Assembly: GCA_902590345.1 (NCBI GenBank)
Contig: CACIWK010000001.1
Span: 40,341 to 104,340, forward strand
DNA length: 64,000 nucleotides
Origin: an uncultured Pelagibacteraceae bacterium
Lineage (GTDB): Bacteria > Pseudomonadota > Alphaproteobacteria > Pelagibacterales > AG-422-B15
Direction of reading: 5' to 3'
Shown here: positions 1 through 64,000 of the stretch, piece after piece
How positions within the stretch are numbered: position 1 is the first letter of the stretch
Layout: the number at the start of each line of letters is the position of its first letter
Position numbers and translations under genes: made by a program
The notes under the pieces: generated by a model
The model's input: the letters and a program-made list of their open reading frames with translations, nothing else
The model's database searches: none
What the model was told of the DNA's origin: nothing

Positions 1-1698
1 ATCTGGACTAAACTCAAAATCTAAATTTATACCTTCTCTTTTAATTGGATCAAGATTTGTATTTACAGATTGGTCGTATTGAATTTCATTTAAAGTATCA
101 ATGTCAAAATAATTTACATTTAAATTTGCGACTTCATTTGAGTAAATAACGCCTATCTCTATTCCATCTGACTCCTGATCTTTGAGCTCAAATGAACCAC
201 TTGTAGTCGCCAATATTCTTTCATCAATATTTGGAATTCTAAAGGATTCAGAATAATTGCCGTAAATTGAAAAGTTCTTATCTATTTTTTTCTCTACACC
301 AATGTTTAAAGCTTGATTTGTACTAGAGTTATCATACGTAGCGTGGTCAGTTGCATCCCAGGAATTAACAAAGCCTGATACTGTCCTGTCGATTTCGTCT
401 CGTGCACCGAATTGAGACTCTTCAGATCTAAATCCAAATGACAAGGAAGTATCTGTTTCATTAAAATATATCGTATTCTGAAAGTATACAGACTGAACTT
501 TAAGATCAGCATCATAATTTTGACCTACCTGTTCATCTTCTTTTCTATGTCGTTTTGAATCATAAAAACTATGCGTATGATCAAGGCCAATATTCAAAAT
601 ATTTGTAAACTTTTCATCTATATTCCTAACTTCGTATCTACCATTATAAATGTTCCCATCTATTGTAGTGTTCAAGTACCTATCGCCATCATTTGGAGTT
701 TCGTATGTATTTCCATTGGCAGCAAGAAAGGCTTTATCATTTTTTTTCTTATATCCTATATTCAGGAAGATTTTATTTAAGCTATCGATTTCGTGAACAA
801 TACCTAAATTTACTCTCTCATTTTCTAAGTTTGAATAATCATCTCTTTGTTCTGAATTGCATGAATCTCCATTTGCTGCAAATGAACCACCAATATGTTT
901 TGCAGTCTTACTATCCTCATAACGATTGCAAAAATGATAATTATACACGGCCCCTCCTTTTACTCGAGGACCTGGTAAATCTTGTTCTCTATACGAGGAA
1001 AAAAGGTCTAGATTAAATTTTGTTTGATCAATGGTATTTTTTATATTTAAAACAAAATTCTCGTCTGAATAATCCCCTGCGTCACGAAAGGTATCACTTG
1101 TGAAGCCTGTTCCTGATAAAGAAATAACTCCTTTTTCACCAAATGAATTACTTAAGGAAAAATCCGCACCTAATCTGCTATATGAACCAAAAGAGAGTTC
1201 ACCACGATTTTGTAAATTATCATTTTGAGTAACAATATTGACTGCACCTCCAATAACGCCAGAGCCGTATAATGTTCCTGCAGATCCACCTCTAATAATT
1301 TCAATCCTTTCAATTGAGTCAATTGGTATGTAGGATAAATTCACATTAGACATATCAATGTCATTTAAACGAATGCCATTAACTAGAATTAAAGAATTAG
1401 ATTTAGAGGCTTCACCAAATCCTCTAATGTCCAATGAAGAGTTGGTCCCACCAACGCCATCATAAAGACGACGCACATCAATTCCAGAATTTGTTTCTAA
1501 AATCTGAGGTAAATTTTTGCCATGCTGTGACGCTAAATCTTCCTTACTAATAATTGTTATGTTTGATCCAGATAAACCGGATGAAAGCCGAGTATATTCC
1601 TCATTTTTTGGGTTAATTAAAATTTCAGGAACATCAGCTGAGATTTTGAAAGAAAGTGTTAGTAAGAATGTTAAAATTAAAAATAATCTTTTAGTCAT
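1..1698 (-). CDS. TonB-dependent outer-membrane receptor, BtuB-like. N-terminal ~566 aa only; the C-terminus lies beyond the left edge.
   Basis: Absent from the ORF track because no stop lies in the window. I checked the reverse frame codon by codon and it is open from 1698 to base 1. ATG at 1698-1696 sits 6 nt after GGAGG (1709-1705). The translation starts MTKRLFLILTFLLTLSFKISA (signal peptide). Plug-domain motifs follow: DIRGFG, NSLILVNGIRLND, IERIEIIRGGSAGTLYGSGVIGGAVNIVT. A cobalamin riboswitch lies directly upstream. Confidence 0.85.
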   Translation of the reverse strand, partial: MTKRLFLILTFLLTLSFKISADVPEILINPKNEEYTRLSSGLSGSNITIISKEDLASQHGKNLPQILETNSGIDVRRLYDGVGGTNSSLDIRGFGEASKSNSLILVNGIRLNDIDMSNVNLSYIPIDSIERIEIIRGGSAGTLYGSGVIGGAVNIVTQNDNLQNRGELSFGSYSRLGADFSLSNSFGEKGVISLSGTGFTSDTFRDAGDYSDENFVLNIKNTIDQTKFNLDLFSSYREQDLPGPRVKGGAVYNYHFCNRYEDSKTAKHIGGSFAANGDSCNSEQRDDYSNLENERVNLGIVHEIDSLNKIFLNIGYKKKNDKAFLAANGNTYETPNDGDRYLNTTIDGNIYNGRYEVRNIDEKFTNILNIGLDHTHSFYDSKRHRKEDEQVGQNYDADLKVQSVYFQNTIYFNETDTSLSFGFRSEESQFGARDEIDRTVSGFVNSWDATDHATYDNSSTNQALNIGVEKKIDKNFSIYGNYSESFRIPNIDERILATTSGSFELKDQESDGIEIGVIYSNEVANLNVNYFDIDTLNEIQYDQSVNTNLDPIKREGINLDFEFSPD

Positions 1699-1775
1699 AA
1701 TTTGCCTCCAGTTTGAAGTCACCGCAAACAAATTGTCCAAATGATTATCCCGATCACCTGTGGATGACTATGTTT

Positions 1776-1926
1776 TGTTGGTAGGTCTCCTGACTTCTCC
1801 ATCACTACTTAAGCACACCTTCCCGATTGATCAGTGGTATCTGTACTTAAATTCCAGAGTTACAGTTGCGGGTACAGTTAAGGCCTTAAACCTTATTCCC
1901 TGTTATTCACTTTACGTGAACCAACA
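1776..1926 (-). promoter_or_regulatory. Cobalamin (B12) riboswitch aptamer in the 5' leader of the TonB-dependent receptor
   Basis: The reverse strand reads TGTTGGTTCACG..AACAGGGAATAAGG..CTGTACCCGCAACTGTAA..CCACTG..CGGGAAGG..GAAGTCAGGAGACCTACCAACA. This includes the conserved AGGGAA, CCCGCAACTGTAA and CCACTG/GGGAAGG blocks and the B12 box (AGTCAGGAGACCTACC). P1 closes as TGTTGGT/ACCAACA. About 75 nt of expression platform follow before the GGAGG-ATG. Confidence 0.85.
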
Positions 1927-1967
1927 TTAAAACTATTGTATATTCGAAATTACAAAGCAAGAAAAAA

Positions 1968-3476
1968 ATGAAAATTTTTGAAAATCAAAAACCTCTTTCT
2001 TTTGATTTTAACGAAAGTTTAGACAAGGCTCAAATATCTCCAAACGGGTTTAGAGAGTATGATGCACGATGGCTTTATCCTGAGGAAATAAATAAAAAAG
2101 GATTGGAAATATTTGGTTACAGCCTTGGAAAATTTATAAGCAATTCAGAAGGCCAAGGCTCTTCAATCGTCATTGGTCAAGACTATAGATCCTACAGCGC
2201 TGAGGTAAAATATCATTTAGCAAAAGGGTTATTGACAAGCGGTCTTAAAGTAATCGATGTTGGTTTAGCTTTATCTCCAATGCTGTACTTTGCCCAACAT
2301 CACTTAGATGCCGATAGTCTTGCAATGGTAACTGCGAGCCATAATGAAAATGGTTGGACTGGGATAAAATGTGGAATAGAAAAATCACTTACTTTAGGTC
2401 CTGATGATATTCAAGAAATAAAGGCTATTACTGAAAGAAGTCATGATTTTATTGCCTCAAATAATGGTAGTTATGAATTTAAAAAAGGTATTCGTGATGC
2501 ATATCTAAAATATCTCAAGGGCACACAATCACTAAAAAGAAATTTGAAAATTGTTATAGCTTGTGGCAATGGAACAGCAGGTGCATTTGCCCCTGATTTG
2601 TTAAGAAGCCTTGGATGTGAAGTAATTGAATTGCATTGTAATTTAGATTTTAAATTTCCTAATTATAATCCTAATCCGGAAGATCTGACAATGCTTAATG
2701 ATCTTGCAAAAAGTGTAAAAGATAATAATGCGGATGTAGGATTTGCTTTTGATGGTGATGGCGATCGTCTTGGAGTTGTGGATAATGAAGGTAATGAAAT
2801 ATATTCTGACAAAATAGGATTAATGCTTGCAGAGTATTTATCTGAGAAATATTCAAGTTCAAAATTTGTTATCGATGTAAAGTCGACTGGTTTATTTTTT
2901 AATAATGAGATTTTGAAAAAAAATAATTGCACTGTTGATATGTGGAAGACTGGTCACTCACATATGAAAAGGCGGGTTAATGAAATAAATGCCTTATGTG
3001 GTTTTGAAAAAAGTGGTCATTTTTTCATTGGTAAGCCCTTAGGATTGGGCTTTGACGATGGTTTGAGATCAGCTTCTATGATGATTGAATATTTGGACCA
3101 CCATAAAAATAAGACTATGTCTGAATTATATTCGAAGTTGAATACTTCTTATCAATCTCCAACTATGGCCCCTTTCTGCAAGGATGAGGAAAAATATAGC
3201 GTCGTAGATGAAATAACAAATAAAATAATTCAAGATAAAAAAAATAAAATAAATGTCACTGATTGTGAAATTGTTGAAACAAACACAGTAAATGGAATTA
3301 GATTTAGCTTATCCAATGGCTCATGGGGATTAATCAGAGCATCATCAAATAAGCCATCTTTAGTTATAGTTATTGAAAGCCTTGTTTCAAATAAAGAAGT
3401 TGAAATAATTTTTAAATACATAAACACACTCTTAAATGAAACTGGTAAAGTTGGAGAATACGATCAAAAACTATGA
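1968..3476 (+). CDS. Phosphomannomutase/phosphoglucomutase (alpha-D-phosphohexomutase family)
   Basis: 502 aa. Active-site loop TASHNENGWTGIK (phosphoserine), metal-binding loop FAFDGDGDRLGVVD, and sugar loop GFEKSGH. Confidence 0.85.
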   Translation: MKIFENQKPLSFDFNESLDKAQISPNGFREYDARWLYPEEINKKGLEIFGYSLGKFISNSEGQGSSIVIGQDYRSYSAEVKYHLAKGLLTSGLKVIDVGLALSPMLYFAQHHLDADSLAMVTASHNENGWTGIKCGIEKSLTLGPDDIQEIKAITERSHDFIASNNGSYEFKKGIRDAYLKYLKGTQSLKRNLKIVIACGNGTAGAFAPDLLRSLGCEVIELHCNLDFKFPNYNPNPEDLTMLNDLAKSVKDNNADVGFAFDGDGDRLGVVDNEGNEIYSDKIGLMLAEYLSEKYSSSKFVIDVKSTGLFFNNEILKKNNCTVDMWKTGHSHMKRRVNEINALCGFEKSGHFFIGKPLGLGFDDGLRSASMMIEYLDHHKNKTMSELYSKLNTSYQSPTMAPFCKDEEKYSVVDEITNKIIQDKKNKINVTDCEIVETNTVNGIRFSLSNGSWGLIRASSNKPSLVIVIESLVSNKEVEIIFKYINTLLNETGKVGEYDQKL

Positions 3477-4322
3477 TGTTAATGATGCCCATTCAATAAA
3501 GAAGCGAATAGACATAAATAAAATAAATAAACCAAAAATAAAACTTAATTTACCTTTGGAGAGGTAATGGGCAAATCTTACTCCTAAAGGGGCGCCTATA
3601 ATTGTCATGGGGGTTATTAAAATTAAACCCACTAAACTTACGTATCCATAAGTAAGAGGTAGAGCTACATTATTTTGAATTCCCGCCATAATGAAACCAA
3701 TTGTACCAGGAACAGCAATTATTGTTCCAATTCCAGCAGCGGTTCCAATGGCACGGCGTATATCAAAGTTATAAAGTTTTAAGATGGGAATGCTTATAGA
3801 GCCACCGCCAACACCAATTATTACCGATAAAAAACCAATTGCTGATCCATAGCCATGACCTTTTAAATTGTTTGGAAATTTATCTGCAAATCTCCATTCA
3901 TCTTTCCAAAAGAAAAATTGCAGAGCAACAAAAAATAAAATTATAGAATAAATTAGTATTAGACTGCTGCCTTCAAGAAAGGATACTGCTATCGAACCAA
4001 AAATCACTCCGATCAATAATGATAAAAAAATAAATTTTAAAAAATCTAAATTGACTGAACCTTTCCTGTGATGATTTATGGCTGATATAATTGAAATTGG
4101 AACAATATTTGCAAGGGAAGTTCCAACAGCCAAGTGCATCCTTATACTTTCATCTACTTCTGCCAGTGTGTAGATATAGTATAGAGCAGGCACAACAACT
4201 ACACCTCCACCAATTCCAAAAAGTCCTGCAATAAATCCAGCAAAAATACCAGTACTAACCAACAACACTACAGAGAACAGCAAGTCGCCAGAGGCAACAT
4301 TGCTGAATATTGTTGTAAACAC
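3471..4322 (-). CDS. TauE/SafE (DUF81) family anion-export membrane protein
   Basis: 283 aa, polytopic. Two repeats each carry a glycine motif (GIGGGVVVVPALYY, GVGGGSISIPIL). Its 3' end overlaps the convergent upstream gene by 6 nt. Confidence 0.7.
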   Translation of the reverse strand: MFTTIFSNVASGDLLFSVVLLVSTGIFAGFIAGLFGIGGGVVVVPALYYIYTLAEVDESIRMHLAVGTSLANIVPISIISAINHHRKGSVNLDFLKFIFLSLLIGVIFGSIAVSFLEGSSLILIYSIILFFVALQFFFWKDEWRFADKFPNNLKGHGYGSAIGFLSVIIGVGGGSISIPILKLYNFDIRRAIGTAAGIGTIIAVPGTIGFIMAGIQNNVALPLTYGYVSLVGLILITPMTIIGAPLGVRFAHYLSKGKLSFIFGLFILFMSIRFFIEWASLTS

Positions 4323-4329
4323 TTAAAGC

Positions 4330-5613
4330 TTAGTTTTTGCCCGAAGGAAGTTCGTTAAATGGAACTTTTTTATCCGCTCTTTCATCCTGGGGCAAACCAA
4401 GAACTCGCTCTGCTATGATATTCCGAAGAACTTCATCCGTACCACCAGCAATTCTCATTGCCGCAGAGAAAAAATATCCATTTTGAAATAAGTTCTTTAA
4501 TACAGGGTTTTGATCGTGATGAACCATTCCTGAAGAGTCCATCAATTCGAGTGCATAAGCTGAGACATCTTGCATTTTTGATGCTGTAACAAGTTTGCTT
4601 ATTGATAGCTCGGGGCCAGGAGTTTGGCCTTTAGACAATGCAGTGATGCTTCTAAATTTTGTGTACTGCAAACCACGAGACTGAACATACCAGTCGGCCA
4701 TTTTCTGTCTAACTTCACTATTTTTGATGGCAAGCCCATCTTCAACTTCTAATTCTTTTGTCGCTTCAAATATTTGATCAAAATCAAGCCCAGGAGGGTC
4801 GCCTACTGCAAGTCTTTCATTCATAAGTGTGGTAAGCGCAACTTTCCAGCCTTCACCTTCTCCACCTAATCTTTGACTATCAGGAATTCTTACATCATTA
4901 AAAAAGACTTCGTTAAAATTTGAAGTACCTGATATTTGCTTGATTGGTCTTACTTCTATTCCAGGTGTTTTCATATCTAAATAAAAATAAGTAAGGCCTT
5001 TATGCTTTAACGCAGATGGATCAGATCTTGCAACTATCATTCCATAGTCAGCAAAATGCGCCCCAGATGTCCAAACCTTTTGCCCATTTAAAACCCACTC
5101 ATCGCCATCCTTTTCTGCCTTCATTTTTATTCCAGCTAAATCCGATCCGGCTGATGGCTCTGAAAATAGTTGGCACCATATTTCTTCACCTGTAATCATT
5201 TTAGGTAAGTATCTTTTTTTATCTTCATCTTTACCCCACACCATCATTGTCGGGCCAAGCATACCAATTCCGATTTCAAAATAACCAGAAGGAACTAAAT
5301 AATCATGTTCCTCTTGAGAATAGATAACTTGCTGTATAGGCGATCCACCATATCCTCCAAACTCTTTTGGCCATAAAATAGCAGCAAACCCTGCTTCAGC
5401 TTTTTTCTTTTGCCATACTTTAGCTCGCTCTAAAGCCTCCTGAGCTGCTTCTTTACCACCCTTTACTGTTTCAGGAGCTCCAGCAACAGCAATCTGAGGG
5501 CTTTTATCATTAGGCTTATCAGATATTATTGATCTTTTTTCTGCATTTACCTCAAGAAAGTCCCTCGCTTCTTTTCTAAATGCAGCTTCCTGCTGTGAAT
5601 CATTAAAGTCCAT
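4330..5613 (-). CDS. Acyl-CoA dehydrogenase family protein (long form, 427 aa)
   Basis: ACAD fold motifs: WCQLFSEPSAGSDLAG, KVWTSGAHFADY, and C-terminal RIAGGTDEVLRNIIAERVLGLP. Confidence 0.8.
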   Translation of the reverse strand: MDFNDSQQEAAFRKEARDFLEVNAEKRSIISDKPNDKSPQIAVAGAPETVKGGKEAAQEALERAKVWQKKKAEAGFAAILWPKEFGGYGGSPIQQVIYSQEEHDYLVPSGYFEIGIGMLGPTMMVWGKDEDKKRYLPKMITGEEIWCQLFSEPSAGSDLAGIKMKAEKDGDEWVLNGQKVWTSGAHFADYGMIVARSDPSALKHKGLTYFYLDMKTPGIEVRPIKQISGTSNFNEVFFNDVRIPDSQRLGGEGEGWKVALTTLMNERLAVGDPPGLDFDQIFEATKELEVEDGLAIKNSEVRQKMADWYVQSRGLQYTKFRSITALSKGQTPGPELSISKLVTASKMQDVSAYALELMDSSGMVHHDQNPVLKNLFQNGYFFSAAMRIAGGTDEVLRNIIAERVLGLPQDERADKKVPFNELPSGKN

Positions 5614-5615
5614 AA

Positions 5616-6746
5616 CTAAACTATATTCCTTTTCTCAAGATTTGAAATTAAATTTTCTTTCCATTGTCTTGTACTGCCAATATTTAAAGAAAGTAGTTTT
5701 GATCTACGATAAAACAAGTGGCAATCATAATCCCAGGTAAAGCCAACTCCTCCATGAATCTGAATATTCTCTTTTGCAGCATAATTGAAGGCATCTGAGG
5801 CGCTCACTCTTGCGCCAGCTGCCGCAACTGGCAATTCATTGGAGTCAGTGCTCAAAGCCCATGCCCCATAGTATGCATTTGATCTAGCTAATTCAATTTT
5901 AACATACATATCTGCCATTTTATGCTTTAAAGCTTGAAATGAACCAATTTGTCTTCCAAAAGCAAATCTTTCCATTGAATACTTTTTTGCTTCATCAAGA
6001 GAAACCTGCGCTCCTCCAACTTGCTCAAAAGAATACAAAACTGCCGCTCTGTTGAATATGTTTTCTGTCATATCCCATGCCATACCTTGCTCACCGAGCA
6101 ATTCGGCTTTTACATTTTCAAATTTAATACTGCACGCAGGTCGCGTCGGATCAATTGTTTCAAGGCTTGTTTTGCTTACTCCATCTTGATGTAAATCAAT
6201 TATGTATAATGAAAGTGAATTTCTATTTCCTTTATTATCGCTGTTGGCAGCAATTATTAGATAATCAGCGGTCTCTCCATCAATTACAGGTGATTTGTAG
6301 CCATTAATTTTTTCTGATGAATATTCTGTTTTAACATTTGATGGTTTTGGCGTCCCATTTGTTTCGGATAGGGCGAACGTGCCTATTTTTTCACCTGATG
6401 CAATCAAAGGTAGGAATTTTTTCTTCTGATCCTCAGATCCATAGTTTTTAATAAATTCTGCAAATAAATAGATTGAGGATGAGAATGGTGTGGGTGCTAG
6501 AGATCTTCCCAATTCTTCTGCTATGACGCATAGTTCCAACATACCGAGACCAAGTCCACCATATTCCTCTGGAATTGCAGTTCCAGTCCAACCCATTTCA
6601 GATATTTGTGACCATAGTTCTTTATGATAATGCAGTCGATCGTCATCAAGAATTGTTCTTAATGATTTACGATCACACTTATCGAATAAAAATTTTCTAG
6701 CTTGATCACGTAGAAGTTTTTGATCATCTGAAAAATCAAAATTCAT
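5616..6746 (-). CDS. Acyl-CoA dehydrogenase family protein (376 aa), upstream partner of the tandem pair
   Basis: Motifs GTFALSETNGT and IQIHGGVGFTWDYDCHLFYRRSK. It lies 2 nt from the downstream ACAD gene. Confidence 0.75.
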   Translation of the reverse strand: MNFDFSDDQKLLRDQARKFLFDKCDRKSLRTILDDDRLHYHKELWSQISEMGWTGTAIPEEYGGLGLGMLELCVIAEELGRSLAPTPFSSSIYLFAEFIKNYGSEDQKKKFLPLIASGEKIGTFALSETNGTPKPSNVKTEYSSEKINGYKSPVIDGETADYLIIAANSDNKGNRNSLSLYIIDLHQDGVSKTSLETIDPTRPACSIKFENVKAELLGEQGMAWDMTENIFNRAAVLYSFEQVGGAQVSLDEAKKYSMERFAFGRQIGSFQALKHKMADMYVKIELARSNAYYGAWALSTDSNELPVAAAGARVSASDAFNYAAKENIQIHGGVGFTWDYDCHLFYRRSKLLSLNIGSTRQWKENLISNLEKRNIV

Positions 6747-6754
6747 GATAGCAA

Positions 6755-7411
6755 TTAATCTTTTGTATCGTTTTCTTCTTGAGCTACTGTCTCAGTTTCA
6801 GGAGCTATATCAATATTTTCTGAAACCTCTTCTGCCTCAATGCTGTTCACTTCAGTTTCGTCAAACTCAGATACATTCATGGATTCACTTGGTGATGTAG
6901 GCTCTTCTGTTGACTCTGAACCTTCTACATCATTCATCATATCAATTTCAGAATTTTCTTGTTCAATTTTTTCAAGTTCATCATCGCTTGGAACTATTTC
7001 ATCAGAGGATGGTTGTGGTTGAATAACTTCTTCAATTGGCTTTGCTCTAGACTCTACTCTTGGTGAACGAGCAGTAAATTTTCTTGTAGCCGATTTTTCC
7101 ATTTCTGACTTTGATAAACCACCTTGATACATTTGTCTGAAGGTATCATTATCAACTTCTTCTAGCTCTTCTTCTTCTTCATAATCAGGTATTTGTCTAA
7201 GCTTCGAAACAATACTTTCCTTTAACTCTTCAGCAGTTATTTTTGACTCTCCAATTTCTCGAAGGGCAATAACAGGTTTTTTATCATTTTCAGGATCAAC
7301 AGCTGGAGTAGCTCCTCTACCTAATTGTACAGCTCTTTCTTTAGCTAATATGACTAAATCGTATTGGTTATTCACCAACTTTATACAATCTTCAACAGTA
7401 ATTCGTGCCAT
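6755..7411 (-). CDS. rpoZ: DNA-directed RNA polymerase omega subunit with a long acidic C-terminal extension
   Basis: The N-terminus MARITVEDCIKLVNNQYDLVILAKERAVQLGRGA is the conserved omega core. The remaining ~130 aa are rich in Glu, Asp and Ser. Confidence 0.85.
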   Translation of the reverse strand: MARITVEDCIKLVNNQYDLVILAKERAVQLGRGATPAVDPENDKKPVIALREIGESKITAEELKESIVSKLRQIPDYEEEEELEEVDNDTFRQMYQGGLSKSEMEKSATRKFTARSPRVESRAKPIEEVIQPQPSSDEIVPSDDELEKIEQENSEIDMMNDVEGSESTEEPTSPSESMNVSEFDETEVNSIEAEEVSENIDIAPETETVAQEENDTKD

Positions 7412-7488
7412 AAGAATATTTGGAATTGATGTTGCTTTTTATTGAAATATATAAATAAATCAAGCTGAAAGTTAAATTTATTAAGCAA

Positions 7489-7704
7489 ATGGCCCATTTT
7501 AAAGAAAACACTGAATATATCGGTAGTCCATGTGTAAAAATTTGTAAGTACAAAAAAGACTTCATGGATGGGAATGTTTGCATCGGTTGTTTTAGGGATC
7601 AGTTTGAAATAACTAATTGGGTAAAAATGAGTAACTCTGAAAAGCAGTTAGTAATAGAAGATACTATAGAAAGAAAAAAAGAATTTTTGAAATATCATGT
7701 TTGA
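7489..7704 (+). CDS. DUF1289 family small Cys4 protein (putative Fe-S or metal-binding)
   Basis: 71 aa. Pattern SPCVKICKY..NVCIGCFRDQFEITNW matches the DUF1289 signature SPCxxxC..CxGCxR..EIxxW. Confidence 0.7.
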   Translation: MAHFKENTEYIGSPCVKICKYKKDFMDGNVCIGCFRDQFEITNWVKMSNSEKQLVIEDTIERKKEFLKYHV

Positions 7705-8122
7705 TATCAGTTGGACGTGTAAAAATACTTGGCAAAAAGCAAGCTATAATACAATGTGGTGTTTGATAGGCTGCAGTATTGGTGACTTTGGAACAATTTA
7801 TTATTTTCAAATCATTGATCACTCTTTATCTATATATGTAGTGATGTTGCTCGCAATACTTAATGGCTTGATTACTAGCATTATATTAGAAACCATAATT
7901 CTAATGAAAACATTTATTTTTGCTGAAGCAATTAGTATTGCATTTAAAATGAGTTTCATCAGCATGATCAGTATGGAAATAGCTATGAATGCCACAGACT
8001 TAATATTTGCTGGCGGAGTTCTTACTATTACAATAATTCCTTTTATGCTGCTTGCAGGATTTATTACCCCGCTTCCATATAATTATTACAGACTCAAAAA
8101 ATATAACGAGTCATGTCATTAA
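7697..8122 (+). CDS. DUF4396-like integral membrane protein
   Basis: 141 aa, about 4 TM segments, N-terminal WCLIGCSIGDFGT motif. It overlaps the DUF1289 gene by 8 nt. Confidence 0.5.
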   Translation: MFDISWTCKNTWQKASYNTMWCLIGCSIGDFGTIYYFQIIDHSLSIYVVMLLAILNGLITSIILETIILMKTFIFAEAISIAFKMSFISMISMEIAMNATDLIFAGGVLTITIIPFMLLAGFITPLPYNYYRLKKYNESCH

Positions 8123-8126
8123 AATA

Positions 8127-8990
8127 ATGATTAAAGAAAATGTCAAAATTGACACTGGTAATATCGTAACCTACAGAAGATCAAAAAAAACAAATAATAT
8201 ACTATATTTTTCTCATGCTAATGGTTTCTGTGGGCAGGCATATACTGATCTCTTAAATAAAATTGATAATTCATACGAGGTTATTGCATATGATATGCGT
8301 GGTCATGGCGAAACCGATTTAATTGCAGACTCAAATAAACTAAAATCATGGTATACTTTCAGAGATGACTTAGAGCAATTAGTCGAAAAACATAATGAGC
8401 CAGTGACTTTGTCGGGGCATTCAATGGGAGGCACTGCAAGTTTGCTGCTTGCTCTCTCAAAACCTAAATTAGTAAAGAAACTTATCCTCATAGATCCAGT
8501 CATACTGCCATTGCGTTATATCATTTCATACAAACTTTTGCAGATGGTTAATCTTGCTCATTTAGCAAGTCCTCTTTCAAAGAATGCTTTGATTAGACGT
8601 AATTTGTGGAATAGCAAAGCTGAAGCTTATAAATATTTTTCTAGTAAGCCTCTTTTTAAAAATATCAGTGAAAAGATAATCACAGACTATGTACAATATG
8701 GACTTAAAAAAAATGAACAAAATGAATATGTTTTAAAATGTGACCCACGCTGGGAGTCGGCTTGCTTTAAGCTAACCTCACATGAGGTTTGGTTTGATTT
8801 AAAGAAAATTAATATTCCAATAAAGATTATACTCACGCCAAACAGTGTTGTCTGTAATGAGACAAGTCAAAATAGAATTAAAAAATTAAATCCTCAAACT
8901 GAAATTTGTTTTATTGATGAGACATCGCATATGCTCCCACTTGAAAAAACCGAGGATGTTGCAAGTGAAATTAATAATTTTCTCTCCTAA
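8127..8990 (+). CDS. Alpha/beta-fold hydrolase
   Basis: Nucleophile elbow GHSMGG, HG oxyanion region (FSHANGF), and C-terminal His (TSHMLPLE). I moved the start from 8052 to the ATG at 8127 (MIKENVK) to remove the overlap with the preceding gene. Confidence 0.75.
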   Translation: MIKENVKIDTGNIVTYRRSKKTNNILYFSHANGFCGQAYTDLLNKIDNSYEVIAYDMRGHGETDLIADSNKLKSWYTFRDDLEQLVEKHNEPVTLSGHSMGGTASLLLALSKPKLVKKLILIDPVILPLRYIISYKLLQMVNLAHLASPLSKNALIRRNLWNSKAEAYKYFSSKPLFKNISEKIITDYVQYGLKKNEQNEYVLKCDPRWESACFKLTSHEVWFDLKKINIPIKIILTPNSVVCNETSQNRIKKLNPQTEICFIDETSHMLPLEKTEDVASEINNFLS

Positions 8991-9032
8991 CTAAATCTGT
9001 TCTTAACAAAACAAATAAGGTATGTTTAGCAA

Positions 9033-10115
9033 ATGGAAAATTTTGCGAATTTAGTATCATCCGTATGGAACCAAGGGGTTTTTGGTATTGATCTTAATAA
9101 TATATTAGTAGCAATAGTAATACTCTTTATATTTGTAATTTTAAGGTCAATTTTTTCAAAAATTGTGATCGGTAGATTAAAAGTTGTTGTAAAAAAATCT
9201 AAGACTAAGATAGACGATGCGATGCTTGAGGCCTTTGATGGCCCACTTAGATTTTTTCCTGTAGTGATCGGTGTTTACATTAGCACACAGTATTTAAACC
9301 TAAATGCAACTCTTGAACTGTTTGCTGCAAATTTAAATCGTTCACTCATAACAATTCAAATTTTTTGGTTTTTATACAAAGTTATTGATCCGATTTCCTC
9401 ATTTGTTCACAAATTAGGCGAGTTGCTAACAAATGATCTTATAGATTGGGGAGTGAGAATTTTAAAATTCTTCATTTTTGTAATTGGGGCAGCTGCTGTT
9501 TTAGAAATATGGGGGATCAAGGTTGGACCAATTCTAGCTGGACTAGGACTTCTCAGTGTGGCTGTAGCTTTGGGTGCTCAGGATTTGTTTAAAAATCTAA
9601 TTTCAGGAATCTTAATTTTGTTAGAAAAACGATTTCAAAATGGAGATTGGATTAAAGTTGAAAACATTGTTGAAGGTGTAGTAGAAAAAATAGGTTTTCG
9701 ATCCACATTAGTTAGAAGATTTGATTCTTCGCCTGTTATGGTTCCAAATTTTAATTTTGCAGAAAATGCTGTTACAAATTTTAGCAATATGAAAAGTAGG
9801 CGTATTTATTGGAATATTGGCCTAGAATATAGAACATCACGTGACCAGTTAAGAAAAATTAGAGACGAAATAGATGACTACATCACAAGCGATGGTAATT
9901 TTGTTAAATCTTCCGAACAGCCATTGTTCGTAAGAATTGAAAAGTTTTCAGATAGCTCAATTGATTTGTTAATTTACTGCTTTGCAACAACTAAAAATTG
10001 GGGTGAGTGGTTAGAGATCAAAGAAAAATTAGCTTTAGAAATAAAAGAAATTGTTGAAAAAAATGGCGCAGGTTTCGCGTTCCCTTCTCAATCAATTTAT
10101 ATTGAAAATAATTAA
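9033..10115 (+). CDS. Small-conductance mechanosensitive channel (MscS family)
   Basis: 360 aa. N-terminal TM helices are followed by the pore helix and beta domain: GAQDLFKNLISGILILLEKRFQNGDWIKV. Confidence 0.8.
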   Translation: MENFANLVSSVWNQGVFGIDLNNILVAIVILFIFVILRSIFSKIVIGRLKVVVKKSKTKIDDAMLEAFDGPLRFFPVVIGVYISTQYLNLNATLELFAANLNRSLITIQIFWFLYKVIDPISSFVHKLGELLTNDLIDWGVRILKFFIFVIGAAAVLEIWGIKVGPILAGLGLLSVAVALGAQDLFKNLISGILILLEKRFQNGDWIKVENIVEGVVEKIGFRSTLVRRFDSSPVMVPNFNFAENAVTNFSNMKSRRIYWNIGLEYRTSRDQLRKIRDEIDDYITSDGNFVKSSEQPLFVRIEKFSDSSIDLLIYCFATTKNWGEWLEIKEKLALEIKEIVEKNGAGFAFPSQSIYIENN

Positions 10116-11446
10116 AAAGACTCGCCTTCAAAAAGCTTCTGGATATTCAATTTATCATTTTGAAAATATAGTTTTTTAGCTTTTTCTGATGCAGTTTCTT
10201 TTCTATTGATTACTTCAAATAAATAATCTAAGTGAACGGTTTCATCATCCCCGTATAAATTTTTCTTAGATCTCCTCTTGAGTCCCTCAAAAGAAATATT
10301 TAGAAGTTTCTCTGCTAATTCCCAACCAGTTTTATTTTTATATGTAGAATTGAGTCCATTTGATAGAACATCACTCCTAAATTTAATTAAGTCGTCATAT
10401 TCAAATTCACTAATCAATTTGAAAGATTCTTCTAATGAATCTTCTTGATATAAAATGCCCGACCAAAAAGCTGGTAAAGCGCAGAGAGTATCGTAACTTC
10501 CTGCATCAGCACCTCTCATTTCAATAAAAGTTTTTAACCTCACCTCAGTAAAGATGGTCGAGATATGATTTATCCAATCTTCAATTAAAATATCATCAGG
10601 CGCAAATTTATTGTTTTTTCCTTCTAACAGGTCTTGGAATGTATATTTAGTACAATTATGATAATTATTATTTCTGATAATTGCGTATACGGGAACTTGA
10701 AGGGCATAATCAACGTATTCCTCAAAGCTCAAAGTTTTTTCAGTCAAAAACTTGGGAATGCCAGTTCTCTCTGAGTCAGTTTTTGTCCAAACATAACCTC
10801 TATAAGTTTCATAGCCCGAAAGCTTTGAATTTTTAAATGGGGAGTTTGAAAATAAACCTGTCACTATTGGCTGAATGAATGCCGATACATTCATTTTTCT
10901 TTGCATATCACTTTCTGAAATATAGTCGAAATTTGCTTGAACTGTTGCTGACTGATACATCATTTCTAGACCTAATCCAGAAAGCGATTTCATATAAGGA
11001 GTCATAATCTCTGAATATCTTTTCTTTGGAACCATTGGCACGTCTTTTAGCCCACCAATTGGAAAGAAACCCAGTCCTAAAAAGCCAATATTATATTTTT
11101 CTTCTAATTTTTTTGTAAATGCGAGGTGATTATTTATTTCCTTACAAGTTTCGTGGATCGTTTTAAGAGGTGCTCCAGATAATTCAAATTGACCGCCAGG
11201 TTCAAGTGTTATACTCGCCTTATCTTTATTGAGTGCAATAATATTTTCATTCTCTTTTACTGGTGCCCAACCATCGTTAATAAAGTCGTCAAAAATTGAT
11301 TTAATACTTACATCGCCGCTATAGGGAACTAAACTAAGATCACTTTTGTGATAAATAAATTTCTCATGTTCGGTACCTATTTTAATTTCGGAGGAATTCT
11401 TAATACCGTTTTCAAAATAATTTATTAGATCACTTTTGTTAAGCAT
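10112..11446 (-). CDS. gshA: Glutamate-cysteine ligase, plant/alphaproteobacterial type (GCS2 family)
   Basis: 444 aa. Motifs IGTEHEKF, TLEPGGQFELSGAP and RGADAG are typical of family-2 gamma-glutamylcysteine synthetase. Confidence 0.8.
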   Translation of the reverse strand: MLNKSDLINYFENGIKNSSEIKIGTEHEKFIYHKSDLSLVPYSGDVSIKSIFDDFINDGWAPVKENENIIALNKDKASITLEPGGQFELSGAPLKTIHETCKEINNHLAFTKKLEEKYNIGFLGLGFFPIGGLKDVPMVPKKRYSEIMTPYMKSLSGLGLEMMYQSATVQANFDYISESDMQRKMNVSAFIQPIVTGLFSNSPFKNSKLSGYETYRGYVWTKTDSERTGIPKFLTEKTLSFEEYVDYALQVPVYAIIRNNNYHNCTKYTFQDLLEGKNNKFAPDDILIEDWINHISTIFTEVRLKTFIEMRGADAGSYDTLCALPAFWSGILYQEDSLEESFKLISEFEYDDLIKFRSDVLSNGLNSTYKNKTGWELAEKLLNISFEGLKRRSKKNLYGDDETVHLDYLFEVINRKETASEKAKKLYFQNDKLNIQKLFEGESF

Positions 11447-12158
11447 TATAAATTTTGTCCATAATAATCGAAGTCGCGGTAATTGCAGCAGTTTCTGATT
11501 TTAAAATATTTGGCCCAAGTGTAACGCCAATAGATTTTTCCTTTGATTTCAAACTTTCATACTCTTTTGCTGAAAAATCTCCTTCAGGTCCTATGATTAT
11601 ACCAATGGCCTCATTTTTGGTCAGTTTCATATTCTTTATTTTTTCTTCATTATTATCTAACGAGCAATATAAATAACCTGCTAAAGAGTTATCATTAATC
11701 ATTGAAGCAAATGATATAGGTTTATTAATTTCTGGTATCTTATTTCGATTAGACTGCTCACACGCTTCAACAGCAATTAGTCTAAGTCTTTCAAAATTAA
11801 TATTCTTTATATTAGTTCTCTCCATAATTACTGGTTGAAAACCTGAAATTCCAATTTCTGAGCACTTTTGTATCATGATTTCTAGAGGTGTACGTTTTAT
11901 AGGAGAAAAAAATAGAGTTATATTATGATCTTCACTTTCTATTTTTTTTTGATCAATTATTTCTAATTCACATGTTTTTTTTGTAATATTAATAACTTTA
12001 GTTAAACATAGAAGCTCACGATTGAAAACTGAAACATAGTCACTTTTTTTTGTTCTCAAAACACTCTTTAAATAGTGTATCTGGTCAGCATCAAGAATAA
12101 TTTGATCATTCGAATTTATTTTTTTATCTACAAAAATTCTGTTTTTAATTTTTTTCAT
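11439..12158 (-). CDS. rsmE: 16S rRNA (uracil1498-N3)-methyltransferase
   Basis: RsmE motifs: IFVD..IHYLKSVLR in the PUA-like N-terminus, and IIIGPEGDFS..E and LGPNILKSETA in the SPOUT knot. I moved the start to the ATG at 12158 (MKKIKNRIFVD). The longer track ORF would overlap ubiA. Confidence 0.8.
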   Translation of the reverse strand: MKKIKNRIFVDKKINSNDQIILDADQIHYLKSVLRTKKSDYVSVFNRELLCLTKVINITKKTCELEIIDQKKIESEDHNITLFFSPIKRTPLEIMIQKCSEIGISGFQPVIMERTNIKNINFERLRLIAVEACEQSNRNKIPEINKPISFASMINDNSLAGYLYCSLDNNEEKIKNMKLTKNEAIGIIIGPEGDFSAKEYESLKSKEKSIGVTLGPNILKSETAAITATSIIMDKIYNA

Positions 12159-12199
12159 ATATATATTGGTTATATCATTATTTATTTTATAAAGATAAG

Positions 12200-13051
12200 T
12201 TGAAAAAATATTCACAATTATTGCGTCTAGAGCAGCCTGTTGGTTTTTTTTTGCTAATGCTGCCATGTTTTTGGGGCTTGCTTGCCGCCTCAAATTCCTA
12301 CCAGCACTTATGGAGCAATATTTACTTATTTCTTATATTTGCAATCGGATCCATTGTTATGAGATCGGCTGGATGTATCATAAATGATTTTTTTGATAAA
12401 GATCTAGACAAACATGTAACAAGAACATCTCAAAGACCGCTCGCTAGTGGTGCAATTTCTTCTTTTGAAGCTATCATAATCTTCTCAATACTTAATTTGA
12501 TTGGTCTGACTATATTACTTTCTCTAAATATGCTCGCCATTATTATTGGTTTAATTTCTTTTGTGTTGTTTATTTTTTATCCTTTAATGAAAAGAATAAC
12601 TTATTGGCCGCAGCTTTTTTTAGGAGTCACTTTTAACATCGGTTGTTTGATTGGATATGCCGCTGTTGAAAATCAATTAAATACTCAAATTATATTATTA
12701 TATCTTGCTGGTGTTTTTTGGACTTTGGGCTATGACACAATATACGCACACCAGGATAGAGAGGATGACTTAATTATTGGAATAAAATCTACTGCAATTT
12801 TGTTTGGTGATAATACGAAGCAGTGGATCATCATTTTCTACAGTTTAATGGTGTTGTGCTTAATTTTATTCGGACTATTGCATGATCAGAGTATTTACTT
12901 TTTTATTTCACTGATCTTTGTTGTTGCTCATTTGTTTTACCAAATAAAAAGATTAGATATAGATAACAAAAGCAAATGTTTGATTATTTTTAAAAGTAAT
13001 CAATACTTAGGATTGATAGTTGCTCTAACCCTATTTATAGGTATTTTATAA
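12200..13051 (+). CDS. ubiA: 4-hydroxybenzoate polyprenyltransferase
   Basis: 283 aa, TTG start. UbiA motifs NDFFDKDLD and YDTIYAHQDREDD. Confidence 0.85.
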   Translation: MKKYSQLLRLEQPVGFFLLMLPCFWGLLAASNSYQHLWSNIYLFLIFAIGSIVMRSAGCIINDFFDKDLDKHVTRTSQRPLASGAISSFEAIIIFSILNLIGLTILLSLNMLAIIIGLISFVLFIFYPLMKRITYWPQLFLGVTFNIGCLIGYAAVENQLNTQIILLYLAGVFWTLGYDTIYAHQDREDDLIIGIKSTAILFGDNTKQWIIIFYSLMVLCLILFGLLHDQSIYFFISLIFVVAHLFYQIKRLDIDNKSKCLIIFKSNQYLGLIVALTLFIGIL

Positions 13052-13053
13052 TT

Positions 13054-14385
13054 ATGAATTTTGAAGAAACGGCTCAAAACATAATAGATCTAACTCTCAA
13101 AGCAGGCGCGTCTGATTGTGATGTTGTGCTTGCTAAGTCTCATGGCAAGTCAATTAGTTGTAGATTTCAGAAAATAGAGGATCTAGATGAGTCTAACGAA
13201 AAAACAATCGGTATTAGAGCATTAGTTGACCAACGCCAGGCTTTTGTTTCATCTTCGGACATTGAGACTGATAATGTTGATAAACTTGTTACAAAATGTG
13301 TTGAAATGGCAAAATTAGCTCCAATTGACGATACTGCTGTACTTGGAGATAGTTCCATGTTTGAACATGATGCACCAGATCTAGATTTATTTGAAAAAGA
13401 AGAAGTAAACACGGAAACATTAATTGAAGCTGTTAAAGAGTGTGAAGATGCTGCTTTATCAGTCAAAGGAATTACAAACTCTGAAGGCGCTGGCGCTTCT
13501 TCTTCTAAAGGAGAGTTCTTTCTTGCAACAAGTAATGGCTTCCATGGGGGATATCAATCATCAAGCAGTTCTGTATCTTGTTCAGTTCTTGCAGGGCAGG
13601 GCCAAGACATGGAAAGGGATTACGAGTATGCCGTGAAAAGACATATAAGTGACTTACCAAGTGCAAAGGAAGTTGGTTTAACAGCAGCAGAAAAAACTCT
13701 CAAAAGACTTAATGCAAAAAAAATCAGTTCAACAAAATTGCCTGTTGTTTTTGACAAAAGAATTAGTAATGATCTACTTGGTTATCTAGCAAGTTCAATA
13801 TCAGGAACGTCAATTGCTAGAGGTACAAGTTTTTTAAAAGATAGTCTGGGGAAACAAATATTTAATAAAGATGTAACAATTATTGATGACCCTGCAATTA
13901 ATAGGGGGCTTGGATCTAAGCCATTTGACGGTGAAGGTGTTAAAGTTAAGAAAAGAGAATTAGTTTCAAATGGTAAACTCAATACCTGGATTTTAAATAC
14001 ATCAACTGCAAAAAAATTAGGGCTTAAGACTACTGGAAATGCATCAAGATCAGTTGGTTCTCCCCCTGGTGTATCTACATCTAATTTATATATGACAAAT
14101 GGTTTAAAAAGTTATGATGATATTTTATCATCAATTAATTATGGATTTTATGCAACTGAATTAATCGGTATGGGAGTAAATTTAGTCACTGGTGATTATA
14201 GCATGGGAGCAAGTGGGATGCTTATTGAAAAAGGTGAGATCACACACGCAGTAAGTGAAGTAACTATCGCCTCAAATTTAAAAGAAATTTTCATGAATTT
14301 ATCAGCTGCAAACGATCTAGAGTTTAAATACCGTACCAATGCTCCAACGGTGCTTATTGAGAGTATGACCCTAGCAGGAAAGTAA
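13054..14385 (+). CDS. pmbA: PmbA/TldE metalloprotease-modulator family protein
   Basis: 443 aa. C-terminal motifs GLGSKPFDGEGV, TGNASR and GDYSMGASG. Confidence 0.8.
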   Translation: MNFEETAQNIIDLTLKAGASDCDVVLAKSHGKSISCRFQKIEDLDESNEKTIGIRALVDQRQAFVSSSDIETDNVDKLVTKCVEMAKLAPIDDTAVLGDSSMFEHDAPDLDLFEKEEVNTETLIEAVKECEDAALSVKGITNSEGAGASSSKGEFFLATSNGFHGGYQSSSSSVSCSVLAGQGQDMERDYEYAVKRHISDLPSAKEVGLTAAEKTLKRLNAKKISSTKLPVVFDKRISNDLLGYLASSISGTSIARGTSFLKDSLGKQIFNKDVTIIDDPAINRGLGSKPFDGEGVKVKKRELVSNGKLNTWILNTSTAKKLGLKTTGNASRSVGSPPGVSTSNLYMTNGLKSYDDILSSINYGFYATELIGMGVNLVTGDYSMGASGMLIEKGEITHAVSEVTIASNLKEIFMNLSAANDLEFKYRTNAPTVLIESMTLAGK

Positions 14386-14450
14386 GAATTTAAGCCATTT
14401 ATCAATATTTAGATTTAAATTTTTGATAATAGTATTATGAATACCTCTTC

Positions 14451-16181
14451 ATGACTGGAACGCAAATACTTAAGAGGTTGTTTAGGGATAGCATCAAACC
14501 ATATTCATTAAGGTTATTCAGTTCGCTTTTTTTTATGGTTATCATTGCACTTTGTACTGGTGCGACAGCATGGTTACTTGATCCTGCAATTGATAAAATC
14601 TTTTTAGATAAAGATGAGTCCATGCTGCTTTTAATCCCAATCGCAATTATTTTAACTTTATTAATAAAAAGTATTGCTACATTTATTCAAATTGTTCTGC
14701 TAAATGGAGTTGCACAAAATGTAATTGCAGATACGCAAATCAAATTATTTAAAAAAATAATTAATGCTGATCTTGCTTGGTTACACAAAGTTCATTCAGC
14801 AAAGATTATTTCTAACTTCTTGTATGATGTTACTTTGCTTCAAGACTCTGTAAGCAGTAGTTTAGCTAATGGTGTAAAAGACGTTTTAACTTTAATTTGT
14901 TTGCTTGGCGTTATGTATTATCAAGATTGGCAGCTCGCAACTATTTCAATTATTGCATTTCCACTGGTTGGCATTCTTACAAGACGATTAGGTAAAAGAA
15001 TTAAAAAGGCGTCAACTGAAAGTCAAGAGGAGACTGGTACATTAGCATCAATATTATCTGAAAATTTAGATGGCACTCGAATTGTTAAAGCTTACCAACA
15101 AGAAGATGAGGAAATTGAGAAACTCAGTAAATCAGTATTTAGAAGAATGACAAAAATATTAAAAGGTGCCAATGCTCGAGGTGCCGCCTCTCCTTTTGCT
15201 GAGTTTTTGGCAGGTTTTGGAATTGCTGGAGCATTATATTATGCTGGTTTAAGAGGTCTGCAAGGTGAACTGGCACTAAATGAATTTGTATCATTCCTCG
15301 GAGCAATGATGCTTGCGTTCCAACCTCTTAGACGTATCGCTCAAATAAATGCAACCTTACAAGAGGGATTTGCGGCAGCAATACGAGTGTTTGGTCTGCT
15401 TGATGAGAAAAGTCTAATTAATGAGGCACAAAATGCTCCTAATTTATCAATTGATAAATCAGATATAACTTTTGAGGACGTTACATTATCTTATGAAGGA
15501 CAAATAAATTCAGCCTTGAAGGGCATAAATCTACAAATACCTCATGGCAAAACTACTGCTTTAGTTGGTCCAAGTGGTTCGGGCAAATCCTCTGTATTAA
15601 ACTTAATACCAAGATTTTATGATCCGGATAAAGGTAATGTTAAGATAGATAATCAAGATATAAAGGAGTTAACAATCTCATCGGTAAGATCCTCATTAGC
15701 TTTAGTAAGCCAGGAGCCAGTTCTATTTGACATGTCAATACATGAAAATATCTTATATGGTAAACCCGAGGCTTCTAAAGAGGAAGTTATTGATGCAGCG
15801 AAAGCGGCGGCGGCACATGAATTTATATCAGAACTTCCAAAGCAATATGAAACTATAGTTGGCGAAAAAGGCTATAGTCTTTCAGGTGGTCAAAAACAAA
15901 GAATATCAATTGCCAGAGCCTTTCTTAAAAATGCACCAATTCTTTTACTTGATGAAGCAACATCAAGTCTGGACACAGAGTCTGAACATCTTGTTCAAAA
16001 TGCTATAAGTGTTCTAATGAAAGATAGAACAACTCTTGTAATCGCCCATAGACTCAGCACCATTATAAATTCAGATCAAATTATTGTTTTGGACTCAGGT
16101 AGTGTTGCAGAAATAGGCACCCATGAAGAATTATTAAAAAAGAATGGAGTTTATAAGAAACTCTATGAACGTGAATTTTAA
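14451..16181 (+). CDS. msbA: Lipid A export ABC transporter, fused permease/ATPase
   Basis: 576 aa. Six-TM domain followed by Walker A GPSGSGKSS, signature LSGGQKQR and Walker B LLLDEATS. It heads a lipid A/Kdo gene run. Confidence 0.8.
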   Translation: MTGTQILKRLFRDSIKPYSLRLFSSLFFMVIIALCTGATAWLLDPAIDKIFLDKDESMLLLIPIAIILTLLIKSIATFIQIVLLNGVAQNVIADTQIKLFKKIINADLAWLHKVHSAKIISNFLYDVTLLQDSVSSSLANGVKDVLTLICLLGVMYYQDWQLATISIIAFPLVGILTRRLGKRIKKASTESQEETGTLASILSENLDGTRIVKAYQQEDEEIEKLSKSVFRRMTKILKGANARGAASPFAEFLAGFGIAGALYYAGLRGLQGELALNEFVSFLGAMMLAFQPLRRIAQINATLQEGFAAAIRVFGLLDEKSLINEAQNAPNLSIDKSDITFEDVTLSYEGQINSALKGINLQIPHGKTTALVGPSGSGKSSVLNLIPRFYDPDKGNVKIDNQDIKELTISSVRSSLALVSQEPVLFDMSIHENILYGKPEASKEEVIDAAKAAAAHEFISELPKQYETIVGEKGYSLSGGQKQRISIARAFLKNAPILLLDEATSSLDTESEHLVQNAISVLMKDRTTLVIAHRLSTIINSDQIIVLDSGSVAEIGTHEELLKKNGVYKKLYEREF

Positions 16182-16187
16182 AGACTA

Positions 16188-16868
16188 ATGATTAAATACA
16201 TTGCTGGATTTAAACTGACTCAAAAACTAATATCCCTACTTGGATCAATGTATGTATTATTTGTATATAAAACATCCACAATAGATTTAAAGAATCGAAA
16301 AAATATTGAGTCATTATTTAAAAAAAATGAGTCATTTATTTATGCATTCTGGCATGATCAACTTTTAATGTGCCCTCTTACATGGCAAAGTGAATTTGAA
16401 ATAAATGTATTAATCTCTAAGCATAGAGACGGTGATATAATTGCTAAACTTATATCAAACCTTGGATTTAAAGCTATTAGAGGTTCAACTCATAAAGCTG
16501 GAAAAACTAAGAATAAAGGAGGGCTTTTATCGGCACGCCAAATGATAAAATCATTAAAAAAAGGTGTCTCAATTGGTATTTCACCTGACGGGCCAAAAGG
16601 ACCACGTCACAAGGTCAGTGACGGCATCTTGAGTATCTCTCGACTAAGCAATGCGTCAATTCTTCCTGTAGGAATAGGTTTTAAAAAAAAATGGGTACTA
16701 AATACTTGGGATAAATTTATTATACCAAAGCCATTTAATAAAATAACAATTATTTGGGGCGAACCACTTCCAGCTTTAAAAAATGAAAAAAATATTAATC
16801 AGATTAAGAGTAAATTAGAGAGTACAATGTATAATTTAACAAAAAGAGCAAATAGAAATAATAAATAA
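16188..16868 (+). CDS. DUF374 (lysophospholipid acyltransferase-like) protein
   Basis: 226 aa. Motifs FWHDQL and SKHRDGD..RGS..G. It sits directly before waaA, as is usual in alphaproteobacteria. Confidence 0.65.
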   Translation: MIKYIAGFKLTQKLISLLGSMYVLFVYKTSTIDLKNRKNIESLFKKNESFIYAFWHDQLLMCPLTWQSEFEINVLISKHRDGDIIAKLISNLGFKAIRGSTHKAGKTKNKGGLLSARQMIKSLKKGVSIGISPDGPKGPRHKVSDGILSISRLSNASILPVGIGFKKKWVLNTWDKFIIPKPFNKITIIWGEPLPALKNEKNINQIKSKLESTMYNLTKRANRNNK

Positions 16869-18115
16869 TGCTACCTTATTACATTTATAAGTTAATTACC
16901 AAATTCATAAGACCATTTATAGCTTTTTATATTCTTATTAGAATTTCAAAAGGCAAAGAAGATAGAGCACGAATAGCAGAAAGATATGGAACAAGTGATG
17001 TTGAGAGAAAAAAAGGTAAAGTTATATGGTTCCATGCTGCTAGTATTGGTGAGAGCTTATCAATATTACCTTTATTAAGTAAATTAAACTCTGATAAATC
17101 TATTGATCAAATAATTCTCACGACAGGAACTCTTACTTCAGCAAATATTCTTAAAAGTAAATTATCAAAAAAAATTATTCATCAATATATTCCATTTGAT
17201 ATTCCATCTTATGTAAATAAATTTCTTAATCACTGGAACCCATCTCTAGCTGTATTTGTCGAGTCAGAGATATGGCCTAACTTTTTAACTGAATTAAAAA
17301 AAAGAAATATTAATTCTTTAATTGTTAACGGAAGAATGACTATTAAAAGTTTTAAAAGATGGACAATGCTAAGTGGACTGTCAAAAAGACTTTTTTCTAA
17401 TTTTTCTGCATGCTGTACACAAAATAGTGATAGTGCTTTTTTTTATGAAAAATTAGGCATTAAAAATACCATTAATACAGGAAATCTTAAATTTGCTTAT
17501 AAACCTGATGAAATAATGTCAGATGAATTAAAAAAACTTAGATCCCTCACAAAAAAACGTAAAATATTTCTTGCGGCTAGTACACATCCTGGAGAGGAAG
17601 AAATAATTAAAAATATTACACTTAATTTAAAAAAAACGGTTAAAGATCTTCTGACAATTATTGTACCCAGACACGTAACTAGAAAATCGTTTTTTTCTTC
17701 ATCTAAAGGACTTGGCTTATCAATCAGATCAAAGAAACAAAAAATCAATGATCGAACGTATTTATATCTTGCTGATACTATTGGAGAATTAAATATATTT
17801 TACAGTTTAGCAAACATCGTTTTTATTGGTGGTAGTTTAGTGCCACATGGAGGACAAAATCCCATAGAAGCTGCTTATTTAGGTAAAAAAATATACCATG
17901 GCAAAAATATTGATAATTTCATAGATGTTTACGACGTTCTTAATCAATTAAAATTTACTCAACAGGTAGAAAATGAACGCCAGCTAGAATATTACGTTAA
18001 AGAAGCATTAGCTAAACCAAAATCTATAAATAAGGATATTAATATAAATAGACTAAAAAAAGAGGGTGATGATACAGTAAGTAAAGTACTGAAAGTTATT
18101 TACCAATATTTATAA
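16868..18115 (+). CDS. waaA: 3-deoxy-D-manno-octulosonic acid (Kdo) transferase
   Basis: 415 aa. Motifs WFHAASIGE and GGSLVPHGGQNPIEAA. Its start overlaps the preceding stop by 1 nt (TAATG). Confidence 0.85.
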   Translation: MLPYYIYKLITKFIRPFIAFYILIRISKGKEDRARIAERYGTSDVERKKGKVIWFHAASIGESLSILPLLSKLNSDKSIDQIILTTGTLTSANILKSKLSKKIIHQYIPFDIPSYVNKFLNHWNPSLAVFVESEIWPNFLTELKKRNINSLIVNGRMTIKSFKRWTMLSGLSKRLFSNFSACCTQNSDSAFFYEKLGIKNTINTGNLKFAYKPDEIMSDELKKLRSLTKKRKIFLAASTHPGEEEIIKNITLNLKKTVKDLLTIIVPRHVTRKSFFSSSKGLGLSIRSKKQKINDRTYLYLADTIGELNIFYSLANIVFIGGSLVPHGGQNPIEAAYLGKKIYHGKNIDNFIDVYDVLNQLKFTQQVENERQLEYYVKEALAKPKSINKDININRLKKEGDDTVSKVLKVIYQYL

Positions 18116-19093
18116 TTGAACATGGAAAAAATAATATTGAATATATGGTATTCCAACAAAATTTTTTATAGATTGGTCTCCTACATACTTTTTCCAATAT
18201 CTTTACTATACATTTTAATTTTTTATTTATTCAGAATATTTAAAACTGAGCTCAAAATTAGTGTTCCAATTTTATGTGTTGGTAATATAAACGTAGGTGG
18301 CACTGGAAAGACCTCAACTCTTTTAGAAATTATTAAGTATTTCAAAAATAAAGAAAAAAATATTTGTGTATTATTAAAAGGATATGGTGGTAAAAAACAT
18401 AAATTTAAAAAAGTATCACCAAATGACACTGCAACTTTGGTGGGCGATGAGGCAATGCTTTTTTCAAATCATGTACCCACTTATATTTCAACAAATCGAA
18501 TGTTAGCTGTAAATAAAATTTTAAATGATATCATCCCTGATTTTATTTTACTTGATGACGGTTTCCAAGATAAGTCTCTTTTTAAAGATAAAAATATTTT
18601 GATGGTTAATGGGGAGCGTGGTTTTGGAAACAAGCTATGTTTACCAGCCGGACCATTAAGAGAATTGATCAAGCCCGCATTAAAAAGAGCTCAATTTTTA
18701 ATCATTGTTGGTGATGATAAAACAAAAATAAAAAGTATGTGTAATGATGTAAAAATTGATACTCTCACCGCTTCTATTGAACCATTACATATCGACAAAA
18801 ATAAAAAATATTTGGCTTTTAGTGGTATTGGTAACAATCAAAGCTTCTTTGATACCCTTATCAATAATAATTGTACTGTACCTAAAACAGTTGAATTTCC
18901 TGATCATCATTTTTTTACAGAGGATGAACTAAACCATCTAAAAAAAGTGGCTTCAGATAATAACCTTTCCCTCATTACTACTGAAAAAGATTTAGTAAGA
19001 ATTCCCGAAGAAAAAAGAAAAGGAATTGAATGTTTAAAAGTGGAGATAAAATTACCCAACATGGAGGAATTCATGCACAAACTGATTAATTGA
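18116..19093 (+). CDS. lpxK: Tetraacyldisaccharide 4'-kinase
   Basis: P-loop VGNINVGGTGKTS, plus RGYGG-like KGYGG and LDDGFQ. The start could be TTG at 18116 or ATG at 18122. Confidence 0.85.
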   Translation: MNMEKIILNIWYSNKIFYRLVSYILFPISLLYILIFYLFRIFKTELKISVPILCVGNINVGGTGKTSTLLEIIKYFKNKEKNICVLLKGYGGKKHKFKKVSPNDTATLVGDEAMLFSNHVPTYISTNRMLAVNKILNDIIPDFILLDDGFQDKSLFKDKNILMVNGERGFGNKLCLPAGPLRELIKPALKRAQFLIIVGDDKTKIKSMCNDVKIDTLTASIEPLHIDKNKKYLAFSGIGNNQSFFDTLINNNCTVPKTVEFPDHHFFTEDELNHLKKVASDNNLSLITTEKDLVRIPEEKRKGIECLKVEIKLPNMEEFMHKLIN

Positions 19094-19977
19094 TACGTAT
19101 GAAGATTTTTATAAAAAAGTATATTAGATATCCATCTGAATTTATTCTATTTGCTATATTCTATTTTATATTCAAATTACTACCTCTTTCTGTAGCAAGA
19201 AAACTAGGTGTAAGCATAACGACAAGCTTAGGCCCCTTATTTTCTATTAACAAATTAGTTAAAAAAAATTTAAGAATTGCTTTTAAGGATAAAGATGAAA
19301 AATGGATTAAATCAACTGCAGAAAAAGTATGGGAAAATTTGGGGTACACCATTTCTGAATATTCACATCTCAAAAAAATATTAAAAGATAAAATTAATGT
19401 AATTGAAAATGATCATTATAGAGAAGCCTTCTCAGGAAGCGAGAGATCAATCATCATATCAGCTCATAATTCAAATTGGGAAATACCAGGAATGTCGATA
19501 AAAAAGACAATGCATCGAACATCTGCGATTGTTAGAGAACCTAACAATCCTCTAATAAATTATGTTTTAAAGAATCTTAGAGATAAATATAGCCTTAGAT
19601 GTTTAAGTAAAAATAGAATAGGTACAAAACAATTGCTTAATAATTTTAAAAATGGTGAGTCAATTGCTCTGTTAGCTGACCTTCAGTTATCGTCAGGTAT
19701 TAATCTGAATTTCTTTGGAAAGAAAATGAAGTTTTCTTCTCTTCCCGCTCAACTAGCCCTAAAATCTAGGTGTAAAATATTTTTAGGATGGCCAATAAGA
19801 AAGAGTGATGGAAAATATGAATTTGAAATTCATCAATCAATACATGCCAGCAATTATGAAGATACTTCAGATAACGTTGAGAAAATATCGGAGATAATTA
19901 TTTCTTACTATGAAAGTATGATTAAGAAATACCCAGAACAATATTTCTGGTTTCATAATAGGTGGAAACTGGACTGA
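19090..19977 (+). CDS. Lipid A late acyltransferase (LpxL/HtrB family)
   Basis: 295 aa. N-terminal TM anchor, HX4E motif (AHNSNWE), and C-terminal PEQYFWFHNRWK. Confidence 0.75.
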   Translation: MIRMKIFIKKYIRYPSEFILFAIFYFIFKLLPLSVARKLGVSITTSLGPLFSINKLVKKNLRIAFKDKDEKWIKSTAEKVWENLGYTISEYSHLKKILKDKINVIENDHYREAFSGSERSIIISAHNSNWEIPGMSIKKTMHRTSAIVREPNNPLINYVLKNLRDKYSLRCLSKNRIGTKQLLNNFKNGESIALLADLQLSSGINLNFFGKKMKFSSLPAQLALKSRCKIFLGWPIRKSDGKYEFEIHQSIHASNYEDTSDNVEKISEIIISYYESMIKKYPEQYFWFHNRWKLD

Positions 19978-19984
19978 TTTTTGT

Positions 19985-20788
19985 TTAATTTTCTAATAAT
20001 AATTGTGGATCAACATAAGTATTAAAAACCATCACACCCCAATGTAGATGCGGTCCGGTTGACCTGCCTGTTGATCCTACTTTGCCTATTATATCTTTTT
20101 TGCTAACTTTTTGGTTCACTGCAACATTTACGGAAGACAAATGGGCATAAATAGATTTTACTCCATGACCATGATCAATGATTATTGTGCCTCCGGTATA
20201 ATATAAATCGCTCTCAGCATGAATGACTATTCCTTCATTACAAGACATTACTGGTGTTCCTTCATCAGCAGCAATATCAATACCCTTATGTGGGCTTTTT
20301 GCTTTACCATTAAGAATTCTCTGGCTGCCAAAAACTCCACTGATAATTCCATTAGTAGGTTGAATAAATTCTTCCTTAAAATATGTCAAATCCATGTTTA
20401 ATTTCTTCGCTTCTTTTATTACTTCATTTTCAGAAATAATTCGCTTTATGATATCATCATCAAGAGGTGTAACCATCTGTTCAGGTAGACCATCAATTCT
20501 TTGAATATCATAATCTTTTTTTTCGATAGATATTTGGTGGATTAAGAAGATTCCATCACTGTTGCTGTACGTAACATTTATTGGCTCTATCTGCTCTCGA
20601 GATATTGGGAAAACATAGTATCCATCATGACTGATTTTAATCGGCTCTCCATCAACAAAGATTTCATTTGCTTCATTGTTTTGACCTATAACAAGACTTC
20701 CTTGTGGAAAACTTTTAGAAAGTTCAGATGAAAACGCACATACGTTAAAATAAAATAAGAGAAGAAAAACTCTATTTATTAAGACCAT
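19985..20788 (-). CDS. M23 family metallopeptidase (secreted)
   Basis: Signal peptide, then HKGIDIAADEGTPV and GSTGRSTGPHLHW (HxxxD and HxH zinc ligands). Confidence 0.85.
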   Translation of the reverse strand: MVLINRVFLLLFYFNVCAFSSELSKSFPQGSLVIGQNNEANEIFVDGEPIKISHDGYYVFPISREQIEPINVTYSNSDGIFLIHQISIEKKDYDIQRIDGLPEQMVTPLDDDIIKRIISENEVIKEAKKLNMDLTYFKEEFIQPTNGIISGVFGSQRILNGKAKSPHKGIDIAADEGTPVMSCNEGIVIHAESDLYYTGGTIIIDHGHGVKSIYAHLSSVNVAVNQKVSKKDIIGKVGSTGRSTGPHLHWGVMVFNTYVDPQLLLEN

Positions 20789-20981
20789 TAAGTTCTTTAT
20801 ATCTGTTTAATGCCACTTCAGGTGATGCATAGACTTCTTGAAGCTCTACGTTCCAATATTTAAGATTTTCAAGTGTAATCTTTTCTCCAGTTATTGAACA
20901 TTCCACAAAATCACCAGGAGTCTTAACTTGGAAATGACCATGATTAAGAATAATTTCAGCTTTTGTACCAACATTATTCAT
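20772..20981 (-). CDS. DUF2093-like small conserved protein
   Basis: 69 aa. GHFQVKTPGDFVECSITGEKITLENLKYWNVELQEVY matches what I recall of the alphaproteobacterial DUF2093 pattern. It overlaps both neighbouring genes. Confidence 0.55.
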   Translation of the reverse strand: MNNVGTKAEIILNHGHFQVKTPGDFVECSITGEKITLENLKYWNVELQEVYASPEVALNRYKELNGLNK

Positions 20982-22278
20982 CTTTAATTTCCTTCACTTC
21001 AGCAGAAATTTTTGCAAAGCTTGTTTCAATAATTATATCTGTATCGTGTTCCATATCTTTTTTTGACTTTATAACTTTATTTTTTAAGTTTTTTGTAACA
21101 GAATAACCTCGATTTAAGACTGACTTATAGCTCATACTTTCTAATAACTTTTCATTATAATTAATTTGATTGCGCATATTTTCTACAAATAAGTTTGTAG
21201 AGCTATTTAATTTATCAAATTTTGAAATCAGTTTTTGTTGAAAATTATTTACTTGTTCCTCTAAAATACGATAGTTTAGCGACTGAGTAATTTCTTTAAA
21301 TTCTGATAACAGGCTTTTTATAAATAATTTTAAAGAGACTGGCAACTTATCACTTATATTTTTAAATGAACTTAATTTATTTTCTAAATTACTATTAATT
21401 GAGTCGCGAAGGTCTTTTTGAAAGTCTTTTAAATTGATTAAAAGCTCATCTTTATTAGGTGTGCACAACTCTGCTGCTGCGGTTGGAGTTGGCGCTCTGA
21501 GATCAGATACAAAATCAATAAGTGTCGTATCTGTTTCATGTCCAACAGCTGATAAAACAGGTATTTCACTAGCGAATACTGCTCTTACAACAATTTCCTC
21601 ATTAAATGCCCAGAGATCTTCTATGCTCCCCCCACCTCGGGCAACAATAATTAAGTCTGGAACTTTTAATTCGCTATCTTTAAGAGAATTGTTAAATCCA
21701 TTTAAAGCATCTGCTATTAAATGCGCAGTATCATCACCTTGTACAGGAACTGGCCAAAGAATAACATCGCACGGAAACCTATCTTCAAGTCTATGAATAA
21801 TATCTTTTATAACTGCTCCTGTGGGTGAAGTAATAATACCAATTGTTTCGGGATATAATGGAAGAGGCTTTTTGTGGTCTTGATCAAAAATACCTTCTGA
21901 CATTAATTTTTTCTTTCTTTGTTCAAGCAATGCCATTAGTGCACCCTCTCCCGCTGGTACAATTGAATCTATAATAATAGAATAGTCCGATCTTCCAGGG
22001 TATCTATCAGAATACCCAGTTGTAAGTCTCCCAGAGCAAATTACTTCAAGGCCTTCATCTGGCATAAAGCTTAGTTTTGCAACAGTGCTTCTCCATACAA
22101 TCGCTTTTATAATTGCATTTTCATCTTTAAGGTTAAGATATACATGGCCAGATGCTGGCTTGCTTAAACCAGATACTTCTCCACGAACTTTCACATAGCC
22201 AAAGTTATCCTCAAGGGTCTCTTTAATTGAGGCTGAAATTTCAGTAACTGTATATTCTTTGATGTTGTCTCTTACCAT
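20974..22278 (-). CDS. xseA: Exodeoxyribonuclease VII large subunit
   Basis: 434 aa. N-terminal OB fold (VKVRGEVSG..HVYLNLKD), catalytic core (ARGGGSIEDLWAFN, GHETD), and coiled-coil C-terminus. Confidence 0.85.
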   Translation of the reverse strand: MVRDNIKEYTVTEISASIKETLEDNFGYVKVRGEVSGLSKPASGHVYLNLKDENAIIKAIVWRSTVAKLSFMPDEGLEVICSGRLTTGYSDRYPGRSDYSIIIDSIVPAGEGALMALLEQRKKKLMSEGIFDQDHKKPLPLYPETIGIITSPTGAVIKDIIHRLEDRFPCDVILWPVPVQGDDTAHLIADALNGFNNSLKDSELKVPDLIIVARGGGSIEDLWAFNEEIVVRAVFASEIPVLSAVGHETDTTLIDFVSDLRAPTPTAAAELCTPNKDELLINLKDFQKDLRDSINSNLENKLSSFKNISDKLPVSLKLFIKSLLSEFKEITQSLNYRILEEQVNNFQQKLISKFDKLNSSTNLFVENMRNQINYNEKLLESMSYKSVLNRGYSVTKNLKNKVIKSKKDMEHDTDIIIETSFAKISAEVKEIKDE

Positions 22279-22330
22279 TTAATTTAAATATTAATGTGCT
22301 AATATAACAAGAAAATCAAAAATATACTTT

Positions 22331-23593
22331 ATGAAAATTTTAGTGATTGGCAGTGGGGCTCGTGAGCATGCGTTATGTTATTTAATATCTAAGAGCTCTC
22401 TGGTTTCATCTATTTATGCAATACCTGGAAACTACGGAATAAGTCAACTTGCTGAATGCGAACAAATTGATCAAACAGATTTTGAGAAAATATACAACTT
22501 CTGTAAAAGTAAAATGATAGAATTAGTCATTGTCGGCCCTGAAGTGCCATTGGTTGCAGGGATTGTTGATTTTTTTAAAGAGACAGAAATAAAAATTTTT
22601 GGACCTGATAAGTATGCATCGCAGTTAGAAGGGTCTAAAGGCTTTATGAAAGATCTTTGTAAACAAAATGGAATACCAACAGCTGATTATGCTCGATTTG
22701 ATAATAAAGAAGAAGCTATAAACTATTTTAATGCACAGTCTTTACCTATTGTAATTAAAGCTGATGGTCTAGCGGCCGGGAAAGGCGTTACTGTTGCGGA
22801 CACAAAGAAAATGGCAGAACAAGCAATAAATGACATTTTTGATGAGAAGTTTGGGGCAAATATGGATGTAGTTATTGAAGAATTTATGGATGGTGAAGAA
22901 GCGAGTTATTTTGTTTGTTGTGATGGTGAAGATTTTGTTTCATTAGAAAGTGCCCAAGATCATAAAAGAATTGGTGAAAATGATACAGGGCCTAACACTG
23001 GAGGAATGGGGGCATATTCACCTGCACCAATTTTTACACCTAAAATAAAAGAACAAGTAGACAGAGAAATTATTACACCCACTCTAAAGGCCCTTAAAAA
23101 AAATGGACATCCTTATAAAGGTATTCTCTATGCTGGATTAATGATTAAAGATGGTTATGCCCGATTGGTTGAATATAATATTAGATTTGGTGATCCAGAG
23201 TGTCAGGTATTAATGCTTAGAATGAAAAATGATTTAATTAAATTAATTCTTGATTGCTTGGAAGGCAGTCTGAGTAAAACTAAATTGGAATGGGAAGATG
23301 ATAATAGTGCTACAGTAGTTGTGGCGGCAAAAGGTTATCCAGGTGACTATAAAAAAAATACCAAGATTATTGGCTATGAAAATTTTGAGAGTAATGATCT
23401 ATTTCAAGTATTCCACGCAGGAACAAAACATGATGGAAATAACCTTCTAGCGAACGGAGGTAGAGTTCTTTCCGTAACAGCAAAAAATAAAAATCTAAGA
23501 GATGCTCTTAACATGATTTATGCTTACATCGGTCAGCTGGATTGGCCAGATGGTTATTACAGAAAAGATATAGGAAAAAAGGCAATTAAATGA
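22331..23593 (+). CDS. purD: Phosphoribosylamine-glycine ligase
   Basis: 420 aa. MKILVIGSGAREHAL, ATP-grasp core IKADGLAAGKGV, and GGMGAYSPAP. Confidence 0.9.
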   Translation: MKILVIGSGAREHALCYLISKSSLVSSIYAIPGNYGISQLAECEQIDQTDFEKIYNFCKSKMIELVIVGPEVPLVAGIVDFFKETEIKIFGPDKYASQLEGSKGFMKDLCKQNGIPTADYARFDNKEEAINYFNAQSLPIVIKADGLAAGKGVTVADTKKMAEQAINDIFDEKFGANMDVVIEEFMDGEEASYFVCCDGEDFVSLESAQDHKRIGENDTGPNTGGMGAYSPAPIFTPKIKEQVDREIITPTLKALKKNGHPYKGILYAGLMIKDGYARLVEYNIRFGDPECQVLMLRMKNDLIKLILDCLEGSLSKTKLEWEDDNSATVVVAAKGYPGDYKKNTKIIGYENFESNDLFQVFHAGTKHDGNNLLANGGRVLSVTAKNKNLRDALNMIYAYIGQLDWPDGYYRKDIGKKAIK

Positions 23594-24657
23594 CTACTCG
23601 TGATGAAATATTTTCTGGTACTAAAGAGGTTGATGAAAAGTTAGTTTTTAATAGCGATAATCTCAATGATTACTTAAAAAAAATAATTGGAAGTGAGTTT
23701 GATATTGTAAGTATAAAGCAATTTAAAGGCGGGCAATCCAATCCTACTTATTTGATTGAGGATAAAACAAAACACTATGTGTTAAGGCGTAAACCTCCTG
23801 GTAAATTACTAAAATCTGCACATGCGGTAGATAGAGAATATAAAGTCATTACTGCACTTGGGAAGACTGATGTGCCAGTTCCTGAAACTTATTGTTTTTG
23901 TGAAGATGAAAACGTCATTGGAACACAATTTTTTTTAATGGATCATGTTGATGGAAACATATACTGGGAACTTTTATTGCCAGACTCAGATAACAATCAA
24001 CGCCGTGAAATTTACCTATCTATGAATGATACGATTGCAAAACTTCACAACGTTGATTTTCAAAAAATTGGGCTAGGTGATTATGGAAAACACGAAAATT
24101 ACATGGCAAGACAAATTCATCGTTGGACCAAACAGTATAAAGACTCTGAAACACAAAAAATCAATGAAATGGATAATTTAATAGAATGGTTGCCAATAAA
24201 TATTCCTGAAGATAATGAAACTACAATTGTACATGGAGACTTTCGTCTTGATAATATGATATTTGATAAACAAAATAATAAAGTTATGGCTATACTTGAT
24301 TGGGAGCTATCTACACTCGGCAATCCTATAGCGGATTTTACTTATCACATGATGTCATGGCGACTGCCTGCTGCAGCAAAGGGTCTTGGAATGATGGGAT
24401 CAAACTTAGAAGAGCTTAATATTCCCTCTGAACATGAGTACGCTGAAATGTATTACAAAAAAACAGGCAGAAGTAAAATTGAAAACTGGGATTTTTATAT
24501 GGCTTATAACATTTTCCGCTTGGCTGGCATTGCGCAAGGAATTGTTGGTAGAGTTAGAGATGGGACAGCCTCTAGTTCAGAGGCTAAAAACTATGAGAGC
24601 TTTGTTCCAATATTAGGAAAATTAGGCTGGAATATTGTGGAAGAGGCAGCAAAATAG
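23590..24657 (+). CDS. Phosphotransferase (APH/ChoK-like kinase fold), ACAD10/11 N-terminal-domain type
   Basis: 355 aa. Motifs GGQSNPTY, catalytic HGDFRLDNMIF, and ILDWELS. Confidence 0.75.
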   Translation: MTTRDEIFSGTKEVDEKLVFNSDNLNDYLKKIIGSEFDIVSIKQFKGGQSNPTYLIEDKTKHYVLRRKPPGKLLKSAHAVDREYKVITALGKTDVPVPETYCFCEDENVIGTQFFLMDHVDGNIYWELLLPDSDNNQRREIYLSMNDTIAKLHNVDFQKIGLGDYGKHENYMARQIHRWTKQYKDSETQKINEMDNLIEWLPINIPEDNETTIVHGDFRLDNMIFDKQNNKVMAILDWELSTLGNPIADFTYHMMSWRLPAAAKGLGMMGSNLEELNIPSEHEYAEMYYKKTGRSKIENWDFYMAYNIFRLAGIAQGIVGRVRDGTASSSEAKNYESFVPILGKLGWNIVEEAAK

Positions 24658-24662
24658 TTAAT

Positions 24663-25901
24663 ATGACAGAGCTGGATATAGATTTTGTAAGAGAACAATT
24701 CCCTGTTTTTCAAAACCCTAAAACTTCAAACTTTGCATTTTTTGAGAATGCTGGTGGTACATATGTGCCAAAACAGGTTATTGAAAAGTTAAATGATTTT
24801 ATGACGACTAAAAAAGTACAGCCGTATGGCGACTTCGGTCCGTCGATTGAAGCAGGTAACGAAATGGATAATAGCATAAGCAAAATTGCTGAACTCCTAA
24901 ATATCAATAATGATGAATTTATGATTGGACCATCTACAACAATGAATATGTTTTTACTATCTAATGCTGTGAGATCGTGGCTTAACGATGGGGATGAAAT
25001 CATAGTCACAAATCAAGATCATGAAGCAAATATTGGTGCATGGAGAAAATTATCAGAACACGGTATCAAAATAAATGAATGGAAGTTTAACCCTCACTCT
25101 GCTGAACTGGAATTGGATGAATTAAAAAATCTTATAACAGAAAAAACAAAATTTATCTGTGTCTGTCATACTTCTAATGTTGTTGCATCAATTAATAATC
25201 TAAAAGATATCATTACATTGGCGCATCAGAATAATATCAAAGTTGTTGGAGACGGTGTAGCTTACATGGCACATGATATTGCGGATTTAAAAGATCTCGA
25301 TATAGATTTCTATGGTTTTAGCTTATACAAAACTTATGGACCACATTTAGCGCTATTATATGGTAAGAGAGATTTATTGCTTGAAACAAAAAATCTTAAT
25401 CATGAATTCTTGGAAGGAAGTGTTCCATATACTCTTAATCCAGGTGGTCCTAATCATGAGGAACTTGGATGTTTGTCAGGTATAACTGACTACTACGAAA
25501 CTTTATATGGTCATCATTTTGGCGAAAATAATTTAAATCTTCATCGTAAAGGTAAAAAAGTTTTTGAATTGATATCCAAACATGAAGAGGTGTTAATGAA
25601 AGAACTGATTGAATTCCTCAAAACAAAAAAAAATATAAGAATGATTGGCAAGCAAACACACGCTAGATGTGATCGTATGCCAACTGTATCATTCACTGTT
25701 AAAGATAAAAGCTCTTTGCATGTAGCCCAGGAGGCTGGAAGAAATAATATTGGCATTAGAAATGGTGAATTTTATGCTTGGAGATGTTTGCAGGGTTTGG
25801 GCATTGAGCCAAATGATGGGGTAGTTAGAGTCTCTATGGTTCATTACAATAGCATTGAAGAGGTAAGAAAATTAATAGGGTTTTTGGATAAAACTATTTA
25901 G
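24663..25901 (+). CDS. Class V aminotransferase-fold PLP enzyme (cysteine desulfurase/SufS-like family)
   Basis: 412 aa. NQDHEAN and HTSNV, with the putative PLP lysine in FSLYKTYGP. Confidence 0.65.
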   Translation: MTELDIDFVREQFPVFQNPKTSNFAFFENAGGTYVPKQVIEKLNDFMTTKKVQPYGDFGPSIEAGNEMDNSISKIAELLNINNDEFMIGPSTTMNMFLLSNAVRSWLNDGDEIIVTNQDHEANIGAWRKLSEHGIKINEWKFNPHSAELELDELKNLITEKTKFICVCHTSNVVASINNLKDIITLAHQNNIKVVGDGVAYMAHDIADLKDLDIDFYGFSLYKTYGPHLALLYGKRDLLLETKNLNHEFLEGSVPYTLNPGGPNHEELGCLSGITDYYETLYGHHFGENNLNLHRKGKKVFELISKHEEVLMKELIEFLKTKKNIRMIGKQTHARCDRMPTVSFTVKDKSSLHVAQEAGRNNIGIRNGEFYAWRCLQGLGIEPNDGVVRVSMVHYNSIEEVRKLIGFLDKTI

Positions 25902-26061
25902 AGTTTTTTATATTTTTTTCTCGCTCTTTTCTCTGTCTTATTGACTCTTTCATCGAAATATCTTCCAGGTTGTGGTACTCATCCCAATAGCGATCAAATT
26001 CGTGTGACTTAACGTATCTTCCGTAATTATCTTTCTGGTAGGTTTTCTTCTTTTTTATCAA
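25894..26061 (-). CDS. Candidate 55-aa basic small protein (below the ORF-track cutoff)
   Basis: TTG at 26061-26059 lies 2 nt after the ACAD stop. The translation is (M)IKKKKTYQKDNYGRYVKSHEFDRYWDEYHNLEDISMKESIRQRKEREKNIKNSK. I recognise no family. Confidence 0.3.
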   Translation of the reverse strand: MIKKKKTYQKDNYGRYVKSHEFDRYWDEYHNLEDISMKESIRQRKEREKNIKNSK

Positions 26062-26063
26062 AA

Positions 26064-27269
26064 TTATAAGTATTTTTTTAATTCATTTCTTGCAATAGAA
26101 AGTCTATGCACTTCGTCTGGTCCATCCGCTAATCGCAGAGTTCTCATTCCTGCGTAAGCTTGTGCTAGGTGTGGGTCTGTTGTTACTCCAGCTCCTCCAA
26201 ACGCTTGAATTGCGTCATCAATAATTTTTAATGCCATATTTGGTGCAGCTACTTTAATCATGGCTATTTCATTTTTTGCAACTTTGTTTCCTACTTCATC
26301 CATCATAGTTGCGGCTTTTAATGTTAGTAGTCTAGTCATCTCAATATTAATTCTAGCATCAGCAATTCTCTCTTGCCAAACAGAGTGCCTTACCACTTCT
26401 TTGCCAAAAGCCTTTCTGCTCATTAGTCTTTTACACATTGCTTCAAGTGCAACTTCAGCAAGGCCAATAGTTCTCATACAATGGTGAATTCGTCCAGGTC
26501 CCAACCTACCCTGTGCAATTTCAAATCCTCTACCTTCGCCTAAAAGCATATTTTCTGGAGGAACTTTGACGTCTTTAAATTCAACCTCAGCATGTCCATG
26601 AGGAGCGTCGTCAAAACCAAAAACAGGCAAATGTCTCTTTATTTTGATACCCGGTGTGTCCTTATCAACCAGTATCATTGATTGTTGCTTATGTCTGTCA
26701 GGATTATCTGGGTCTGTTTTTCCCATGAAGATAAAAAATTGGCACCTTGGATCCATTGCACCAGAAGTCCACCATTTTGTTCCATTAAGGACATATTGAT
26801 TTCCTTCTTTTTTTATTTCACTTTCAATATTTGTTGCGTCTGATGAAGCGACTGCAGGCTCTGTCATGGCAAAAGCAGAGCGTATCTCACCTTCTAATAA
26901 TGGCTTTAAGTACTTTTCTTTTTGTTCATCTGTTCCATATCGAACTAAAACTTCCATATTACCGGTATCAGGAGCAGAACAATTGAAAACTTCCGCAGAC
27001 CACATTGCTCTCCCCATGATTTCACACATTGGCGCATACTCTGCGTTTGAAAGGCCGTGCCCATAGTCACTTTCAGGTAAAAATAAATTCCATAGGTCTT
27101 CTTTTTTTGCTTCCTTTTTAAGATCTTCAATCACCGGCACCACCTGCCATCTGTCAGCTCCAAAATTTTCGATCTGACTATGATATGTTTCGTTGTTTGG
27201 ATAAACGTGCTTATCCATAAAATTATTCAATCTATCCGTAGTTTCTTTTGCTTTTGGCGATATGTTCAT
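26064..27269 (-). CDS. Acyl-CoA dehydrogenase, ACAD10/ACAD11 (FadE2-like) subfamily
   Basis: 401 aa. [16 protein letters not shown], and [12 protein letters not shown] (the WxSGAxDPRC motif of this subfamily), and [10 protein letters not shown]. Confidence 0.8.
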
Positions 27270-27718
27270 TATCTTTTACCTTTAAAAAAATTATTTATTA
27301 AGTTTTCACAGTCAGTTTTTGAGATATTATCATAAATTTCTGGCAAATGATTGCAATTTTTTGATATAAAAAAATTTAAGTTACCATTTATCGAACCATA
27401 TTTTAAATCATCTGCACCATAATACAACCTCTTAAGCTTAGCTTTTGATATAGCGCTGGCACACATAATACATGGCTCTAAAGTCACGTAAATATTACAA
27501 TCGACCAATCTATCAGAGTTAATCATTTCACACGCCTCTCTTATAGCGTTTAGTTCAGCATGACCTACCGGGTCTTTTCTGCTAACCACTGAATTATGGG
27601 ACCGGGCTAAAACTTTATCTTCCTTGTTAGTGATAACGCATCCAATTGGTATTTCTCCAATTTTTAAGCCTTTTTTTGCCTCCTCAATTGCCATTGCCAT
27701 GAATTTATTTTGTGTCAT
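27269..27718 (-). CDS. tadA: tRNA adenosine(34) deaminase
   Basis: 149 aa. The zinc motifs HAE (GHAELNAI) and PCIMCASA are present. Confidence 0.85.
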
Positions 27719-27750
27719 AAATATTTAATTAATATAAGCAATCCTAATTC

Positions 27751-28461
27751 ATGCCTATTTTGAGACAACAAAAATTAGTAAGAATTAATAAATTATTAGC
27801 ACAGTCAACTAACTTTTCGAGAAGAGAAATAGATAAACTCATCAATGAGCAAAGAGTTGTTGTTGATAACGAATTGGTGACAAAACAAGGAGTTCAAATA
27901 AGTATCAACAGTATTGTAAAAATAGACAATAAACCTATTAACCTAAAATCTGATCAGCAATTAAATGATATATATATTTTCAACAAACCAAGAGGATGCT
28001 TGGTAACAAAATCAGATCCAAAAAATCGCAAAACTATTTATGAATATATACCTAAACAAAATCATAATTTAATTTCAATTGGACGACTTGATTACAATTC
28101 AGAGGGGCTATTACTATTGACTAACAGCGGTAGCTTCAAAAGAAAGATGGAATTACCCAAAAATAATTTTGAAAGGGTTTATAAGGTAAAAATACAAGGC
28201 TTTATTGATAATAAATTTATTAATACCTTATTAAGGGGTTATACGTATAAAAAAGTTAAATATAAACCTATAAAAGCATCATTCATTAGCAAAACAAATA
28301 CTTACTCATGGATAAAAATGACACTTACTGAAGGTAAAAATAAAGAAATTAGAAATATTTTTGATTCTTTGAATATTACAGTCACAAGATTAATTAGAAT
28401 AACTTACGGGGAATTTAAGCTTGGAAGTTTGAAAAAAGGGGAAATAAAAAAAGTTACTTAA
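27751..28461 (+). CDS. Pseudouridine synthase, RsuA/RluB family, with N-terminal S4 domain
   Basis: 236 aa. Catalytic GRLDYNSEGLLLLTN, and S4-like N-terminus RINKLLAQS..SRREIDKLI. Confidence 0.8.
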   Translation: MPILRQQKLVRINKLLAQSTNFSRREIDKLINEQRVVVDNELVTKQGVQISINSIVKIDNKPINLKSDQQLNDIYIFNKPRGCLVTKSDPKNRKTIYEYIPKQNHNLISIGRLDYNSEGLLLLTNSGSFKRKMELPKNNFERVYKVKIQGFIDNKFINTLLRGYTYKKVKYKPIKASFISKTNTYSWIKMTLTEGKNKEIRNIFDSLNITVTRLIRITYGEFKLGSLKKGEIKKVT

Positions 28462-28462
28462 A

Positions 28463-29032
28463 ATGAGAATTATTAGCGGAGAAAAAAAAGGTCATTCAAT
28501 ATTTAGCTTTAAAAGTAAAGATGTAAGACCACTTTCAGACAAAAATAGGGAAACCATTTTTAATCTTTTAACGCATGGAAAAGAATTGGTAAAAATTAAC
28601 TTTAGTCTTGAAGAAGCAAAAGTAATTGATCTTTTCGCTGGCACTGGTTCATTTAGCTTTGAAGCTTTGTCACGTGGTGCTAAACACGCAACCATGGTAG
28701 AGAACAATCAGCAAATGATAGATATAATGTATAAAAGCGCAAACAAGCTGGGGTATTTAGAAAAGATAGCTGTTATATCTGAAAATGCTTGTTCATTTGA
28801 AGAGTATTCTGAAGCTACAAAGTTCAATCTTGCTTATATAGATCCACCGTATGGGAAAAATCTTGGACTCAGAGCAATTAAAAATATTATTAAAAAAAAC
28901 TTATTAGAAAAAGACAGTATAATCATCTTAGAGGAAGAAAAAAAATCTAAACACATTGAACTCTCAGAAATAATACTTTTACGTGAAAAAGAATTAGGTA
29001 ATTCTAAATTTAGTTTTTTTAAATTAATTTAA
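28463..29032 (+). CDS. rsmD: 16S rRNA (guanine966-N2)-methyltransferase
   Basis: 189 aa. MRIISGEKKG, SAM motif DLFAGTGSFSFEALSRGA, and DPPY. Confidence 0.8.
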   Translation: MRIISGEKKGHSIFSFKSKDVRPLSDKNRETIFNLLTHGKELVKINFSLEEAKVIDLFAGTGSFSFEALSRGAKHATMVENNQQMIDIMYKSANKLGYLEKIAVISENACSFEEYSEATKFNLAYIDPPYGKNLGLRAIKNIIKKNLLEKDSIIILEEEKKSKHIELSEIILLREKELGNSKFSFFKLI

Positions 29033-30049
29033 ATAACCCTTTTGAATATCAACTGCATCTTGAGTAAAGGGGTCAACTTCTAATAATTGAGCAAGATAGA
29101 TAACCCTTAACATTTCTGTTCCAAAAAAATGGCCAATCTTACTCATATCTTTATCTTTAAAAATATGTTTATTAGTATTCTCATTTATCTTTGATAACGA
29201 TTTACTCATGGCATCAAGATGATTTGAAAGTGTGATATTAATCATATTCATTTTTGAGTATTCCATACCCATAATTTCAAAAAAAATATTTTTGGGTCCA
29301 TCCAGATATAATTGTAAGAGACTGTGCTGGTCTTTTGGCATTTCAGATACTACAGGTAAAACACCTTTGGCCTTTTTACCCAATGACTCCGCATATAATT
29401 GTTTTCGCCAATTACCAATTTCAATAAGTTCATCACCATAAATCAAATAGGCAAATATATTCTTTCCATTTTTTATTCTTTTAAAATCTTCCTCAGCCAT
29501 ATTCTTTATTTGGTCTTTATCTTCTAATGCTTTTCTTCCTCCATTTAAAAACTCAGTGCACAGATCTTTATTAAAGTAAAAACTGGGGATAAGGCTATTA
29601 TTACTAAAAATTGAAAATCTGCCTCCAATTTCGTTGCTTAGTTCAATAGTTTTTATTGATTTTTGTATAGACAAGTCTCTTAGTGGAGAAGACACATTTT
29701 CTGTAAAAGAATAGAAATTTTTTGAAAAATCAATATTTCCATCTAGTTTTTTGATCATATATTCAAATATGGTTAACGTTTCAGATGTTTGTCCTGATTT
29801 TGATACGAAAATGAAACCAGTCTTATCTAGTTGAGTATTTTCTAACAATTCATTAATCTTAACAGAATTTAAATGATCAACATATTGAACACGTTTTTCA
29901 TTTAAAAAATGATTAATTGCTTTTGATCCCTGAGAAGAGCCACCTATACCGACTACTAAAATTTTATTAAAGCTTTGTTCCAGTATCCCTAACGATTCGG
30001 AATATGAGTTTTCAAGCTTATCAAAATCAAGAAATGGATAATTCATCAT
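29024..30049 (-). CDS. pgi: Short, divergent glucose-6-phosphate isomerase family (SIS) protein
   Basis: 341 aa. PGI blocks GIGGSSQGSKA, SKSGQTSET, GGRFSIFS, WRKQLYAESLGK and DQHSLLQLYLDG. The C-terminal block reads DPFTQDAVDIQK. Confidence 0.65.
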   Translation of the reverse strand: MMNYPFLDFDKLENSYSESLGILEQSFNKILVVGIGGSSQGSKAINHFLNEKRVQYVDHLNSVKINELLENTQLDKTGFIFVSKSGQTSETLTIFEYMIKKLDGNIDFSKNFYSFTENVSSPLRDLSIQKSIKTIELSNEIGGRFSIFSNNSLIPSFYFNKDLCTEFLNGGRKALEDKDQIKNMAEEDFKRIKNGKNIFAYLIYGDELIEIGNWRKQLYAESLGKKAKGVLPVVSEMPKDQHSLLQLYLDGPKNIFFEIMGMEYSKMNMINITLSNHLDAMSKSLSKINENTNKHIFKDKDMSKIGHFFGTEMLRVIYLAQLLEVDPFTQDAVDIQKGYLN

Positions 30050-31044
30050 CGCACTTCCTGACCAGCTGTTACGGTTGCTTGATCTATTTGCCTTTCAAAC
30101 TCTCTCAATCTTTTATAAACACTTGCGAGTTCAATAATTGTTGGCCAGGCTTTGAGAAGATATTGCATTGACCCCTCAACTCTACCAAATGCCCTGATTA
30201 TTTGCTGCATTACACCAAGAGTAACTACCCCGGCAACAATTGCAGGGGCTAAAAATACATAAGCTGATAAAACATTTGCCTGTAAAAATGCAATACGACC
30301 AATATCAAAATATAGATATCTTATATAACTTAAAAAATGAATTTGCCTTACATCATCAAATAATTCCTCAAGGGTTTTTGGTCTTACTGTTTTATCATCT
30401 TCAGCAATTACTAACATTTTTCTGTATGCCGCTTCTTGTTTTTGTAAATCGTATTCAATACCAACAAGCCTTAAAATTAAACCAAGTCCAATTAAAAATA
30501 ATGTTCCTCCTATAGACCATAATAATGCACCAACGACTAGACCATACTCCCATTCACCAAAGAAAAATATTGGAATTCCAATACTCAAGCCAAACAGTAT
30601 TGGCATAAATTCTACCAGGATCATTAAAGCTTCAATCAAACTTGTACCAAGAGACTCCATGATTCTTGAAAACTTTATGGTATCCTCTTGAACTCTTTGT
30701 GACGCACCCTCAATCTTACGCGCCTTATCATAGACAGAGTGATACCACTCAACCATGGCAGTTCTCCATCTAAATAAAAAGTGATTAGTAAAATAACTTA
30801 CAAGGACAGCAACTGCTACATACATTCCTGCTAGTGTTATAAAGGATAATAAACTTGCCCAATACTCTTCAATTGTAATGGCGTTAGGAGCAGACAATGC
30901 TTCCTGTATCATGTCGTAAAACTCACCGAACCATTCATTAATTTTTACATCAATTTGAACCTGAACCCACAGAGATGATAAGATAATAGCTGAACCAATG
31001 TATGCCCATAAAAACCATTTTGGATCTCTAAAAAACTTAAACAT
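30046..31044 (-). CDS. SbmA/BacA-like inner-membrane transporter
   Basis: 332 aa. MFKFFRDPKWF and INEWFGEFYDMIQ align by eye with E. coli SbmA (MFKSFFPKP, VNAWYAPFYDLIQ). Confidence 0.65.
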   Translation of the reverse strand: MFKFFRDPKWFLWAYIGSAIILSSLWVQVQIDVKINEWFGEFYDMIQEALSAPNAITIEEYWASLLSFITLAGMYVAVAVLVSYFTNHFLFRWRTAMVEWYHSVYDKARKIEGASQRVQEDTIKFSRIMESLGTSLIEALMILVEFMPILFGLSIGIPIFFFGEWEYGLVVGALLWSIGGTLFLIGLGLILRLVGIEYDLQKQEAAYRKMLVIAEDDKTVRPKTLEELFDDVRQIHFLSYIRYLYFDIGRIAFLQANVLSAYVFLAPAIVAGVVTLGVMQQIIRAFGRVEGSMQYLLKAWPTIIELASVYKRLREFERQIDQATVTAGQEVR

Positions 31045-31055
31045 TTATAGAATAA

Positions 31056-31670
31056 TTAATTTGAATATGAATTAAGTAAGTCATCCACCCTGTTAAGAAG
31101 ATCATTCAGATCTTCGTTTTCATCAAAACTAGGAGCATCATCATACATTGTTTCATCAATTATTTCTGGTTTAAGCTGATCTTCTTCGGGAAGTGTTGTA
31201 ATTTCATCTGTGTTTGATATTCCTTCCAAAAACTCTTCCTCGCTCAAACCAATATTATCAGTTGTATCTAAAGTGCTATCGTCATCTGTTACAATGTCTA
31301 ATTCATTACTTTCAACAATTGAATCTTCAATTACCTCATCAAGAGGATCCTCAGTTAAAGTTGAATTATTTATATTTTGATCCTCGTTTCCAAAATTATT
31401 ATCAATAAATTCGTCTAACGATGATGTATCGGCATTACTAGGCACGCTGGTAGATGAGCTTTGTGTAATGATATCTTGAATATCTTCGGCTGACTCACCT
31501 GTAGGCGCGGCCTCCTCTACTTCCTCTTCACCAACAACTGGTGGGGTTAATTCAAAATCAGGGGGTATCTCTAGTGCTTTCTGCTTTAATGATGTGTAAT
31601 CTCTGACTGTATTGTTAGTACAAGCAGCAAAAATTAATAAAAAAAATATAATTAAATAGTTACGTATCAT
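31056..31670 (-). CDS. Lipoprotein (DUF3035-like) with a long acidic low-complexity tail
   Basis: I chose the start at MIRNYLIIFFLLIFAAC (lipobox FAAC). The motif EIPPDFELTPP follows, then ~150 aa rich in D, E, S, T and N. It lies immediately downstream of lspA and overlaps it slightly. Confidence 0.6.
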   Translation of the reverse strand: MIRNYLIIFFLLIFAACTNNTVRDYTSLKQKALEIPPDFELTPPVVGEEEVEEAAPTGESAEDIQDIITQSSSTSVPSNADTSSLDEFIDNNFGNEDQNINNSTLTEDPLDEVIEDSIVESNELDIVTDDDSTLDTTDNIGLSEEEFLEGISNTDEITTLPEEDQLKPEIIDETMYDDAPSFDENEDLNDLLNRVDDLLNSYSN

Positions 31671-32175
31671 TTTTAACGGTTTTATCATTTTCTTTTTTTG
31701 AGAACAACTCAAGTAAAATAATCAAAATACAGCCGAGCGTGATACTTATATCAGCTATATTGAATACATACCAATGATAATTGTTATAATGTAAATCTAT
31801 AAAGTCTAATACAGCAGAATATTGATATCTGTCGAGCAAGTTACCTAGCGCTCCTCCAATAATTAAACTAAATCCATAATAATAAATTTTTTTATTAATA
31901 CTTATTGCATAAAAAAATACTGCTATAGCAATTATCGCCATAACAAACATATAAATATAATTAACCATCGAAATTTCATTTTGTAATATCCCAAATGCAA
32001 AGCCCTTATTCCATATCAAATGAAAATTAAGATATTTATTTATTGATGTTAAATGTTGTGAACTTAGATTTGATACATCAATGTTATAAACATTGATTAC
32101 ATAAAACTTTGAGAGTTGATCGGCTGCAAAAATAACCAGTATTAAAAATATAAATCGTCCAATGGTTTGTATCAT
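31660..32175 (-). CDS. lspA: Lipoprotein signal peptidase (signal peptidase II)
   Basis: 171 aa, four TM segments. Motifs NKGFAFG and FNIADISI. Its start overlaps the ileS stop by 4 nt. Confidence 0.85.
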   Translation of the reverse strand: MIQTIGRFIFLILVIFAADQLSKFYVINVYNIDVSNLSSQHLTSINKYLNFHLIWNKGFAFGILQNEISMVNYIYMFVMAIIAIAVFFYAISINKKIYYYGFSLIIGGALGNLLDRYQYSAVLDFIDLHYNNYHWYVFNIADISITLGCILIILLELFSKKENDKTVKNDT

Positions 32176-34985
32176 TTACAAAGCACTTCTTGACATCTAT
32201 CGCAAACATTATCTTTTAAATTAGAAAAATATCTCCAACACCGCTCACATTTTTCACCATCAGTTTTACTTACATGCACTCCAATATTTTTATCTACTTC
32301 AGATATAAAGCTGTCATCTGAAGGCTTGTCATTTACAATTTCTAATTCACTAATAATTGAAATATTTTCTAATACTTTTTGGTCAATCTTTTCAATTTCA
32401 TCTTTAGATATGTACAGTTTAACAGAAGCTTCAAGGCTGGATCCAAGAACTTTTTCTTTTCTCTTCACTTCGATTGCTCCGTTAATGACCTTTCTTAATT
32501 TTTTATACACTGCCCATTTAGTTGATAAATTTTTATTTATTAAAGTATCATTTAATTTTGGAAAATCTTTTTCATGTATGCTGTTTTCAATTCCAAATCG
32601 ACTTTGCCAAGCTTCTTCAGTGGTAAAACAGAGTATTGGTGCAAGCAAACTTAATAAATCGTGAAATAAAATATCTAAAACAGTGCGAGTTGATTTTCTT
32701 ACTTTGTTATTTTTTGAATCACAATAAAGAGTATCTTTTCTTACATCAAAATAGAAAGATGATAAGTCGTTTGTACAAAAATTAAATATCGCAGAAAAAA
32801 CTTTTTGATACTCAAATATTTTATAGTTTGAGATAACTTCTTTTTTTAAACTCTCTAATTCTGATAAAATATATAAATCTAATTCATCAAGTTCATCCGT
32901 AGATACTTTCTCGTCTTGATCAAAATCTGATAAATTACCTAAAATAAAACGAAGTGTATTGCGGAGTCTTCTATAGCTATCAATGTTGCTTTTTATGATT
33001 TCAGGCCCGATCTTTAAATCCTCAGAGTAATCACTACTTGCTACCCAGAGCCTTAGTATGTCAGCGCCTGATTTTTCAATGACCTCTGCTGGCGAGACAG
33101 TATTGGATGATGATTTACTCATCTTTAGGCCATCTTCATGAAGTATGAATCCATGAGTTAAAACGGACTCATAAGGCGCAACTCCTCTTGTGCCACATGA
33201 TTCTAAAAGTGATGAATGAAACCAACCTCTGTGTTGATCTGTTCCTTCAAGATAAATAGATGCTGGCCAGATTTGATCATTTTTTCCATCTAAAACAAAT
33301 GCATGTGTACAGCCTGAGTCAAACCATACATCTAAAATATCATTAACTTTTTTATATTCTTCCGGATTATAATTTGAACCTAATAATTCTTCTTTTGAAT
33401 ATTTAAACCACGCATCTGAGCCTTCTTTTTCATAAAGTTTAATAATTTTTTCATTTATTTCTTTATCAACCAGCGGCTTTCCTGTTTTAATATTGTAAAA
33501 GATAGATAAAGGTACGCCCCATGCTCGTTGTCTTGACACTACCCAATCAGGTCTTTCTTCAATCATTGAATAAATTCTATTTTTTCCCTGTTTTGGAAAC
33601 CATTTAACCTTTTCAATTTCGTTCAACGCTTTTTCTCTCAATTGATTTTTTTCCATACTGATGAACCATTGTGGAGTATTTCTAAAGATGACAGGAGCTT
33701 TTGATCTCCATGAATGAGGGTAGCTATGACGCAATGAACCCTTGCCTGCTAAATTTTCATGGTTTTTTAGCTCAATGATAACTGCCACATTTGCATCAGC
33801 ATCTGATCCATCTTCATTAAATATCTTTTTACCATTAAATAATGGTACGTGGGGAAAGTATTCACCATTTTCGTCTACTGTATCAGGTACTTCGATACCA
33901 TTTGTAATACCCAAATTATAGTCATCAGCTCCATGGCCAGGTGCTATATGAACAAAACCCGTGCCTTGCTCCAAAGTAACAAAATCAGCATCAAAAATTC
34001 TTACCTCAAAATCATAACCAGATTTTTTAAAAGGGTGATTACAAATAATTTTGTCTAAGTTTTTTACTTCTGATATTTTTTTTAATTCTCTAATTTTGCA
34101 TTGAACTTTTACATTATCTAAAAGTTCATCTGCAATTATAATTTTATCACCATCTTGTAAAGTACTGTGTTCTTCTAAACTTACTACTTCAAACATTGAA
34201 TATGTTATTGATTTACTATAAGCAATTGCTCTGTTTCCTGGAATTGTCCATGGAGTTGTAGTCCATATAATTACGGATGCATCTTGACAATTTGCATCAG
34301 AACTCTCTTTTACTGGGAACTTTACGCAGATAGTTGTTGATTTATGTTCTTTATATTCAATCTCAGCTTCAGCTAATGCAGTCTTTTCAACAGTTGACCA
34401 CATAACAGGCTTTGACCCACGATATAAACTTTCGTTCTCAAGAAACTTAAAAAATTCTCTTACAATAATAGACTCTGCCTCATATGACATTGTAGTATAG
34501 GGAGAGTACCAGTCTCCATTTATTCCTAAGCGAATAAATTCTTCTCTTTGTATATCAATCCATTTTTCAGCAAATTCTCTGCATTCTTTTCTAAATTTTA
34601 TAATATCGACATCATCTTTATTCTTTCCTTGTTCTCTATATTGCTCTTCTATTTTCCACTCAATTGGCAAGCCATGACAATCCCAGCCAGGAATGTAAGA
34701 ACTATCATTTCCAAGCATTTGTTGTGATCTCACAACAAAGTCTTTTAGTATTTTGTTCAGGGCGTGCCCCATGTGTAGATGACCGTTAGCGTAAGGGGGG
34801 CCATCATGTAATACGAATTTTTTTCTACTTTTTGATTTTTCCCTTAATTTTTCATAAATATTATCCTTTGACCAGCCATCTAGAATTTTTGGCTCTTGCT
34901 CGGGTAGGCCAGCACGCATCGCAAAGGACGTCTTTGGTAAAAATAGAGTTTCACTAAAGTCTATTTTATCATTTTTAGTGTTCAT
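32172..34985 (-). CDS. ileS: Isoleucine-tRNA ligase
   Basis: 937 aa. HMGH (HIGH) motif, KMSKS, and C-terminal zinc knuckle CERCW..CDRC. Confidence 0.95.
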   Translation of the reverse strand: MNTKNDKIDFSETLFLPKTSFAMRAGLPEQEPKILDGWSKDNIYEKLREKSKSRKKFVLHDGPPYANGHLHMGHALNKILKDFVVRSQQMLGNDSSYIPGWDCHGLPIEWKIEEQYREQGKNKDDVDIIKFRKECREFAEKWIDIQREEFIRLGINGDWYSPYTTMSYEAESIIVREFFKFLENESLYRGSKPVMWSTVEKTALAEAEIEYKEHKSTTICVKFPVKESSDANCQDASVIIWTTTPWTIPGNRAIAYSKSITYSMFEVVSLEEHSTLQDGDKIIIADELLDNVKVQCKIRELKKISEVKNLDKIICNHPFKKSGYDFEVRIFDADFVTLEQGTGFVHIAPGHGADDYNLGITNGIEVPDTVDENGEYFPHVPLFNGKKIFNEDGSDADANVAVIIELKNHENLAGKGSLRHSYPHSWRSKAPVIFRNTPQWFISMEKNQLREKALNEIEKVKWFPKQGKNRIYSMIEERPDWVVSRQRAWGVPLSIFYNIKTGKPLVDKEINEKIIKLYEKEGSDAWFKYSKEELLGSNYNPEEYKKVNDILDVWFDSGCTHAFVLDGKNDQIWPASIYLEGTDQHRGWFHSSLLESCGTRGVAPYESVLTHGFILHEDGLKMSKSSSNTVSPAEVIEKSGADILRLWVASSDYSEDLKIGPEIIKSNIDSYRRLRNTLRFILGNLSDFDQDEKVSTDELDELDLYILSELESLKKEVISNYKIFEYQKVFSAIFNFCTNDLSSFYFDVRKDTLYCDSKNNKVRKSTRTVLDILFHDLLSLLAPILCFTTEEAWQSRFGIENSIHEKDFPKLNDTLINKNLSTKWAVYKKLRKVINGAIEVKRKEKVLGSSLEASVKLYISKDEIEKIDQKVLENISIISELEIVNDKPSDDSFISEVDKNIGVHVSKTDGEKCERCWRYFSNLKDNVCDRCQEVLCK

Positions 34986-34990
34986 TTTGC

Positions 34991-35950
34991 TTAATTTAGA
35001 ATTTTTTGTGCTTTAGCTATATCTGATTTTAATTGTTTTTTTAAGGCCTCTACTCCTGAAAATTTCTTTTCATGCCTTATAAATTCAATAAAGTCGACTT
35101 TTAGCAAAGAATTATAAATATTCAATTTAAATCTAAATAGATGAACTTCCAAAATTTCAGAGTTCTTATGAAATGTTGGTCTGATACCAAAATTCGCAAT
35201 TCCTTTAAGAGTTCTTTTCTTTGAATTTTTAATGAATGAGGCTTCAATAGCATATACTCCATATTTTGGTGCCACGTATTCATTTATATTTAGATTAGCA
35301 GTTGGAACGCCAATTTTTCGGCCTCGTTGATCTCCTTTTATAACTTTTGACGTTATACTGAAATTGTTTCCCAAAAAATTTTTTGCCAATTTTACATTAC
35401 CGTTTGAAATAAGTTTTCTAATATTTGTAGACGAATATATTTTCATCTTTGTTTTATTAAAAAGATGATTTGGTGTTTTTAATAATTTCACTGGGTTTAC
35501 ATAAAATTGATTTTCTTTACCAAAATTCAGAAGAAACTTATAGTCGCCTGATCGTTTATTACCAAATTTAAAATTTTTACCAACTAAAATATATTTCATT
35601 GATATTCCTTTAAGTAATATTTTTTTACAAAAGTCATTAGGTGTCATAGAGGATATTTTTTTATTAAATTTTATTATTATTGCATAATCGATACCGTAAG
35701 ATTTTAAGATTTCGAGACGTTCGTTCAACTCTGTTAATAAGAAACTTTTAATATTTTTGTTAAAATATTTCCGTGGATGCGGATCAAAAAGTAATACACC
35801 TATTTTTGTTTTTTGTTTATTTGCAATTTTTTTTGCTGAATTAATTATTGATTGATGCCCTTTATGAACTCCATCAAGATTTCCAATAATTAATACAGAA
35901 TTATTTGTATAATTTAATGATCTTCTATTTAAACTTTTAAAAACTATCAT
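34991..35950 (-). CDS. ribF: Bifunctional riboflavin kinase / FMN adenylyltransferase
   Basis: 319 aa. GNLDGVHKGHQ, and the kinase domain GDQRGRKIGVPTANL. Confidence 0.9.
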   Translation of the reverse strand: MIVFKSLNRRSLNYTNNSVLIIGNLDGVHKGHQSIINSAKKIANKQKTKIGVLLFDPHPRKYFNKNIKSFLLTELNERLEILKSYGIDYAIIIKFNKKISSMTPNDFCKKILLKGISMKYILVGKNFKFGNKRSGDYKFLLNFGKENQFYVNPVKLLKTPNHLFNKTKMKIYSSTNIRKLISNGNVKLAKNFLGNNFSITSKVIKGDQRGRKIGVPTANLNINEYVAPKYGVYAIEASFIKNSKKRTLKGIANFGIRPTFHKNSEILEVHLFRFKLNIYNSLLKVDFIEFIRHEKKFSGVEALKKQLKSDIAKAQKILN

Positions 35951-35957
35951 TTTTTAA

Positions 35958-36812
35958 TTAATTTAAAATTTCAGTATACATTAGAGTTTTGCAAGTTTCA
36001 GGTAACTTAGCTTTTGATATTCTCACTAAATCGTCATCATTTATAATTTCAGTTTTATGAATACCATTTTTTATAAATAAAAAATCTAAATCCGATTTGT
36101 GTGCCCCTAAGCAATCTGTTTTTAGGCTGTCGCCTATAGCTAATATTTCTTTTTTGATTGTTGTATCTTTAGACAATAAATCAGACATTACAAAATCATA
36201 TATTTCTGGATAAGGTTTTCCGTAGTAAGTTACTTTACCTCCTAGTTTTTCGTAATATTTTCCAAGAGCACCTGCACAATATATGCGTGCCTGACCTCGG
36301 TAGACTATTTCATCTGGATTAACACATACTATTTCTAAATTTTGTTTTAGAAAATCCTCAAAAATATTTTTATAGTCCTCTGGGCGTTCATCGTTGTCAT
36401 TATATAAGCCTGTGCAAACAACAAATTCTGAGGACTCTATGTCATTAGTTTTTTGAATATTTATATTATCTAGCAAGTCATAATCTTTTTCTGGTCCTAA
36501 ATGATAATATGATTGTCCATGAACTTTAGAATTTATGTACTTTGTACCTGTATCGCCTGAAGTATAAATTTTTTTAAATAATTCAGGATTGAGATTAAGT
36601 TTATTTATTAATCCATTTCTTACTACTGCCTCAGGTCTCGGAGCATTAGAAATCAAATAAACATCAATATTATTTTCTTTCATTGCCTCAAGATAGGATT
36701 TTGCATCAGAGAATACTTCAACACCATTATGAATAACGCCCCAAAGATCACAAAGTATGATTCTATAAGAAAGTGAAAATTCAGTAGCGCTTATGATTTT
36801 TTTAATTTCCAT
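35958..36812 (-). CDS. HAD-superfamily class IIA hydrolase (TIGR01459-type)
   Basis: 284 aa. Motifs DLWGVIHNG, ISNAPR and IGDSLKTD. This family commonly lies next to ribF in alphaproteobacteria. Confidence 0.7.
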   Translation of the reverse strand: MEIKKIISATEFSLSYRIILCDLWGVIHNGVEVFSDAKSYLEAMKENNIDVYLISNAPRPEAVVRNGLINKLNLNPELFKKIYTSGDTGTKYINSKVHGQSYYHLGPEKDYDLLDNINIQKTNDIESSEFVVCTGLYNDNDERPEDYKNIFEDFLKQNLEIVCVNPDEIVYRGQARIYCAGALGKYYEKLGGKVTYYGKPYPEIYDFVMSDLLSKDTTIKKEILAIGDSLKTDCLGAHKSDLDFLFIKNGIHKTEIINDDDLVRISKAKLPETCKTLMYTEILN

Positions 36813-36876
36813 AATTATATTGAAATTATCCTATAAATTTATAATCTTCTTATAAATTATTATGATATTTTATTAA

Positions 36877-37644
36877 ATGACACTTTTTAACCTAAAAGAT
36901 AAAAATGCAATAATCACAGGATCTTCGAGAGGAATAGGCAAAGCTATAGCCTACAGAATGGCAGAGCATGGTGCAAAAGTCATTATCACAAGTCGAAAGC
37001 TTGATGCATGTGAAGCAGTCGCTAAAGAGATAAATGATACATTTGGAGAGGGACATGCAACGGCAATTTCATGTAATATTTCCGACAAAGAGCAATTAAA
37101 AAATCTTTACAAAAAATCGTTAGACTTCTGTGGCAACATTTCCACTCTTGTATGTAATGCTGCAATCAATCCATATTTTGGACCATCAAATAATATACCT
37201 GACGAGGCGTTTGAAAAAATAATGAAGTCAAACGTGCAAAGTAATTTTTGGCTCTGTAATGAGGTGCTCCCAGATATGATCAAAATGAAAAATGGATCAA
37301 TTATAATTATTTCCTCGATCGCAGGTTTGCGCGGCAACAGCATGTTGGGTGCTTATGCTATATCAAAAGCTGCGGATTCCCAGTTGGCAAGAAATATATC
37401 AGTGGAATATGGAAGAGATAATATTCGTGCAAATTGTATCTCACCTGGTTTAATAAAAACTGATTTTGCCAGAGCATTATGGGAGAATGAGAGTATCTTA
37501 AAATCTATGACGGCCAAAGCAGCTTTAAAAAGGATAGGAATGCCTGACGAAATTGCAGGTGCTGCAGTATATTTGGCTTCTGAAGCAGGATCTTTTATGA
37601 CTGGTCAAAACATCGTAATTGATGGCGGTGAATCAGAACAATAG
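36877..37644 (+). CDS. Short-chain dehydrogenase/reductase (SDR), classical type
   Basis: 255 aa. TGSSRGIGKA, NAA, and catalytic S..YAISK. Confidence 0.85.
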   Translation: MTLFNLKDKNAIITGSSRGIGKAIAYRMAEHGAKVIITSRKLDACEAVAKEINDTFGEGHATAISCNISDKEQLKNLYKKSLDFCGNISTLVCNAAINPYFGPSNNIPDEAFEKIMKSNVQSNFWLCNEVLPDMIKMKNGSIIIISSIAGLRGNSMLGAYAISKAADSQLARNISVEYGRDNIRANCISPGLIKTDFARALWENESILKSMTAKAALKRIGMPDEIAGAAVYLASEAGSFMTGQNIVIDGGESEQ

Positions 37645-37706
37645 CAAATTATTGAAAATGCTTGTTTTTTTGCTAATTCCAATAAAATCGAAATTTTTTC
37701 CACCCC

Positions 37707-37735
37707 TTGACACACTTGCCCTAGATCACTATATG
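37707..37735 (+). promoter_or_regulatory. Putative groESL promoter
   Basis: TTGACA (37707-37712), a 17-nt spacer, then TATATG (37730-37735), 45 nt before the groES ATG. The flanking CCCTTGA..CACTATAT also resembles an RpoH-type (CTTGA / CnTATnT) promoter. Confidence 0.5.
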
Positions 37736-37780
37736 CCTAGGTAATTAAGCTTTGTGCAAACATATTTAGGAGATTAAGAC

Positions 37781-38095
37781 ATGAATTTTAGACCTTTACA
37801 CGATCGTGTACTCGTTAGAAGACTGGATACTGAAGAAAAAACAGCAGGGGGTATTATCATACCAGACACTGCTCAGGAAAAACCTCAAGAAGGCCAAATT
37901 GTAGCCGTCGGAAACGGAACTAAAAGTGAAGATGGTAAAGTAACCCCACTTGATCTAAAAGTTGGCGATATCGTTCTTTTTGGAAAGTGGTCTGGAACAG
38001 AAGTAAAGGTTGATGGTGAAGAACTCTGTATTATGAAAGAGTCAGACATCATGGGCGTTATAGATACAAAATCTAAATCAAAAAAGAAAAAATAA
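37781..38095 (+). CDS. groES: Co-chaperonin GroES
   Basis: 104 aa. [25 protein letters not shown]. Confidence 0.95.
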
Positions 38096-38102
38096 ATATT
38101 AA

Positions 38103-39767
<1,665 letters not shown>

Positions 39768-39790
39768 GTTGAGCTCATTAAAGCTAATCT

Positions 39791-39820
39791 AAAAAAACCC
39801 GGCCTAGCCGGGTTTTTTTA
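39791..39820. terminator. Bidirectional rho-independent terminator between convergent groEL and hisG
   Basis: AAAAAAA-CCCGGC-cta-GCCGGG-TTTTTTT. A GC stem is flanked by an A-run and a T-run, so it can terminate both strands. The T-run overlaps the hisG stop by a few nt. Confidence 0.8.
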
Positions 39821-40519
39821 TGAAATCCTATCTATTAAATAATTGAGTGTATTTTCTAAATTTTTATTCCACTCAGCTACATTTGAAGTAAAAATGTTTG
39901 CAGACGACTCTAGTATAAGTCCATCATCAAGTACTCTTAGATTATTAGCTCTTAATGTTTCTCCTGATGATGTGATGTCAGTAATTATTTCTGCAAAGCC
40001 ATTGAATGGAGCGCTCTCGGTTGATCCATCACTTTCTACAGTCCTATAATCTACAACCCCACAATTTGAAAAATATTCATTTGTTAAATTCTTATACTTT
40101 GTTGCAACTCTAAGTCTTTTAGAGAATTTGGTTCTGTGCAAATGGCAGATTTCTTCTAAGTCGGCCATTGTCATTACGTCAATCCATATTTCTGGTATAG
40201 CAACAACTAAATTTGCTTTACCAAAATTTAACTTAAGTTTTTTTGAAACCTTCTGGTTATAATTAGTTATTTTTTCTTGTACTAAATCGTCACCAGTTAA
40301 ACCAACATGAATGGATCCTTCATCAAGTCGATTTGTAATTTCTTTAGCACTTAAGAAATAAACAATTGCTTTATCAAGACCCTCTATTGCTGCAATATAC
40401 TCTCTATCATTTTCAAGATTACTAAAAATTATTTTTTTTTCTTCAAACAAAGACTCCATGTCAGTTCTCAATCTACCTTTACTTGGCAATGCAATCCGAA
40501 GTTTATTTTGTATATTCAT
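39818..40519 (-). CDS. hisG: ATP phosphoribosyltransferase, short (HisZ-dependent) form
   Basis: 233 aa. LRIALPSKGRL. It lacks a C-terminal regulatory domain and follows hisZ directly. Confidence 0.85.
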   Translation of the reverse strand: MNIQNKLRIALPSKGRLRTDMESLFEEKKIIFSNLENDREYIAAIEGLDKAIVYFLSAKEITNRLDEGSIHVGLTGDDLVQEKITNYNQKVSKKLKLNFGKANLVVAIPEIWIDVMTMADLEEICHLHRTKFSKRLRVATKYKNLTNEYFSNCGVVDYRTVESDGSTESAPFNGFAEIITDITSSGETLRANNLRVLDDGLILESSANIFTSNVAEWNKNLENTLNYLIDRIS

Positions 40520-40521
40520 TC

Positions 40522-41649
40522 CTAAATCAGCTCAATTATATTGTTATTATTAGTTGCAAATCCTACTGCTGATAAGTTCGATTTAGAGCCTAAATCAATA
40601 AGCAATTTATCATACCGCCCTCCACTAATTAATTCACTTTGATTATCAGGATTATAAATTTCAAACATCATGCCGTCATAGAATTCAATTGAATGACCAA
40701 AGTCATTATCAAAATAATATTTTTCTATGTTACTTTTTTCTGATACAGCATTCACAAAATTCTCCATTTCCTCTACTTCACTCTCAAATGAAGGAACATT
40801 ATTTGATTTAGTAAATTCGCGAAGTAGTGATGGAAATTCCGAAAGGTTACAACTTAATTTTAAAAAATTATTAATTAAATCAACAATTTTTTTTCCATCT
40901 TTCTGACTTATTACATTAAGGCTTTTTAATTGAAATCGATCAACAATTTCCTCAACAGTTCGAGCACCTAAACCTCGAACATTTTGTTTATTAATTAAAT
41001 CTGTCAAGCCTTTGTCAGATACGTCATCTATATTAAATTTCTCTTGAAGCATGCTATGCTTTTTTTCATTATCATACCCTACACCTTCACCTAATCTATC
41101 AAGTAAACTCCCGAAATATTTTCTTCTAAAAAAATGTCTTACTAATCTCTGTTTCCATCTAATTGGCAGCTCTAATTTGTTGATAAACTGATTAAATAAT
41201 TTAATGCTACCAATTTTAATTTTATAGTTATCAATATTTAGTTGACACATTGTATCTTCAGCTGTCTTTAAAATGTACGCATCCATTTCATGTATATTAT
41301 TTAAATTTTTTTCAGAAAAAATGATCTCAATACCTGACTGATTTAATTCAATGGAATTATTTGATAACTCATTGGATGATCTGAATACAGGACCGCTGTA
41401 ACATAACTTTGACTCACTGGATTTACTATTACTTGCAATAAAATTTTGACATGTTGGTACAGTCATGTCTGGTCTCAAACATTTTTCTTTTCCTGAAGTA
41501 TCAGTAAACGAATACATCTTTCTTCTAATTTCTTCACCTGAAGTTTCAAAAAATATATCCGCATCAAACAGCAATGGAAGTTCAATATAATTAAAACCAG
41601 AATTAATAAAATAATTCTTTAGATTGATATTTAATTCTTGAAGTGACAT
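40522..41649 (-). CDS. hisZ: ATP phosphoribosyltransferase regulatory subunit (HisRS paralogue)
   Basis: 375 aa. It is a class II HisRS-like core with no anticodon-binding domain and sits between hisS and hisG. Confidence 0.75.
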   Translation of the reverse strand: MSLQELNINLKNYFINSGFNYIELPLLFDADIFFETSGEEIRRKMYSFTDTSGKEKCLRPDMTVPTCQNFIASNSKSSESKLCYSGPVFRSSNELSNNSIELNQSGIEIIFSEKNLNNIHEMDAYILKTAEDTMCQLNIDNYKIKIGSIKLFNQFINKLELPIRWKQRLVRHFFRRKYFGSLLDRLGEGVGYDNEKKHSMLQEKFNIDDVSDKGLTDLINKQNVRGLGARTVEEIVDRFQLKSLNVISQKDGKKIVDLINNFLKLSCNLSEFPSLLREFTKSNNVPSFESEVEEMENFVNAVSEKSNIEKYYFDNDFGHSIEFYDGMMFEIYNPDNQSELISGGRYDKLLIDLGSKSNLSAVGFATNNNNIIELI

Positions 41650-41655
41650 TTTATT

Positions 41656-43044
41656 TTAATTCAAAATTTCATTTAATGCTGTCATCAGGTCAGAGCGATT
41701 AATTGTTTGTTGTCCAGCTTTTGCCTCTTTCCATTTGTCTCTATCGACAATATCTTTTGAAACCTCTTTACCTTTATTTAAATCCTTAATTGATATTTCA
41801 CCCTTTTTTAATTCTTCATCACCAGCAATGATCACAATATCTGCACCTTTGCGATCGCAATACTTTAATTGCTTTCCAAGGTTTTTAGATCCAAATGATA
41901 TTTCACATGCAATACCTTCATTTCTAATTTCTTTAGCCATTGAAATATAATCCGGCATATTTTGATTATCTAAATTTGCAATTACCACTAATGGATTTTT
42001 CTTATTATCTAAAAGGTCTAATTGATTTAACGCCACAATTAATCTATCTACACCTATAGATATACCAGTAGCTGGAACATCCTCTTTCCCAAATCTTGAA
42101 ATAAGTCTGTCATATCTTCCACCGCCAGCAACTGATCCAAATACAATTTTTTCACCTTTCTCATTTTTAATATCAACAAGAAGCTCTGCTTCAAAAATCA
42201 TTCCAGTGTAATAGTCGAGACCTCGAACAACTGATGAGTCAAAACGAATTGGATAATCTGGGAAATTTTTTATATAGGAGTTGAATTCTTCCATCTGGGC
42301 GTTTGATTGGTTTGAATTGGTTATAAAAGAAATAATTTTATCAGCATCTGTCTCGCTTAAGCCCACGCCCTCCATAAAGTCACCAGATACATCTTTTCTT
42401 CCTTTTTGAAGCAACTCATTAACGCCCTCTATACCTAATCGATCTTTTTTATCTACTGCTCTAAGAATTTTTGGCAAATCGTCCTCTTTAACATCTAAGT
42501 TCGAAAAAAGTTCTGTCCAAATTTCCCTATTTGAAAACTTTATTTCAAATTGTGAAGTATTTAGGCCAAGGTTAATTAAAATATCACATACCATTACACA
42601 CAGCTCTGCATCAATTAGTGTTGAATCAACTCCCACCACGTCAGCATCAAACTGAAAAAATTCTCTGTATCTACCTGGTCCTGGTTTTTCATTTCTCCAA
42701 ACTAGTCCTGATTGATAACGTTTAAATGGCTTAACGAGGTCTTGATAATTTTGAGCTACGTATCTTGCTAAGGGGGCCGTTAAGTCATATCTCAGTGATA
42801 GCCATTTCTCATCATCGTCTTGAAATGAAAATACACCTCCACTAGGCCTGTCTACATCAGGAAGAAACTTGCCAATGCTCTCAGTATATTCAATTGTGGA
42901 TGTATCTAATTCAATAAATCCATACTTTAGACATTCCTTCTCTATTATCTTAGAAACTTTTTTTCTAAGATTTAAAATTTCAATGTCACTGTCTTTAAAA
43001 CCCTTCGGCAAAATTGCCTTTGGATTATTTTTAATTTTACTCAT
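41656..43044 (-). CDS. hisS: Histidine-tRNA ligase
   Basis: 462 aa. LRYDLTAPLARY, RYREFFQFDADVVG, GGGRYD, and a C-terminal anticodon-binding domain. Confidence 0.9.
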   Translation of the reverse strand: MSKIKNNPKAILPKGFKDSDIEILNLRKKVSKIIEKECLKYGFIELDTSTIEYTESIGKFLPDVDRPSGGVFSFQDDDEKWLSLRYDLTAPLARYVAQNYQDLVKPFKRYQSGLVWRNEKPGPGRYREFFQFDADVVGVDSTLIDAELCVMVCDILINLGLNTSQFEIKFSNREIWTELFSNLDVKEDDLPKILRAVDKKDRLGIEGVNELLQKGRKDVSGDFMEGVGLSETDADKIISFITNSNQSNAQMEEFNSYIKNFPDYPIRFDSSVVRGLDYYTGMIFEAELLVDIKNEKGEKIVFGSVAGGGRYDRLISRFGKEDVPATGISIGVDRLIVALNQLDLLDNKKNPLVVIANLDNQNMPDYISMAKEIRNEGIACEISFGSKNLGKQLKYCDRKGADIVIIAGDEELKKGEISIKDLNKGKEVSKDIVDRDKWKEAKAGQQTINRSDLMTALNEILN

Positions 43045-43151
43045 TTTACTCCCACTGTAAGTAAGATACTACAAAGTGTGTTTATTTAATATAAAAAGGG
43101 GTTATTGCCCGCTGATTTTTTTTTTCAGCGAACTCAGATATGATAGTGATG

Positions 43152-43169
43152 ATGTTTAAATTTAAACAT
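43152..43169. promoter_or_regulatory. Perfect 18-bp palindrome in the hisS/MFS divergent spacer (possible operator)
   Basis: ATGTTTAAATTTAAACAT is exactly self-complementary and lies 95 nt upstream of the MFS start. It is AT-only, so a chance occurrence is not excluded. Confidence 0.25.
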
Positions 43170-43263
43170 GAAGCTGAAATGTCTTATTTATTAATAAAAG
43201 TCAAATAATTTTAAATTTTTCTTAAAGTTTATAATAATTGCACTATTTTTATCGAAAGTAGTT

Positions 43264-44454
43264 ATGGAAAATGATAGCAAATTAACAGTCACGTATGCCG
43301 CCTTAGGTCACTTACTAATGCATATGTTTGCTGCATTCTATTTTGTTATAGTTCTAGCAATTGAAGACGACTGGAAGCTTAGCTACGATGAATTACTAAA
43401 TCTTTGGTTTTTAGGATCTTTACTTGTGGGTTTGGGAGCCCTTCCTGCTGGATGGATCAGTGACAGATGGAGTCGTTCTGGAATGATTGCAATTATGTTC
43501 ATTGGCTTGGGAATTAGTTCATTATTATGTGGCTTGAGCGGAAATAAAGTTTCTTTATTTATCAGTTTATCATTGCTTGGATTGTTTTGCGCTATCTATC
43601 ACCCCGCTGGAATTTCATGGGTTGTTAACACTTCAAAGGAAACTGGTAAAGCGCTTGGCTTTAATAATATTTTTGGGGGAGTAGGTATTGGATTAGGTGC
43701 CTTTTTTGCGGGTGTATTAATTGAACAATTTAATTGGCAAGCTGCCTTTATGCTACCCGGATTGATCTCATTAGTAGTTGGACTAAGTCTAACCTATCAT
43801 CTTAAATCAGGAAAAATATCATTAAAGAATATATCTTCAGAGCAGTTTAGAGATAATCCTGAAAAAAATCAGATGCTAAAAATTGCAATTATTATGCTGT
43901 TAAGTATTACAAGTTTGAGCTTTGTTTATCAAATTCTTCAGACAAGTCTTCCAAAGGCAATTGATATCAGACTTACTGATAGTCTTGATTTATCTACTTC
44001 AGATATCGGCTACATAGTTGCCGCGATATATATTGTAAGTGGTTTAATGAATTATGTTGGAGGTATTTTAACAGATAAATATTCTGAAAAGCTGATTTAT
44101 TCAATTGGAATAGTTGGCCAAGGACTCCTCTTACTCTTAATTGTTAGTCTTTCAAATTACTGGTTAATTGCAATAAGTCTTGCAATCGTTGCTTTTAATT
44201 CAAGTATACTGCCTGCAGAAAATTTATTACTTGCAAAATTTTCACCTGAAAAATATCAAAGCCTAGTCTACGGTATTAAATTTATTGTATCATTTACAGT
44301 TGGTCCTATTGCACTGATCATGATTTCGAGAAGCTATGATTTAACGGGTGAATTTGGTGTACTCTACTTAGCTTTTGGGTTTGTGATGATAATTATGTTT
44401 CTGATTGTATTAACTCTACCTGTAAAAAAAGTAATTACTGGTACAGCTGGGTAG
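43264..44454 (+). CDS. MFS transporter
   Basis: 396 aa, about 12 TM segments. MFS loop motif GWISDRWSRSG between TM2 and TM3. Confidence 0.8.
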   Translation: MENDSKLTVTYAALGHLLMHMFAAFYFVIVLAIEDDWKLSYDELLNLWFLGSLLVGLGALPAGWISDRWSRSGMIAIMFIGLGISSLLCGLSGNKVSLFISLSLLGLFCAIYHPAGISWVVNTSKETGKALGFNNIFGGVGIGLGAFFAGVLIEQFNWQAAFMLPGLISLVVGLSLTYHLKSGKISLKNISSEQFRDNPEKNQMLKIAIIMLLSITSLSFVYQILQTSLPKAIDIRLTDSLDLSTSDIGYIVAAIYIVSGLMNYVGGILTDKYSEKLIYSIGIVGQGLLLLLIVSLSNYWLIAISLAIVAFNSSILPAENLLLAKFSPEKYQSLVYGIKFIVSFTVGPIALIMISRSYDLTGEFGVLYLAFGFVMIIMFLIVLTLPVKKVITGTAG

Positions 44455-44515
44455 ATTCGAACTACCGACCTCCTGAACCACAACCAGGCGCTCTAACCAA
44501 CTGAGCTACAGCTGC
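44439..44515 (-). tRNA. tRNA-His (GTG) with encoded CCA and no G-1
   Basis: The reverse strand reads GCAGCTG TA GCTC AGTTGGTTA GAGC G CCTGG TTGTGGT TCAGG AGGTC GGTAG TTCGAAT CTACC CAGCTGT ACCA. The cloverleaf folds and the anticodon is GTG. The base 5' of G1 is T. The 3' end overlaps the MFS stop region by 16 nt on the opposite strand. Confidence 0.9.
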
Positions 44516-44520
44516 ATAAG

Positions 44521-44596
44521 TGGTGGCTCGAGGTGGAATTGAACCACCGACACAAGGATTTTCAGTCCTTTGCTCTACCAACTGAGCTATCGAGCC
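44521..44596 (-). tRNA. tRNA-Phe (GAA) with encoded CCA
   Basis: The reverse strand reads GGCTCGA TA GCTC AGTTGGTA GAGC A AAGGA CTGAAAA TCCTT GTGTC GGTGG TTCAATT CCACC TCGAGCC ACCA. Confidence 0.92.
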
Positions 44597-44665
44597 ATTT
44601 AATTAGTGATCCTAGTCTTTTATTCTATAACATTAATTCGTGCAAAGAAAATATTCTGAATACAG

Positions 44666-45022
44666 TTAATCCAGAAAAACCTTTAATCTACTGATTAATT
44701 GGTCAACATTATCAAATGAATTCATCTCATGGGAATTAATTATTAATTTAAATTCATCCTTCTCATTAATAAAAACACATGGTAGCTCTGTTTTCTCATC
44801 AACAAAATCAAGTTCTTTTAGATGATCAATATAGTAAAATCGGCTATGTGCATTTATATTATTAAGAAATTCTTTCCACTTTATTTCTTTACCTAAATTA
44901 TTGTATGTAATTGAGCATAAGTTGCAGTCATAAGTTTTTGGCGATATTATTTTATGCGCCCAATCTATAAAGGTATTTCCGATGCCACTTTTTGCATTAT
45001 AAATAAAAATTAATTCAGTCAT
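44666..45022 (-). CDS. Hypothetical 118-aa protein with a CxxC motif (possibly thioredoxin-like fold)
   Basis: A beta-alpha start (LIFIYNAKSG) precedes YDCNLCSITY. Its start overlaps the maf stop by 4 nt, placing it in the infA-maf operon. I recognise no family. Confidence 0.4.
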   Translation of the reverse strand: MTELIFIYNAKSGIGNTFIDWAHKIISPKTYDCNLCSITYNNLGKEIKWKEFLNNINAHSRFYYIDHLKELDFVDEKTELPCVFINEKDEFKLIINSHEMNSFDNVDQLISRLKVFLD

Positions 45023-45585
45023 TTATATCCAGCTGAAATAAGGAGATTTTTGACTTCAAATAAGGGTAAACCGACTACATTTGAGTAAGATCCATTTAGG
45101 GATTTGATAAAAGACACTGCCATCCCTTGAATTTTATATGACCCTGCAACACCTTGCCAGTCATTAGTTTTCATATAATCTTCTATATCTTGACTGCTTA
45201 ATACTTTAAAACTAACAAGTGTCGTAACGGTTTTTTTAAATATTCTATTTTCTAGATTTCTTATACAAATGGAAGTGCTGACTCTATGTCTTTTTCCCGA
45301 TAGTCGAAGTAAGTTTTTATAAGCAGTATTTTCGTCATCTGTTTTATCTATGAGTTTTCTACCAGTATAGGCAATCGTATCAGCAGTTAAAATTACTGAG
45401 TCTTTATACTTATTTTGAAAATGTTTTAGTTTCTCATGTGCTATACGTTTACAATATTGAAGAGGTAGCTCATTACTTTTAATGGACTCATCTATATTTG
45501 GGGAAACTATCTCACTTGGATTAATGTTAAGTTTTGCCAATAACTCAAGTCTTCGTGGAGATGCGCTGCCTAGAATTAGCTTCAA
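45019..45585 (-). CDS. maf: Maf-like nucleoside triphosphate pyrophosphatase
   Basis: 188 aa. LILGSASPRR..LL, ADT, and GAGSYKIQG-like GVAGSYKIQG. Confidence 0.85.
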   Translation of the reverse strand: MKLILGSASPRRLELLAKLNINPSEIVSPNIDESIKSNELPLQYCKRIAHEKLKHFQNKYKDSVILTADTIAYTGRKLIDKTDDENTAYKNLLRLSGKRHRVSTSICIRNLENRIFKKTVTTLVSFKVLSSQDIEDYMKTNDWQGVAGSYKIQGMAVSFIKSLNGSYSNVVGLPLFEVKNLLISAGYK

Positions 45586-45597
45586 AATAATCTCAAA

Positions 45598-45816
45598 CTA
45601 CTTATATCGAAATATTATTCTGCCTTTGGTTAGATCGTAAGGTGTAACCTGAACAAGAACCTCATCCCCGGCAAGTACTCTGATTCTATTTTTTCTCATT
45701 CTTCCTGCTGTATGTGCTAATACTTCATGGCCATTTTCTAACTCTACTTTAAACATTGCGTTGGGAAGCAAATCTGTAACCTTACCCTTGAACTCTAGTA
45801 TTTCTTCTTTTGACAT
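45598..45816 (-). CDS. infA: Translation initiation factor IF-1
   Basis: 72 aa. [35 protein letters not shown]. Confidence 0.95.
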
Positions 45817-45819
45817 AAA

Positions 45820-47115
45820 TTATTTTTTTGTAATCCTATATTCTATTGATCTTGAATGCCCGTCAAGACCTTCATTATCTGCGATTTTAATAGCACTATC
45901 TCCAACTTGTTCAATACCTTCTTTTGAAAATTCAACAAGTGATATTTTTTTGAGAAAATCAAAAACAGATAGTCCAGAAGAAAATTTAGCACTTCTAGAA
46001 GTGGGAAGTACATGGCTTGGACCTGCTAAATAGTCTCCAAGTGCCTCAGGTGTGTTACGGCCCATAAAAACTGCTCCAGCATTTTTTATTCTTTTAAGAA
46101 TATCTTCCGGATTATCAACTAATAATTCCAAGTGTTCTGGTGCTAATTTATTAGATAATAAAACAGCTTCTTCAAGATTTTGAGTGATAATTATCTTTCC
46201 ATTATTTTCCCAGCTTGAAGCCGCTATATCCTTTCGAGGAAGGGAGTCTATCTGCTTCTCAACTTCTTTATTTACAGCATCTCCTAATTTCTGATCGGTT
46301 GTTAAAAGTATACTTTGTGCGCTTTGGTCATGTTCAGCTTGAGCAATGAGGTCGGCTGCAACAATTTTTGGATCATTTTTTTCATCAGCAATAATGACTA
46401 CCTCTGATGGGCCGGCAAACATATCGATGCCTATGAAACCTGAAACTTGTCTTTTTGCTTCAGCAACATAAATATTGCCTGGTCCAACAATTTTATTAAC
46501 AGATTTTATGGTCTTGGTTCCATATGCCAGAGCAGCAACAGCCTGGGCACCTCCTATACAGTATATTTTTTTTATTCCACAAATTTTTGCGGCATATAAC
46601 ACTGAAGAACTTATAGCGGTATTAGTCATTGGTGTAACCATGGTGATATCTTCAACACCGGCTACAACCGCTGGTATCGTGTTCATAATTACTGTACTTG
46701 GATAACTTGCAGTACCACCTGGGACATAAACACCCACTGACTCAACTGGACGCCAAACATATCCTAACTTTGAGTTAAGATTGTCTTCATAAACTAAATC
46801 ATTCGGTAATTGCTTTTCATGATAAGTGCGAACACGATCCATTGATACTTTAAGCGCATCACAAAGATCACTCGGCACGTCACGTGATTGCCTTTCAATT
46901 TCATCTTCTTCAAGCAGTATGTTGTTAATATCAAGGCTATTTTTATCAAATTGATGAGTATATTTCAAAAGCGCTTCATCTCCGTTTTTTCTAATATCGT
47001 CAATGATCGCTGCCACAGTCTGAGTAACGTCAGAGTCACTTGATCTGTTCATTGTGAGAAAATTATTAAAATCATTCTCAAAATTTTGATCTACAGAATT
47101 AATTATTTTTGTCAT
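45820..47115 (-). CDS. hisD: Histidinol dehydrogenase
   Basis: 431 aa. VYVPGGTASYPSTV, QAEHD, and GDYLAGPSHVLPT. Confidence 0.92.
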   Translation of the reverse strand: MTKIINSVDQNFENDFNNFLTMNRSSDSDVTQTVAAIIDDIRKNGDEALLKYTHQFDKNSLDINNILLEEDEIERQSRDVPSDLCDALKVSMDRVRTYHEKQLPNDLVYEDNLNSKLGYVWRPVESVGVYVPGGTASYPSTVIMNTIPAVVAGVEDITMVTPMTNTAISSSVLYAAKICGIKKIYCIGGAQAVAALAYGTKTIKSVNKIVGPGNIYVAEAKRQVSGFIGIDMFAGPSEVVIIADEKNDPKIVAADLIAQAEHDQSAQSILLTTDQKLGDAVNKEVEKQIDSLPRKDIAASSWENNGKIIITQNLEEAVLLSNKLAPEHLELLVDNPEDILKRIKNAGAVFMGRNTPEALGDYLAGPSHVLPTSRSAKFSSGLSVFDFLKKISLVEFSKEGIEQVGDSAIKIADNEGLDGHSRSIEYRITKK

Positions 47116-47521
47116 TCTCTATTTTTTCAATATTCCAGGGTTCGCCCTGATCTTCTAACTTGCATCTTATTATTTCAGTTTCGAGCTTTATAATTGCATC
47201 ATTTTTGAAAAGCAATTCAATTTCTATATTTTTAGAATTGTTAGGATAATAATTAAAAGTTACGAGTTCTAGTGTCTTATTTTTGTTCAATTGATCTATA
47301 TTTTTTGAGTAAACCGATAAAACATCTTCAAAGCTTAGTACTGCTTTTATTCTTTGATCTACTTTATTTACTATTTTTTCCTCCCACATAAATCTAGTAA
47401 TCATAAGAAAAAATGACCTAATTGATGGCAAATATTTGATATCGTTTACTTCAATAAGTCCGTCTTGAAGTATGGTTGAGATAATTTTTAGCTCGTCAGT
47501 ATCAATTGCATTAAGATTCAT
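47099..47521 (-). CDS. DUF2948-like conserved alphaproteobacterial protein
   Basis: 140 aa. LKIISTILQDGLIEVNDIKYLPSIRSFFLMITRFMWE. It lies between murA and hisD, as I recall for this family. Confidence 0.55.
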   Translation of the reverse strand: MNLNAIDTDELKIISTILQDGLIEVNDIKYLPSIRSFFLMITRFMWEEKIVNKVDQRIKAVLSFEDVLSVYSKNIDQLNKNKTLELVTFNYYPNNSKNIEIELLFKNDAIIKLETEIIRCKLEDQGEPWNIEKIENDKNN

Positions 47522-47526
47522 TTAAC

Positions 47527-48789
47527 CTAATTTATTCTCCGAATATCTGCACCACAAGCTTGCAATTTTTTCTCTATTTTCTCATAACCTCGATCAAGAT
47601 GATAAATTCGGTTCAATGTTGTTTCACCTTTAGCAACCAATCCAGCTAAAATTAAACTTACCGAGGCCCGTAAATCAGTTGCCATGACTTGAGCTGAAAT
47701 AAACCCTTTGCATGGATTAATAACTGCTGTTTTCCCATTGGTTTCAATATTAGCGCCCATACGGTTTAGTTCTGGAACATGCATGAATCTGTTTTCAAAA
47801 ATATTTTCAGTTATTTGTGATTTAGATTTTCCAAGAGATAATAAGACCATCATTTGTGCTTGTACATCAGTAGGGAACCCTGGATATTCCATTGTATTAA
47901 TATCAATACCATCAGAGATCTCGGATTGATTAACAACAATGCTATTCTCACCCATTGAGTAATTAATAGATAGCTCATTCAATAATTCCAATACATTGCT
48001 GATATGCTCAAGGTTCAGATTTGTAATCTTGAGATCGTTACCAATTATAGTTCCTCCAATTATATATGTGATTGCCTCTATGCGATCAGGGATAATTGAG
48101 TGGACAGTACCTTGGAGTTGATCAACACCTTGAATGTGAACATTTCTATTTTCTCCTAATTCAATTTTAGCACCCATTTTATTAAGACAGTCTATAAGAT
48201 CCATAACCTCAGGCTCGACTGCGATATTCCTAATTTCACTTTCTCCTTTAGCAAGCGATGCAGCCATAATTATGTTTTCAGTAGCTCCTACTGATACTTT
48301 TGAAAAATTAATTTCATTTCCTTTTAAGCCATTAGGAGCGCTACATTTAATATATCCACCATCTAATTCAAATGCTGCGCCAAGTTTCGTCAATGCATCT
48401 ATGTGCAAATTTACTGGTCGAGCACCTATTGCGCACCCCCCTGGAAGAGATACGCTAGCGTGTCTTTTGCGTGCAAGTAATGGCCCAAGGACTAATATAC
48501 TAGCCCTCATCTTTCTAACTAAATCGTACTCCGCTATTGTACTTTCAGAGTCTGAATAACAAAGTGTAAGACGATTTGTTTTAGCATCATTTTTTGTAAC
48601 ATTGACACCAAGCGATGATAAAACTGCTGACATTGTATTTACATCAACTAAATCTGGTACGTTTTCGAGTTCTAAATCTTCATTAGTAAGAATACTTGCA
48701 GCCATTATTGGGAGAGATGCATTTTTTGATCCACTTACAGGGACAGAACCCTGGAGAAGGTTTCCTCCATTTATCAATATTTTTTGCAT
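47527..48789 (-). CDS. murA: UDP-N-acetylglucosamine 1-carboxyvinyltransferase
   Basis: 420 aa. SGSKNASLPIMAA, active-site LPGGCAIGARPV, and FPTD. Confidence 0.95.
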   Translation of the reverse strand: MQKILINGGNLLQGSVPVSGSKNASLPIMAASILTNEDLELENVPDLVDVNTMSAVLSSLGVNVTKNDAKTNRLTLCYSDSESTIAEYDLVRKMRASILVLGPLLARKRHASVSLPGGCAIGARPVNLHIDALTKLGAAFELDGGYIKCSAPNGLKGNEINFSKVSVGATENIIMAASLAKGESEIRNIAVEPEVMDLIDCLNKMGAKIELGENRNVHIQGVDQLQGTVHSIIPDRIEAITYIIGGTIIGNDLKITNLNLEHISNVLELLNELSINYSMGENSIVVNQSEISDGIDINTMEYPGFPTDVQAQMMVLLSLGKSKSQITENIFENRFMHVPELNRMGANIETNGKTAVINPCKGFISAQVMATDLRASVSLILAGLVAKGETTLNRIYHLDRGYEKIEKKLQACGADIRRIN

Positions 48790-48796
48790 GAACGAT

Positions 48797-49351
48797 TTAA
48801 AGCTTAGGTAAAGTAACCCCTTTTTGCATCATATATTTACCTTTACGATCTTTATATGAAACTTCTGGTGGCGCTTCTCCCTTATAGAATAAAAACTGGC
48901 ACGCTCCCTCATTTGCATAAATTTTTGCAGGTAATGGAGTTGTGTTAGAAAATTCTAAAGTTACGTGACCCTCCCACTCTGGCTCAAGAGGAGTAACATT
49001 TACGATAATACCACATCTTGCATAAGTTGATTTTCCCAAACAAATTACAAGAACATCACGAGGAATTCTAAAATACTCAACGGTTCTTGCTAATGCAAAT
49101 GAGTTAGGTGGAATTATGCATTCTTTGCCAGGCCGATCTACAAACCCTTTATCATCAAAGTTTTTTGGATCAACTAAAGCAGAGTCTACATTGGTGAAAA
49201 TCTTAAATTCTTCTGAAACCCTTGCATCGTACCCATATGATGAAAGGCCAAATGAAATTGTACCTTCTTTTTTTTGCCCATCAACGAACGGTTCAATCAT
49301 TCCTTCTTCTAAGGCTTTTTTCTTTATCCAGTTATCCGACATGATTGTCAT
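48797..49351 (-). CDS. dcd: dCTP deaminase
   Basis: 184 aa. [20 protein letters not shown], and [10 protein letters not shown]. Confidence 0.9.
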
Positions 49352-49446
49352 ATTAATCTTCTTTCTTTAGCCTTCTTTGAAACTCTTTCCTTTTTCTTAA
49401 ATTTTGCCTTAGTGCCTCAGCAAGCCTTTCTGTGCTGTCGAGCTTT

Positions 49447-49635
49447 TTATCCTTTTGCTCTTCCTTCGAGGAATTGTTTGATTTCATCTTTATTTAATCC
49501 TGCTTTTTTTAATTCTTTGATGAGCTTTTCTTCTTCTTTTTTATCCGTGTTATCTGAAAACTTAGCCTCACGTTTCTGCTGCTTGGCCATTGCTCTCTCC
49601 CCACGTTTTGATTTATAATCGTGATGAATACCCAT
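49447..49635 (-). CDS. Small, highly charged 62-aa protein of unknown function
   Basis: I chose the start at ATG 49635, which lies 6 nt after GGAG. The translation is MGIHHDYKSKRGERAMAKQQKREAKFSDNTDKKEEEKLIKELKKAGLNKDEIKQFLEGRAKG. Confidence 0.4.
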   Translation of the reverse strand: MGIHHDYKSKRGERAMAKQQKREAKFSDNTDKKEEEKLIKELKKAGLNKDEIKQFLEGRAKG

Positions 49636-49720
49636 AATTAACTCCATGAATTGCGCTACTTTATACAATATTTAATGGATTCTCTAGTAAAAACAAGGGA
49701 CGCTCATTCCCAGTTATCTG

Positions 49721-50890
49721 CTACTCTTTTATGAATAAATCGCTTGAGAAATCTGAAAACTTTTCTGAGCCACTTTCTGTAACACGTAATGAGTGACTTG
49801 CCTCTACTCCCCAATCACCAAATTGCATAACAGCAATCATATGAAAGGTTACATTTGGTAGTAAAATAGTTGGATTACCTTTTGATATGTTTATTGTGTG
49901 CTCACCCCAATCAGGTGGATAACCAATTCCAATGGAGTATCCAGTCCGAGATTCCTTTTTGATATCGTATTTATCTAATACTGCCCAAAATTTTTGCGCA
50001 ACATCATCTGCTGTATTGCCTGGCTTTATGGCTGATATACCCTCATTTAGCGCCTCATTAGTTGCATTTATGGCGTCAATTTTTTTTTGTTCTGCTTTTC
50101 CAAGCAGAACTGTTCTTGCAAGTGGTGCATGGTACCTTTTATAAACACCGGCAATTTCAATTATTGTTGCTTCGCCCTTAACAAATCTTTCCTGTGTAGC
50201 CGTTAGATGTGAGGCAGAAGTCCCAGCTCCAGTTGGAAGTAAAGTTGCTATACTTGAATATTCTCCTCCATACTCTGGAGTACCATAAAACATTGCTTTC
50301 TGTATCTCTCCAACTGCATCACATTGTCTAACACCTGGATTGATAACATCAATTGCAGTTTGCATTGATTTATCAGTAATTAAAGCAGCGTTTTTCATTA
50401 GATCAATTTCTGCATCTGATTTCACAAATCGTACCCAATTCACAAGGCGCTCACAATCTTTCAGCGTGGCATCAGGAAGCCCATCTAATAATTTTTTATA
50501 ACAAAATGCCGTGAAATAATGGCTGTCCATTTCAAGTCCAATTGAAAGTTTGTCCCAATTTTTATTTTTAATTATTTCAATCAAATAATCATAAGGATGA
50601 TTTGGCCATGTATGTATATATTTCTCAGCGTAAACAATTATATTTTCTTGTGACCAGCAGTTTTGAAGGAATGCCCCTCCAGCATCTTGATCACGTACGA
50701 AAAGTAAAGGTTCTTCTGAGTCTACATGTATAATTACACATTGAGCATAATAAAAAGACCATGCATCATAACCGGTAAGGTAATTTATGTTTGCTGTATC
50801 TTGAGAGACTAATAAATCAATACCCTTTTCTTGCATTGATTTTTTTACTTTATTTAGTCTTTCAATATACTCACTTTTAGAAAATATCAT
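49721..50890 (-). CDS. M24 family metallohydrolase (creatinase / Xaa-Pro peptidase / ectoine-hydrolase-like)
   Basis: 389 aa. A creatinase-type N-domain (NINYLTGYD) precedes a pita-bread C-domain (GVRQCDAVG, IEIAGVYKRYHAPLART, GYSIGIGYPP). Confidence 0.7.
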   Translation of the reverse strand: MIFSKSEYIERLNKVKKSMQEKGIDLLVSQDTANINYLTGYDAWSFYYAQCVIIHVDSEEPLLFVRDQDAGGAFLQNCWSQENIIVYAEKYIHTWPNHPYDYLIEIIKNKNWDKLSIGLEMDSHYFTAFCYKKLLDGLPDATLKDCERLVNWVRFVKSDAEIDLMKNAALITDKSMQTAIDVINPGVRQCDAVGEIQKAMFYGTPEYGGEYSSIATLLPTGAGTSASHLTATQERFVKGEATIIEIAGVYKRYHAPLARTVLLGKAEQKKIDAINATNEALNEGISAIKPGNTADDVAQKFWAVLDKYDIKKESRTGYSIGIGYPPDWGEHTINISKGNPTILLPNVTFHMIAVMQFGDWGVEASHSLRVTESGSEKFSDFSSDLFIKE

Positions 50891-52053
50891 TAATCATTAA
50901 GTCTTTCTTCAACAAGTTTAGACCAAAATGATGAACCAATAACAAGAAGCTTGTCGTTAAAATCATAATTTGAAGAATGTAGAGATTGTCCATGCGTTCC
51001 TTCTGTTCCATTTCCAATTAAAATATAGCATCCAGGCTTAACCATTAGCATCTGGGCAAAATCCTCAGAAAATAATTTTGGATCACAATTTCCATCTACT
51101 TTATCCTCTCCAAATAGGTTAGCTGCAACCCTGCTTGCAAAAGCCGCTTGATCTTTAGAATTAATTGTCATGTTTGTTCTTGTGAGGTAGTTAAAATCAT
51201 AATCGACACCATGTGCTTTCGCCGTTCCATCTACAATATCTTTCATGCTGCGTTCAATAATTTGATTGGCTTCTGGTGACAACGCACGTGCATCACCTGA
51301 AATGATAGAATGACCGGGTAGTATATTTTCGTTGCCATCAGATTCAAATTTTGTGACTGAAACAACACCATTCATAGCTGGGTTTAGTTTTCTTGAAACA
51401 ATTGATTGAAGAGCTGTTATTATTTGAGTGCCTACTGTAATAGTATCAACACCCATGTGTGGCAAGGCTGAATGACCTCCCTGACCTCTCAATTCAATTT
51501 TAAATAAACTTTCGCTTGCAGTGATAGTTCCTGCTCTTGTTGCAAAGGTTCCAAGTTCCATACCAGGCAAATTATGAAAAGCATATACCTCATCCATTGG
51601 GAACTTTTCAAACAGCCCATCATCTATCATTGCTTGAGCTCCCTGAGTTTTTTCTTCATCAGGTTGAAAAATAAAATAAACAGTTCCGTTAAAATTTTTT
51701 GTATTACATAGATATTTAGCTGCACCTAGAGCCATTGCTGTATGACCATCGTGACCACACGCATGCATTTTACCTTCGTGATTGGACTTATACGTGCAGT
51801 CATTTTCCTCTGTTACCGGTAATGCATCCATATCTGCACGAATACCAATACTTTTATTACTGTTTCCATTTTTGAGAACAGCAACAATTCCGGTCTTACC
51901 TATGCCTTCATGTACTTCCAGTCCAAAACTCTTTAAAATATTTGCAACTTTTGATGAGGTTATATCTAAGTCAAAATTTAGCTCAGGATGCGCATGAAAA
52001 TCATGACGCCACTCAAGCATTTCCTTCTCATAATTTTGTGTAACTGAATTCAT
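50890..52053 (-). CDS. M20/M40 family amidohydrolase (hippurate hydrolase / N-acyl-amino-acid deacylase type)
   Basis: 387 aa. WRHDFHAHPEL, RADMDALP, MHACGHDGH, and FQPDEE. Confidence 0.8.
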   Translation of the reverse strand: MNSVTQNYEKEMLEWRHDFHAHPELNFDLDITSSKVANILKSFGLEVHEGIGKTGIVAVLKNGNSNKSIGIRADMDALPVTEENDCTYKSNHEGKMHACGHDGHTAMALGAAKYLCNTKNFNGTVYFIFQPDEEKTQGAQAMIDDGLFEKFPMDEVYAFHNLPGMELGTFATRAGTITASESLFKIELRGQGGHSALPHMGVDTITVGTQIITALQSIVSRKLNPAMNGVVSVTKFESDGNENILPGHSIISGDARALSPEANQIIERSMKDIVDGTAKAHGVDYDFNYLTRTNMTINSKDQAAFASRVAANLFGEDKVDGNCDPKLFSEDFAQMLMVKPGCYILIGNGTEGTHGQSLHSSNYDFNDKLLVIGSSFWSKLVEERLND

Positions 52054-52063
52054 ATGAAATAAT

Positions 52064-53206
52064 TTATAATTTTTTTCTTAGCCAGCTGTGAAATCTTTTA
52101 ATTTCATACTCTTCAGGCATTAATGTTCCGTTTTTTCTTGTTGGATTATGTATGCCTTTTTGATTCAGTTCGCAAGCTTCTGCATCTTGTTTCATGACTA
52201 ATACAGCAAAATCAACAACATTTTTCATTGAATATTTTTTATCCTTAAGAGTTTCTTTTCTAAATACCCACTCTGCTGTAACTTCTGTAAGTTCCTCTGA
52301 TAAAGGAAGAATACGAACCATTCTTATATGGTCAGTAAATATTGCTAAAAACATAGAAGGCCAAGTAGTCATGTAAATGTAACCAGGAAAATCGGTTTGA
52401 TTTTCCAAGTACTCTACTCGATGACCTTGTGCGCTTCCATTCATTGACCAAGTTTCAGTACCTTTTTTCATTCCACCTTTATACTTTGGATCATCATAAT
52501 GAGTGAAACGTTTCCAGTTTGGATCATCTTTAATATCTACTAACCTTCTTCCATAAATAGGGACAAGGTCAGATAGTTCAGGATGAAGATTGGGACAATG
52601 TAAACATTCACTATAATTTTCCCAAAATATTTTCCAATTACACTTAATTTGCTTCTTCCAGGTATGACCTATTTTATAGTCACTGACATTGAGTTGAGAA
52701 AAAGCATCGCTGTAATCTGGAAAAACTTTTTTTGCATTCCATTTAGCGTTTTTATTCATGTTAATAAAAACTAACCCATTCCAAACTTTAATTTTTACTT
52801 TTATTAGACAATTTTCATCTTTTCTAAAATTTTTAGGATCAATAATAGATGTAGTTCTAACTAAATTTCCATTGCTGGCGTTATATGACCATTGATGGTA
52901 TGGGCAAACTAGTAAATTTGATTTTAGTTTGCCAGTTTTTTCTTTTTTTAAAATTGAACCTCGATGACTACATGAATTATAAAAAGCATTTATTTCTCCT
53001 TCTTTATCACGAACAATAAGTATATTAAATTTGCTAATTTCAACTGTGTGAAAAGATAAAGGTTTTGAAATAGTATCCACGTGGCAAACATATAGCCACT
53101 CTTTAGACAAAACTTTTGAAATCTCTTTATCAAATTGCTTTTGATTGAAATACCAATGTAAAGGTAGAGATTTTTCAGTTTTTTTTAAAATATATCCTTC
53201 TGACAT
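52064..53206 (-). CDS. Rieske [2Fe-2S] oxygenase alpha subunit, choline-monooxygenase/GbcA-like subgroup
   Basis: 380 aa. Rieske motifs CSHRGS and CPYHQW. Mononuclear-iron region ENYSECLHCPNLHPEL. Confidence 0.8.
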   Translation of the reverse strand: MSEGYILKKTEKSLPLHWYFNQKQFDKEISKVLSKEWLYVCHVDTISKPLSFHTVEISKFNILIVRDKEGEINAFYNSCSHRGSILKKEKTGKLKSNLLVCPYHQWSYNASNGNLVRTTSIIDPKNFRKDENCLIKVKIKVWNGLVFINMNKNAKWNAKKVFPDYSDAFSQLNVSDYKIGHTWKKQIKCNWKIFWENYSECLHCPNLHPELSDLVPIYGRRLVDIKDDPNWKRFTHYDDPKYKGGMKKGTETWSMNGSAQGHRVEYLENQTDFPGYIYMTTWPSMFLAIFTDHIRMVRILPLSEELTEVTAEWVFRKETLKDKKYSMKNVVDFAVLVMKQDAEACELNQKGIHNPTRKNGTLMPEEYEIKRFHSWLRKKL

Positions 53207-53314
53207 GCTTGTAAAAATTTTATACCCTTATATTGTCTATGACTAGATATTATGAGAAAATTATAACTAGAATGGCATGGTCTTCACCAATTTGGATAAA
53301 AAATAAATAAGTGA

Positions 53315-53938
53315 ATGTTACCAAAAGATCTCATCGATAAATATAAAAACTGGAAGGAAAACTCTTTCGCACAAGAAAAAGATCACTTTGAAAGACTTGC
53401 AAGAGAAGGCCAGTCACCTAAATACATGATTATATCGTGCGTAGATTCAAGAGTTGATCCGAATGCTATATTCAAATCAAAAGCTGGTGAAATGCTAGTT
53501 CATAGAAATATTGCTAATATAGTACCACCCTATAGTCAATTAAAGGAACATAGCGGAACAATTGCAGCTATCGAATTTGGTGTAACAGCATTAAATATTA
53601 AAAATATTATTATAATTGGGCACTCAGGATGTGGAGGTATAAAGAATGGGTATCATATGTGTCATGAAAATAATTTTGATGATAACTCATCAATTTCTAA
53701 TTGGCTAAAGTTACTAAAACCAGTGTACGACAACATTTCAAGCGAAGGAAACGATGAGAAAGTTAAGTACATGGAGAAAGAAAGCATTATCGTATCATTA
53801 GAGAATTTAAGTAAGTATCCCTTTATAAATACTGAAGTAAAGTCAGGTGAAATTATGCTTTATGGGGTTTGGAATGAAATTGGAACTGGATCTATAGAGA
53901 CGTATGATTTTGAGAAAAAAAAGTTTGATTTAATTTAA
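53315..53938 (+). CDS. Beta-class carbonic anhydrase
   Basis: 207 aa. Zinc ligands CVDSR and GHSGCGG. Confidence 0.85.
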   Translation: MLPKDLIDKYKNWKENSFAQEKDHFERLAREGQSPKYMIISCVDSRVDPNAIFKSKAGEMLVHRNIANIVPPYSQLKEHSGTIAAIEFGVTALNIKNIIIIGHSGCGGIKNGYHMCHENNFDDNSSISNWLKLLKPVYDNISSEGNDEKVKYMEKESIIVSLENLSKYPFINTEVKSGEIMLYGVWNEIGTGSIETYDFEKKKFDLI

Positions 53939-53939
53939 T

Positions 53940-54587
53940 CTAATTTAATTTAAGAACTTCTGAAGAATATACAGAATTTAAATACTCTGGATGATCAAGT
54001 TTCATTAATATTGAAGGACCATTTAGAGCAGAATCAGGTGTGCGATGAAGTATACCATTGCTACCACCGGTAAATATTGCAATGTTCCATTTATCAATGA
54101 AATGTAATTTACTTTTATCTCTAACGATCTTTTCATTTGGTTCACCTGCCTCATAGGCTAGACGGTCAGCATCCTGATTTTGTATCCATTCTGTACCTTG
54201 TCCAGCATAAGTGACCAAAAGACGTCTTGGTACGTTATCAACATGATAACGTCTACACTCTCGTTTTGTCCCAAGCCAAAAGCAAAGTGTATCAGTTTTT
54301 TCAATCAGTAAGAATGTTCTGCAAACGGTTTCCATATCTGCAAGCCAATAATTATAAAACTCAGTTGAACTTAACTGGTTAGGAATTATTTCCTGGACCA
54401 AATTTTTTAAATCTTCTTTCAAATTAATTGAACTAAGAGTGCCCTCAACTCCAAAGTCATTTTTCATTAATTTTTGAAAGAAAGAACCTGCACCCTCAGG
54501 TTGTTCACGCTCCAATATACCTAATTTATAGTCAGTATCCTTGAATTCTTTTAAAGATTCTAGATTGTCAGCTTTAAATAAGCTCAT
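53940..54587 (-). CDS. DUF1826-like protein, co-oriented downstream of znuA
   Basis: 215 aa. It starts 18 nt after the znuA stop. C-terminal motif GILHRTP. The family assignment is from memory of DUF1826 neighbours of zinc and COG0523 genes and is not verified. Confidence 0.45.
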   Translation of the reverse strand: MSLFKADNLESLKEFKDTDYKLGILEREQPEGAGSFFQKLMKNDFGVEGTLSSINLKEDLKNLVQEIIPNQLSSTEFYNYWLADMETVCRTFLLIEKTDTLCFWLGTKRECRRYHVDNVPRRLLVTYAGQGTEWIQNQDADRLAYEAGEPNEKIVRDKSKLHFIDKWNIAIFTGGSNGILHRTPDSALNGPSILMKLDHPEYLNSVYSSEVLKLN

Positions 54588-54605
54588 GAAAAATATTTTG
54601 TAGAG

Positions 54606-55715
54606 TTAGCAATTTTCAAATGAAGATGCCATGTCACCTATTAGATCAAAATAAAGATCTTTTCCTGGCTCCAATTCAGCTCCTAATGGATCTAAAACGG
54701 CAGACTTTATACCAGTATCACTTGCAATTGTTTCTGCAATACTTGGGTTAAATTGAGGCTCTGAAAATAAACAATTAACACTCTCATGCTCAATTACTTC
54801 TCTTATTTCTGCAAGTTGCTTCGCACCAGGCAACACCTCAGGATTTACAGTAAGAGCACCAATTACTTCAATACCAAATCTCTGCTCAAAATATTGATAG
54901 GCATCATGAAACACAATGTATGTTGCATCACTATTTATTTTTGATCTTGTATTGTCTATTAACTGGTCAAGGTCATTAATAGCATTCGCAGCATTGGATG
55001 AATAAATTGATTTATTGGCAGGATCAATTTCAGATAATTCTTCAGAAGCAATACTTACAATTGTTTTTGCTATTTCTGGATCTAGCCAAAAATGTATATC
55101 GTGCTCACCGTGATGGTGACCGTGATCATCATGTCCTTCGTGTTCATCATGATCGTCATGTCCGTCAGCGTGTTCTTCATGATCGTCGTGACCCTCGTGT
55201 TCGTCATGTTCATCATGTTCGTCGTGTTCGTCGTGTTCGTCGTGTTCGTCATGTTCATCGTGTTCGTCATGTTCGTCGTGTTCGTCGTGTTCGTCGTGTC
55301 CATCAGCATGATCTTCGTGTTCATCATGATCATCGTGGTGATCTTCAAATACGTTTTTTTCTCTAAATTTTAGTAAATCTATCTGATCTGACTCCATTAA
55401 GGTTACTTTTCTGGCATCATTAGCAATTGAGTCTAGAGGGTCTTCTAGAAAAGACTCTAAATCTTCCCCAATCCAAAAAACTACATCAGCTTCTTGTAAC
55501 ATAGTTGCATGAGAAGGCTTTAATTGGAATGTGTGAGGTGAGGCACTACCATCGACTAATAAACTAGGCTTGCCCACTCCGTCCATCACATAGCTAACTA
55601 ACGAATGAACTGGTTTGATTGAAACAACAACTTTTGTTTCTGCATTAGCAAAAGATGAATATGACAGAATTGAAATAATTGATAATAAAAGTCCAAATTT
55701 GAGTTGTAATTTCAT
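54606..55715 (-). CDS. znuA: Zinc ABC transporter periplasmic binding protein with a very long His/Asp/Glu loop
   Basis: I chose the start at MKLQLKFGLLLSIISILSYSSFANA (signal peptide). VVVSIKPVHSLV, SPHTFQLKPS and HFWLDP are cluster A-I SBP motifs. The central loop is about 80 aa of H/D/E including (DEH)x11. Confidence 0.88.
   Translation of the reverse strand: MKLQLKFGLLLSIISILSYSSFANAETKVVVSIKPVHSLVSYVMDGVGKPSLLVDGSASPHTFQLKPSHATMLQEADVVFWIGEDLESFLEDPLDSIANDARKVTLMESDQIDLLKFREKNVFEDHHDDHDEHEDHADGHDEHDEHDEHDEHDEHDEHDEHDEHDEHDEHDEHEGHDDHEEHADGHDDHDEHEGHDDHGHHHGEHDIHFWLDPEIAKTIVSIASEELSEIDPANKSIYSSNAANAINDLDQLIDNTRSKINSDATYIVFHDAYQYFEQRFGIEVIGALTVNPEVLPGAKQLAEIREVIEHESVNCLFSEPQFNPSIAETIASDTGIKSAVLDPLGAELEPGKDLYFDLIGDMASSFENC
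55197..55295 (-). repeat. 11 tandem copies of a 9-bp unit (GAYGAACAY on the coding strand) encoding (Asp-Glu-His)11 inside znuA
   Basis: Top-strand units are RTGTTCRTC, counted one by one from 55197 to 55295. A 12th, degenerate unit follows. Confidence 0.9.
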
Positions 55716-55748
55716 AGATTTATTGCTTTCATGGTTAAATAAATATAG

Positions 55749-55763
55749 TGTTATAATATAACA
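55749..55763. promoter_or_regulatory. Zur-box-like palindrome 1, in the 71-nt znuA / znuC divergent spacer
   Basis: TGTTATAATATAACA is a perfect 15-bp palindrome (TGTTAT-N3-ATAACA). It contains a TATAAT hexamer and matches the core of the published proteobacterial Zur consensus (..ATGTTATAnTATAACAT..). Confidence 0.8.
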
Positions 55764-55786
55764 AAAAAATTTATCAAGCATTATTT

Positions 55787-56536
55787 ATGAACGATAGTGA
55801 AACTCTAATTAGATTGACTAATGCAGGAATTTTTAAAAATAAAAAATGGCTTGTTCGAAATGTTGATTTAGAAATAAAACGAGGGCAAATTGTAACGTTA
55901 ATTGGTCCCAATGGTTCTGGTAAAACGACAACCGCTAAAATAGCTCTAGGTTTATATAAGACTATTAGTGGAAGAGTTGAGAGAAATACAACAAAAATAT
56001 CCTATGTACCCCAAAAAGTGTCGATTGATTGGACATTGCCTTTAAGGGTTGCTGACTTCATGGTTTTAACTCAAAACTTAAAAGTAGATGATATTGATAG
56101 TGCTCTCAATTTAACTGGTGTGCAGCATTTAAAAGATAGCAATCTTAGAGATTTGTCTGGAGGTGAGTTTCAAAGAGTTTTGTTAGCGCGCGCAATAGCA
56201 AAAAAACCTGAGCTCTTAGTTCTTGATGAGCCAGTACAGGGTGTAGATTTTACTGGAGAAGTTGCCTTGTACTCCCTAATAAAAACTATCTCTGAAAATC
56301 TAAACTGTGGGATACTCCTTATCTCTCATGATTTGCATGTGGTAATGTCTGCAACTGACTACGTTGTTTGTTTGAATGGTCATGTATGTTGCTGTGGAAC
56401 GCCAAGAGACGTTGCAGAAAGTAATCCTTATAAACAATTATTTGGAGAGAAATCTGCAAAACTGTTATCGATATATGAACACAACCATGATCATATTCAT
56501 TCATCAGATGGTAATATCATTAAGGAAGTTGAGTAG
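55787..56536 (+). CDS. znuC: Zinc ABC transporter ATP-binding protein
   Basis: 249 aa. GPNGSGKTT, LSGGEFQR, LVLDEP. Confidence 0.88.
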   Translation: MNDSETLIRLTNAGIFKNKKWLVRNVDLEIKRGQIVTLIGPNGSGKTTTAKIALGLYKTISGRVERNTTKISYVPQKVSIDWTLPLRVADFMVLTQNLKVDDIDSALNLTGVQHLKDSNLRDLSGGEFQRVLLARAIAKKPELLVLDEPVQGVDFTGEVALYSLIKTISENLNCGILLISHDLHVVMSATDYVVCLNGHVCCCGTPRDVAESNPYKQLFGEKSAKLLSIYEHNHDHIHSSDGNIIKEVE

Positions 56537-56538
56537 TT

Positions 56539-57336
56539 ATGTTGGATGATTTTATCGTAAGAGCTATAATAGCAGGTATTGGGATTGCCCTTGTTACTGG
56601 ACCGTTAGGTTGTTTTGTGGTTTGGAGGAGATTATCTTTTTTTGGTGACACGTTAGCTCATTCAGCATTACTAGGTGTTTTAATTTCAATAACATTAGAT
56701 ATAAATGTTTCCTTAACTATCTTTGTTGTTGCATCTCTGGTTGCAATACTTTTATTAAGGCTTGAAAGAACAACCAATCTAGCAGGGGACTCACTCCTAG
56801 GCCTGATATCACACTCATCACTAGCGATTGGGTTGGTAATACTTGGTTTTTTATCCTTTATAAGATTTGATGTTATGGGTGTTTTGTTTGGAGATATTCT
56901 CTCAGTTAATTCGAATGACTTGCTAGTAATATGGATTGGAGGGGCTTTGATACTTGTTGTTTTAAGCTATATTTGGAAACCTCTTTTTGCATCAACAGTA
57001 AATTATGAGTTAGCTGAAGCTGAAGGTATGAAGCCAGAAAGAGTAAATGCCATATTCACAATTTTACTTGCAGCCCTGATTGCGATATCTATTAAGATGA
57101 TCGGCGTACTTCTTATAACTGGTTTACTAATTATACCAACTGCAATGGCTCGTAATCTATCTGATAATCCAAGACAAATGGTAATACTATCTATTATTGG
57201 CGGTTTATTATCGGTTTTGATCGGACTGTATGCTTCTTTTGAAATAAACACTTCATCAGGACCATCAATTGTTGTAGTTGCTTTAATTTTATTTATCCTA
57301 TCATTAATGAGAATCAGAAAAAAAAATTATGAATAA
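56539..57336 (+). CDS. znuB: Zinc ABC transporter permease
   Basis: 265 aa. It has 8-9 TM segments and the GCFVVWRRLSFFGDTLAHSAL motif typical of ZnuB and MntB-type permeases. Confidence 0.88.
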   Translation: MLDDFIVRAIIAGIGIALVTGPLGCFVVWRRLSFFGDTLAHSALLGVLISITLDINVSLTIFVVASLVAILLLRLERTTNLAGDSLLGLISHSSLAIGLVILGFLSFIRFDVMGVLFGDILSVNSNDLLVIWIGGALILVVLSYIWKPLFASTVNYELAEAEGMKPERVNAIFTILLAALIAISIKMIGVLLITGLLIIPTAMARNLSDNPRQMVILSIIGGLLSVLIGLYASFEINTSSGPSIVVVALILFILSLMRIRKKNYE

Positions 57337-57748
57337 AAATAGTAAAAAGTTAACAAAAAACCAAAGAATTGTACTCGAGTTCGTACAAAAATCTAACAGA
57401 CCCGTTAAAGCTTACTCTATTCTAAACAATGTCAATAAACGAGGAATCAAAGCCCCACCTCAAGTCTATAGAGCCCTAGAAAAGTTAATAAAAATTGGGG
57501 AAATACATAAAATTGAAAGTCAAAATGCATTTGTTGCTTGCAATTCAAAATGTGTGGAACCGCACGGAACAATTTTTTCAATTTGTAAAAGCTGTGATCA
57601 AATAGATGAGATAAGTGATAAAAAACTTTATAAATATTTGTCTGAAGTAAGAGATATGAATGGTCTTAAATTAAGTGGATATAATTTAGAGTTATTCGGT
57701 ACTTGTAAGACATGTGATCAAAAACATCTTCAAAATACGAATCAATAG
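57329..57748 (+). CDS. zur: Fur-family zinc uptake regulator
   Basis: 139 aa. Winged helix (VYRALEKLIKIGEIHK) and two CxxC pairs (CKSC, CKTC). It overlaps znuB by 8 nt, giving the znuCB-zur arrangement. Confidence 0.8.
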   Translation: MNKNSKKLTKNQRIVLEFVQKSNRPVKAYSILNNVNKRGIKAPPQVYRALEKLIKIGEIHKIESQNAFVACNSKCVEPHGTIFSICKSCDQIDEISDKKLYKYLSEVRDMNGLKLSGYNLELFGTCKTCDQKHLQNTNQ

Positions 57749-57755
57749 ATTATAC

Positions 57756-57774
57756 AATGTTATAAAATAACATT
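57756..57774. promoter_or_regulatory. Zur-box-like palindrome 2, upstream of the DUF2796 gene
   Basis: AATGTTAT-aaa-ATAACATT has 8-bp perfect arms. It lies 8 nt after the zur stop and 59 nt before the next ATG. Confidence 0.78.
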
Positions 57775-57832
57775 TTTCTAGACACACAAAATTTTTTTCA
57801 ATAAAATTTTTTAAATTAAAAAGGGAGCATGG

Positions 57833-58471
57833 ATGAAAAAAAATATTTACTATTCGCTACTAATATCTGCAATGGTATCAGTTTCGGCGGCTGAAGAAAC
57901 AAGACAAGTTGATAAACATGAGCATGGTGTTGGTGAATTAAATATTGCTATTGAAGGAAATGCCATAGATTTTGAATTTTTTATTCCTGGAGCTGATATT
58001 GTAGGTTTTGAATATGAAGCTAAAACTGAGTCTGATATTGCTCTTGTAAATGCAGCTTTAGAAAAATTTGAAAATTTTGATAATATTTTTAGTCTTTCCG
58101 AGTCCTCAAATTGTAATTTAGTAAATTCTGAAATTGGAATCAATCAAGACGATGACCATGATGATCACGATGACCATGATGAGCATGATGAGCACGATGA
58201 CCATGATAATCACGATGACCATGATGAGCACGATGACCATGATGAGCATGATGACCATGATGAGCATGATGAAGAAGCTCATAACGAGTTTGTTGCACAC
58301 TACTCATTTAATTGCGGAAATATAAAAGAAATTGACAGAATTAGCTTTCCATATTTTACTACTTTTCCAAACTCTGGAGAACTTGAGGTACAATTCGTAT
58401 CAGAGATTGGTTCGACAAGTTTTGAAGTGGAGGGAGATGAGCCTTTCATAGACTTAAAAGGAAAAATCTAA
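57833..58471 (+). CDS. DUF2796 / ZrgA-like secreted His-rich metal-binding protein
   Basis: 212 aa. Signal peptide, HEHGVGELNIAIEGNAIDFEFFIPGADIVGFEYE (DUF2796 pattern), and a central run of ~45 aa of D, H and E. Confidence 0.75.
   Translation: MKKNIYYSLLISAMVSVSAAEETRQVDKHEHGVGELNIAIEGNAIDFEFFIPGADIVGFEYEAKTESDIALVNAALEKFENFDNIFSLSESSNCNLVNSEIGINQDDDHDDHDDHDEHDEHDDHDNHDDHDEHDDHDEHDDHDEHDEEAHNEFVAHYSFNCGNIKEIDRISFPYFTTFPNSGELEVQFVSEIGSTSFEVEGDEPFIDLKGKI
58151..58267 (+). repeat. 13 tandem 9-bp units (GAT-GAN-CAY) encoding (Asp-Asp/Glu-His)13
   Basis: Units counted from gatgaccat at 58151 to gatgagcat ending at 58267. Confidence 0.9.
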
Positions 58472-59170
58472 TTGGATGAAAGTATAATTAAAATTGATTC
58501 AGTAAGATTTTATTGGTCAAAAAAAAGTAATTTCAAGATATTTGTTCCAAACCTAGAAATTAAAAAAGGTGAAAAAGTTCTCTTATTGGGAGAAAGCGGC
58601 TCAGGCAAAACCACACTCCTTTCCCTAATGTGTGGTTTTCTTAATCCATTATCTGGAAATATAAGTATTAACGGTAACACTATTAACCAACTTTCATCTA
58701 AAACTAGGGATGAGTATCGTGCTGATAATATAGGAATTATTTTCCAACAATTTAACTTGCTGCCTTATGCGAATGTTGTTGATAATGTTTTACTACCTTT
58801 ATATTTTTCAAAAGTAAGATCAAACAACGTTTCCAACAAAAAAGAAAAGGTAATTGAACTTTTTAAACAATTGAGATTACCAGATGATATTGCACAATTT
58901 AGGGCAAGTAGTTTAAGTATGGGTCAGCAACAAAGAGTGGCAGTGGCTCGGGCACTAATTGGGAACCCATCGCTGATCATTGCTGACGAACCAACTTCCT
59001 CACTTGATGCAGATGCGCAAAAGATTTTTTTAAATTTGATGTTTGAACAAATTTCAGAGAATAACTCTACGTTATTGATGGTTTCACATGATAAATCGCT
59101 CTCTAATCAATTTGATCGATTAATTGACATAAACGAAATACTCATAAGGGAAGATAAGTCATGTTATTAA
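58472..59170 (+). CDS. ABC transporter ATP-binding protein (MacB/LolD-type), ZrgB-like
   Basis: 232 aa, TTG start directly after the preceding stop. GESGSGKTT, LSMGQQQR, IIADEPTS. Confidence 0.8.
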   Translation: MDESIIKIDSVRFYWSKKSNFKIFVPNLEIKKGEKVLLLGESGSGKTTLLSLMCGFLNPLSGNISINGNTINQLSSKTRDEYRADNIGIIFQQFNLLPYANVVDNVLLPLYFSKVRSNNVSNKKEKVIELFKQLRLPDDIAQFRASSLSMGQQQRVAVARALIGNPSLIIADEPTSSLDADAQKIFLNLMFEQISENNSTLLMVSHDKSLSNQFDRLIDINEILIREDKSCY

Positions 59171-60411
59171 AACTTTCGTTCAGCTCTCTTTATGCGCGCT
59201 TAGTTACTGTGGGTATGACAATTCTTGCAATTTCAGTATCCCTTATGCTTTATATGAGTGTAGAAAAGTTAAGAACTTCAGCATATACAAGTTTTACCGA
59301 TACAATCTCACAGACTGATTTAATTGTTGGCGCAAGAGCTAGTTCAGTGCAACTGTTGTTATATTCAGTTTTTAGAATTGGAAACGCTACGAATAATATA
59401 ACATGGGAGAGTTATTTAGACTTAGTGAGCAAAGAAGAAGTTGATTGGACAGTTCCAATTTCGTTGGGAGATAGCCATAAGGGATTTAGAGTAATGGGTA
59501 CCAACAAAGAATTTTTTTCTCGATATAAATATAGAGGTAGTCAGTCTGTAAGTATTGATAAAGGTTATTTATTTGAGGATCTATACGACGTCGTTTTGGG
59601 TGCTGGGGTTGCTGAAAAACTAGGATATAAAATCGGTACTTCACTTGTAGTTTCCCATGGATTACAGTCTTTTTCAGATCACGATGATCAACCTTTTAGA
59701 GTATCAGGGATACTTAAAAAGACAGGAACACCTGTAGATAATACTGTAATCGTCAGCCTGGCTGCTATTGAAGCAATTCATGTTGATTGGTCAACTGGAG
59801 CTAAAATACCAGGACAACTAACACCTATTGATGAGATACGCGAAATGGATCTAACTCCTAAAAATATCACTGCTGCACTAGTAGGTGTTAAATCAAAATT
59901 AACTATCTTTCAACTTCAGCGCTGGATCAATGAGTATCCTGAAGAAGCGATGACTGCAATTCTTCCTGGCGCTGCGCTGCAGGAGCTATGGCGAGTAGTT
60001 GGAGTGATTGAAAACTTATTATTAGGGATATCGGTGGTTGTAATATTCACAACACTCGTTGGGATGGCAGCGATTATGTTTTCAAGTTTAAGTGAGAGAA
60101 GAAGAGAAATGGCGATCTGGAGAGCTATGGGTGCATCTCCTTTCACAGTGATTGGTTTATTAATGCTTGAAGCAATATTTATTTCAATTCTAAGTATTAC
60201 ATTCAGTGTAGTTTTATTATTTTGTGTGTTAAATTTATTACAACCATGGATTGATTACAATTATGGCATCTTAGTAAACATTGAAATGTTAGCTATAAAA
60301 GATATGTATGTTTTTGCTGTGTTTATCATTGCCTCAATAACAGTCAGTTTATTACCAGCAATAAGAGCTTACTGGTTTTCTATTAATGATGGTATGACGA
60401 TTAAATTATGA
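59161..60411 (+). CDS. ABC transporter permease, FtsX/MacB-type with a large periplasmic domain, ZrgC-like
   Basis: 416 aa. One N-terminal TM segment, a ~250-aa periplasmic domain, and three C-terminal TM segments (the FtsX fold). It overlaps the ATPase gene by 10 nt. Confidence 0.75.
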   Translation: MLLKLSFSSLYARLVTVGMTILAISVSLMLYMSVEKLRTSAYTSFTDTISQTDLIVGARASSVQLLLYSVFRIGNATNNITWESYLDLVSKEEVDWTVPISLGDSHKGFRVMGTNKEFFSRYKYRGSQSVSIDKGYLFEDLYDVVLGAGVAEKLGYKIGTSLVVSHGLQSFSDHDDQPFRVSGILKKTGTPVDNTVIVSLAAIEAIHVDWSTGAKIPGQLTPIDEIREMDLTPKNITAALVGVKSKLTIFQLQRWINEYPEEAMTAILPGAALQELWRVVGVIENLLLGISVVVIFTTLVGMAAIMFSSLSERRREMAIWRAMGASPFTVIGLLMLEAIFISILSITFSVVLLFCVLNLLQPWIDYNYGILVNIEMLAIKDMYVFAVFIIASITVSLLPAIRAYWFSINDGMTIKL

Positions 60412-60872
60412 TTAAAAAATTAAAAATCTTATTAATTATTTTTATTTTTATTCCGCTTTCTGCTTACTCAGCGCCAAAAGAAATAGACTGGGATGACCTA
60501 ATACCATGGACATCTGTTTTTAGCCCCGGCGAGGTAAAGTTTAATAAAAATCTCGAAGATAAGGAAGTTAAGATCCCTGGATATGTTTTGCCATTGGATA
60601 TGTACGGCCGAGGTATTAACACCTTTTTGTTAGTTCCATACATTGGAGCATGCATTCATGTCCCTCCACCAGCGCCTAATCAAATCGTTTATGTAGAAGC
60701 GGAGAATCCTTGGGAAGGTCTAGCCTGGTGGGAACCTGTTTACGTAACTGGAAAAATTAAAATTGAAAATCAAAATATTGAAGACCTTGCAATCGTAGGC
60801 TATGAATTAGCTGCAAACAATATCGAATATTATCGTGGTGAAACAGGGGTTCACGGATTCTTTGATTGGTAG
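60408..60872 (+). CDS. DUF3299 protein, ZrgD-like
   Basis: 154 aa. Signal peptide and the hallmark LLVPYIGACIHVPPPAPNQIVYV. It overlaps the permease gene by 4 nt. Confidence 0.7.
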   Translation: MIKKLKILLIIFIFIPLSAYSAPKEIDWDDLIPWTSVFSPGEVKFNKNLEDKEVKIPGYVLPLDMYGRGINTFLLVPYIGACIHVPPPAPNQIVYVEAENPWEGLAWWEPVYVTGKIKIENQNIEDLAIVGYELAANNIEYYRGETGVHGFFDW

Positions 60873-60888
60873 GATTTTACGAGTCTAT

Positions 60889-61296
60889 TTACTTATCCTT
60901 AAAGTACTCAATTATATCTGATTTATAATCAAGAGGTGGGAACCTTCCAATAATATTTGATTGATAGTTCCTTGGCCTATATCTTCTTCTGAGAAACCCA
61001 TCTTTAGCTTTTGTATACGATGATACTAAATTTTTTAGAGATGAAATATATAATGGTTTTTTTGGGTCTATATCTCCAAAAACGTAAGTAAAACGCTTAT
61101 CGGCAGACAGAGAGATTGCACAAGACCGCTTGCAGCAACTCATACAATTTACACCTCTGATGATAACGTCATCTTGTCTTTTGAAACTGTTCACAATTTT
61201 TTTTGCAAAGCGCTCGCCTCCTCGAGAATTATATTTTTCTTCTCGTCCATCTCGACAAGTTAAACAGATCGATAAAACAGGTTTAGTGTTGCTCAT
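60889..61296 (-). CDS. DUF1636-like Cys-rich putative metal-binding protein
   Basis: 135 aa. Cys pattern CLTC..(36 aa)..CMSCCKRSC. It is divergent from the COG0523 gene, with a Zur-box-like site between them. Confidence 0.55.
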   Translation of the reverse strand: MSNTKPVLSICLTCRDGREEKYNSRGGERFAKKIVNSFKRQDDVIIRGVNCMSCCKRSCAISLSADKRFTYVFGDIDPKKPLYISSLKNLVSSYTKAKDGFLRRRYRPRNYQSNIIGRFPPLDYKSDIIEYFKDK

Positions 61297-61312
61297 AAAT
61301 TGCTAAATTTAA

Positions 61313-61327
61313 TGTTATAATATAACA
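61313..61327. promoter_or_regulatory. Zur-box-like palindrome 3, in the DUF1636 / COG0523 divergent spacer
   Basis: TGTTATAATATAACA is identical to box 1 over all 15 nt. It lies 17 nt from the DUF1636 start codon and 63 nt from the COG0523 ATG. Confidence 0.8.
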
Positions 61328-61389
61328 ACTTGTATAATGCTTTTTTTTTAATTACAAGGTATGTTTAAAAAAAACTAATTTTGTAAAAT

Positions 61390-62364
61390 ATGGAAAATAG
61401 TTCATCACAAGTACCAGTCACTGTATTAACAGGTTTTTTAGGAGCAGGTAAAACTACTTTATTAAATCGTATTTTAACTGAGCAACACGGTCGTCGTTAT
61501 GCTGTAATTGTTAATGAGTTTGGTGAGCAAGGAATAGACAATGATCTCGTAGTTGATGCTGATGAAGAAGTTTTTGAAATGAACAATGGATGTATATGTT
61601 GCACAGTTAGGGGTGATTTAATACGTATACTTGGAGGTCTAATGAAGCGTGCAGATCAGCTGGATGCAATAATTGTAGAGACAACTGGACTTGCTGACCC
61701 TGCACCTGTAGCTCAAACATTTTTTGTCGATCAAGATGTTGCAGACCGAACTAAATTAGACGCTATTGTCACTGTCGCAGATGCTGTCCACCTTAGCACT
61801 CAACTTGGAGAACATCATGAGGCAGAAGAGCAGATCGCTTTTGCAGATGTAGTACTGCTCAATAAGATTGATTTAGTTGATCAAAGTCAGATTACCGGCG
61901 TTAAGGATCGCATTCGAAAAATTAATCCTTATACAAAAATTATTGAAACAAATAGATGCGCTGCACCTCTTGAAGAAATTCTTGGTCTTAATGCTTTTAG
62001 TCTTGATCGCGTCTTAGAGGTTGAACCTGATTTTTTGGACTCTGATCATGATCATGAACATGATGACGATGTAACCAGTGTTTCTTTTGTTTCTAACACT
62101 CCGCTTGACTTAGAAAAATTTGAGAAGTGGTTTGGAAACCTATTACAGACGCATGGTCAAAATATTCTTAGATCAAAGGGCATTCTTGATTTTAAGAATG
62201 AAAAAGATCGCTACGTATTTCAAGGAGTTCATATGCTCATGGATGCATCTCCTATGGGTCCATGGCCTGAGAAAAGTATTCGAAATTCCCGGGTTGTATT
62301 TATTGGTCGCAAATTAGAGACAATGAATTTGAAAGAGGGCTTCGAAAGTTGTAAATCAGATTAG
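61390..62364 (+). CDS. COG0523 (CobW/G3E family) GTPase, zinc-metallochaperone type
   Basis: 324 aa. Walker A GFLGAGKTT, metal motif GCICCTV, ETTGLADP, and NKIDL. A His/Asp linker (DSDHDHEHDDD) precedes the CobW C-terminal domain. Confidence 0.85.
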   Translation: MENSSSQVPVTVLTGFLGAGKTTLLNRILTEQHGRRYAVIVNEFGEQGIDNDLVVDADEEVFEMNNGCICCTVRGDLIRILGGLMKRADQLDAIIVETTGLADPAPVAQTFFVDQDVADRTKLDAIVTVADAVHLSTQLGEHHEAEEQIAFADVVLLNKIDLVDQSQITGVKDRIRKINPYTKIIETNRCAAPLEEILGLNAFSLDRVLEVEPDFLDSDHDHEHDDDVTSVSFVSNTPLDLEKFEKWFGNLLQTHGQNILRSKGILDFKNEKDRYVFQGVHMLMDASPMGPWPEKSIRNSRVVFIGRKLETMNLKEGFESCKSD

Positions 62365-62375
62365 TTCTGCTTTAG

Positions 62376-63395
62376 ATGAATAACGAGTCTGTAATAAAAT
62401 CCCGCTTTGAAGAAAATGGAAAGGTCTTTGAAACAGGCGCTCCTGTTACAGGTGCAGTTTCAATAGAGAATGCGGTTGCAGTTGGATTTGGAGACGGATC
62501 AATAAGGTTTTTTTGGCCAGATAATGATCCCTTAGAAGTTCAAGCACACTCTGGCGCAATACTAAGCATTGCTTCAAGTAATGATGGGGTCATAACAGGC
62601 GGGCAAGATGGTCGTTTTTTAAAAATATCGACAAATGCTGAGATCGAGGAAATTTACAATTTTGGAACGCGTTGGGTAGATAATGTAGCGGCATATGAAA
62701 GTATGGTTTTATGTTCGTCTGGAAAAAATGTCTACATCTGGTCAGATGAAAATGATAAGCCAAAAATACTAGAGCATCAAAGTACGATAGGTGGTATCGC
62801 AATTGATCAAAATGGAAGGAGAATTGCTGTCTCATGTTATGGAGGAGTAACTTTGTGGAGATTAGAAAAAAACAAATGGAAATCATCAAAATTTGCTTGG
62901 AAAGGTTCACACGGTAAAGTTGGGTTTAGTCCAGATGGGAAGTATCTGGTGACAACAATGCAAGAAAATGAGCTTCATGCTTGGCGAATACGAGATAAAG
63001 CAAGTTTTGCAATGTCAGGTTACCCGTCAAAAGTAAAAAGTTTTACATGGGCCGGAGACAACCCTTATCTAGTAACAGCGGGTGCAAAAGAAGCTATCTG
63101 CTGGCCATTCGATGGTAAGGAGGGTCCAAAAGGACGTAAGCCCCTTTGTATTGCAAGTGGTGGTCAACAAAACGCAACTTTTGTTGAGTCATTACCAGGA
63201 GAGAAAGCAGTTTTTGCTGGATTTCGTAACGGCATGGTTCTTCTCTCAGAATTATCAGAACATCCAAATGACGTCCTTATCCAAAATCCTACAGGATCAG
63301 AAGTATCAAATATTAGTATTTCACCCGATCGATCCCATATATTGGTCGGAGACTCAAAAGGCCAAATTTTATGGTCACCTCTTTGGGAGCAATAA
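62376..63395 (+). CDS. WD40-like beta-propeller protein
   Basis: 339 aa with repeated strand patterns (GDGSIRFF, ITGGQDGRFLKI, GKNVYIW, YGGVTLW, ENELHAWR, GAKEAICW, DSKGQILW). It starts 11 nt after the COG0523 stop. Confidence 0.7.
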   Translation: MNNESVIKSRFEENGKVFETGAPVTGAVSIENAVAVGFGDGSIRFFWPDNDPLEVQAHSGAILSIASSNDGVITGGQDGRFLKISTNAEIEEIYNFGTRWVDNVAAYESMVLCSSGKNVYIWSDENDKPKILEHQSTIGGIAIDQNGRRIAVSCYGGVTLWRLEKNKWKSSKFAWKGSHGKVGFSPDGKYLVTTMQENELHAWRIRDKASFAMSGYPSKVKSFTWAGDNPYLVTAGAKEAICWPFDGKEGPKGRKPLCIASGGQQNATFVESLPGEKAVFAGFRNGMVLLSELSEHPNDVLIQNPTGSEVSNISISPDRSHILVGDSKGQILWSPLWEQ

Positions 63396-63396
63396 A

Positions 63397-63660
63397 ATGG
63401 AAGGTATGTTTCAGAAAAAAATATCAAATAAAAGTGCTACTCAAAATTTAAAAAATCTAATCATAGAGAAATTTAAATTAAATGAAGATGCTACTGTAAG
63501 CATTGCTGAACTAAGCTGTCATGAGCCAAATTGCCCACCAAAAGAAACAATTATTACGATCCGTAAAGCTGATGGAAGCACTTCCAACCTACGAATTCAT
63601 AAAGCTTTGGATCAGATACAGAGGGAAGACGTTAAGACACTAAGACATGAAAAAAATTAA
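63397..63660 (+). CDS. 87-aa protein of unknown function with a CHEPNC motif
   Basis: The ATG lies 1 nt after the WD40 stop. The track lists it as a 192-aa ORF from 63082, but that N-terminus lies out of frame over the WD40 gene. The translation is MEGMFQKK...SIAELSCHEPNCPPKETIITIRKADG... Confidence 0.5.
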   Translation: MEGMFQKKISNKSATQNLKNLIIEKFKLNEDATVSIAELSCHEPNCPPKETIITIRKADGSTSNLRIHKALDQIQREDVKTLRHEKN

Positions 63661-63729
63661 ATATTATTTTATAAAAGTGAATTCTGCTTTTTATTCGTTT
63701 CTTCATCCTAATTTGACTGCTAACAGCAA

Positions 63730-64000
63730 TTACTCATATCTACTGTTATATACATCTTGTATTTGCGCTGGCCATTCTTGTCTGATGAAAGTGATCAGCT
63801 GCCAAACCTCATCTTCACTTAAGCTGTCATTGCCAAGCATCTTTCCCTCATAATTTGGATCGAAACTTGGAAAGCCATATTTAATAACTTGAAATAAATA
63901 TTCTGGTGAATGGTGCCACGTGTGACCAGTACCATTTAATGGTGGTGCTAGCCGATGTCCATCATCATCAAGAGTATTTTGCCAACCTTCTTGACCTTGT
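63730..64000 (-). CDS. C-terminal fragment of a cytochrome c-like protein (the start lies beyond the right edge)
   Basis: The reverse frame is open from the edge to TAA at 63732-63730. The translation ..LAPPLNGTGHTWHHSPEYLFQVIKYG..GKMLGNDSLSEDEVWQLITFI resembles the distal part of mono-haem c-type domains. The CxxCH motif is not in the window. Confidence 0.4.
   Translation of the reverse strand, partial: QGQEGWQNTLDDDGHRLAPPLNGTGHTWHHSPEYLFQVIKYGFPSFDPNYEGKMLGNDSLSEDEVWQLITFIRQEWPAQIQDVYNSRYE

Follow-up and report, generated by a model that had tools for sequence, protein, structure and literature searches.

SAR11 bacteria are the most abundant heterotrophs of the ocean, where vitamin B12 is a scarce and traded micronutrient. 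How a streamlined SAR11 genome might acquire B12, and how it might control the uptake, is the question raised by one end of the 64-kb stretch of DNA analysed here (the window), in which a putative B12-sensing leader precedes a receptor gene that runs past the edge. The cultured SAR11 type strains are without a TonB-dependent transporter (PMC3400609), and a B12-addition study stated that the regulation of SAR11 btuB by B12 is unknown (PMC9296465). The riboswitch-receptor mechanism itself is already known in kind, and the literature searches yielded no account of such a cobalamin-controlled cassette in SAR11. In our reading, the window very probably contains the 5' end of a two-gene, riboswitch-gated corrinoid-uptake operon of the Pelagibacteraceae (SAR11). 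Since a B12-sensing switch precedes the gene of a TonB-dependent receptor, uptake of B12-type cofactors appears to follow demand in at least this lineage. The assignment to SAR11, a guess in the initial annotation, agrees with the closest homologues and the syntenic contigs, which are Pelagibacteraceae single-cell genomes.

A cobalamin aptamer preceding the gene of a TonB-dependent receptor

The leader was analysed with cmscan at the Rfam gathering thresholds, and the sole match reported there was to the cobalamin riboswitch RF00174 (107.1 bits, E 7.6e-26; gathering threshold 31.5 bits), aligned without truncation over model positions 1-189 of 189. The initial annotation had proposed a cobalamin riboswitch here and had placed its aptamer at 1926-1776; the core was located correctly, while the full match is slightly wider (Table 1). 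The B12 box AGUCAGGAGACCUACC and the closing P1 helix that it had described were both recovered, the P1 strands GUUGGU and ACCAAC being paired in the RF00174 model alignment. Homologous aptamers in 20 Pelagibacterales loci scored 98-123 bits in the Rfam scan, and in a motif search 43 locus records of Pelagibacterales had CAGGAGACCT[AG]CC upstream of the receptor. The L5 loop CCCG is invariant (52/52 sequences compared). The predicted ligand of this riboswitch is a cobalamin, most likely adenosylcobalamin in view of the class-I architecture.

The Shine-Dalgarno sequence GGAGG, the spacer of six bases and the ATG read as first described, and the frame that follows comprises 566 codons with zero stops. 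Its signal peptide and plug were borne out by translation and Pfam, which also matched the barrel. The gene is absent from the ORF track, which omits ORFs running off the source, and the ORFs listed at 306-1744 are shadows of it, as had been proposed, because none of them shares the receptor's frame. The window's own 3' end of the gene lies beyond the edge, and the full receptor length of about 748 aa was taken from 98% identical relatives. Of the flanking proteins, which might have led to this end of the contig, PGM has no record, and ACAD led only to a sister single-cell genome (L089) and a contig of 2.5 kb. An in-frame stop or a frameshift had been considered a possible objection to the gene; none occurs in the 566 codons, and in the 98% identical relative P0001 the ORF of 748 aa is intact. 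The C-terminus of full-length relatives reads Y746-x-F748, with both residues invariant. Compared with same-type relatives that have diverged enough for a measurement, the receptor has a dN/dS of 0.10-0.12, which indicates purifying selection.

At its N-terminus the receptor has MTKRLFLILTFLLTLSFKISA/DVPEILINP, which looks like a Sec signal peptide with a TonB-box-like PEILI after it. Among 16 homologues, I26 and I28 never vary and P30 hardly does, and we take VPEILINP to resemble the BtuB motif DTLVVTA. The plug (80.5 bits, cut-off 23.9) is the best-conserved stretch of the receptor and the barrel (70.9 bits, cut-off 27) is variable.

Table 1. Features of the riboswitch leader and the receptor gene, in window coordinates
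Feature	Position	Strand	Basis
Cobalamin riboswitch aptamer (RF00174, class-I architecture, full model)	1763..1940	-	cmscan
L5 loop CCCG, predicted kissing-loop partner of L13	1869..1872	-	Rfam consensus structure
B12 box	1780..1795 (approx.)	-	sequence reading and RF00174 alignment
GUCAUC(C) box, conserved, directly 3' of P1	1763..1768	-	leader comparison
P13 hairpin GUGAU-CGGGAUA-AUCAU	1741..1757	-	leader comparison
L13 loop CGGG, complementary to L5	1752-1749	-	leader comparison
GGUGAC, 3' strand of the helix enclosing P13	1718..1723	-	covariation
Shine-Dalgarno GGAGG, 6-nt spacer, ATG	1696..1709 (GGAGG 1709-1705; ATG 1698-1696)	-	
TonB-dependent receptor gene, 5' 566 codons, runs past window edge	1..1698	-	translation, Pfam
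Signal peptide, residues 1-21, cleavage after ISA	1636..1698	-	inferred, read from translation
TonB-box-like motif VPEILINP, residues 23-30	1609..1632	-	translation and homologue alignment
Plug domain PF07715, residues 45-152	1243..1566	-	Pfam, E 1.5e-22
Beta-barrel PF00593 (TonB_dep_Rec_b-barrel), in-window part, residues 258-560	19..927	-	Pfam, E 2.5e-19

The leader and its predicted mode of control

The start codon lies about 65 nt past P1, and no intrinsic-terminator-like site was found between 1500 and 2200. The loops L5 (CCCG) and L13 (CGGG) are complementary and both conserved. A G-C pair of the P13 stem is replaced by A-U in 6 of 27 distinct sequences, with 93% of cells paired, and the GUCAUC/GGUGAC helix is paired in 97.9% of cells, with G-C to A-U changes in 4 sequences. 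Over the 27 distinct leaders, P13 and its enclosing helix together are 95% paired and show double-sided changes in 3 pairs; when the partners were slid as a control, only 27-54% were paired. Control by the riboswitch is therefore most likely translational, as suggested by the absence of a terminator together with a conserved, covarying P13 whose loop is complementary to L5.

The GUCAUC(C) box can pair either with GGUGAC or, alternatively, with the Shine-Dalgarno/AUG region, and GUCAUCC is complementary to the Shine-Dalgarno sequence or to the AUG region (AUGAC) in every leader type. In the window leader, the Shine-Dalgarno sequence and the AUG lie within 10-25 nt of the conserved platform helices, and both take part in base pairs in the RNAalifold consensus computed from 23 distinct leaders as well as in the minimum free energy (MFE) fold of the platform (-23.8 kcal/mol). 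In the same consensus the pairs that sequester the Shine-Dalgarno sequence are without compensatory changes, and the second codon varies. This fold and the covarying GUCAUC/GGUGAC helix compete.

In the proposed mechanism, the class-I riboswitch in the mRNA leader would sense intracellular cobalamin. With ligand bound, L5 would kiss L13 in the P13 hairpin that immediately follows the aptamer. This contact would lock the platform in a fold that sequesters both the Shine-Dalgarno sequence and the AUG: AUGAC would pair with the conserved GUCAU box, and GGCAAAUU with AAUUUGU. The receptor would then not be translated, and the ribosome-binding site would be free when B12 is scarce. We infer both this OFF logic and the exact alternative pairings. 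A local GUCAUC/GGUGAU hairpin, seen in the MFE fold of the full leader, was dropped as a model of the ligand-free state because it is not conserved where the 5' strand of P13 is GUAAU or UUGAU.

The arrangement resembles the btuB leader of Escherichia coli and Salmonella, where the gene of a TonB-dependent receptor likewise follows a cobalamin aptamer of class I that contains a B12 box. The two also share the L5-L13 complementarity and the lack of a terminator, which points to control at the ribosome-binding site. In E. coli, translational repression of btuB is followed by effects at the transcript level, a precedent for the idea that the SAR11 riboswitch acts mainly on transcription, by Rho-dependent or other premature termination or by mRNA decay, and not on ribosome binding. 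The structure of the expression platform is resolved in part, the covarying GUCAUC/GGUGAC helix does not itself include the Shine-Dalgarno sequence, and leaders of the long type carry extra strong hairpins (a 10-bp stem in locus L089, an 8-bp stem in L042), all of which would suit such a mode. However, we consider it improbable, given the terminator-free interval, the proximity of the Shine-Dalgarno sequence and AUG to the platform helices, their pairing in both the consensus and the MFE fold, and the complementarity of the GUCAUCC box to one or the other in all leader types.

Substrate of the receptor and the DUF6580 gene downstream

Like BtuB, the SAR11 receptor has a signal peptide, a TonB box, a plug and a barrel. 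Unlike BtuB, which has 614 aa, it is about 748 aa long, and its plug alone can be aligned (residues 47-197, E ~1e-14), with 83-86 bits for TIGR01779. The receptor scores far below the NCBIfam equivalog cut-offs for BtuB (TIGR01779, 83.1 bits against a cut-off of 599.7; NF007926, 78.6 against 836), these models aligning with residues 45-201 only; full-length P0001 reached 85.9 and 79.2 bits, respectively. Fold matching would not decide the substrate, because TonB-dependent barrels resemble one another too closely.

In an Rfam scan of 28 receptor-homologue loci outside the window, the receptor is immediately preceded by a cobalamin-class riboswitch in 27, and in the 28th (L074) such a riboswitch precedes a DUF6580-receptor pair. 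The distant homologues sampled, which are 24-29% identical and come from other Proteobacteria and one Bacteroidota metagenome-assembled genome, all have such a riboswitch (15/15), directly 5' of the receptor in 14, with L074 as the exception. Neighbours at the non-SAR11 loci include genes for TonB, a BtuF-like protein (Peripla_BP_2) and a PduO-type adenosyltransferase (Cob_adeno_trans). Moreover, a sister single-cell genome (L089) with the same riboswitch and locus encodes a 590-aa receptor that aligns end-to-end with the BtuB models (TIGR01779 positions 17-609 of 614, 220 bits, below the cut-off). A corrinoid substrate is thus well supported, since distant homologues follow cobalamin riboswitches beside TonB, BtuF-like and PduO-type genes. 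Taken in a functional sense, by its clade-wide cobalamin-riboswitch control and its B12 neighbourhood, the receptor may be called a BtuB, which would bring corrinoid through the outer membrane into the periplasm.

It is highly improbable that the receptor imports a non-corrinoid such as an iron-siderophore, haem or another nutrient, with the riboswitch merely coupling that uptake to B12 status. NCBIfam models for haem and transferrin receptors reach scores similar to those of the BtuB models while covering more of the protein, and homologues are labelled 'iron complex outermembrane receptor protein' at JGI. Yet all those scores are far under their cut-offs, and no Fur box or iron gene was found adjacent. 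The clade is tied, down to 24% identity, to cobalamin riboswitches, adenosyltransferase, BtuF-like protein and TonB, and the BtuB-like receptor of L089 substitutes at the same locus. The kinship with siderophore or haem receptors that the initial annotation had named as a counter-argument gained no support from these loci, and its proposal of regulated corrinoid scavenging is supported by the riboswitch, the frame, the domains, the association with B12 genes across the clade and the L089 receptor.

In a further difference from the E. coli and Salmonella system, no btuF, btuC or btuD gene was found with the SAR11 receptor, either in the 64-kb window or within flanks of up to 10 kb around six SAR11 loci; instead a DUF6580 gene follows, in a streamlined genome. 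The tonB-exbBD genes and B12-dependent enzymes whose search had been recommended were likewise absent from the window, as was an adenosyltransferase (Pfam scans of 60 ORFs and a TonB HMM), and none of this gene set was found in the flanks of up to 10 kb around the SAR11 loci. A CobW-like GTPase at 61390-62364 was rejected as a sign of B12 metabolism because it is part of a zinc-uptake cluster.

The DUF6580 gene lies just past the window edge; it is present after the receptor in all relatives and encodes a 172-aa membrane protein. Precomputed Pfam matches to PF20221 were present downstream of the receptor in L001, L002, L081, L082, L084 and L089, and an HMM built from A2 found DUF6580 as the very next gene in 44 locus records of Pelagibacterales. 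Four DUF6580 genes were also sampled without reference to the receptor, and three of them lie in clusters of a TonB-dependent receptor, DUF6580, in some cases a BtuF-like protein, and adenosyltransferase; RF00174 was present in two of the three and metH nearby in two, while the B12-type cluster L088 gave no Rfam match. The DUF6580 gene of L086 is in an unrelated context. The family comprises about 5,000 clusters (50% identity) across bacteria, and no papers on it were found.

The AlphaFold model of DUF6580 (pLDDT 93.4) reached a TM-score above 0.5 in a Foldseek search of the PDB only with the ECF S-components FolT (4z7f_D, probability 0.99, TM 0.55/0.57) and PanT (TM 0.54). These S-component matches have probabilities of 0.80-0.99, yet their E-values of 0.24-0.38 are not significant, and BtuM was outside the top 50. 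DUF6580 resembles FolT (4Z7F) and PanT (4RFS, 6ZG3) in size and in its roughly six transmembrane helices, but is only 11-14% identical to them, and EcfT/EcfA genes were not seen in the loci examined. Because of its predicted ECF-S-component-like fold and its recurrence in B12 operons, DUF6580 is probably the inner-membrane step of corrinoid uptake; it would carry the corrinoid across the inner membrane and replace BtuFCD.

BtuM of Thiobacillus denitrificans is a solitary ECF-type S-component that pairs with BtuB in Gram-negatives. The SAR11 cassette shares with the BtuB-BtuM pair the riboswitch, the receptor and one small, multi-helix membrane protein, in SAR11 of a predicted S-component-like fold, with no ECF module alongside. 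Membership of DUF6580 in the BtuM family was rejected, and the likeness is one of function only: all PDB sequences were searched with phmmer and with a profile (hmmsearch), allowing E-values up to 10, and none matched, BtuM (6FFV) included. DUF6580 would be a family separate from BtuM, as it lacks sequence similarity to BtuM and has FolT and PanT as its best structural matches.

Receptor diversity at a single locus

In about 45 species representatives of the Pelagibacterales, the riboswitch-receptor-DUF6580 cassette is found at one and the same junction, between the PGM and ACAD genes. Carriers include the single-cell genomes AG-894-I07 (GCA_902519835.1) and AG-911-E02 (GCA_902578305.1) and a Pelagibacterales metagenome-assembled contig of 1.41 Mb, some of whose proteins are identical to those of the window (GIR05006.1). 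The initial annotation had considered a TonB-dependent receptor notable for SAR11; this view has to be moderated, for the type strains have no such transporter but uncultured Pelagibacterales frequently carry the cassette. The receptor gene forms a sharply bounded hypervariable spot between near-identical flanks. This one locus hosts at least five receptor classes, with 26-64% identity between classes, and four of these are common to two SAR11 lineages that are 69-92% identical in their flanking proteins. Across the classes the aptamer is nearly identical, and nucleotide identity is high up to P13. DUF6580 is not always swapped with the receptor, the L022 type having 94% identity in DUF6580 and 52% in the receptor.

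These patterns may reflect ancient allele classes held in a long-lived balanced polymorphism, and recombination may exchange the alleles over precisely the interval that separates the riboswitch from the downstream flank. Our joint proposal, of a minimal two-gene cassette, DUF6580 proteins as solitary S-component-like transporters, and a balanced receptor polymorphism driven by phages or bacteriocins, is a tentative one, somewhat less likely than not. Within it, the most likely cause of the diversity is that an exposed protein, possibly the only TonB-dependent receptor of the cell, is a target for phages and bacteriocins. It is also conceivable, if rather unlikely, that the classes admit different corrinoids (cobalamin, pseudocobalamin, cobinamide or other cobamides) and that the variability reflects ligand niche instead of predation. 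At least five such divergent classes at one locus in near-identical backgrounds, with a conserved plug and a variable barrel, would fit this explanation. Bacteroides thetaiotaomicron likewise has multiple riboswitch-controlled BtuB paralogues that differ in corrinoid preference. The SAR11 receptors resemble these in being several, deeply divergent and each behind a cobalamin riboswitch, but they are alternative alleles of one syntenic locus in different cells of closely related lineages and not paralogues that share a genome. Against ligand niche stand the near-identity of the aptamer across classes, which suggests one intracellular signal, and the L022 type, in which DUF6580 was not replaced along with the receptor.

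The cleanly bounded, single-gene hypervariable locus offers a model for receptor diversification in a streamlined genome. The conserved riboswitch and receptor at a fixed site in so many species representatives answer the question of SAR11 regulation at the sequence level, and the cassette marks the Pelagibacterales lineages that carry it as regulated B12 consumers. It also provides precise read-mapping targets for metatranscriptomes of B12 amendments and a candidate function for DUF6580. If the proposal is true, B12 uptake in SAR11 would depend on a minimal, riboswitch-gated two-gene cassette, and the DUF6580 proteins would form a family of solitary corrinoid transporters that had not been characterised before.

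A cobalamin riboswitch and receptor gene in a SAR11-type host

An Rfam scan of the entire 64 kb at gathering thresholds returned three matches, one cobalamin riboswitch and two tRNAs. The riboswitch match spans model positions 1–189 of 189 and is not truncated, and the aptamer is closed by the P1 strands GUUGGU and ACCAAC. The full model thereby recovered the aptamer with B12 box and P1 helix described in the initial annotation; its location was right, while the true match is slightly wider than the proposed 1926–1776. Translation from position 1698 to base 1 gave 566 codons with zero stops, and Pfam detected a plug domain and a TonB-dependent barrel, bearing out the predicted GGAGG-N6-ATG and open frame with signal peptide and plug. 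At the N-terminus, MTKRLFLILTFLLTLSFKISA/DVPEILINP has the look of a Sec signal peptide, after which comes a TonB-box-like motif conserved across 16 homologues. Since the ORF lister skips ORFs running off the source, it displays just short ORFs at 306–1744; these are out of frame and, as suggested, shadows of the receptor gene. The initial finding is real, correctly interpreted and correct in every particular.

Features of the receptor locus, other window genes and related loci
Feature	Record	Position	Strand	Remarks
Cobalamin riboswitch (RF00174)	window	1763-1940	minus	107.1 bits (threshold 31.5), E 7.6e-26
B12 box AGUCAGGAGACCUACC	window	~1795-1780	minus	
P13 hairpin GUGAU-CGGGAUA-AUCAU	window	1757-1741	minus	within post-P1 block
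Shine-Dalgarno (SD) GGAGG	window	1709-1705	minus	followed by 6 bases
Start ATG	window	1698-1696	minus	
Plug domain	receptor	residues 45-152		Pfam, E 1.5e-22
TonB-dependent barrel	receptor	residues 258-560		Pfam, E 2.5e-19
ORF, 218 aa	window	6755-7411	minus	sole Pfam match RNA polymerase omega (Rpb6), residues 8-59
SbmA/BacA-like membrane protein	window	30046-31044	minus	332 aa, PF05992, E 6.5e-140
ORF, 218 aa	window	31056-31712	minus	no Pfam family at thresholds used
tRNA-His(GTG) + tRNA-Phe(GAA), tandem	window	44439-44596	minus	near hisG, HisZ-like paralogue, hisS, hisD
ORF, 118 aa	window	44666-45022	minus	no Pfam family at thresholds used
Zinc-homeostasis cluster	window	53940-63395		Pfam content
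Hypervariable segment	L001	10001-12790		equivalent of window 1-1698 and beyond left edge; vs L002, L005, L022, L043, L089, others
DUF6580 (PF20221)	L001	12272-12790		just past window's left edge
AdoCbl-II riboswitch (RF01689)	L074	3146-3238		before related receptor + DUF6580
AdoCbl-II riboswitch (RF01689)	L076	1942-2031		before related receptor + DUF6580
SAH riboswitch (RF01057)	L066	1364-1443		~2 kb upstream of B12 uptake operon
SAH riboswitch (RF01057)	L069	1326-1403		~2 kb upstream of B12 uptake operon

The closest protein (P0001, 748 aa, 98% identity) comes from SAG AG-894-I07, labelled uncultured Pelagibacteraceae bacterium, whose contig is collinear with the window across the 12 genes nearest the receptor. 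In a search taking one genome per GTDB species, the receptor was present in 45 loci of genomes labelled Pelagibacteraceae/Pelagibacterales at 35–100% identity, and several window proteins are identical to Pelagibacterales MAG proteins. Because these relatives and identical proteins belong to such genomes, the host is SAR11-type, as had been guessed. Given that the relatives carry full ORFs of 740–748 aa and that dN/dS is 0.10–0.12 between the window and same-type relatives with divergence large enough to measure, we infer that the receptor gene of the window is intact.

In five locus records (L001, L002, L081, L082, and L084) the order is a divergent PGM/PMM gene, riboswitch, receptor, DUF6580 (170–176 aa), and two acyl-CoA dehydrogenases, and gene order around the receptor is unchanged even at 35% receptor identity. 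By HMM, DUF6580 is the next gene after the receptor in each of the 44 Pelagibacterales records that reach far enough; Rfam confirmed RF00174 in 20 of these loci (98–123 bits), and the B12-box motif is present in 43. Many SAR11 lineages have therefore kept the cassette, an old feature, by vertical descent at one constant chromosomal position; it was not recently acquired. TonB-dependent transporters are entirely absent from the published type strains HTCC1062 and HTCC1002 (PMC3400609).

Predicted mode of action of the riboswitch

The start codon lies ~65 nt after P1, and the block following P1, GUCAUCC(A/U)CA..GU(G/A)AUCGGGAUAAU(C/U)AUUUGGAC, varies little or not at all among all the Pelagibacterales leaders. 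The loop of its P13 hairpin contains CGGG, the exact complement of the invariant CCCG of aptamer loop L5 (1872–1869), matching the L5–L13 kissing loop that other cobalamin riboswitches form. Among 27 distinct leaders, P13 and its enclosing helix GUCAUC/GGUGAC were 95% paired, compared with 27–54% when the partners were slid, and six sequences have G-C replaced by A-U in P13, while four have this change in the enclosing helix.

The consensus that RNAalifold gives for 23 distinct short-type leaders contains a three-way junction, as does the MFE structure of the window platform (–23.8 kcal/mol); this junction pairs GUCAU with AUGAC (start codon) and AAUUUGUUU with AGGCAAAUU (SD and spacer), leaving SD and AUG almost fully paired. 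The GUCAUCC box of longer leader types instead complements the SD found there (AAAGGAUGAC in L042 and L043, GAGGA in L029 and L031, GGAGG in L089). A translational OFF switch is favoured because no terminator-like structure was found between aptamer and receptor gene, the P13/L5 complementarity is conserved, and SD and AUG are paired in the predicted folds. The SD pairings displayed no compensatory changes. Since the covarying GUCAUC/GGUGAC helix and the SD-sequestering fold are mutually exclusive, any assignment of helices to the bound and free states is tentative.

Substrate of the receptor and the partner gene DUF6580

BtuB equivalog models are among the best matches of the window's receptor, limited to the plug, with scores of 83 and 79 bits where the cut-offs are 599.7 and 836, and PDB BtuB chains align at residues 47–197 only; from sequence alone the protein cannot be called BtuB. 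We sampled 15 loci of distant homologues (24–29% identity), one in a Bacteroidota MAG and the others in Gamma- and Alphaproteobacteria. Every one carries a cobalamin-class riboswitch (13 RF00174, two AdoCbl-II, RF01689), which in 14 loci stands immediately before the receptor, on its 5' side, and in the remaining one (L074) 5' of a DUF6580-receptor pair; their downstream genes encode TonB, PduO-type cobalamin adenosyltransferase, BtuF-like periplasmic binding proteins, or DUF6580 and then adenosyltransferase. The SAG contig L089, whose flanks share 94% nucleotide identity with the window, encodes behind the same riboswitch a 590-aa receptor in place of the 748-aa type, which aligns end to end with BtuB models (TIGR01779 positions 17–609 of 614, 220 bits). 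Regulation and gene neighbourhood both point to a corrinoid substrate, and the earlier reading as a corrinoid receptor stands: no clustering with siderophore or haem receptors was observed, the context being cobalamin riboswitches and B12 genes. Two marine alphaproteobacterial SAGs (L074 and L076) have the short AdoCbl-II riboswitch, not RF00174, L074 in the order riboswitch, DUF6580, receptor; SAH riboswitches occur in two gammaproteobacterial MAGs (L066 and L069).

Every SAR11 locus has DUF6580 next after the receptor, and the gene reappears in B12 salvage operons elsewhere in the Proteobacteria; it is also present in L066, L069, L071, L074, L085, L087, and L088. We found no literature on this large family (5,240 clusters at 50% identity, E up to 1e-3) and no sequence relatives in the PDB. 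An AlphaFold model built with 61 diverse sequences was confident (pLDDT 93.4, pTM 0.88), and its only PDB matches with TM >0.5 were ECF-transporter S-components, with E-values that are not significant (FolT 4z7f_D, probability 0.99, TM 0.55/0.57; PanT 4rfs_S, TM 0.54). Of four DUF6580 genes picked solely for the length of their contigs, three lie in receptor-DUF6580-(BtuF-like)-adenosyltransferase clusters, two of them with RF00174 and two with metH close by. On the most economical reading, DUF6580 is predicted to carry the corrinoid across the inner membrane, a role analogous to that of BtuM, a solitary S-component to which it is not homologous. The fourth gene (L086 6001–6522) sits in an unrelated cluster without riboswitch, together with 4HFCP_synth, DUF447, and DUF6513; since this cluster resembles one for a cofactor of the methanofuran or methanopterin type, the family may extend beyond corrinoids.

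Pfam scans of the receptor fragment and 60 further window ORFs revealed no cobamide-dependent enzyme, adenosyltransferase, BtuFCD, or ExbBD, and the TonB profile had no match in the window or the SAR11 loci. A mycobacterial member of the SbmA/BacA family is reported to be a B12 importer; the SbmA/BacA-like protein of the window lacks an ATPase domain and has no riboswitch nearby. In its zinc-homeostasis context, a 'CobW' match (61390–62364) is no sign of B12 synthesis: the cluster encodes DUF1826, ZnuA, ZnuC, ZnuB, a Fur-family (Zur-like) regulator, ZrgA, and a MacB-like ABC pair, and further DUF3299, DUF1636, this CobW/COG0523 GTPase, and a WD40 protein. The omega-like ORF has a long C-terminal extension whose length is conserved in L001, L002, and L082.

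Receptor hypervariability and its significance

L001 was compared with SAGs whose flanking proteins are 97–100% identical to its own. Receptor identity to L001 in these SAGs was 97, 92, 89, ∼61, ∼52, 37, and 29%, the last over one third of the length. Sliding nucleotide identity was 90–100% in the flanks and fell to 26–76% exactly over the receptor; the low-identity segment mostly takes in DUF6580, and identity is back to 92–99% within ∼500 bp after it. Against L089, homology breaks off within the expression platform, immediately 3' of P13. A second genomic background, with flanking proteins 69–92% identical to those of L001, carries the same receptor classes, with cross-background identities of 84, 76, 86, and 68–69% within class against 26–64% between classes. 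At least five allele classes exist, four of them common to two SAR11 backgrounds, so that the receptor tree conflicts with the flanks; several old allele classes are maintained side by side in related lineages.

Within a class the receptor is under purifying selection, and mean pairwise identity is 0.63 in the plug versus 0.44 in the barrel. Phages or bacteriocins may exert frequency-dependent selection on the exposed receptor, TonB-dependent receptors having been named as adsorption sites in the speculation of one pelagiphage paper (PMC10504331), or the classes may differ in corrinoid preference. No description of this polymorphism was found in the literature searched.

The literature is divided: SAR11 is called a B12 auxotroph, B12 regulation of its btuB has been stated as unknown (PMC9296465), and a btuB riboswitch in SAR11 goes unmentioned. 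Mechanistically, the locus adds one more case of the classical arrangement of a cobalamin riboswitch before a TonB-dependent B12 receptor. What goes beyond routine annotation is the host lineage, the minimal two-gene cassette with its uncharacterised S-component-like partner, and the sharply bounded hypervariability of the receptor.

Follow-up and report, generated by a model that had tools for sequence, protein, structure and literature searches.

What does a zinc-starved cell gain from an ATP-driven machine of the MacB fold when a conventional zinc importer is encoded next door? This question is raised by a four-gene operon beside znuABC and zur in the window, that is, the whole 64,000-nucleotide stretch of uncultured Pelagibacteraceae (SAR11) DNA that was analysed. 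Relatives of the operon have been studied in two groups of bacteria, and their mechanism is disputed: the Vibrio work describes a zinc importer, the Pseudomonas aeruginosa work a pyochelin-cobalt exporter. In Vibrio cholerae, zrgA is needed for zinc-limited growth (PMC9820375), and in V. parahaemolyticus it is the main zinc-acquisition factor, induced ~200-fold by TPEN (PMC9817125). In P. aeruginosa, PA4063 binds zinc with only micromolar affinity, PA4066 shows no evident zinc binding, and loss of PA4065 leads to higher cellular cobalt, not lower zinc (PMC11481552). That a MacB fold sits oddly with uptake, as pointed out in the original prediction for this locus, is true, although it had already been published (PMC9820375), with the case for an exporter argued in PMC11481552. 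A second ATP-consuming system beside ZnuABC, under what appears to be the same regulator, implies more than simple redundancy between the two, and also that zinc scarcity shapes this SAR11 genome.

A SAR11 member of the Zrg family

Analysis of the open reading frames of the window places four tightly packed genes on the forward strand at 57833-60872, behind a perfect Zur-type palindrome at 57756-57774. The frames cover 57833-58471 (212 aa), 58472-59170 (232 aa), 59161-60411 (416 aa) and 60408-60872 (154 aa); the second begins with a TTG codon immediately 3' of the zrgA stop and overlaps the third by 10 nt, and the third overlaps the fourth by 4 nt (ATGA), all of these junctions having been checked. 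Their products are ZrgA, a LolD/MacB-like ATPase, a MacB_PCD+FtsX permease and a DUF3299 protein. The gene set of the Zrg / PA4063-PA4066 family (ZrgA, ABC ATPase, MacB-fold permease, DUF3299) is thus complete, and the operon is confirmed as a SAR11 member of this family of zinc-starvation ABC systems. All four genes occur together in 69 of 86 related loci, 54 of which keep the exact order of the window.

Profiles, box and ZnuABC neighbours bear out the expectation that a second system, of the Vibrio Zrg type and with a Zur box ahead of it, accompanies ZnuABC. The DUF2796 and DUF3299 assignments of the first and fourth proteins are confirmed by profile matches (PF10986, 2e-48; DUF3299, 1.8e-33), and the anticipated synteny with the Vibrio zrg operon is found in the Vibrionaceae member Aliivibrio sifiae, whose operon is collinear with that of the window at 34, 49, 49 and 40% identity across the four genes. 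While the identification as Zrg stands, the subunit names given with it do not: ZrgD is the small single-pass DUF2607 protein, and the name ZrgE belongs to the DUF3299 protein, which is homologous to P. aeruginosa PA4066 (PMC9820375; PMC9817125). The gene reported as missing, zrgE, is therefore present, and the absent one is zrgD. No DUF2607 match was found among 11 small frames of the window, and the zur-zrgA spacer of only 84 bp leaves no room for such a gene at the operon. ZrgD is encoded in most Vibrio operons, yet is not family-wide (PMC9817125). P. aeruginosa and some Vibrionaceae likewise lack it.

The operon lies within a larger zinc cluster. Upstream, on the same strand, are znuC (55787-56536), znuB (56539-57336) and the Fur-family gene zur (57329-57748), whose best NCBIfam match is Zur at 65.8 bits, below the E. 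coli-type cut-off of 167. On the reverse strand are znuA (54606-55715), starting at MKLQLKF and encoding an 80-aa His-rich loop, and next to it a DUF1826 gene (53940-54587). Downstream, a DUF1636 gene (60889-61296, reverse strand) diverges from a COG0523/CobW GTPase gene (61390-62364, forward), which is followed by a WD40 protein gene (62376-63395, forward). znuABC-zur adjoins zrg not only in the window but also in Sulfitobacter and five other lineages.

A Zur operator upstream of the operon is predicted from the perfect 19-bp palindrome AATGTTATAAAATAACATT, which sits in the zur-zrgA spacer 8 nt past the zur stop and 58 nt ahead of the zrgA start. Its core, TGTTATNNNATAACA, occurs exactly three times in the 64 kb (at 55749, 57758 and 61313), always within a promoter region that belongs to the zinc cluster; the two further boxes lie in the divergent znuA/znuC spacer (55749-55763) and between the DUF1636 and GTPase genes (61313-61327). 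Allowing at most one mismatch, four matches were found against 0.56 expected, a number reached in none of 100 shuffles. The same box stands at the same place in 8 of 10 SAR11 relatives, and a strict GTTAT(N1-5)ATAAC lies upstream of zrgA in all eight SAR11 loci with a zrgA start region. Only 9 of 62 non-SAR11 loci carry this strict form; operator motifs differ between taxa, and the low count neither supports nor refutes Zur control elsewhere. Two candidate sigma-70-like promoters (57729-57807, forward), recognized by consensus only (TTCAAA-N18-TACAAT ending at 57758 and TAGACA-N17-TAAAAT ending at 57807), flank or overlap the box. With 29 sites against 36 in shuffles, these candidates are not significant alone, and neither the promoter nor the terminator scan of the window gave anything above background.

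Four products and what they suggest

ZrgA (57833-58471, forward) is a secreted ferredoxin-like protein of a zinc-binding family, with a signal-like N-terminal segment. It exceeds the cut-offs of both Pfam PF10986, formerly DUF2796 (2e-48; 164.8 bits against 27.4), and the NCBIfam equivalog NF047873, 'zinc uptake protein ZrgA' (192.8 bits against 185), and matches the structures of V. cholerae ZrgA (8ezw) and PA4063 (7ahw), both at ~5e-15. Its H29, H31 and E60 align with the site-1 ligands H35, H37 and E66 of V. cholerae (roles: PMC9820375), the fourth histidine ligand could be matched to no particular residue within the HD tract, and the Cys94/Cys160 pair aligns with C100/C195. The HD-rich loop comprises residues 106-149, a 44-residue H/D/E tract (8% His, 14% Asp, 13% Glu). 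It is encoded by a tandem repeat of period 9/45 (58148-58272, forward) whose length differs among close strains, and ZrgA ranges from 195 to 232 aa across loci with a 100% identical permease. The cluster A-I binder and the permease of the ABC-3 type that mark classical SBP-dependent metal importers such as ZnuABC were looked for in the operon and not found, ZrgA being ferredoxin-like by its PDB homologues and the permease of the MacB_PCD+FtsX type.

The most direct reading of such a protein is that of a solute-binding subunit from which the ATPase-permease carries Zn2+ across the inner membrane, as a second high- or low-affinity importer redundant with ZnuABC. It is favoured by the growth phenotypes of V. 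cholerae and V. parahaemolyticus and by the sub-nanomolar zinc site of V. cholerae ZrgA (PMC9820375, PMC9817125), by the growth that Zrg supports without znuABC (PMC8248653), and by the NCBI family name, the Zur box and the Znu neighbourhood. The permease fits it less well.

The permease (59161-60411, forward), ZrgB and a homologue of PA4065, matches MacB_PCD (2.9e-10) and FtsX (7.2e-11) in Pfam. It has four hydrophobic segments, with ~240 periplasmic residues, the Porter/Sabre domain, between the first and the second. Its AF2 model (pLDDT 94.9) retrieves MacB (1.5e-16) and LolE (1.4e-15) as top Foldseek matches, along with LolCDE, Spr0694/5, HrtBA and YbbAP. Hydropathy, model and fold search together indicate a type VII (MacB/FtsX) permease, and all its solved relatives are mechanotransmitters or extractors of this type, none an importer. 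Conserved residues gather in the periplasm (D53, D104, H106, H166, H174, D193 and H207). H166, H174 and H207 are each histidine in 62 of 63 homologues, D104 and D193 are invariant among the 63, and H106 is kept in 50; these six belong to the periplasmic domain and none is shared with LolF. An H/D/E-rich insertion follows just past H207 in 28 of the 150 nearest cluster representatives. In the membrane helices, by comparison of the 63-homologue alignment with LolF, no Zrg-specific polar residue is conserved, whether His, Asp, Cys or Glu. E284 and E337, the only polar residues conserved there, were considered as Zrg-specific zinc ligands and rejected; with an E and a Q aligned to them in LolF, they look like common features of FtsX-type permeases.

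Two independent fusions of the permease to ZnuA were also found; in each, a fifth hydrophobic segment precedes the ZnuA domain, and znuC-znuB come next. Gene-calling artefacts were rejected as their origin, one fusion being identical on at least 24 contigs from three data sources and the second, divergent one sharing the operon context. A complete znuC-znuB after the fused gene would be redundant if the fused permease itself imported zinc. In the light of relatives, helices and fusions, direct import is a serious rival that we nonetheless regard as rather unlikely, and the label 'importer' is not established by a sequence that reveals no transmembrane zinc import. Family-wide histidines and aspartates, His-rich insertions and ZnuA fusions instead point to periplasmic metal handling.

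The ATPase (58472-59170, forward; ABC_tran, 8.5e-34), ZrgC in the naming of PMC9817125 and a homologue of PA4064, is nearest to LolD/FtsE/MacB-type ATPases in NCBIfam, all below cut-off. It carries Walker A (GESGSGKT, 40-47) and Walker B (LIIADE, 168-173) motifs, and the non-canonical signature LSMGQ where the canonical LSGGQ is absent. This is a family trait, with LS[VIMT]GQ in 73 of 78 family ATPases and LSGGQ in none.

ZrgE (60408-60872, forward; Pfam DUF3299, 1.8e-33) is a secreted OB-fold protein that matches PA4066 (PDB 4hsp) at 1.4e-22, the fold search returning 4hsp first and OB folds next. It carries GACIHVPPPAPNQ, in which C82, H84, P86, P88, N91 and Q92 do not vary among 22 homologues (C-x-H-x-PPP-xx-NQ), and only 6 of the DUF3299-like frames in related loci lack the motif.

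From loci to mechanism

The MacB fold invites a further reading, proposed for PA4063-PA4066, in which the machine would rid zinc-starved cells of a metallophore-metal complex, or of a competing metal such as cobalt, and thereby shield them from mismetallation. The cobalt rise on loss of PA4065 that lends it support is pyochelin-dependent (PMC11481552; PMC13083405), whereas siderophore synthesis and uptake systems were not found in the SAR11 genomes surveyed, in which high-affinity zinc uptake was singled out as an exception (PMC4771312). No HlyD membrane-fusion adaptor or outer-membrane channel gene flanks the operon in the window. Among 141 flanking frames at 76 diverse, non-SAR11 loci, HlyD/MFP, TolC and TonB receptors are missing from the 25 recurrent families listed, and no family recurs more than three times. 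The module thus lacks an adjacent tripartite-pump partner, which could be encoded elsewhere in the genome. ZnuA fusions and His-rich permease loops fit capture better than disposal, the Vibrio phenotypes are those of zinc acquisition, and we judge export improbable in this host. A host without known metallophores makes SAR11 a natural control for the dispute between importer and pyochelin-cobalt exporter.

Still less probable, and in our estimate very unlikely, is an activator of the FtsEX or BceAB kind, in which no metal is moved and ATP switches ZrgE or ZrgA, as the periplasmic partner that would sense zinc or remodel the envelope in zinc starvation. FtsEX and BceAB are structural relatives by Foldseek, PA4063 has been proposed as a sensor owing to its weak affinity (PMC9820375), and ZrgE is without a known ligand; however, no regulator or enzyme partner is conserved beside the module, and the ZnuA fusions and His-rich loops speak for the handling of metal in bulk.

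The reading that we prefer, and to which we give an even chance, is that Zur represses a module for acquiring zinc, in which a type VII ABC motor acts on zinc carriers in the periplasm. The P. aeruginosa findings on zinc affinity and cobalt speak against it. The analysis itself shows family membership, operon layout, operator, folds, conserved residues, synteny and fusions; for Zur control and growth under zinc limitation we rely on the Vibrio literature, and zinc as the SAR11 substrate, its transfer in the periplasm and its last step into the cytoplasm are what we infer. Zur would repress the four genes at sufficient zinc and, once zinc runs out, they would be expressed together with znuABC and the COG0523 GTPase. 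ZrgA would be exported to the periplasm and bind Zn2+ at its HxH...E site and on its HD-rich loop, while ATPase and permease would form a MacB-fold (type VII) ABC machine in which cytoplasmic ATP hydrolysis moves the large periplasmic domain with its own conserved His and Asp. This periplasmic work may strip zinc from ZrgA or load ZrgA, the metal passing onward to an inner-membrane entry route, with the OB-fold ZrgE as a proposed accessory. Hand-over to ZnuBC cannot be a strict requirement, and zinc must have some other way in as well, because ZrgABC still benefits V. cholerae without znuABC (PMC8248653).

A sharper version of this preferred reading is speculative, and we hold it to be unlikely as formulated: Zrg would be not a membrane importer but an ATP-driven periplasmic zinc loader and extractor, whose His-lined Sabre domain strips zinc from strong ligands or ZrgA and passes it to a carrier feeding a conventional importer, ZnuA-ZnuBC if present and other routes if not. 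If true, fusion of the permease to ZnuA would hard-wire this coupling, and SAR11 zrg would be an energised front end that wins organically complexed surface-ocean zinc for a minimal cell. Mutagenesis and structure determination can be aimed directly at the His cluster in the periplasm, the His-rich loops of the permease, its fusions to ZnuA and the LSxGQ signature.

Comparison with known systems

With the Vibrio cholerae and V. parahaemolyticus ZrgABCDE systems the operon shares the ZrgA equivalog, site-1 ligands, disulfide pair, His-rich loop and Zur operator, as well as collinearity with a Vibrionaceae operon at 34-49% identity. It differs in lacking ZrgD (DUF2607), as do V. fischeri, whose layout has the same four genes, and P. 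profundum. PA4063-PA4066 has the same four genes in the same order, no ZrgD and an upstream Zur box, and accounts for the 7ahw and 4hsp matches. The window, in contrast, comes from a streamlined marine alphaproteobacterium of a clade in which siderophore systems were not found, hence no pyochelin; the HD-rich loop of its ZrgA is much longer, at 44 aa, and its operon is joined to a znuABC-zur island.

MacAB-TolC, LolCDE, HrtBA and FtsEX likewise have four transmembrane segments, a Porter/Sabre domain between the first and second of them, and a separate or fused nucleotide-binding domain. Unlike these machines, Zrg is without an adjacent adaptor or outer-membrane partner, has the LS[VIMT]GQ signature, periplasmic His and Asp of its own and His-rich insertions, and is dedicated to zinc-starvation regulons. 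ZnuABC, whose binder and permease folds are both unrelated to those of Zrg, shares with it the regulator and probably the metal. Its periplasmic binder ZnuA also bears an HD-rich loop, and the two systems meet on the same ground, as neighbours in the window and physically fused in some relatives.

The operon and its zinc-starvation setting

Region 57756-60872 holds four + strand genes. The first, zrgA (57833-58471, +), matches Pfam ZrgA (PF10986, former DUF2796; 2e-48) and, at 192.8 bits, exceeds the 185-bit cut-off of the curated NCBI equivalog 'zinc uptake protein ZrgA'. Its product has a signal-like N-terminus and a His/Asp/Glu tract of 44 residues, specified by a 9/45-bp tandem repeat in the gene; it has solved-structure matches in 8ezw (V. 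cholerae ZrgA) and 7ahw (P. aeruginosa PA4063). Directly after its stop codon lies the TTG start of an ABC ATPase gene (58472-59170, +; Pfam ABC_tran), which overlaps the permease gene (59161-60411, +; Pfam MacB_PCD plus FtsX) by 10 nt, and this in turn overlaps zrgE (60408-60872, +; Pfam DUF3299, 1.8e-33) by 4 nt. Walker A and B are both intact in the ATPase, whose signature is LSMGQ; family ATPases carry LS[VIMT]GQ in 73 of 78 cases and LSGGQ in none of the 78. The permease comprises four membrane helices and a ~240-residue periplasmic domain, and its AlphaFold model (pLDDT 94.9) is closest in fold to MacB, LolCDE, Spr0694/5, HrtBA, YbbAP, BceAB and FtsX, no Zrg-type permease structure being among its PDB matches. 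The fold search identifies ZrgE as an OB fold, and in the homologue alignment it shows an invariant Cys-x-His and then a polyproline motif; its solved-structure match, 4hsp, is PA4066, which reportedly lacks evident zinc binding (PMC11481552).

A perfect 19-bp palindrome, AATGTTATAAAATAACATT, stands 58 nt ahead of zrgA, and 8 nt separate it from the stop codon of the Fur-family gene upstream. Open reading frames, junctions, profile matches and this palindrome agree with the original prediction of four tightly packed genes behind a Zur-like box, the first and fourth encoding DUF2796 and DUF3299 proteins. The 15-bp core of the palindrome, TGTTATNNNATAACA, has exactly three copies in the 64-kb window: one between the divergent znuA and znuC genes (55749), one ahead of zrgA (57758) and one between the divergent DUF1636 and cobW genes (61313). 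Allowing at most one mismatch gives 4 matches against 0.56 expected, a number reached in no shuffle. Judged by where these Zur-type copies sit, the zrg region is a compact putative zinc-starvation island, laid out as znuA-DUF1826 (-), znuC-znuB-zur, the four zrg genes, DUF1636 (-), and a COG0523 GTPase with a WD40 protein. The upstream Fur-family protein is assigned as Zur from context and from its top NCBIfam match, which falls below cut-off. Scans for promoter and terminator consensus sequences gave nothing above background.

Several features of the island merit separate mention. In the block at 60889-63660, the third box (61313-61327) lies between DUF1636 (six Cys, -) and the COG0523/CobW GTPase, downstream of which come the WD40 beta-propeller protein, unusual in a bacterial zinc-starvation operon, and an 87-aa ORF without family; this block varies among SAR11 relatives, being absent in one locus (L007) and lacking DUF1636 in another (L008). 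DUF1826 lies directly downstream of znuA and probably shares its transcript, under the Zur box of znuA; in the same stretch (53315-54587) the gene for a zinc enzyme, a beta-class carbonic anhydrase, is convergent with DUF1826 and has no Zur box ahead. The longest znuA ORF (391 aa; 54606-55781) extends across the Zur box; translation most likely begins at an internal Met, at 55715 (MKLQLKF..., signal peptide), for a protein of 369 aa that includes a His-rich loop of 80 residues.

Distribution and strain variation

Identical copies of the permease sequence are present in more than 1000 blocks of the public collection, in marine single-cell and metagenome assemblies, and its nearest GTDB species representatives are uncultured Pelagibacteraceae (88, 86 and 76% identity); one DUF3299 relative bears the NCBI name Pelagibacterales. 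These matches place the window in SAR11. The permease family comprises 3911 clusters at 50% identity (E <=1e-3), or 714 at E <=1e-30. The 86 loci compared come from Alpha- and Gammaproteobacteria, Truepera and Desulfobacterales; 69 have the complete set of four genes, 54 of them in exactly the window order, and most of those without the full module are truncated contigs. The znuABC-zur genes adjoin zrg in SAR11, in the same arrangement in one Sulfitobacter, and in five other lineages. Elsewhere, an extra gene for a ~350-aa secreted protein separates permease and zrgE in Rhodobacterales operons (L025:9268-10323; same position in L018 and L022), two tandem zrgE genes occur in some operons (L010, L013, L084), and zrgE comes first, not last, in eight Rhodospirillales-type loci.

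Among strains with 100% identical permeases, the HD-coding tandem repeats of zrgA (58148-58272) and znuA (55121-55337) differ in length, with called proteins of 195-232 aa (ZrgA) and 391-511 aa (ZnuA). Against two long-read contigs (L001, L003), window positions 55178-58276 are ~79.5% identical and both flanks ~98%. This segment runs from the znuA to the zrgA His-repeat, spanning znuC, znuB and zur with the neighbouring halves of znuA and zrgA, and both break points fall inside the HD-coding repeats, reflecting either recombination at repeats or strain-chimeric assembly.

Probable zinc acquisition and the proposed role of the permease

Across 63 diverse permeases, all conserved candidate metal ligands are periplasmic: D104 and D193 (window numbering) never vary, and His is kept at each of H166, H174 and H207 in 62 sequences and at H106 in 50. 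Conserved positions within the membrane helices are limited to E284 and E337, which look generic to FtsX-type permeases in the alignment, since the type VII permease LolF has E and Q there; LolF lacks the periplasmic His residues. A His/Asp/Glu-rich insertion just after H207, in the periplasmic Sabre domain, is present in 28 of the 150 nearest cluster representatives (P0131, P0157, P0160, P0193 and P0246 among them) and absent from the window permease; some exceed 100 residues, like the ZnuA and ZrgA loops. Two divergent Zrg-type permeases are fused C-terminally to a ZnuA domain via a fifth hydrophobic segment (L087:6001-8178, L088 and L089, representative P0128; L090:6001-8328, P0178), one of them identical on at least 24 contigs from Logan, JGI and ENA. 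Both fusion operons read Zrg-type ATPase, permease::ZnuA, znuC, znuB, and both lack ZrgA and ZrgE.

Export has a precedent in the work of Secli et al., whose models and genetics led them to regard PA4063-PA4066 as a pyochelin-cobalt exporter (PMC11481552; PMC13083405). In the 141 ORFs on either side of the module at 76 non-SAR11 loci, however, no family occurs more than 3 times, the 25 recurrent flanking families listed include no membrane-fusion proteins, TolC-like channels or TonB receptors, and the SAR11 genomes surveyed yielded no systems for making or taking up siderophores (PMC4771312). The Vibrio papers describe a zinc importer, with zrgA needed for zinc-limited growth (PMC9820375, PMC9817125). 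Given the operator, the Znu neighbourhood, Vibrio genetics, His-rich loops and ZnuA fusions, and with neither a recurrent efflux partner nor a known metallophore, the module very probably serves zinc acquisition rather than export. In SAR11, export is less likely and indeed improbable, and a sensing or activating role, likewise less likely, has slimmer prospects still.

How zinc enters is a separate matter. The textbook reading, in which the permease itself imports the metal, draws mainly on ZrgABC functioning in V. cholerae without ZnuBC, after znuABC deletion (PMC8248653), and is possible, if doubtful. Architecture and residue pattern suggest, at roughly even odds, that the motor would perform periplasmic work on zinc carriers, the metal entering by another route or an unrecognised path. 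The predicted 'zinc importer' was right in kind and over-specific as to import; that a MacB-type fold is odd for uptake is correct, and the MacB-like topology had already been noted by Valencia et al.

Subunit naming and relation to known systems

Hogle et al. reported conserved znuA-Fur-ABC synteny in SAR11 and high-affinity zinc uptake as an exception to its minimal metal repertoire, in an account from which Zrg genes are absent (PMC4771312); our literature search found no paper tying Zrg to SAR11. A known, poorly understood system is now placed in an ecologically dominant host, and the most useful leads are the ZnuA fusions and His-rich permease loops of its relatives.

ZrgD of V. cholerae has 101 residues and spans the membrane once, and its ZrgE is a 150-residue periplasmic PA4066 homologue (PMC9820375); V. 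parahaemolyticus annotation equates zrgE with DUF3299 and zrgD with DUF2607, and zrgD is missing from V. fischeri and P. profundum (PMC9817125). The fourth window gene is therefore ZrgE and the absent one ZrgD, no small ORF of the window matching DUF2607, so that the earlier description 'ZrgABCD, no ZrgE' named the Zrg-type system properly and exchanged these two subunits. Synteny with Vibrionaceae holds in Aliivibrio sifiae, whose operon is collinear with that of the window, the encoded proteins sharing 34, 49, 49 and 40% identity in turn. It is close to certain that the operon belongs to the Zrg/PA4063-PA4066 family and is under Zur control, and its gene layout equals that of PA4063-PA4066 in P. 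aeruginosa.
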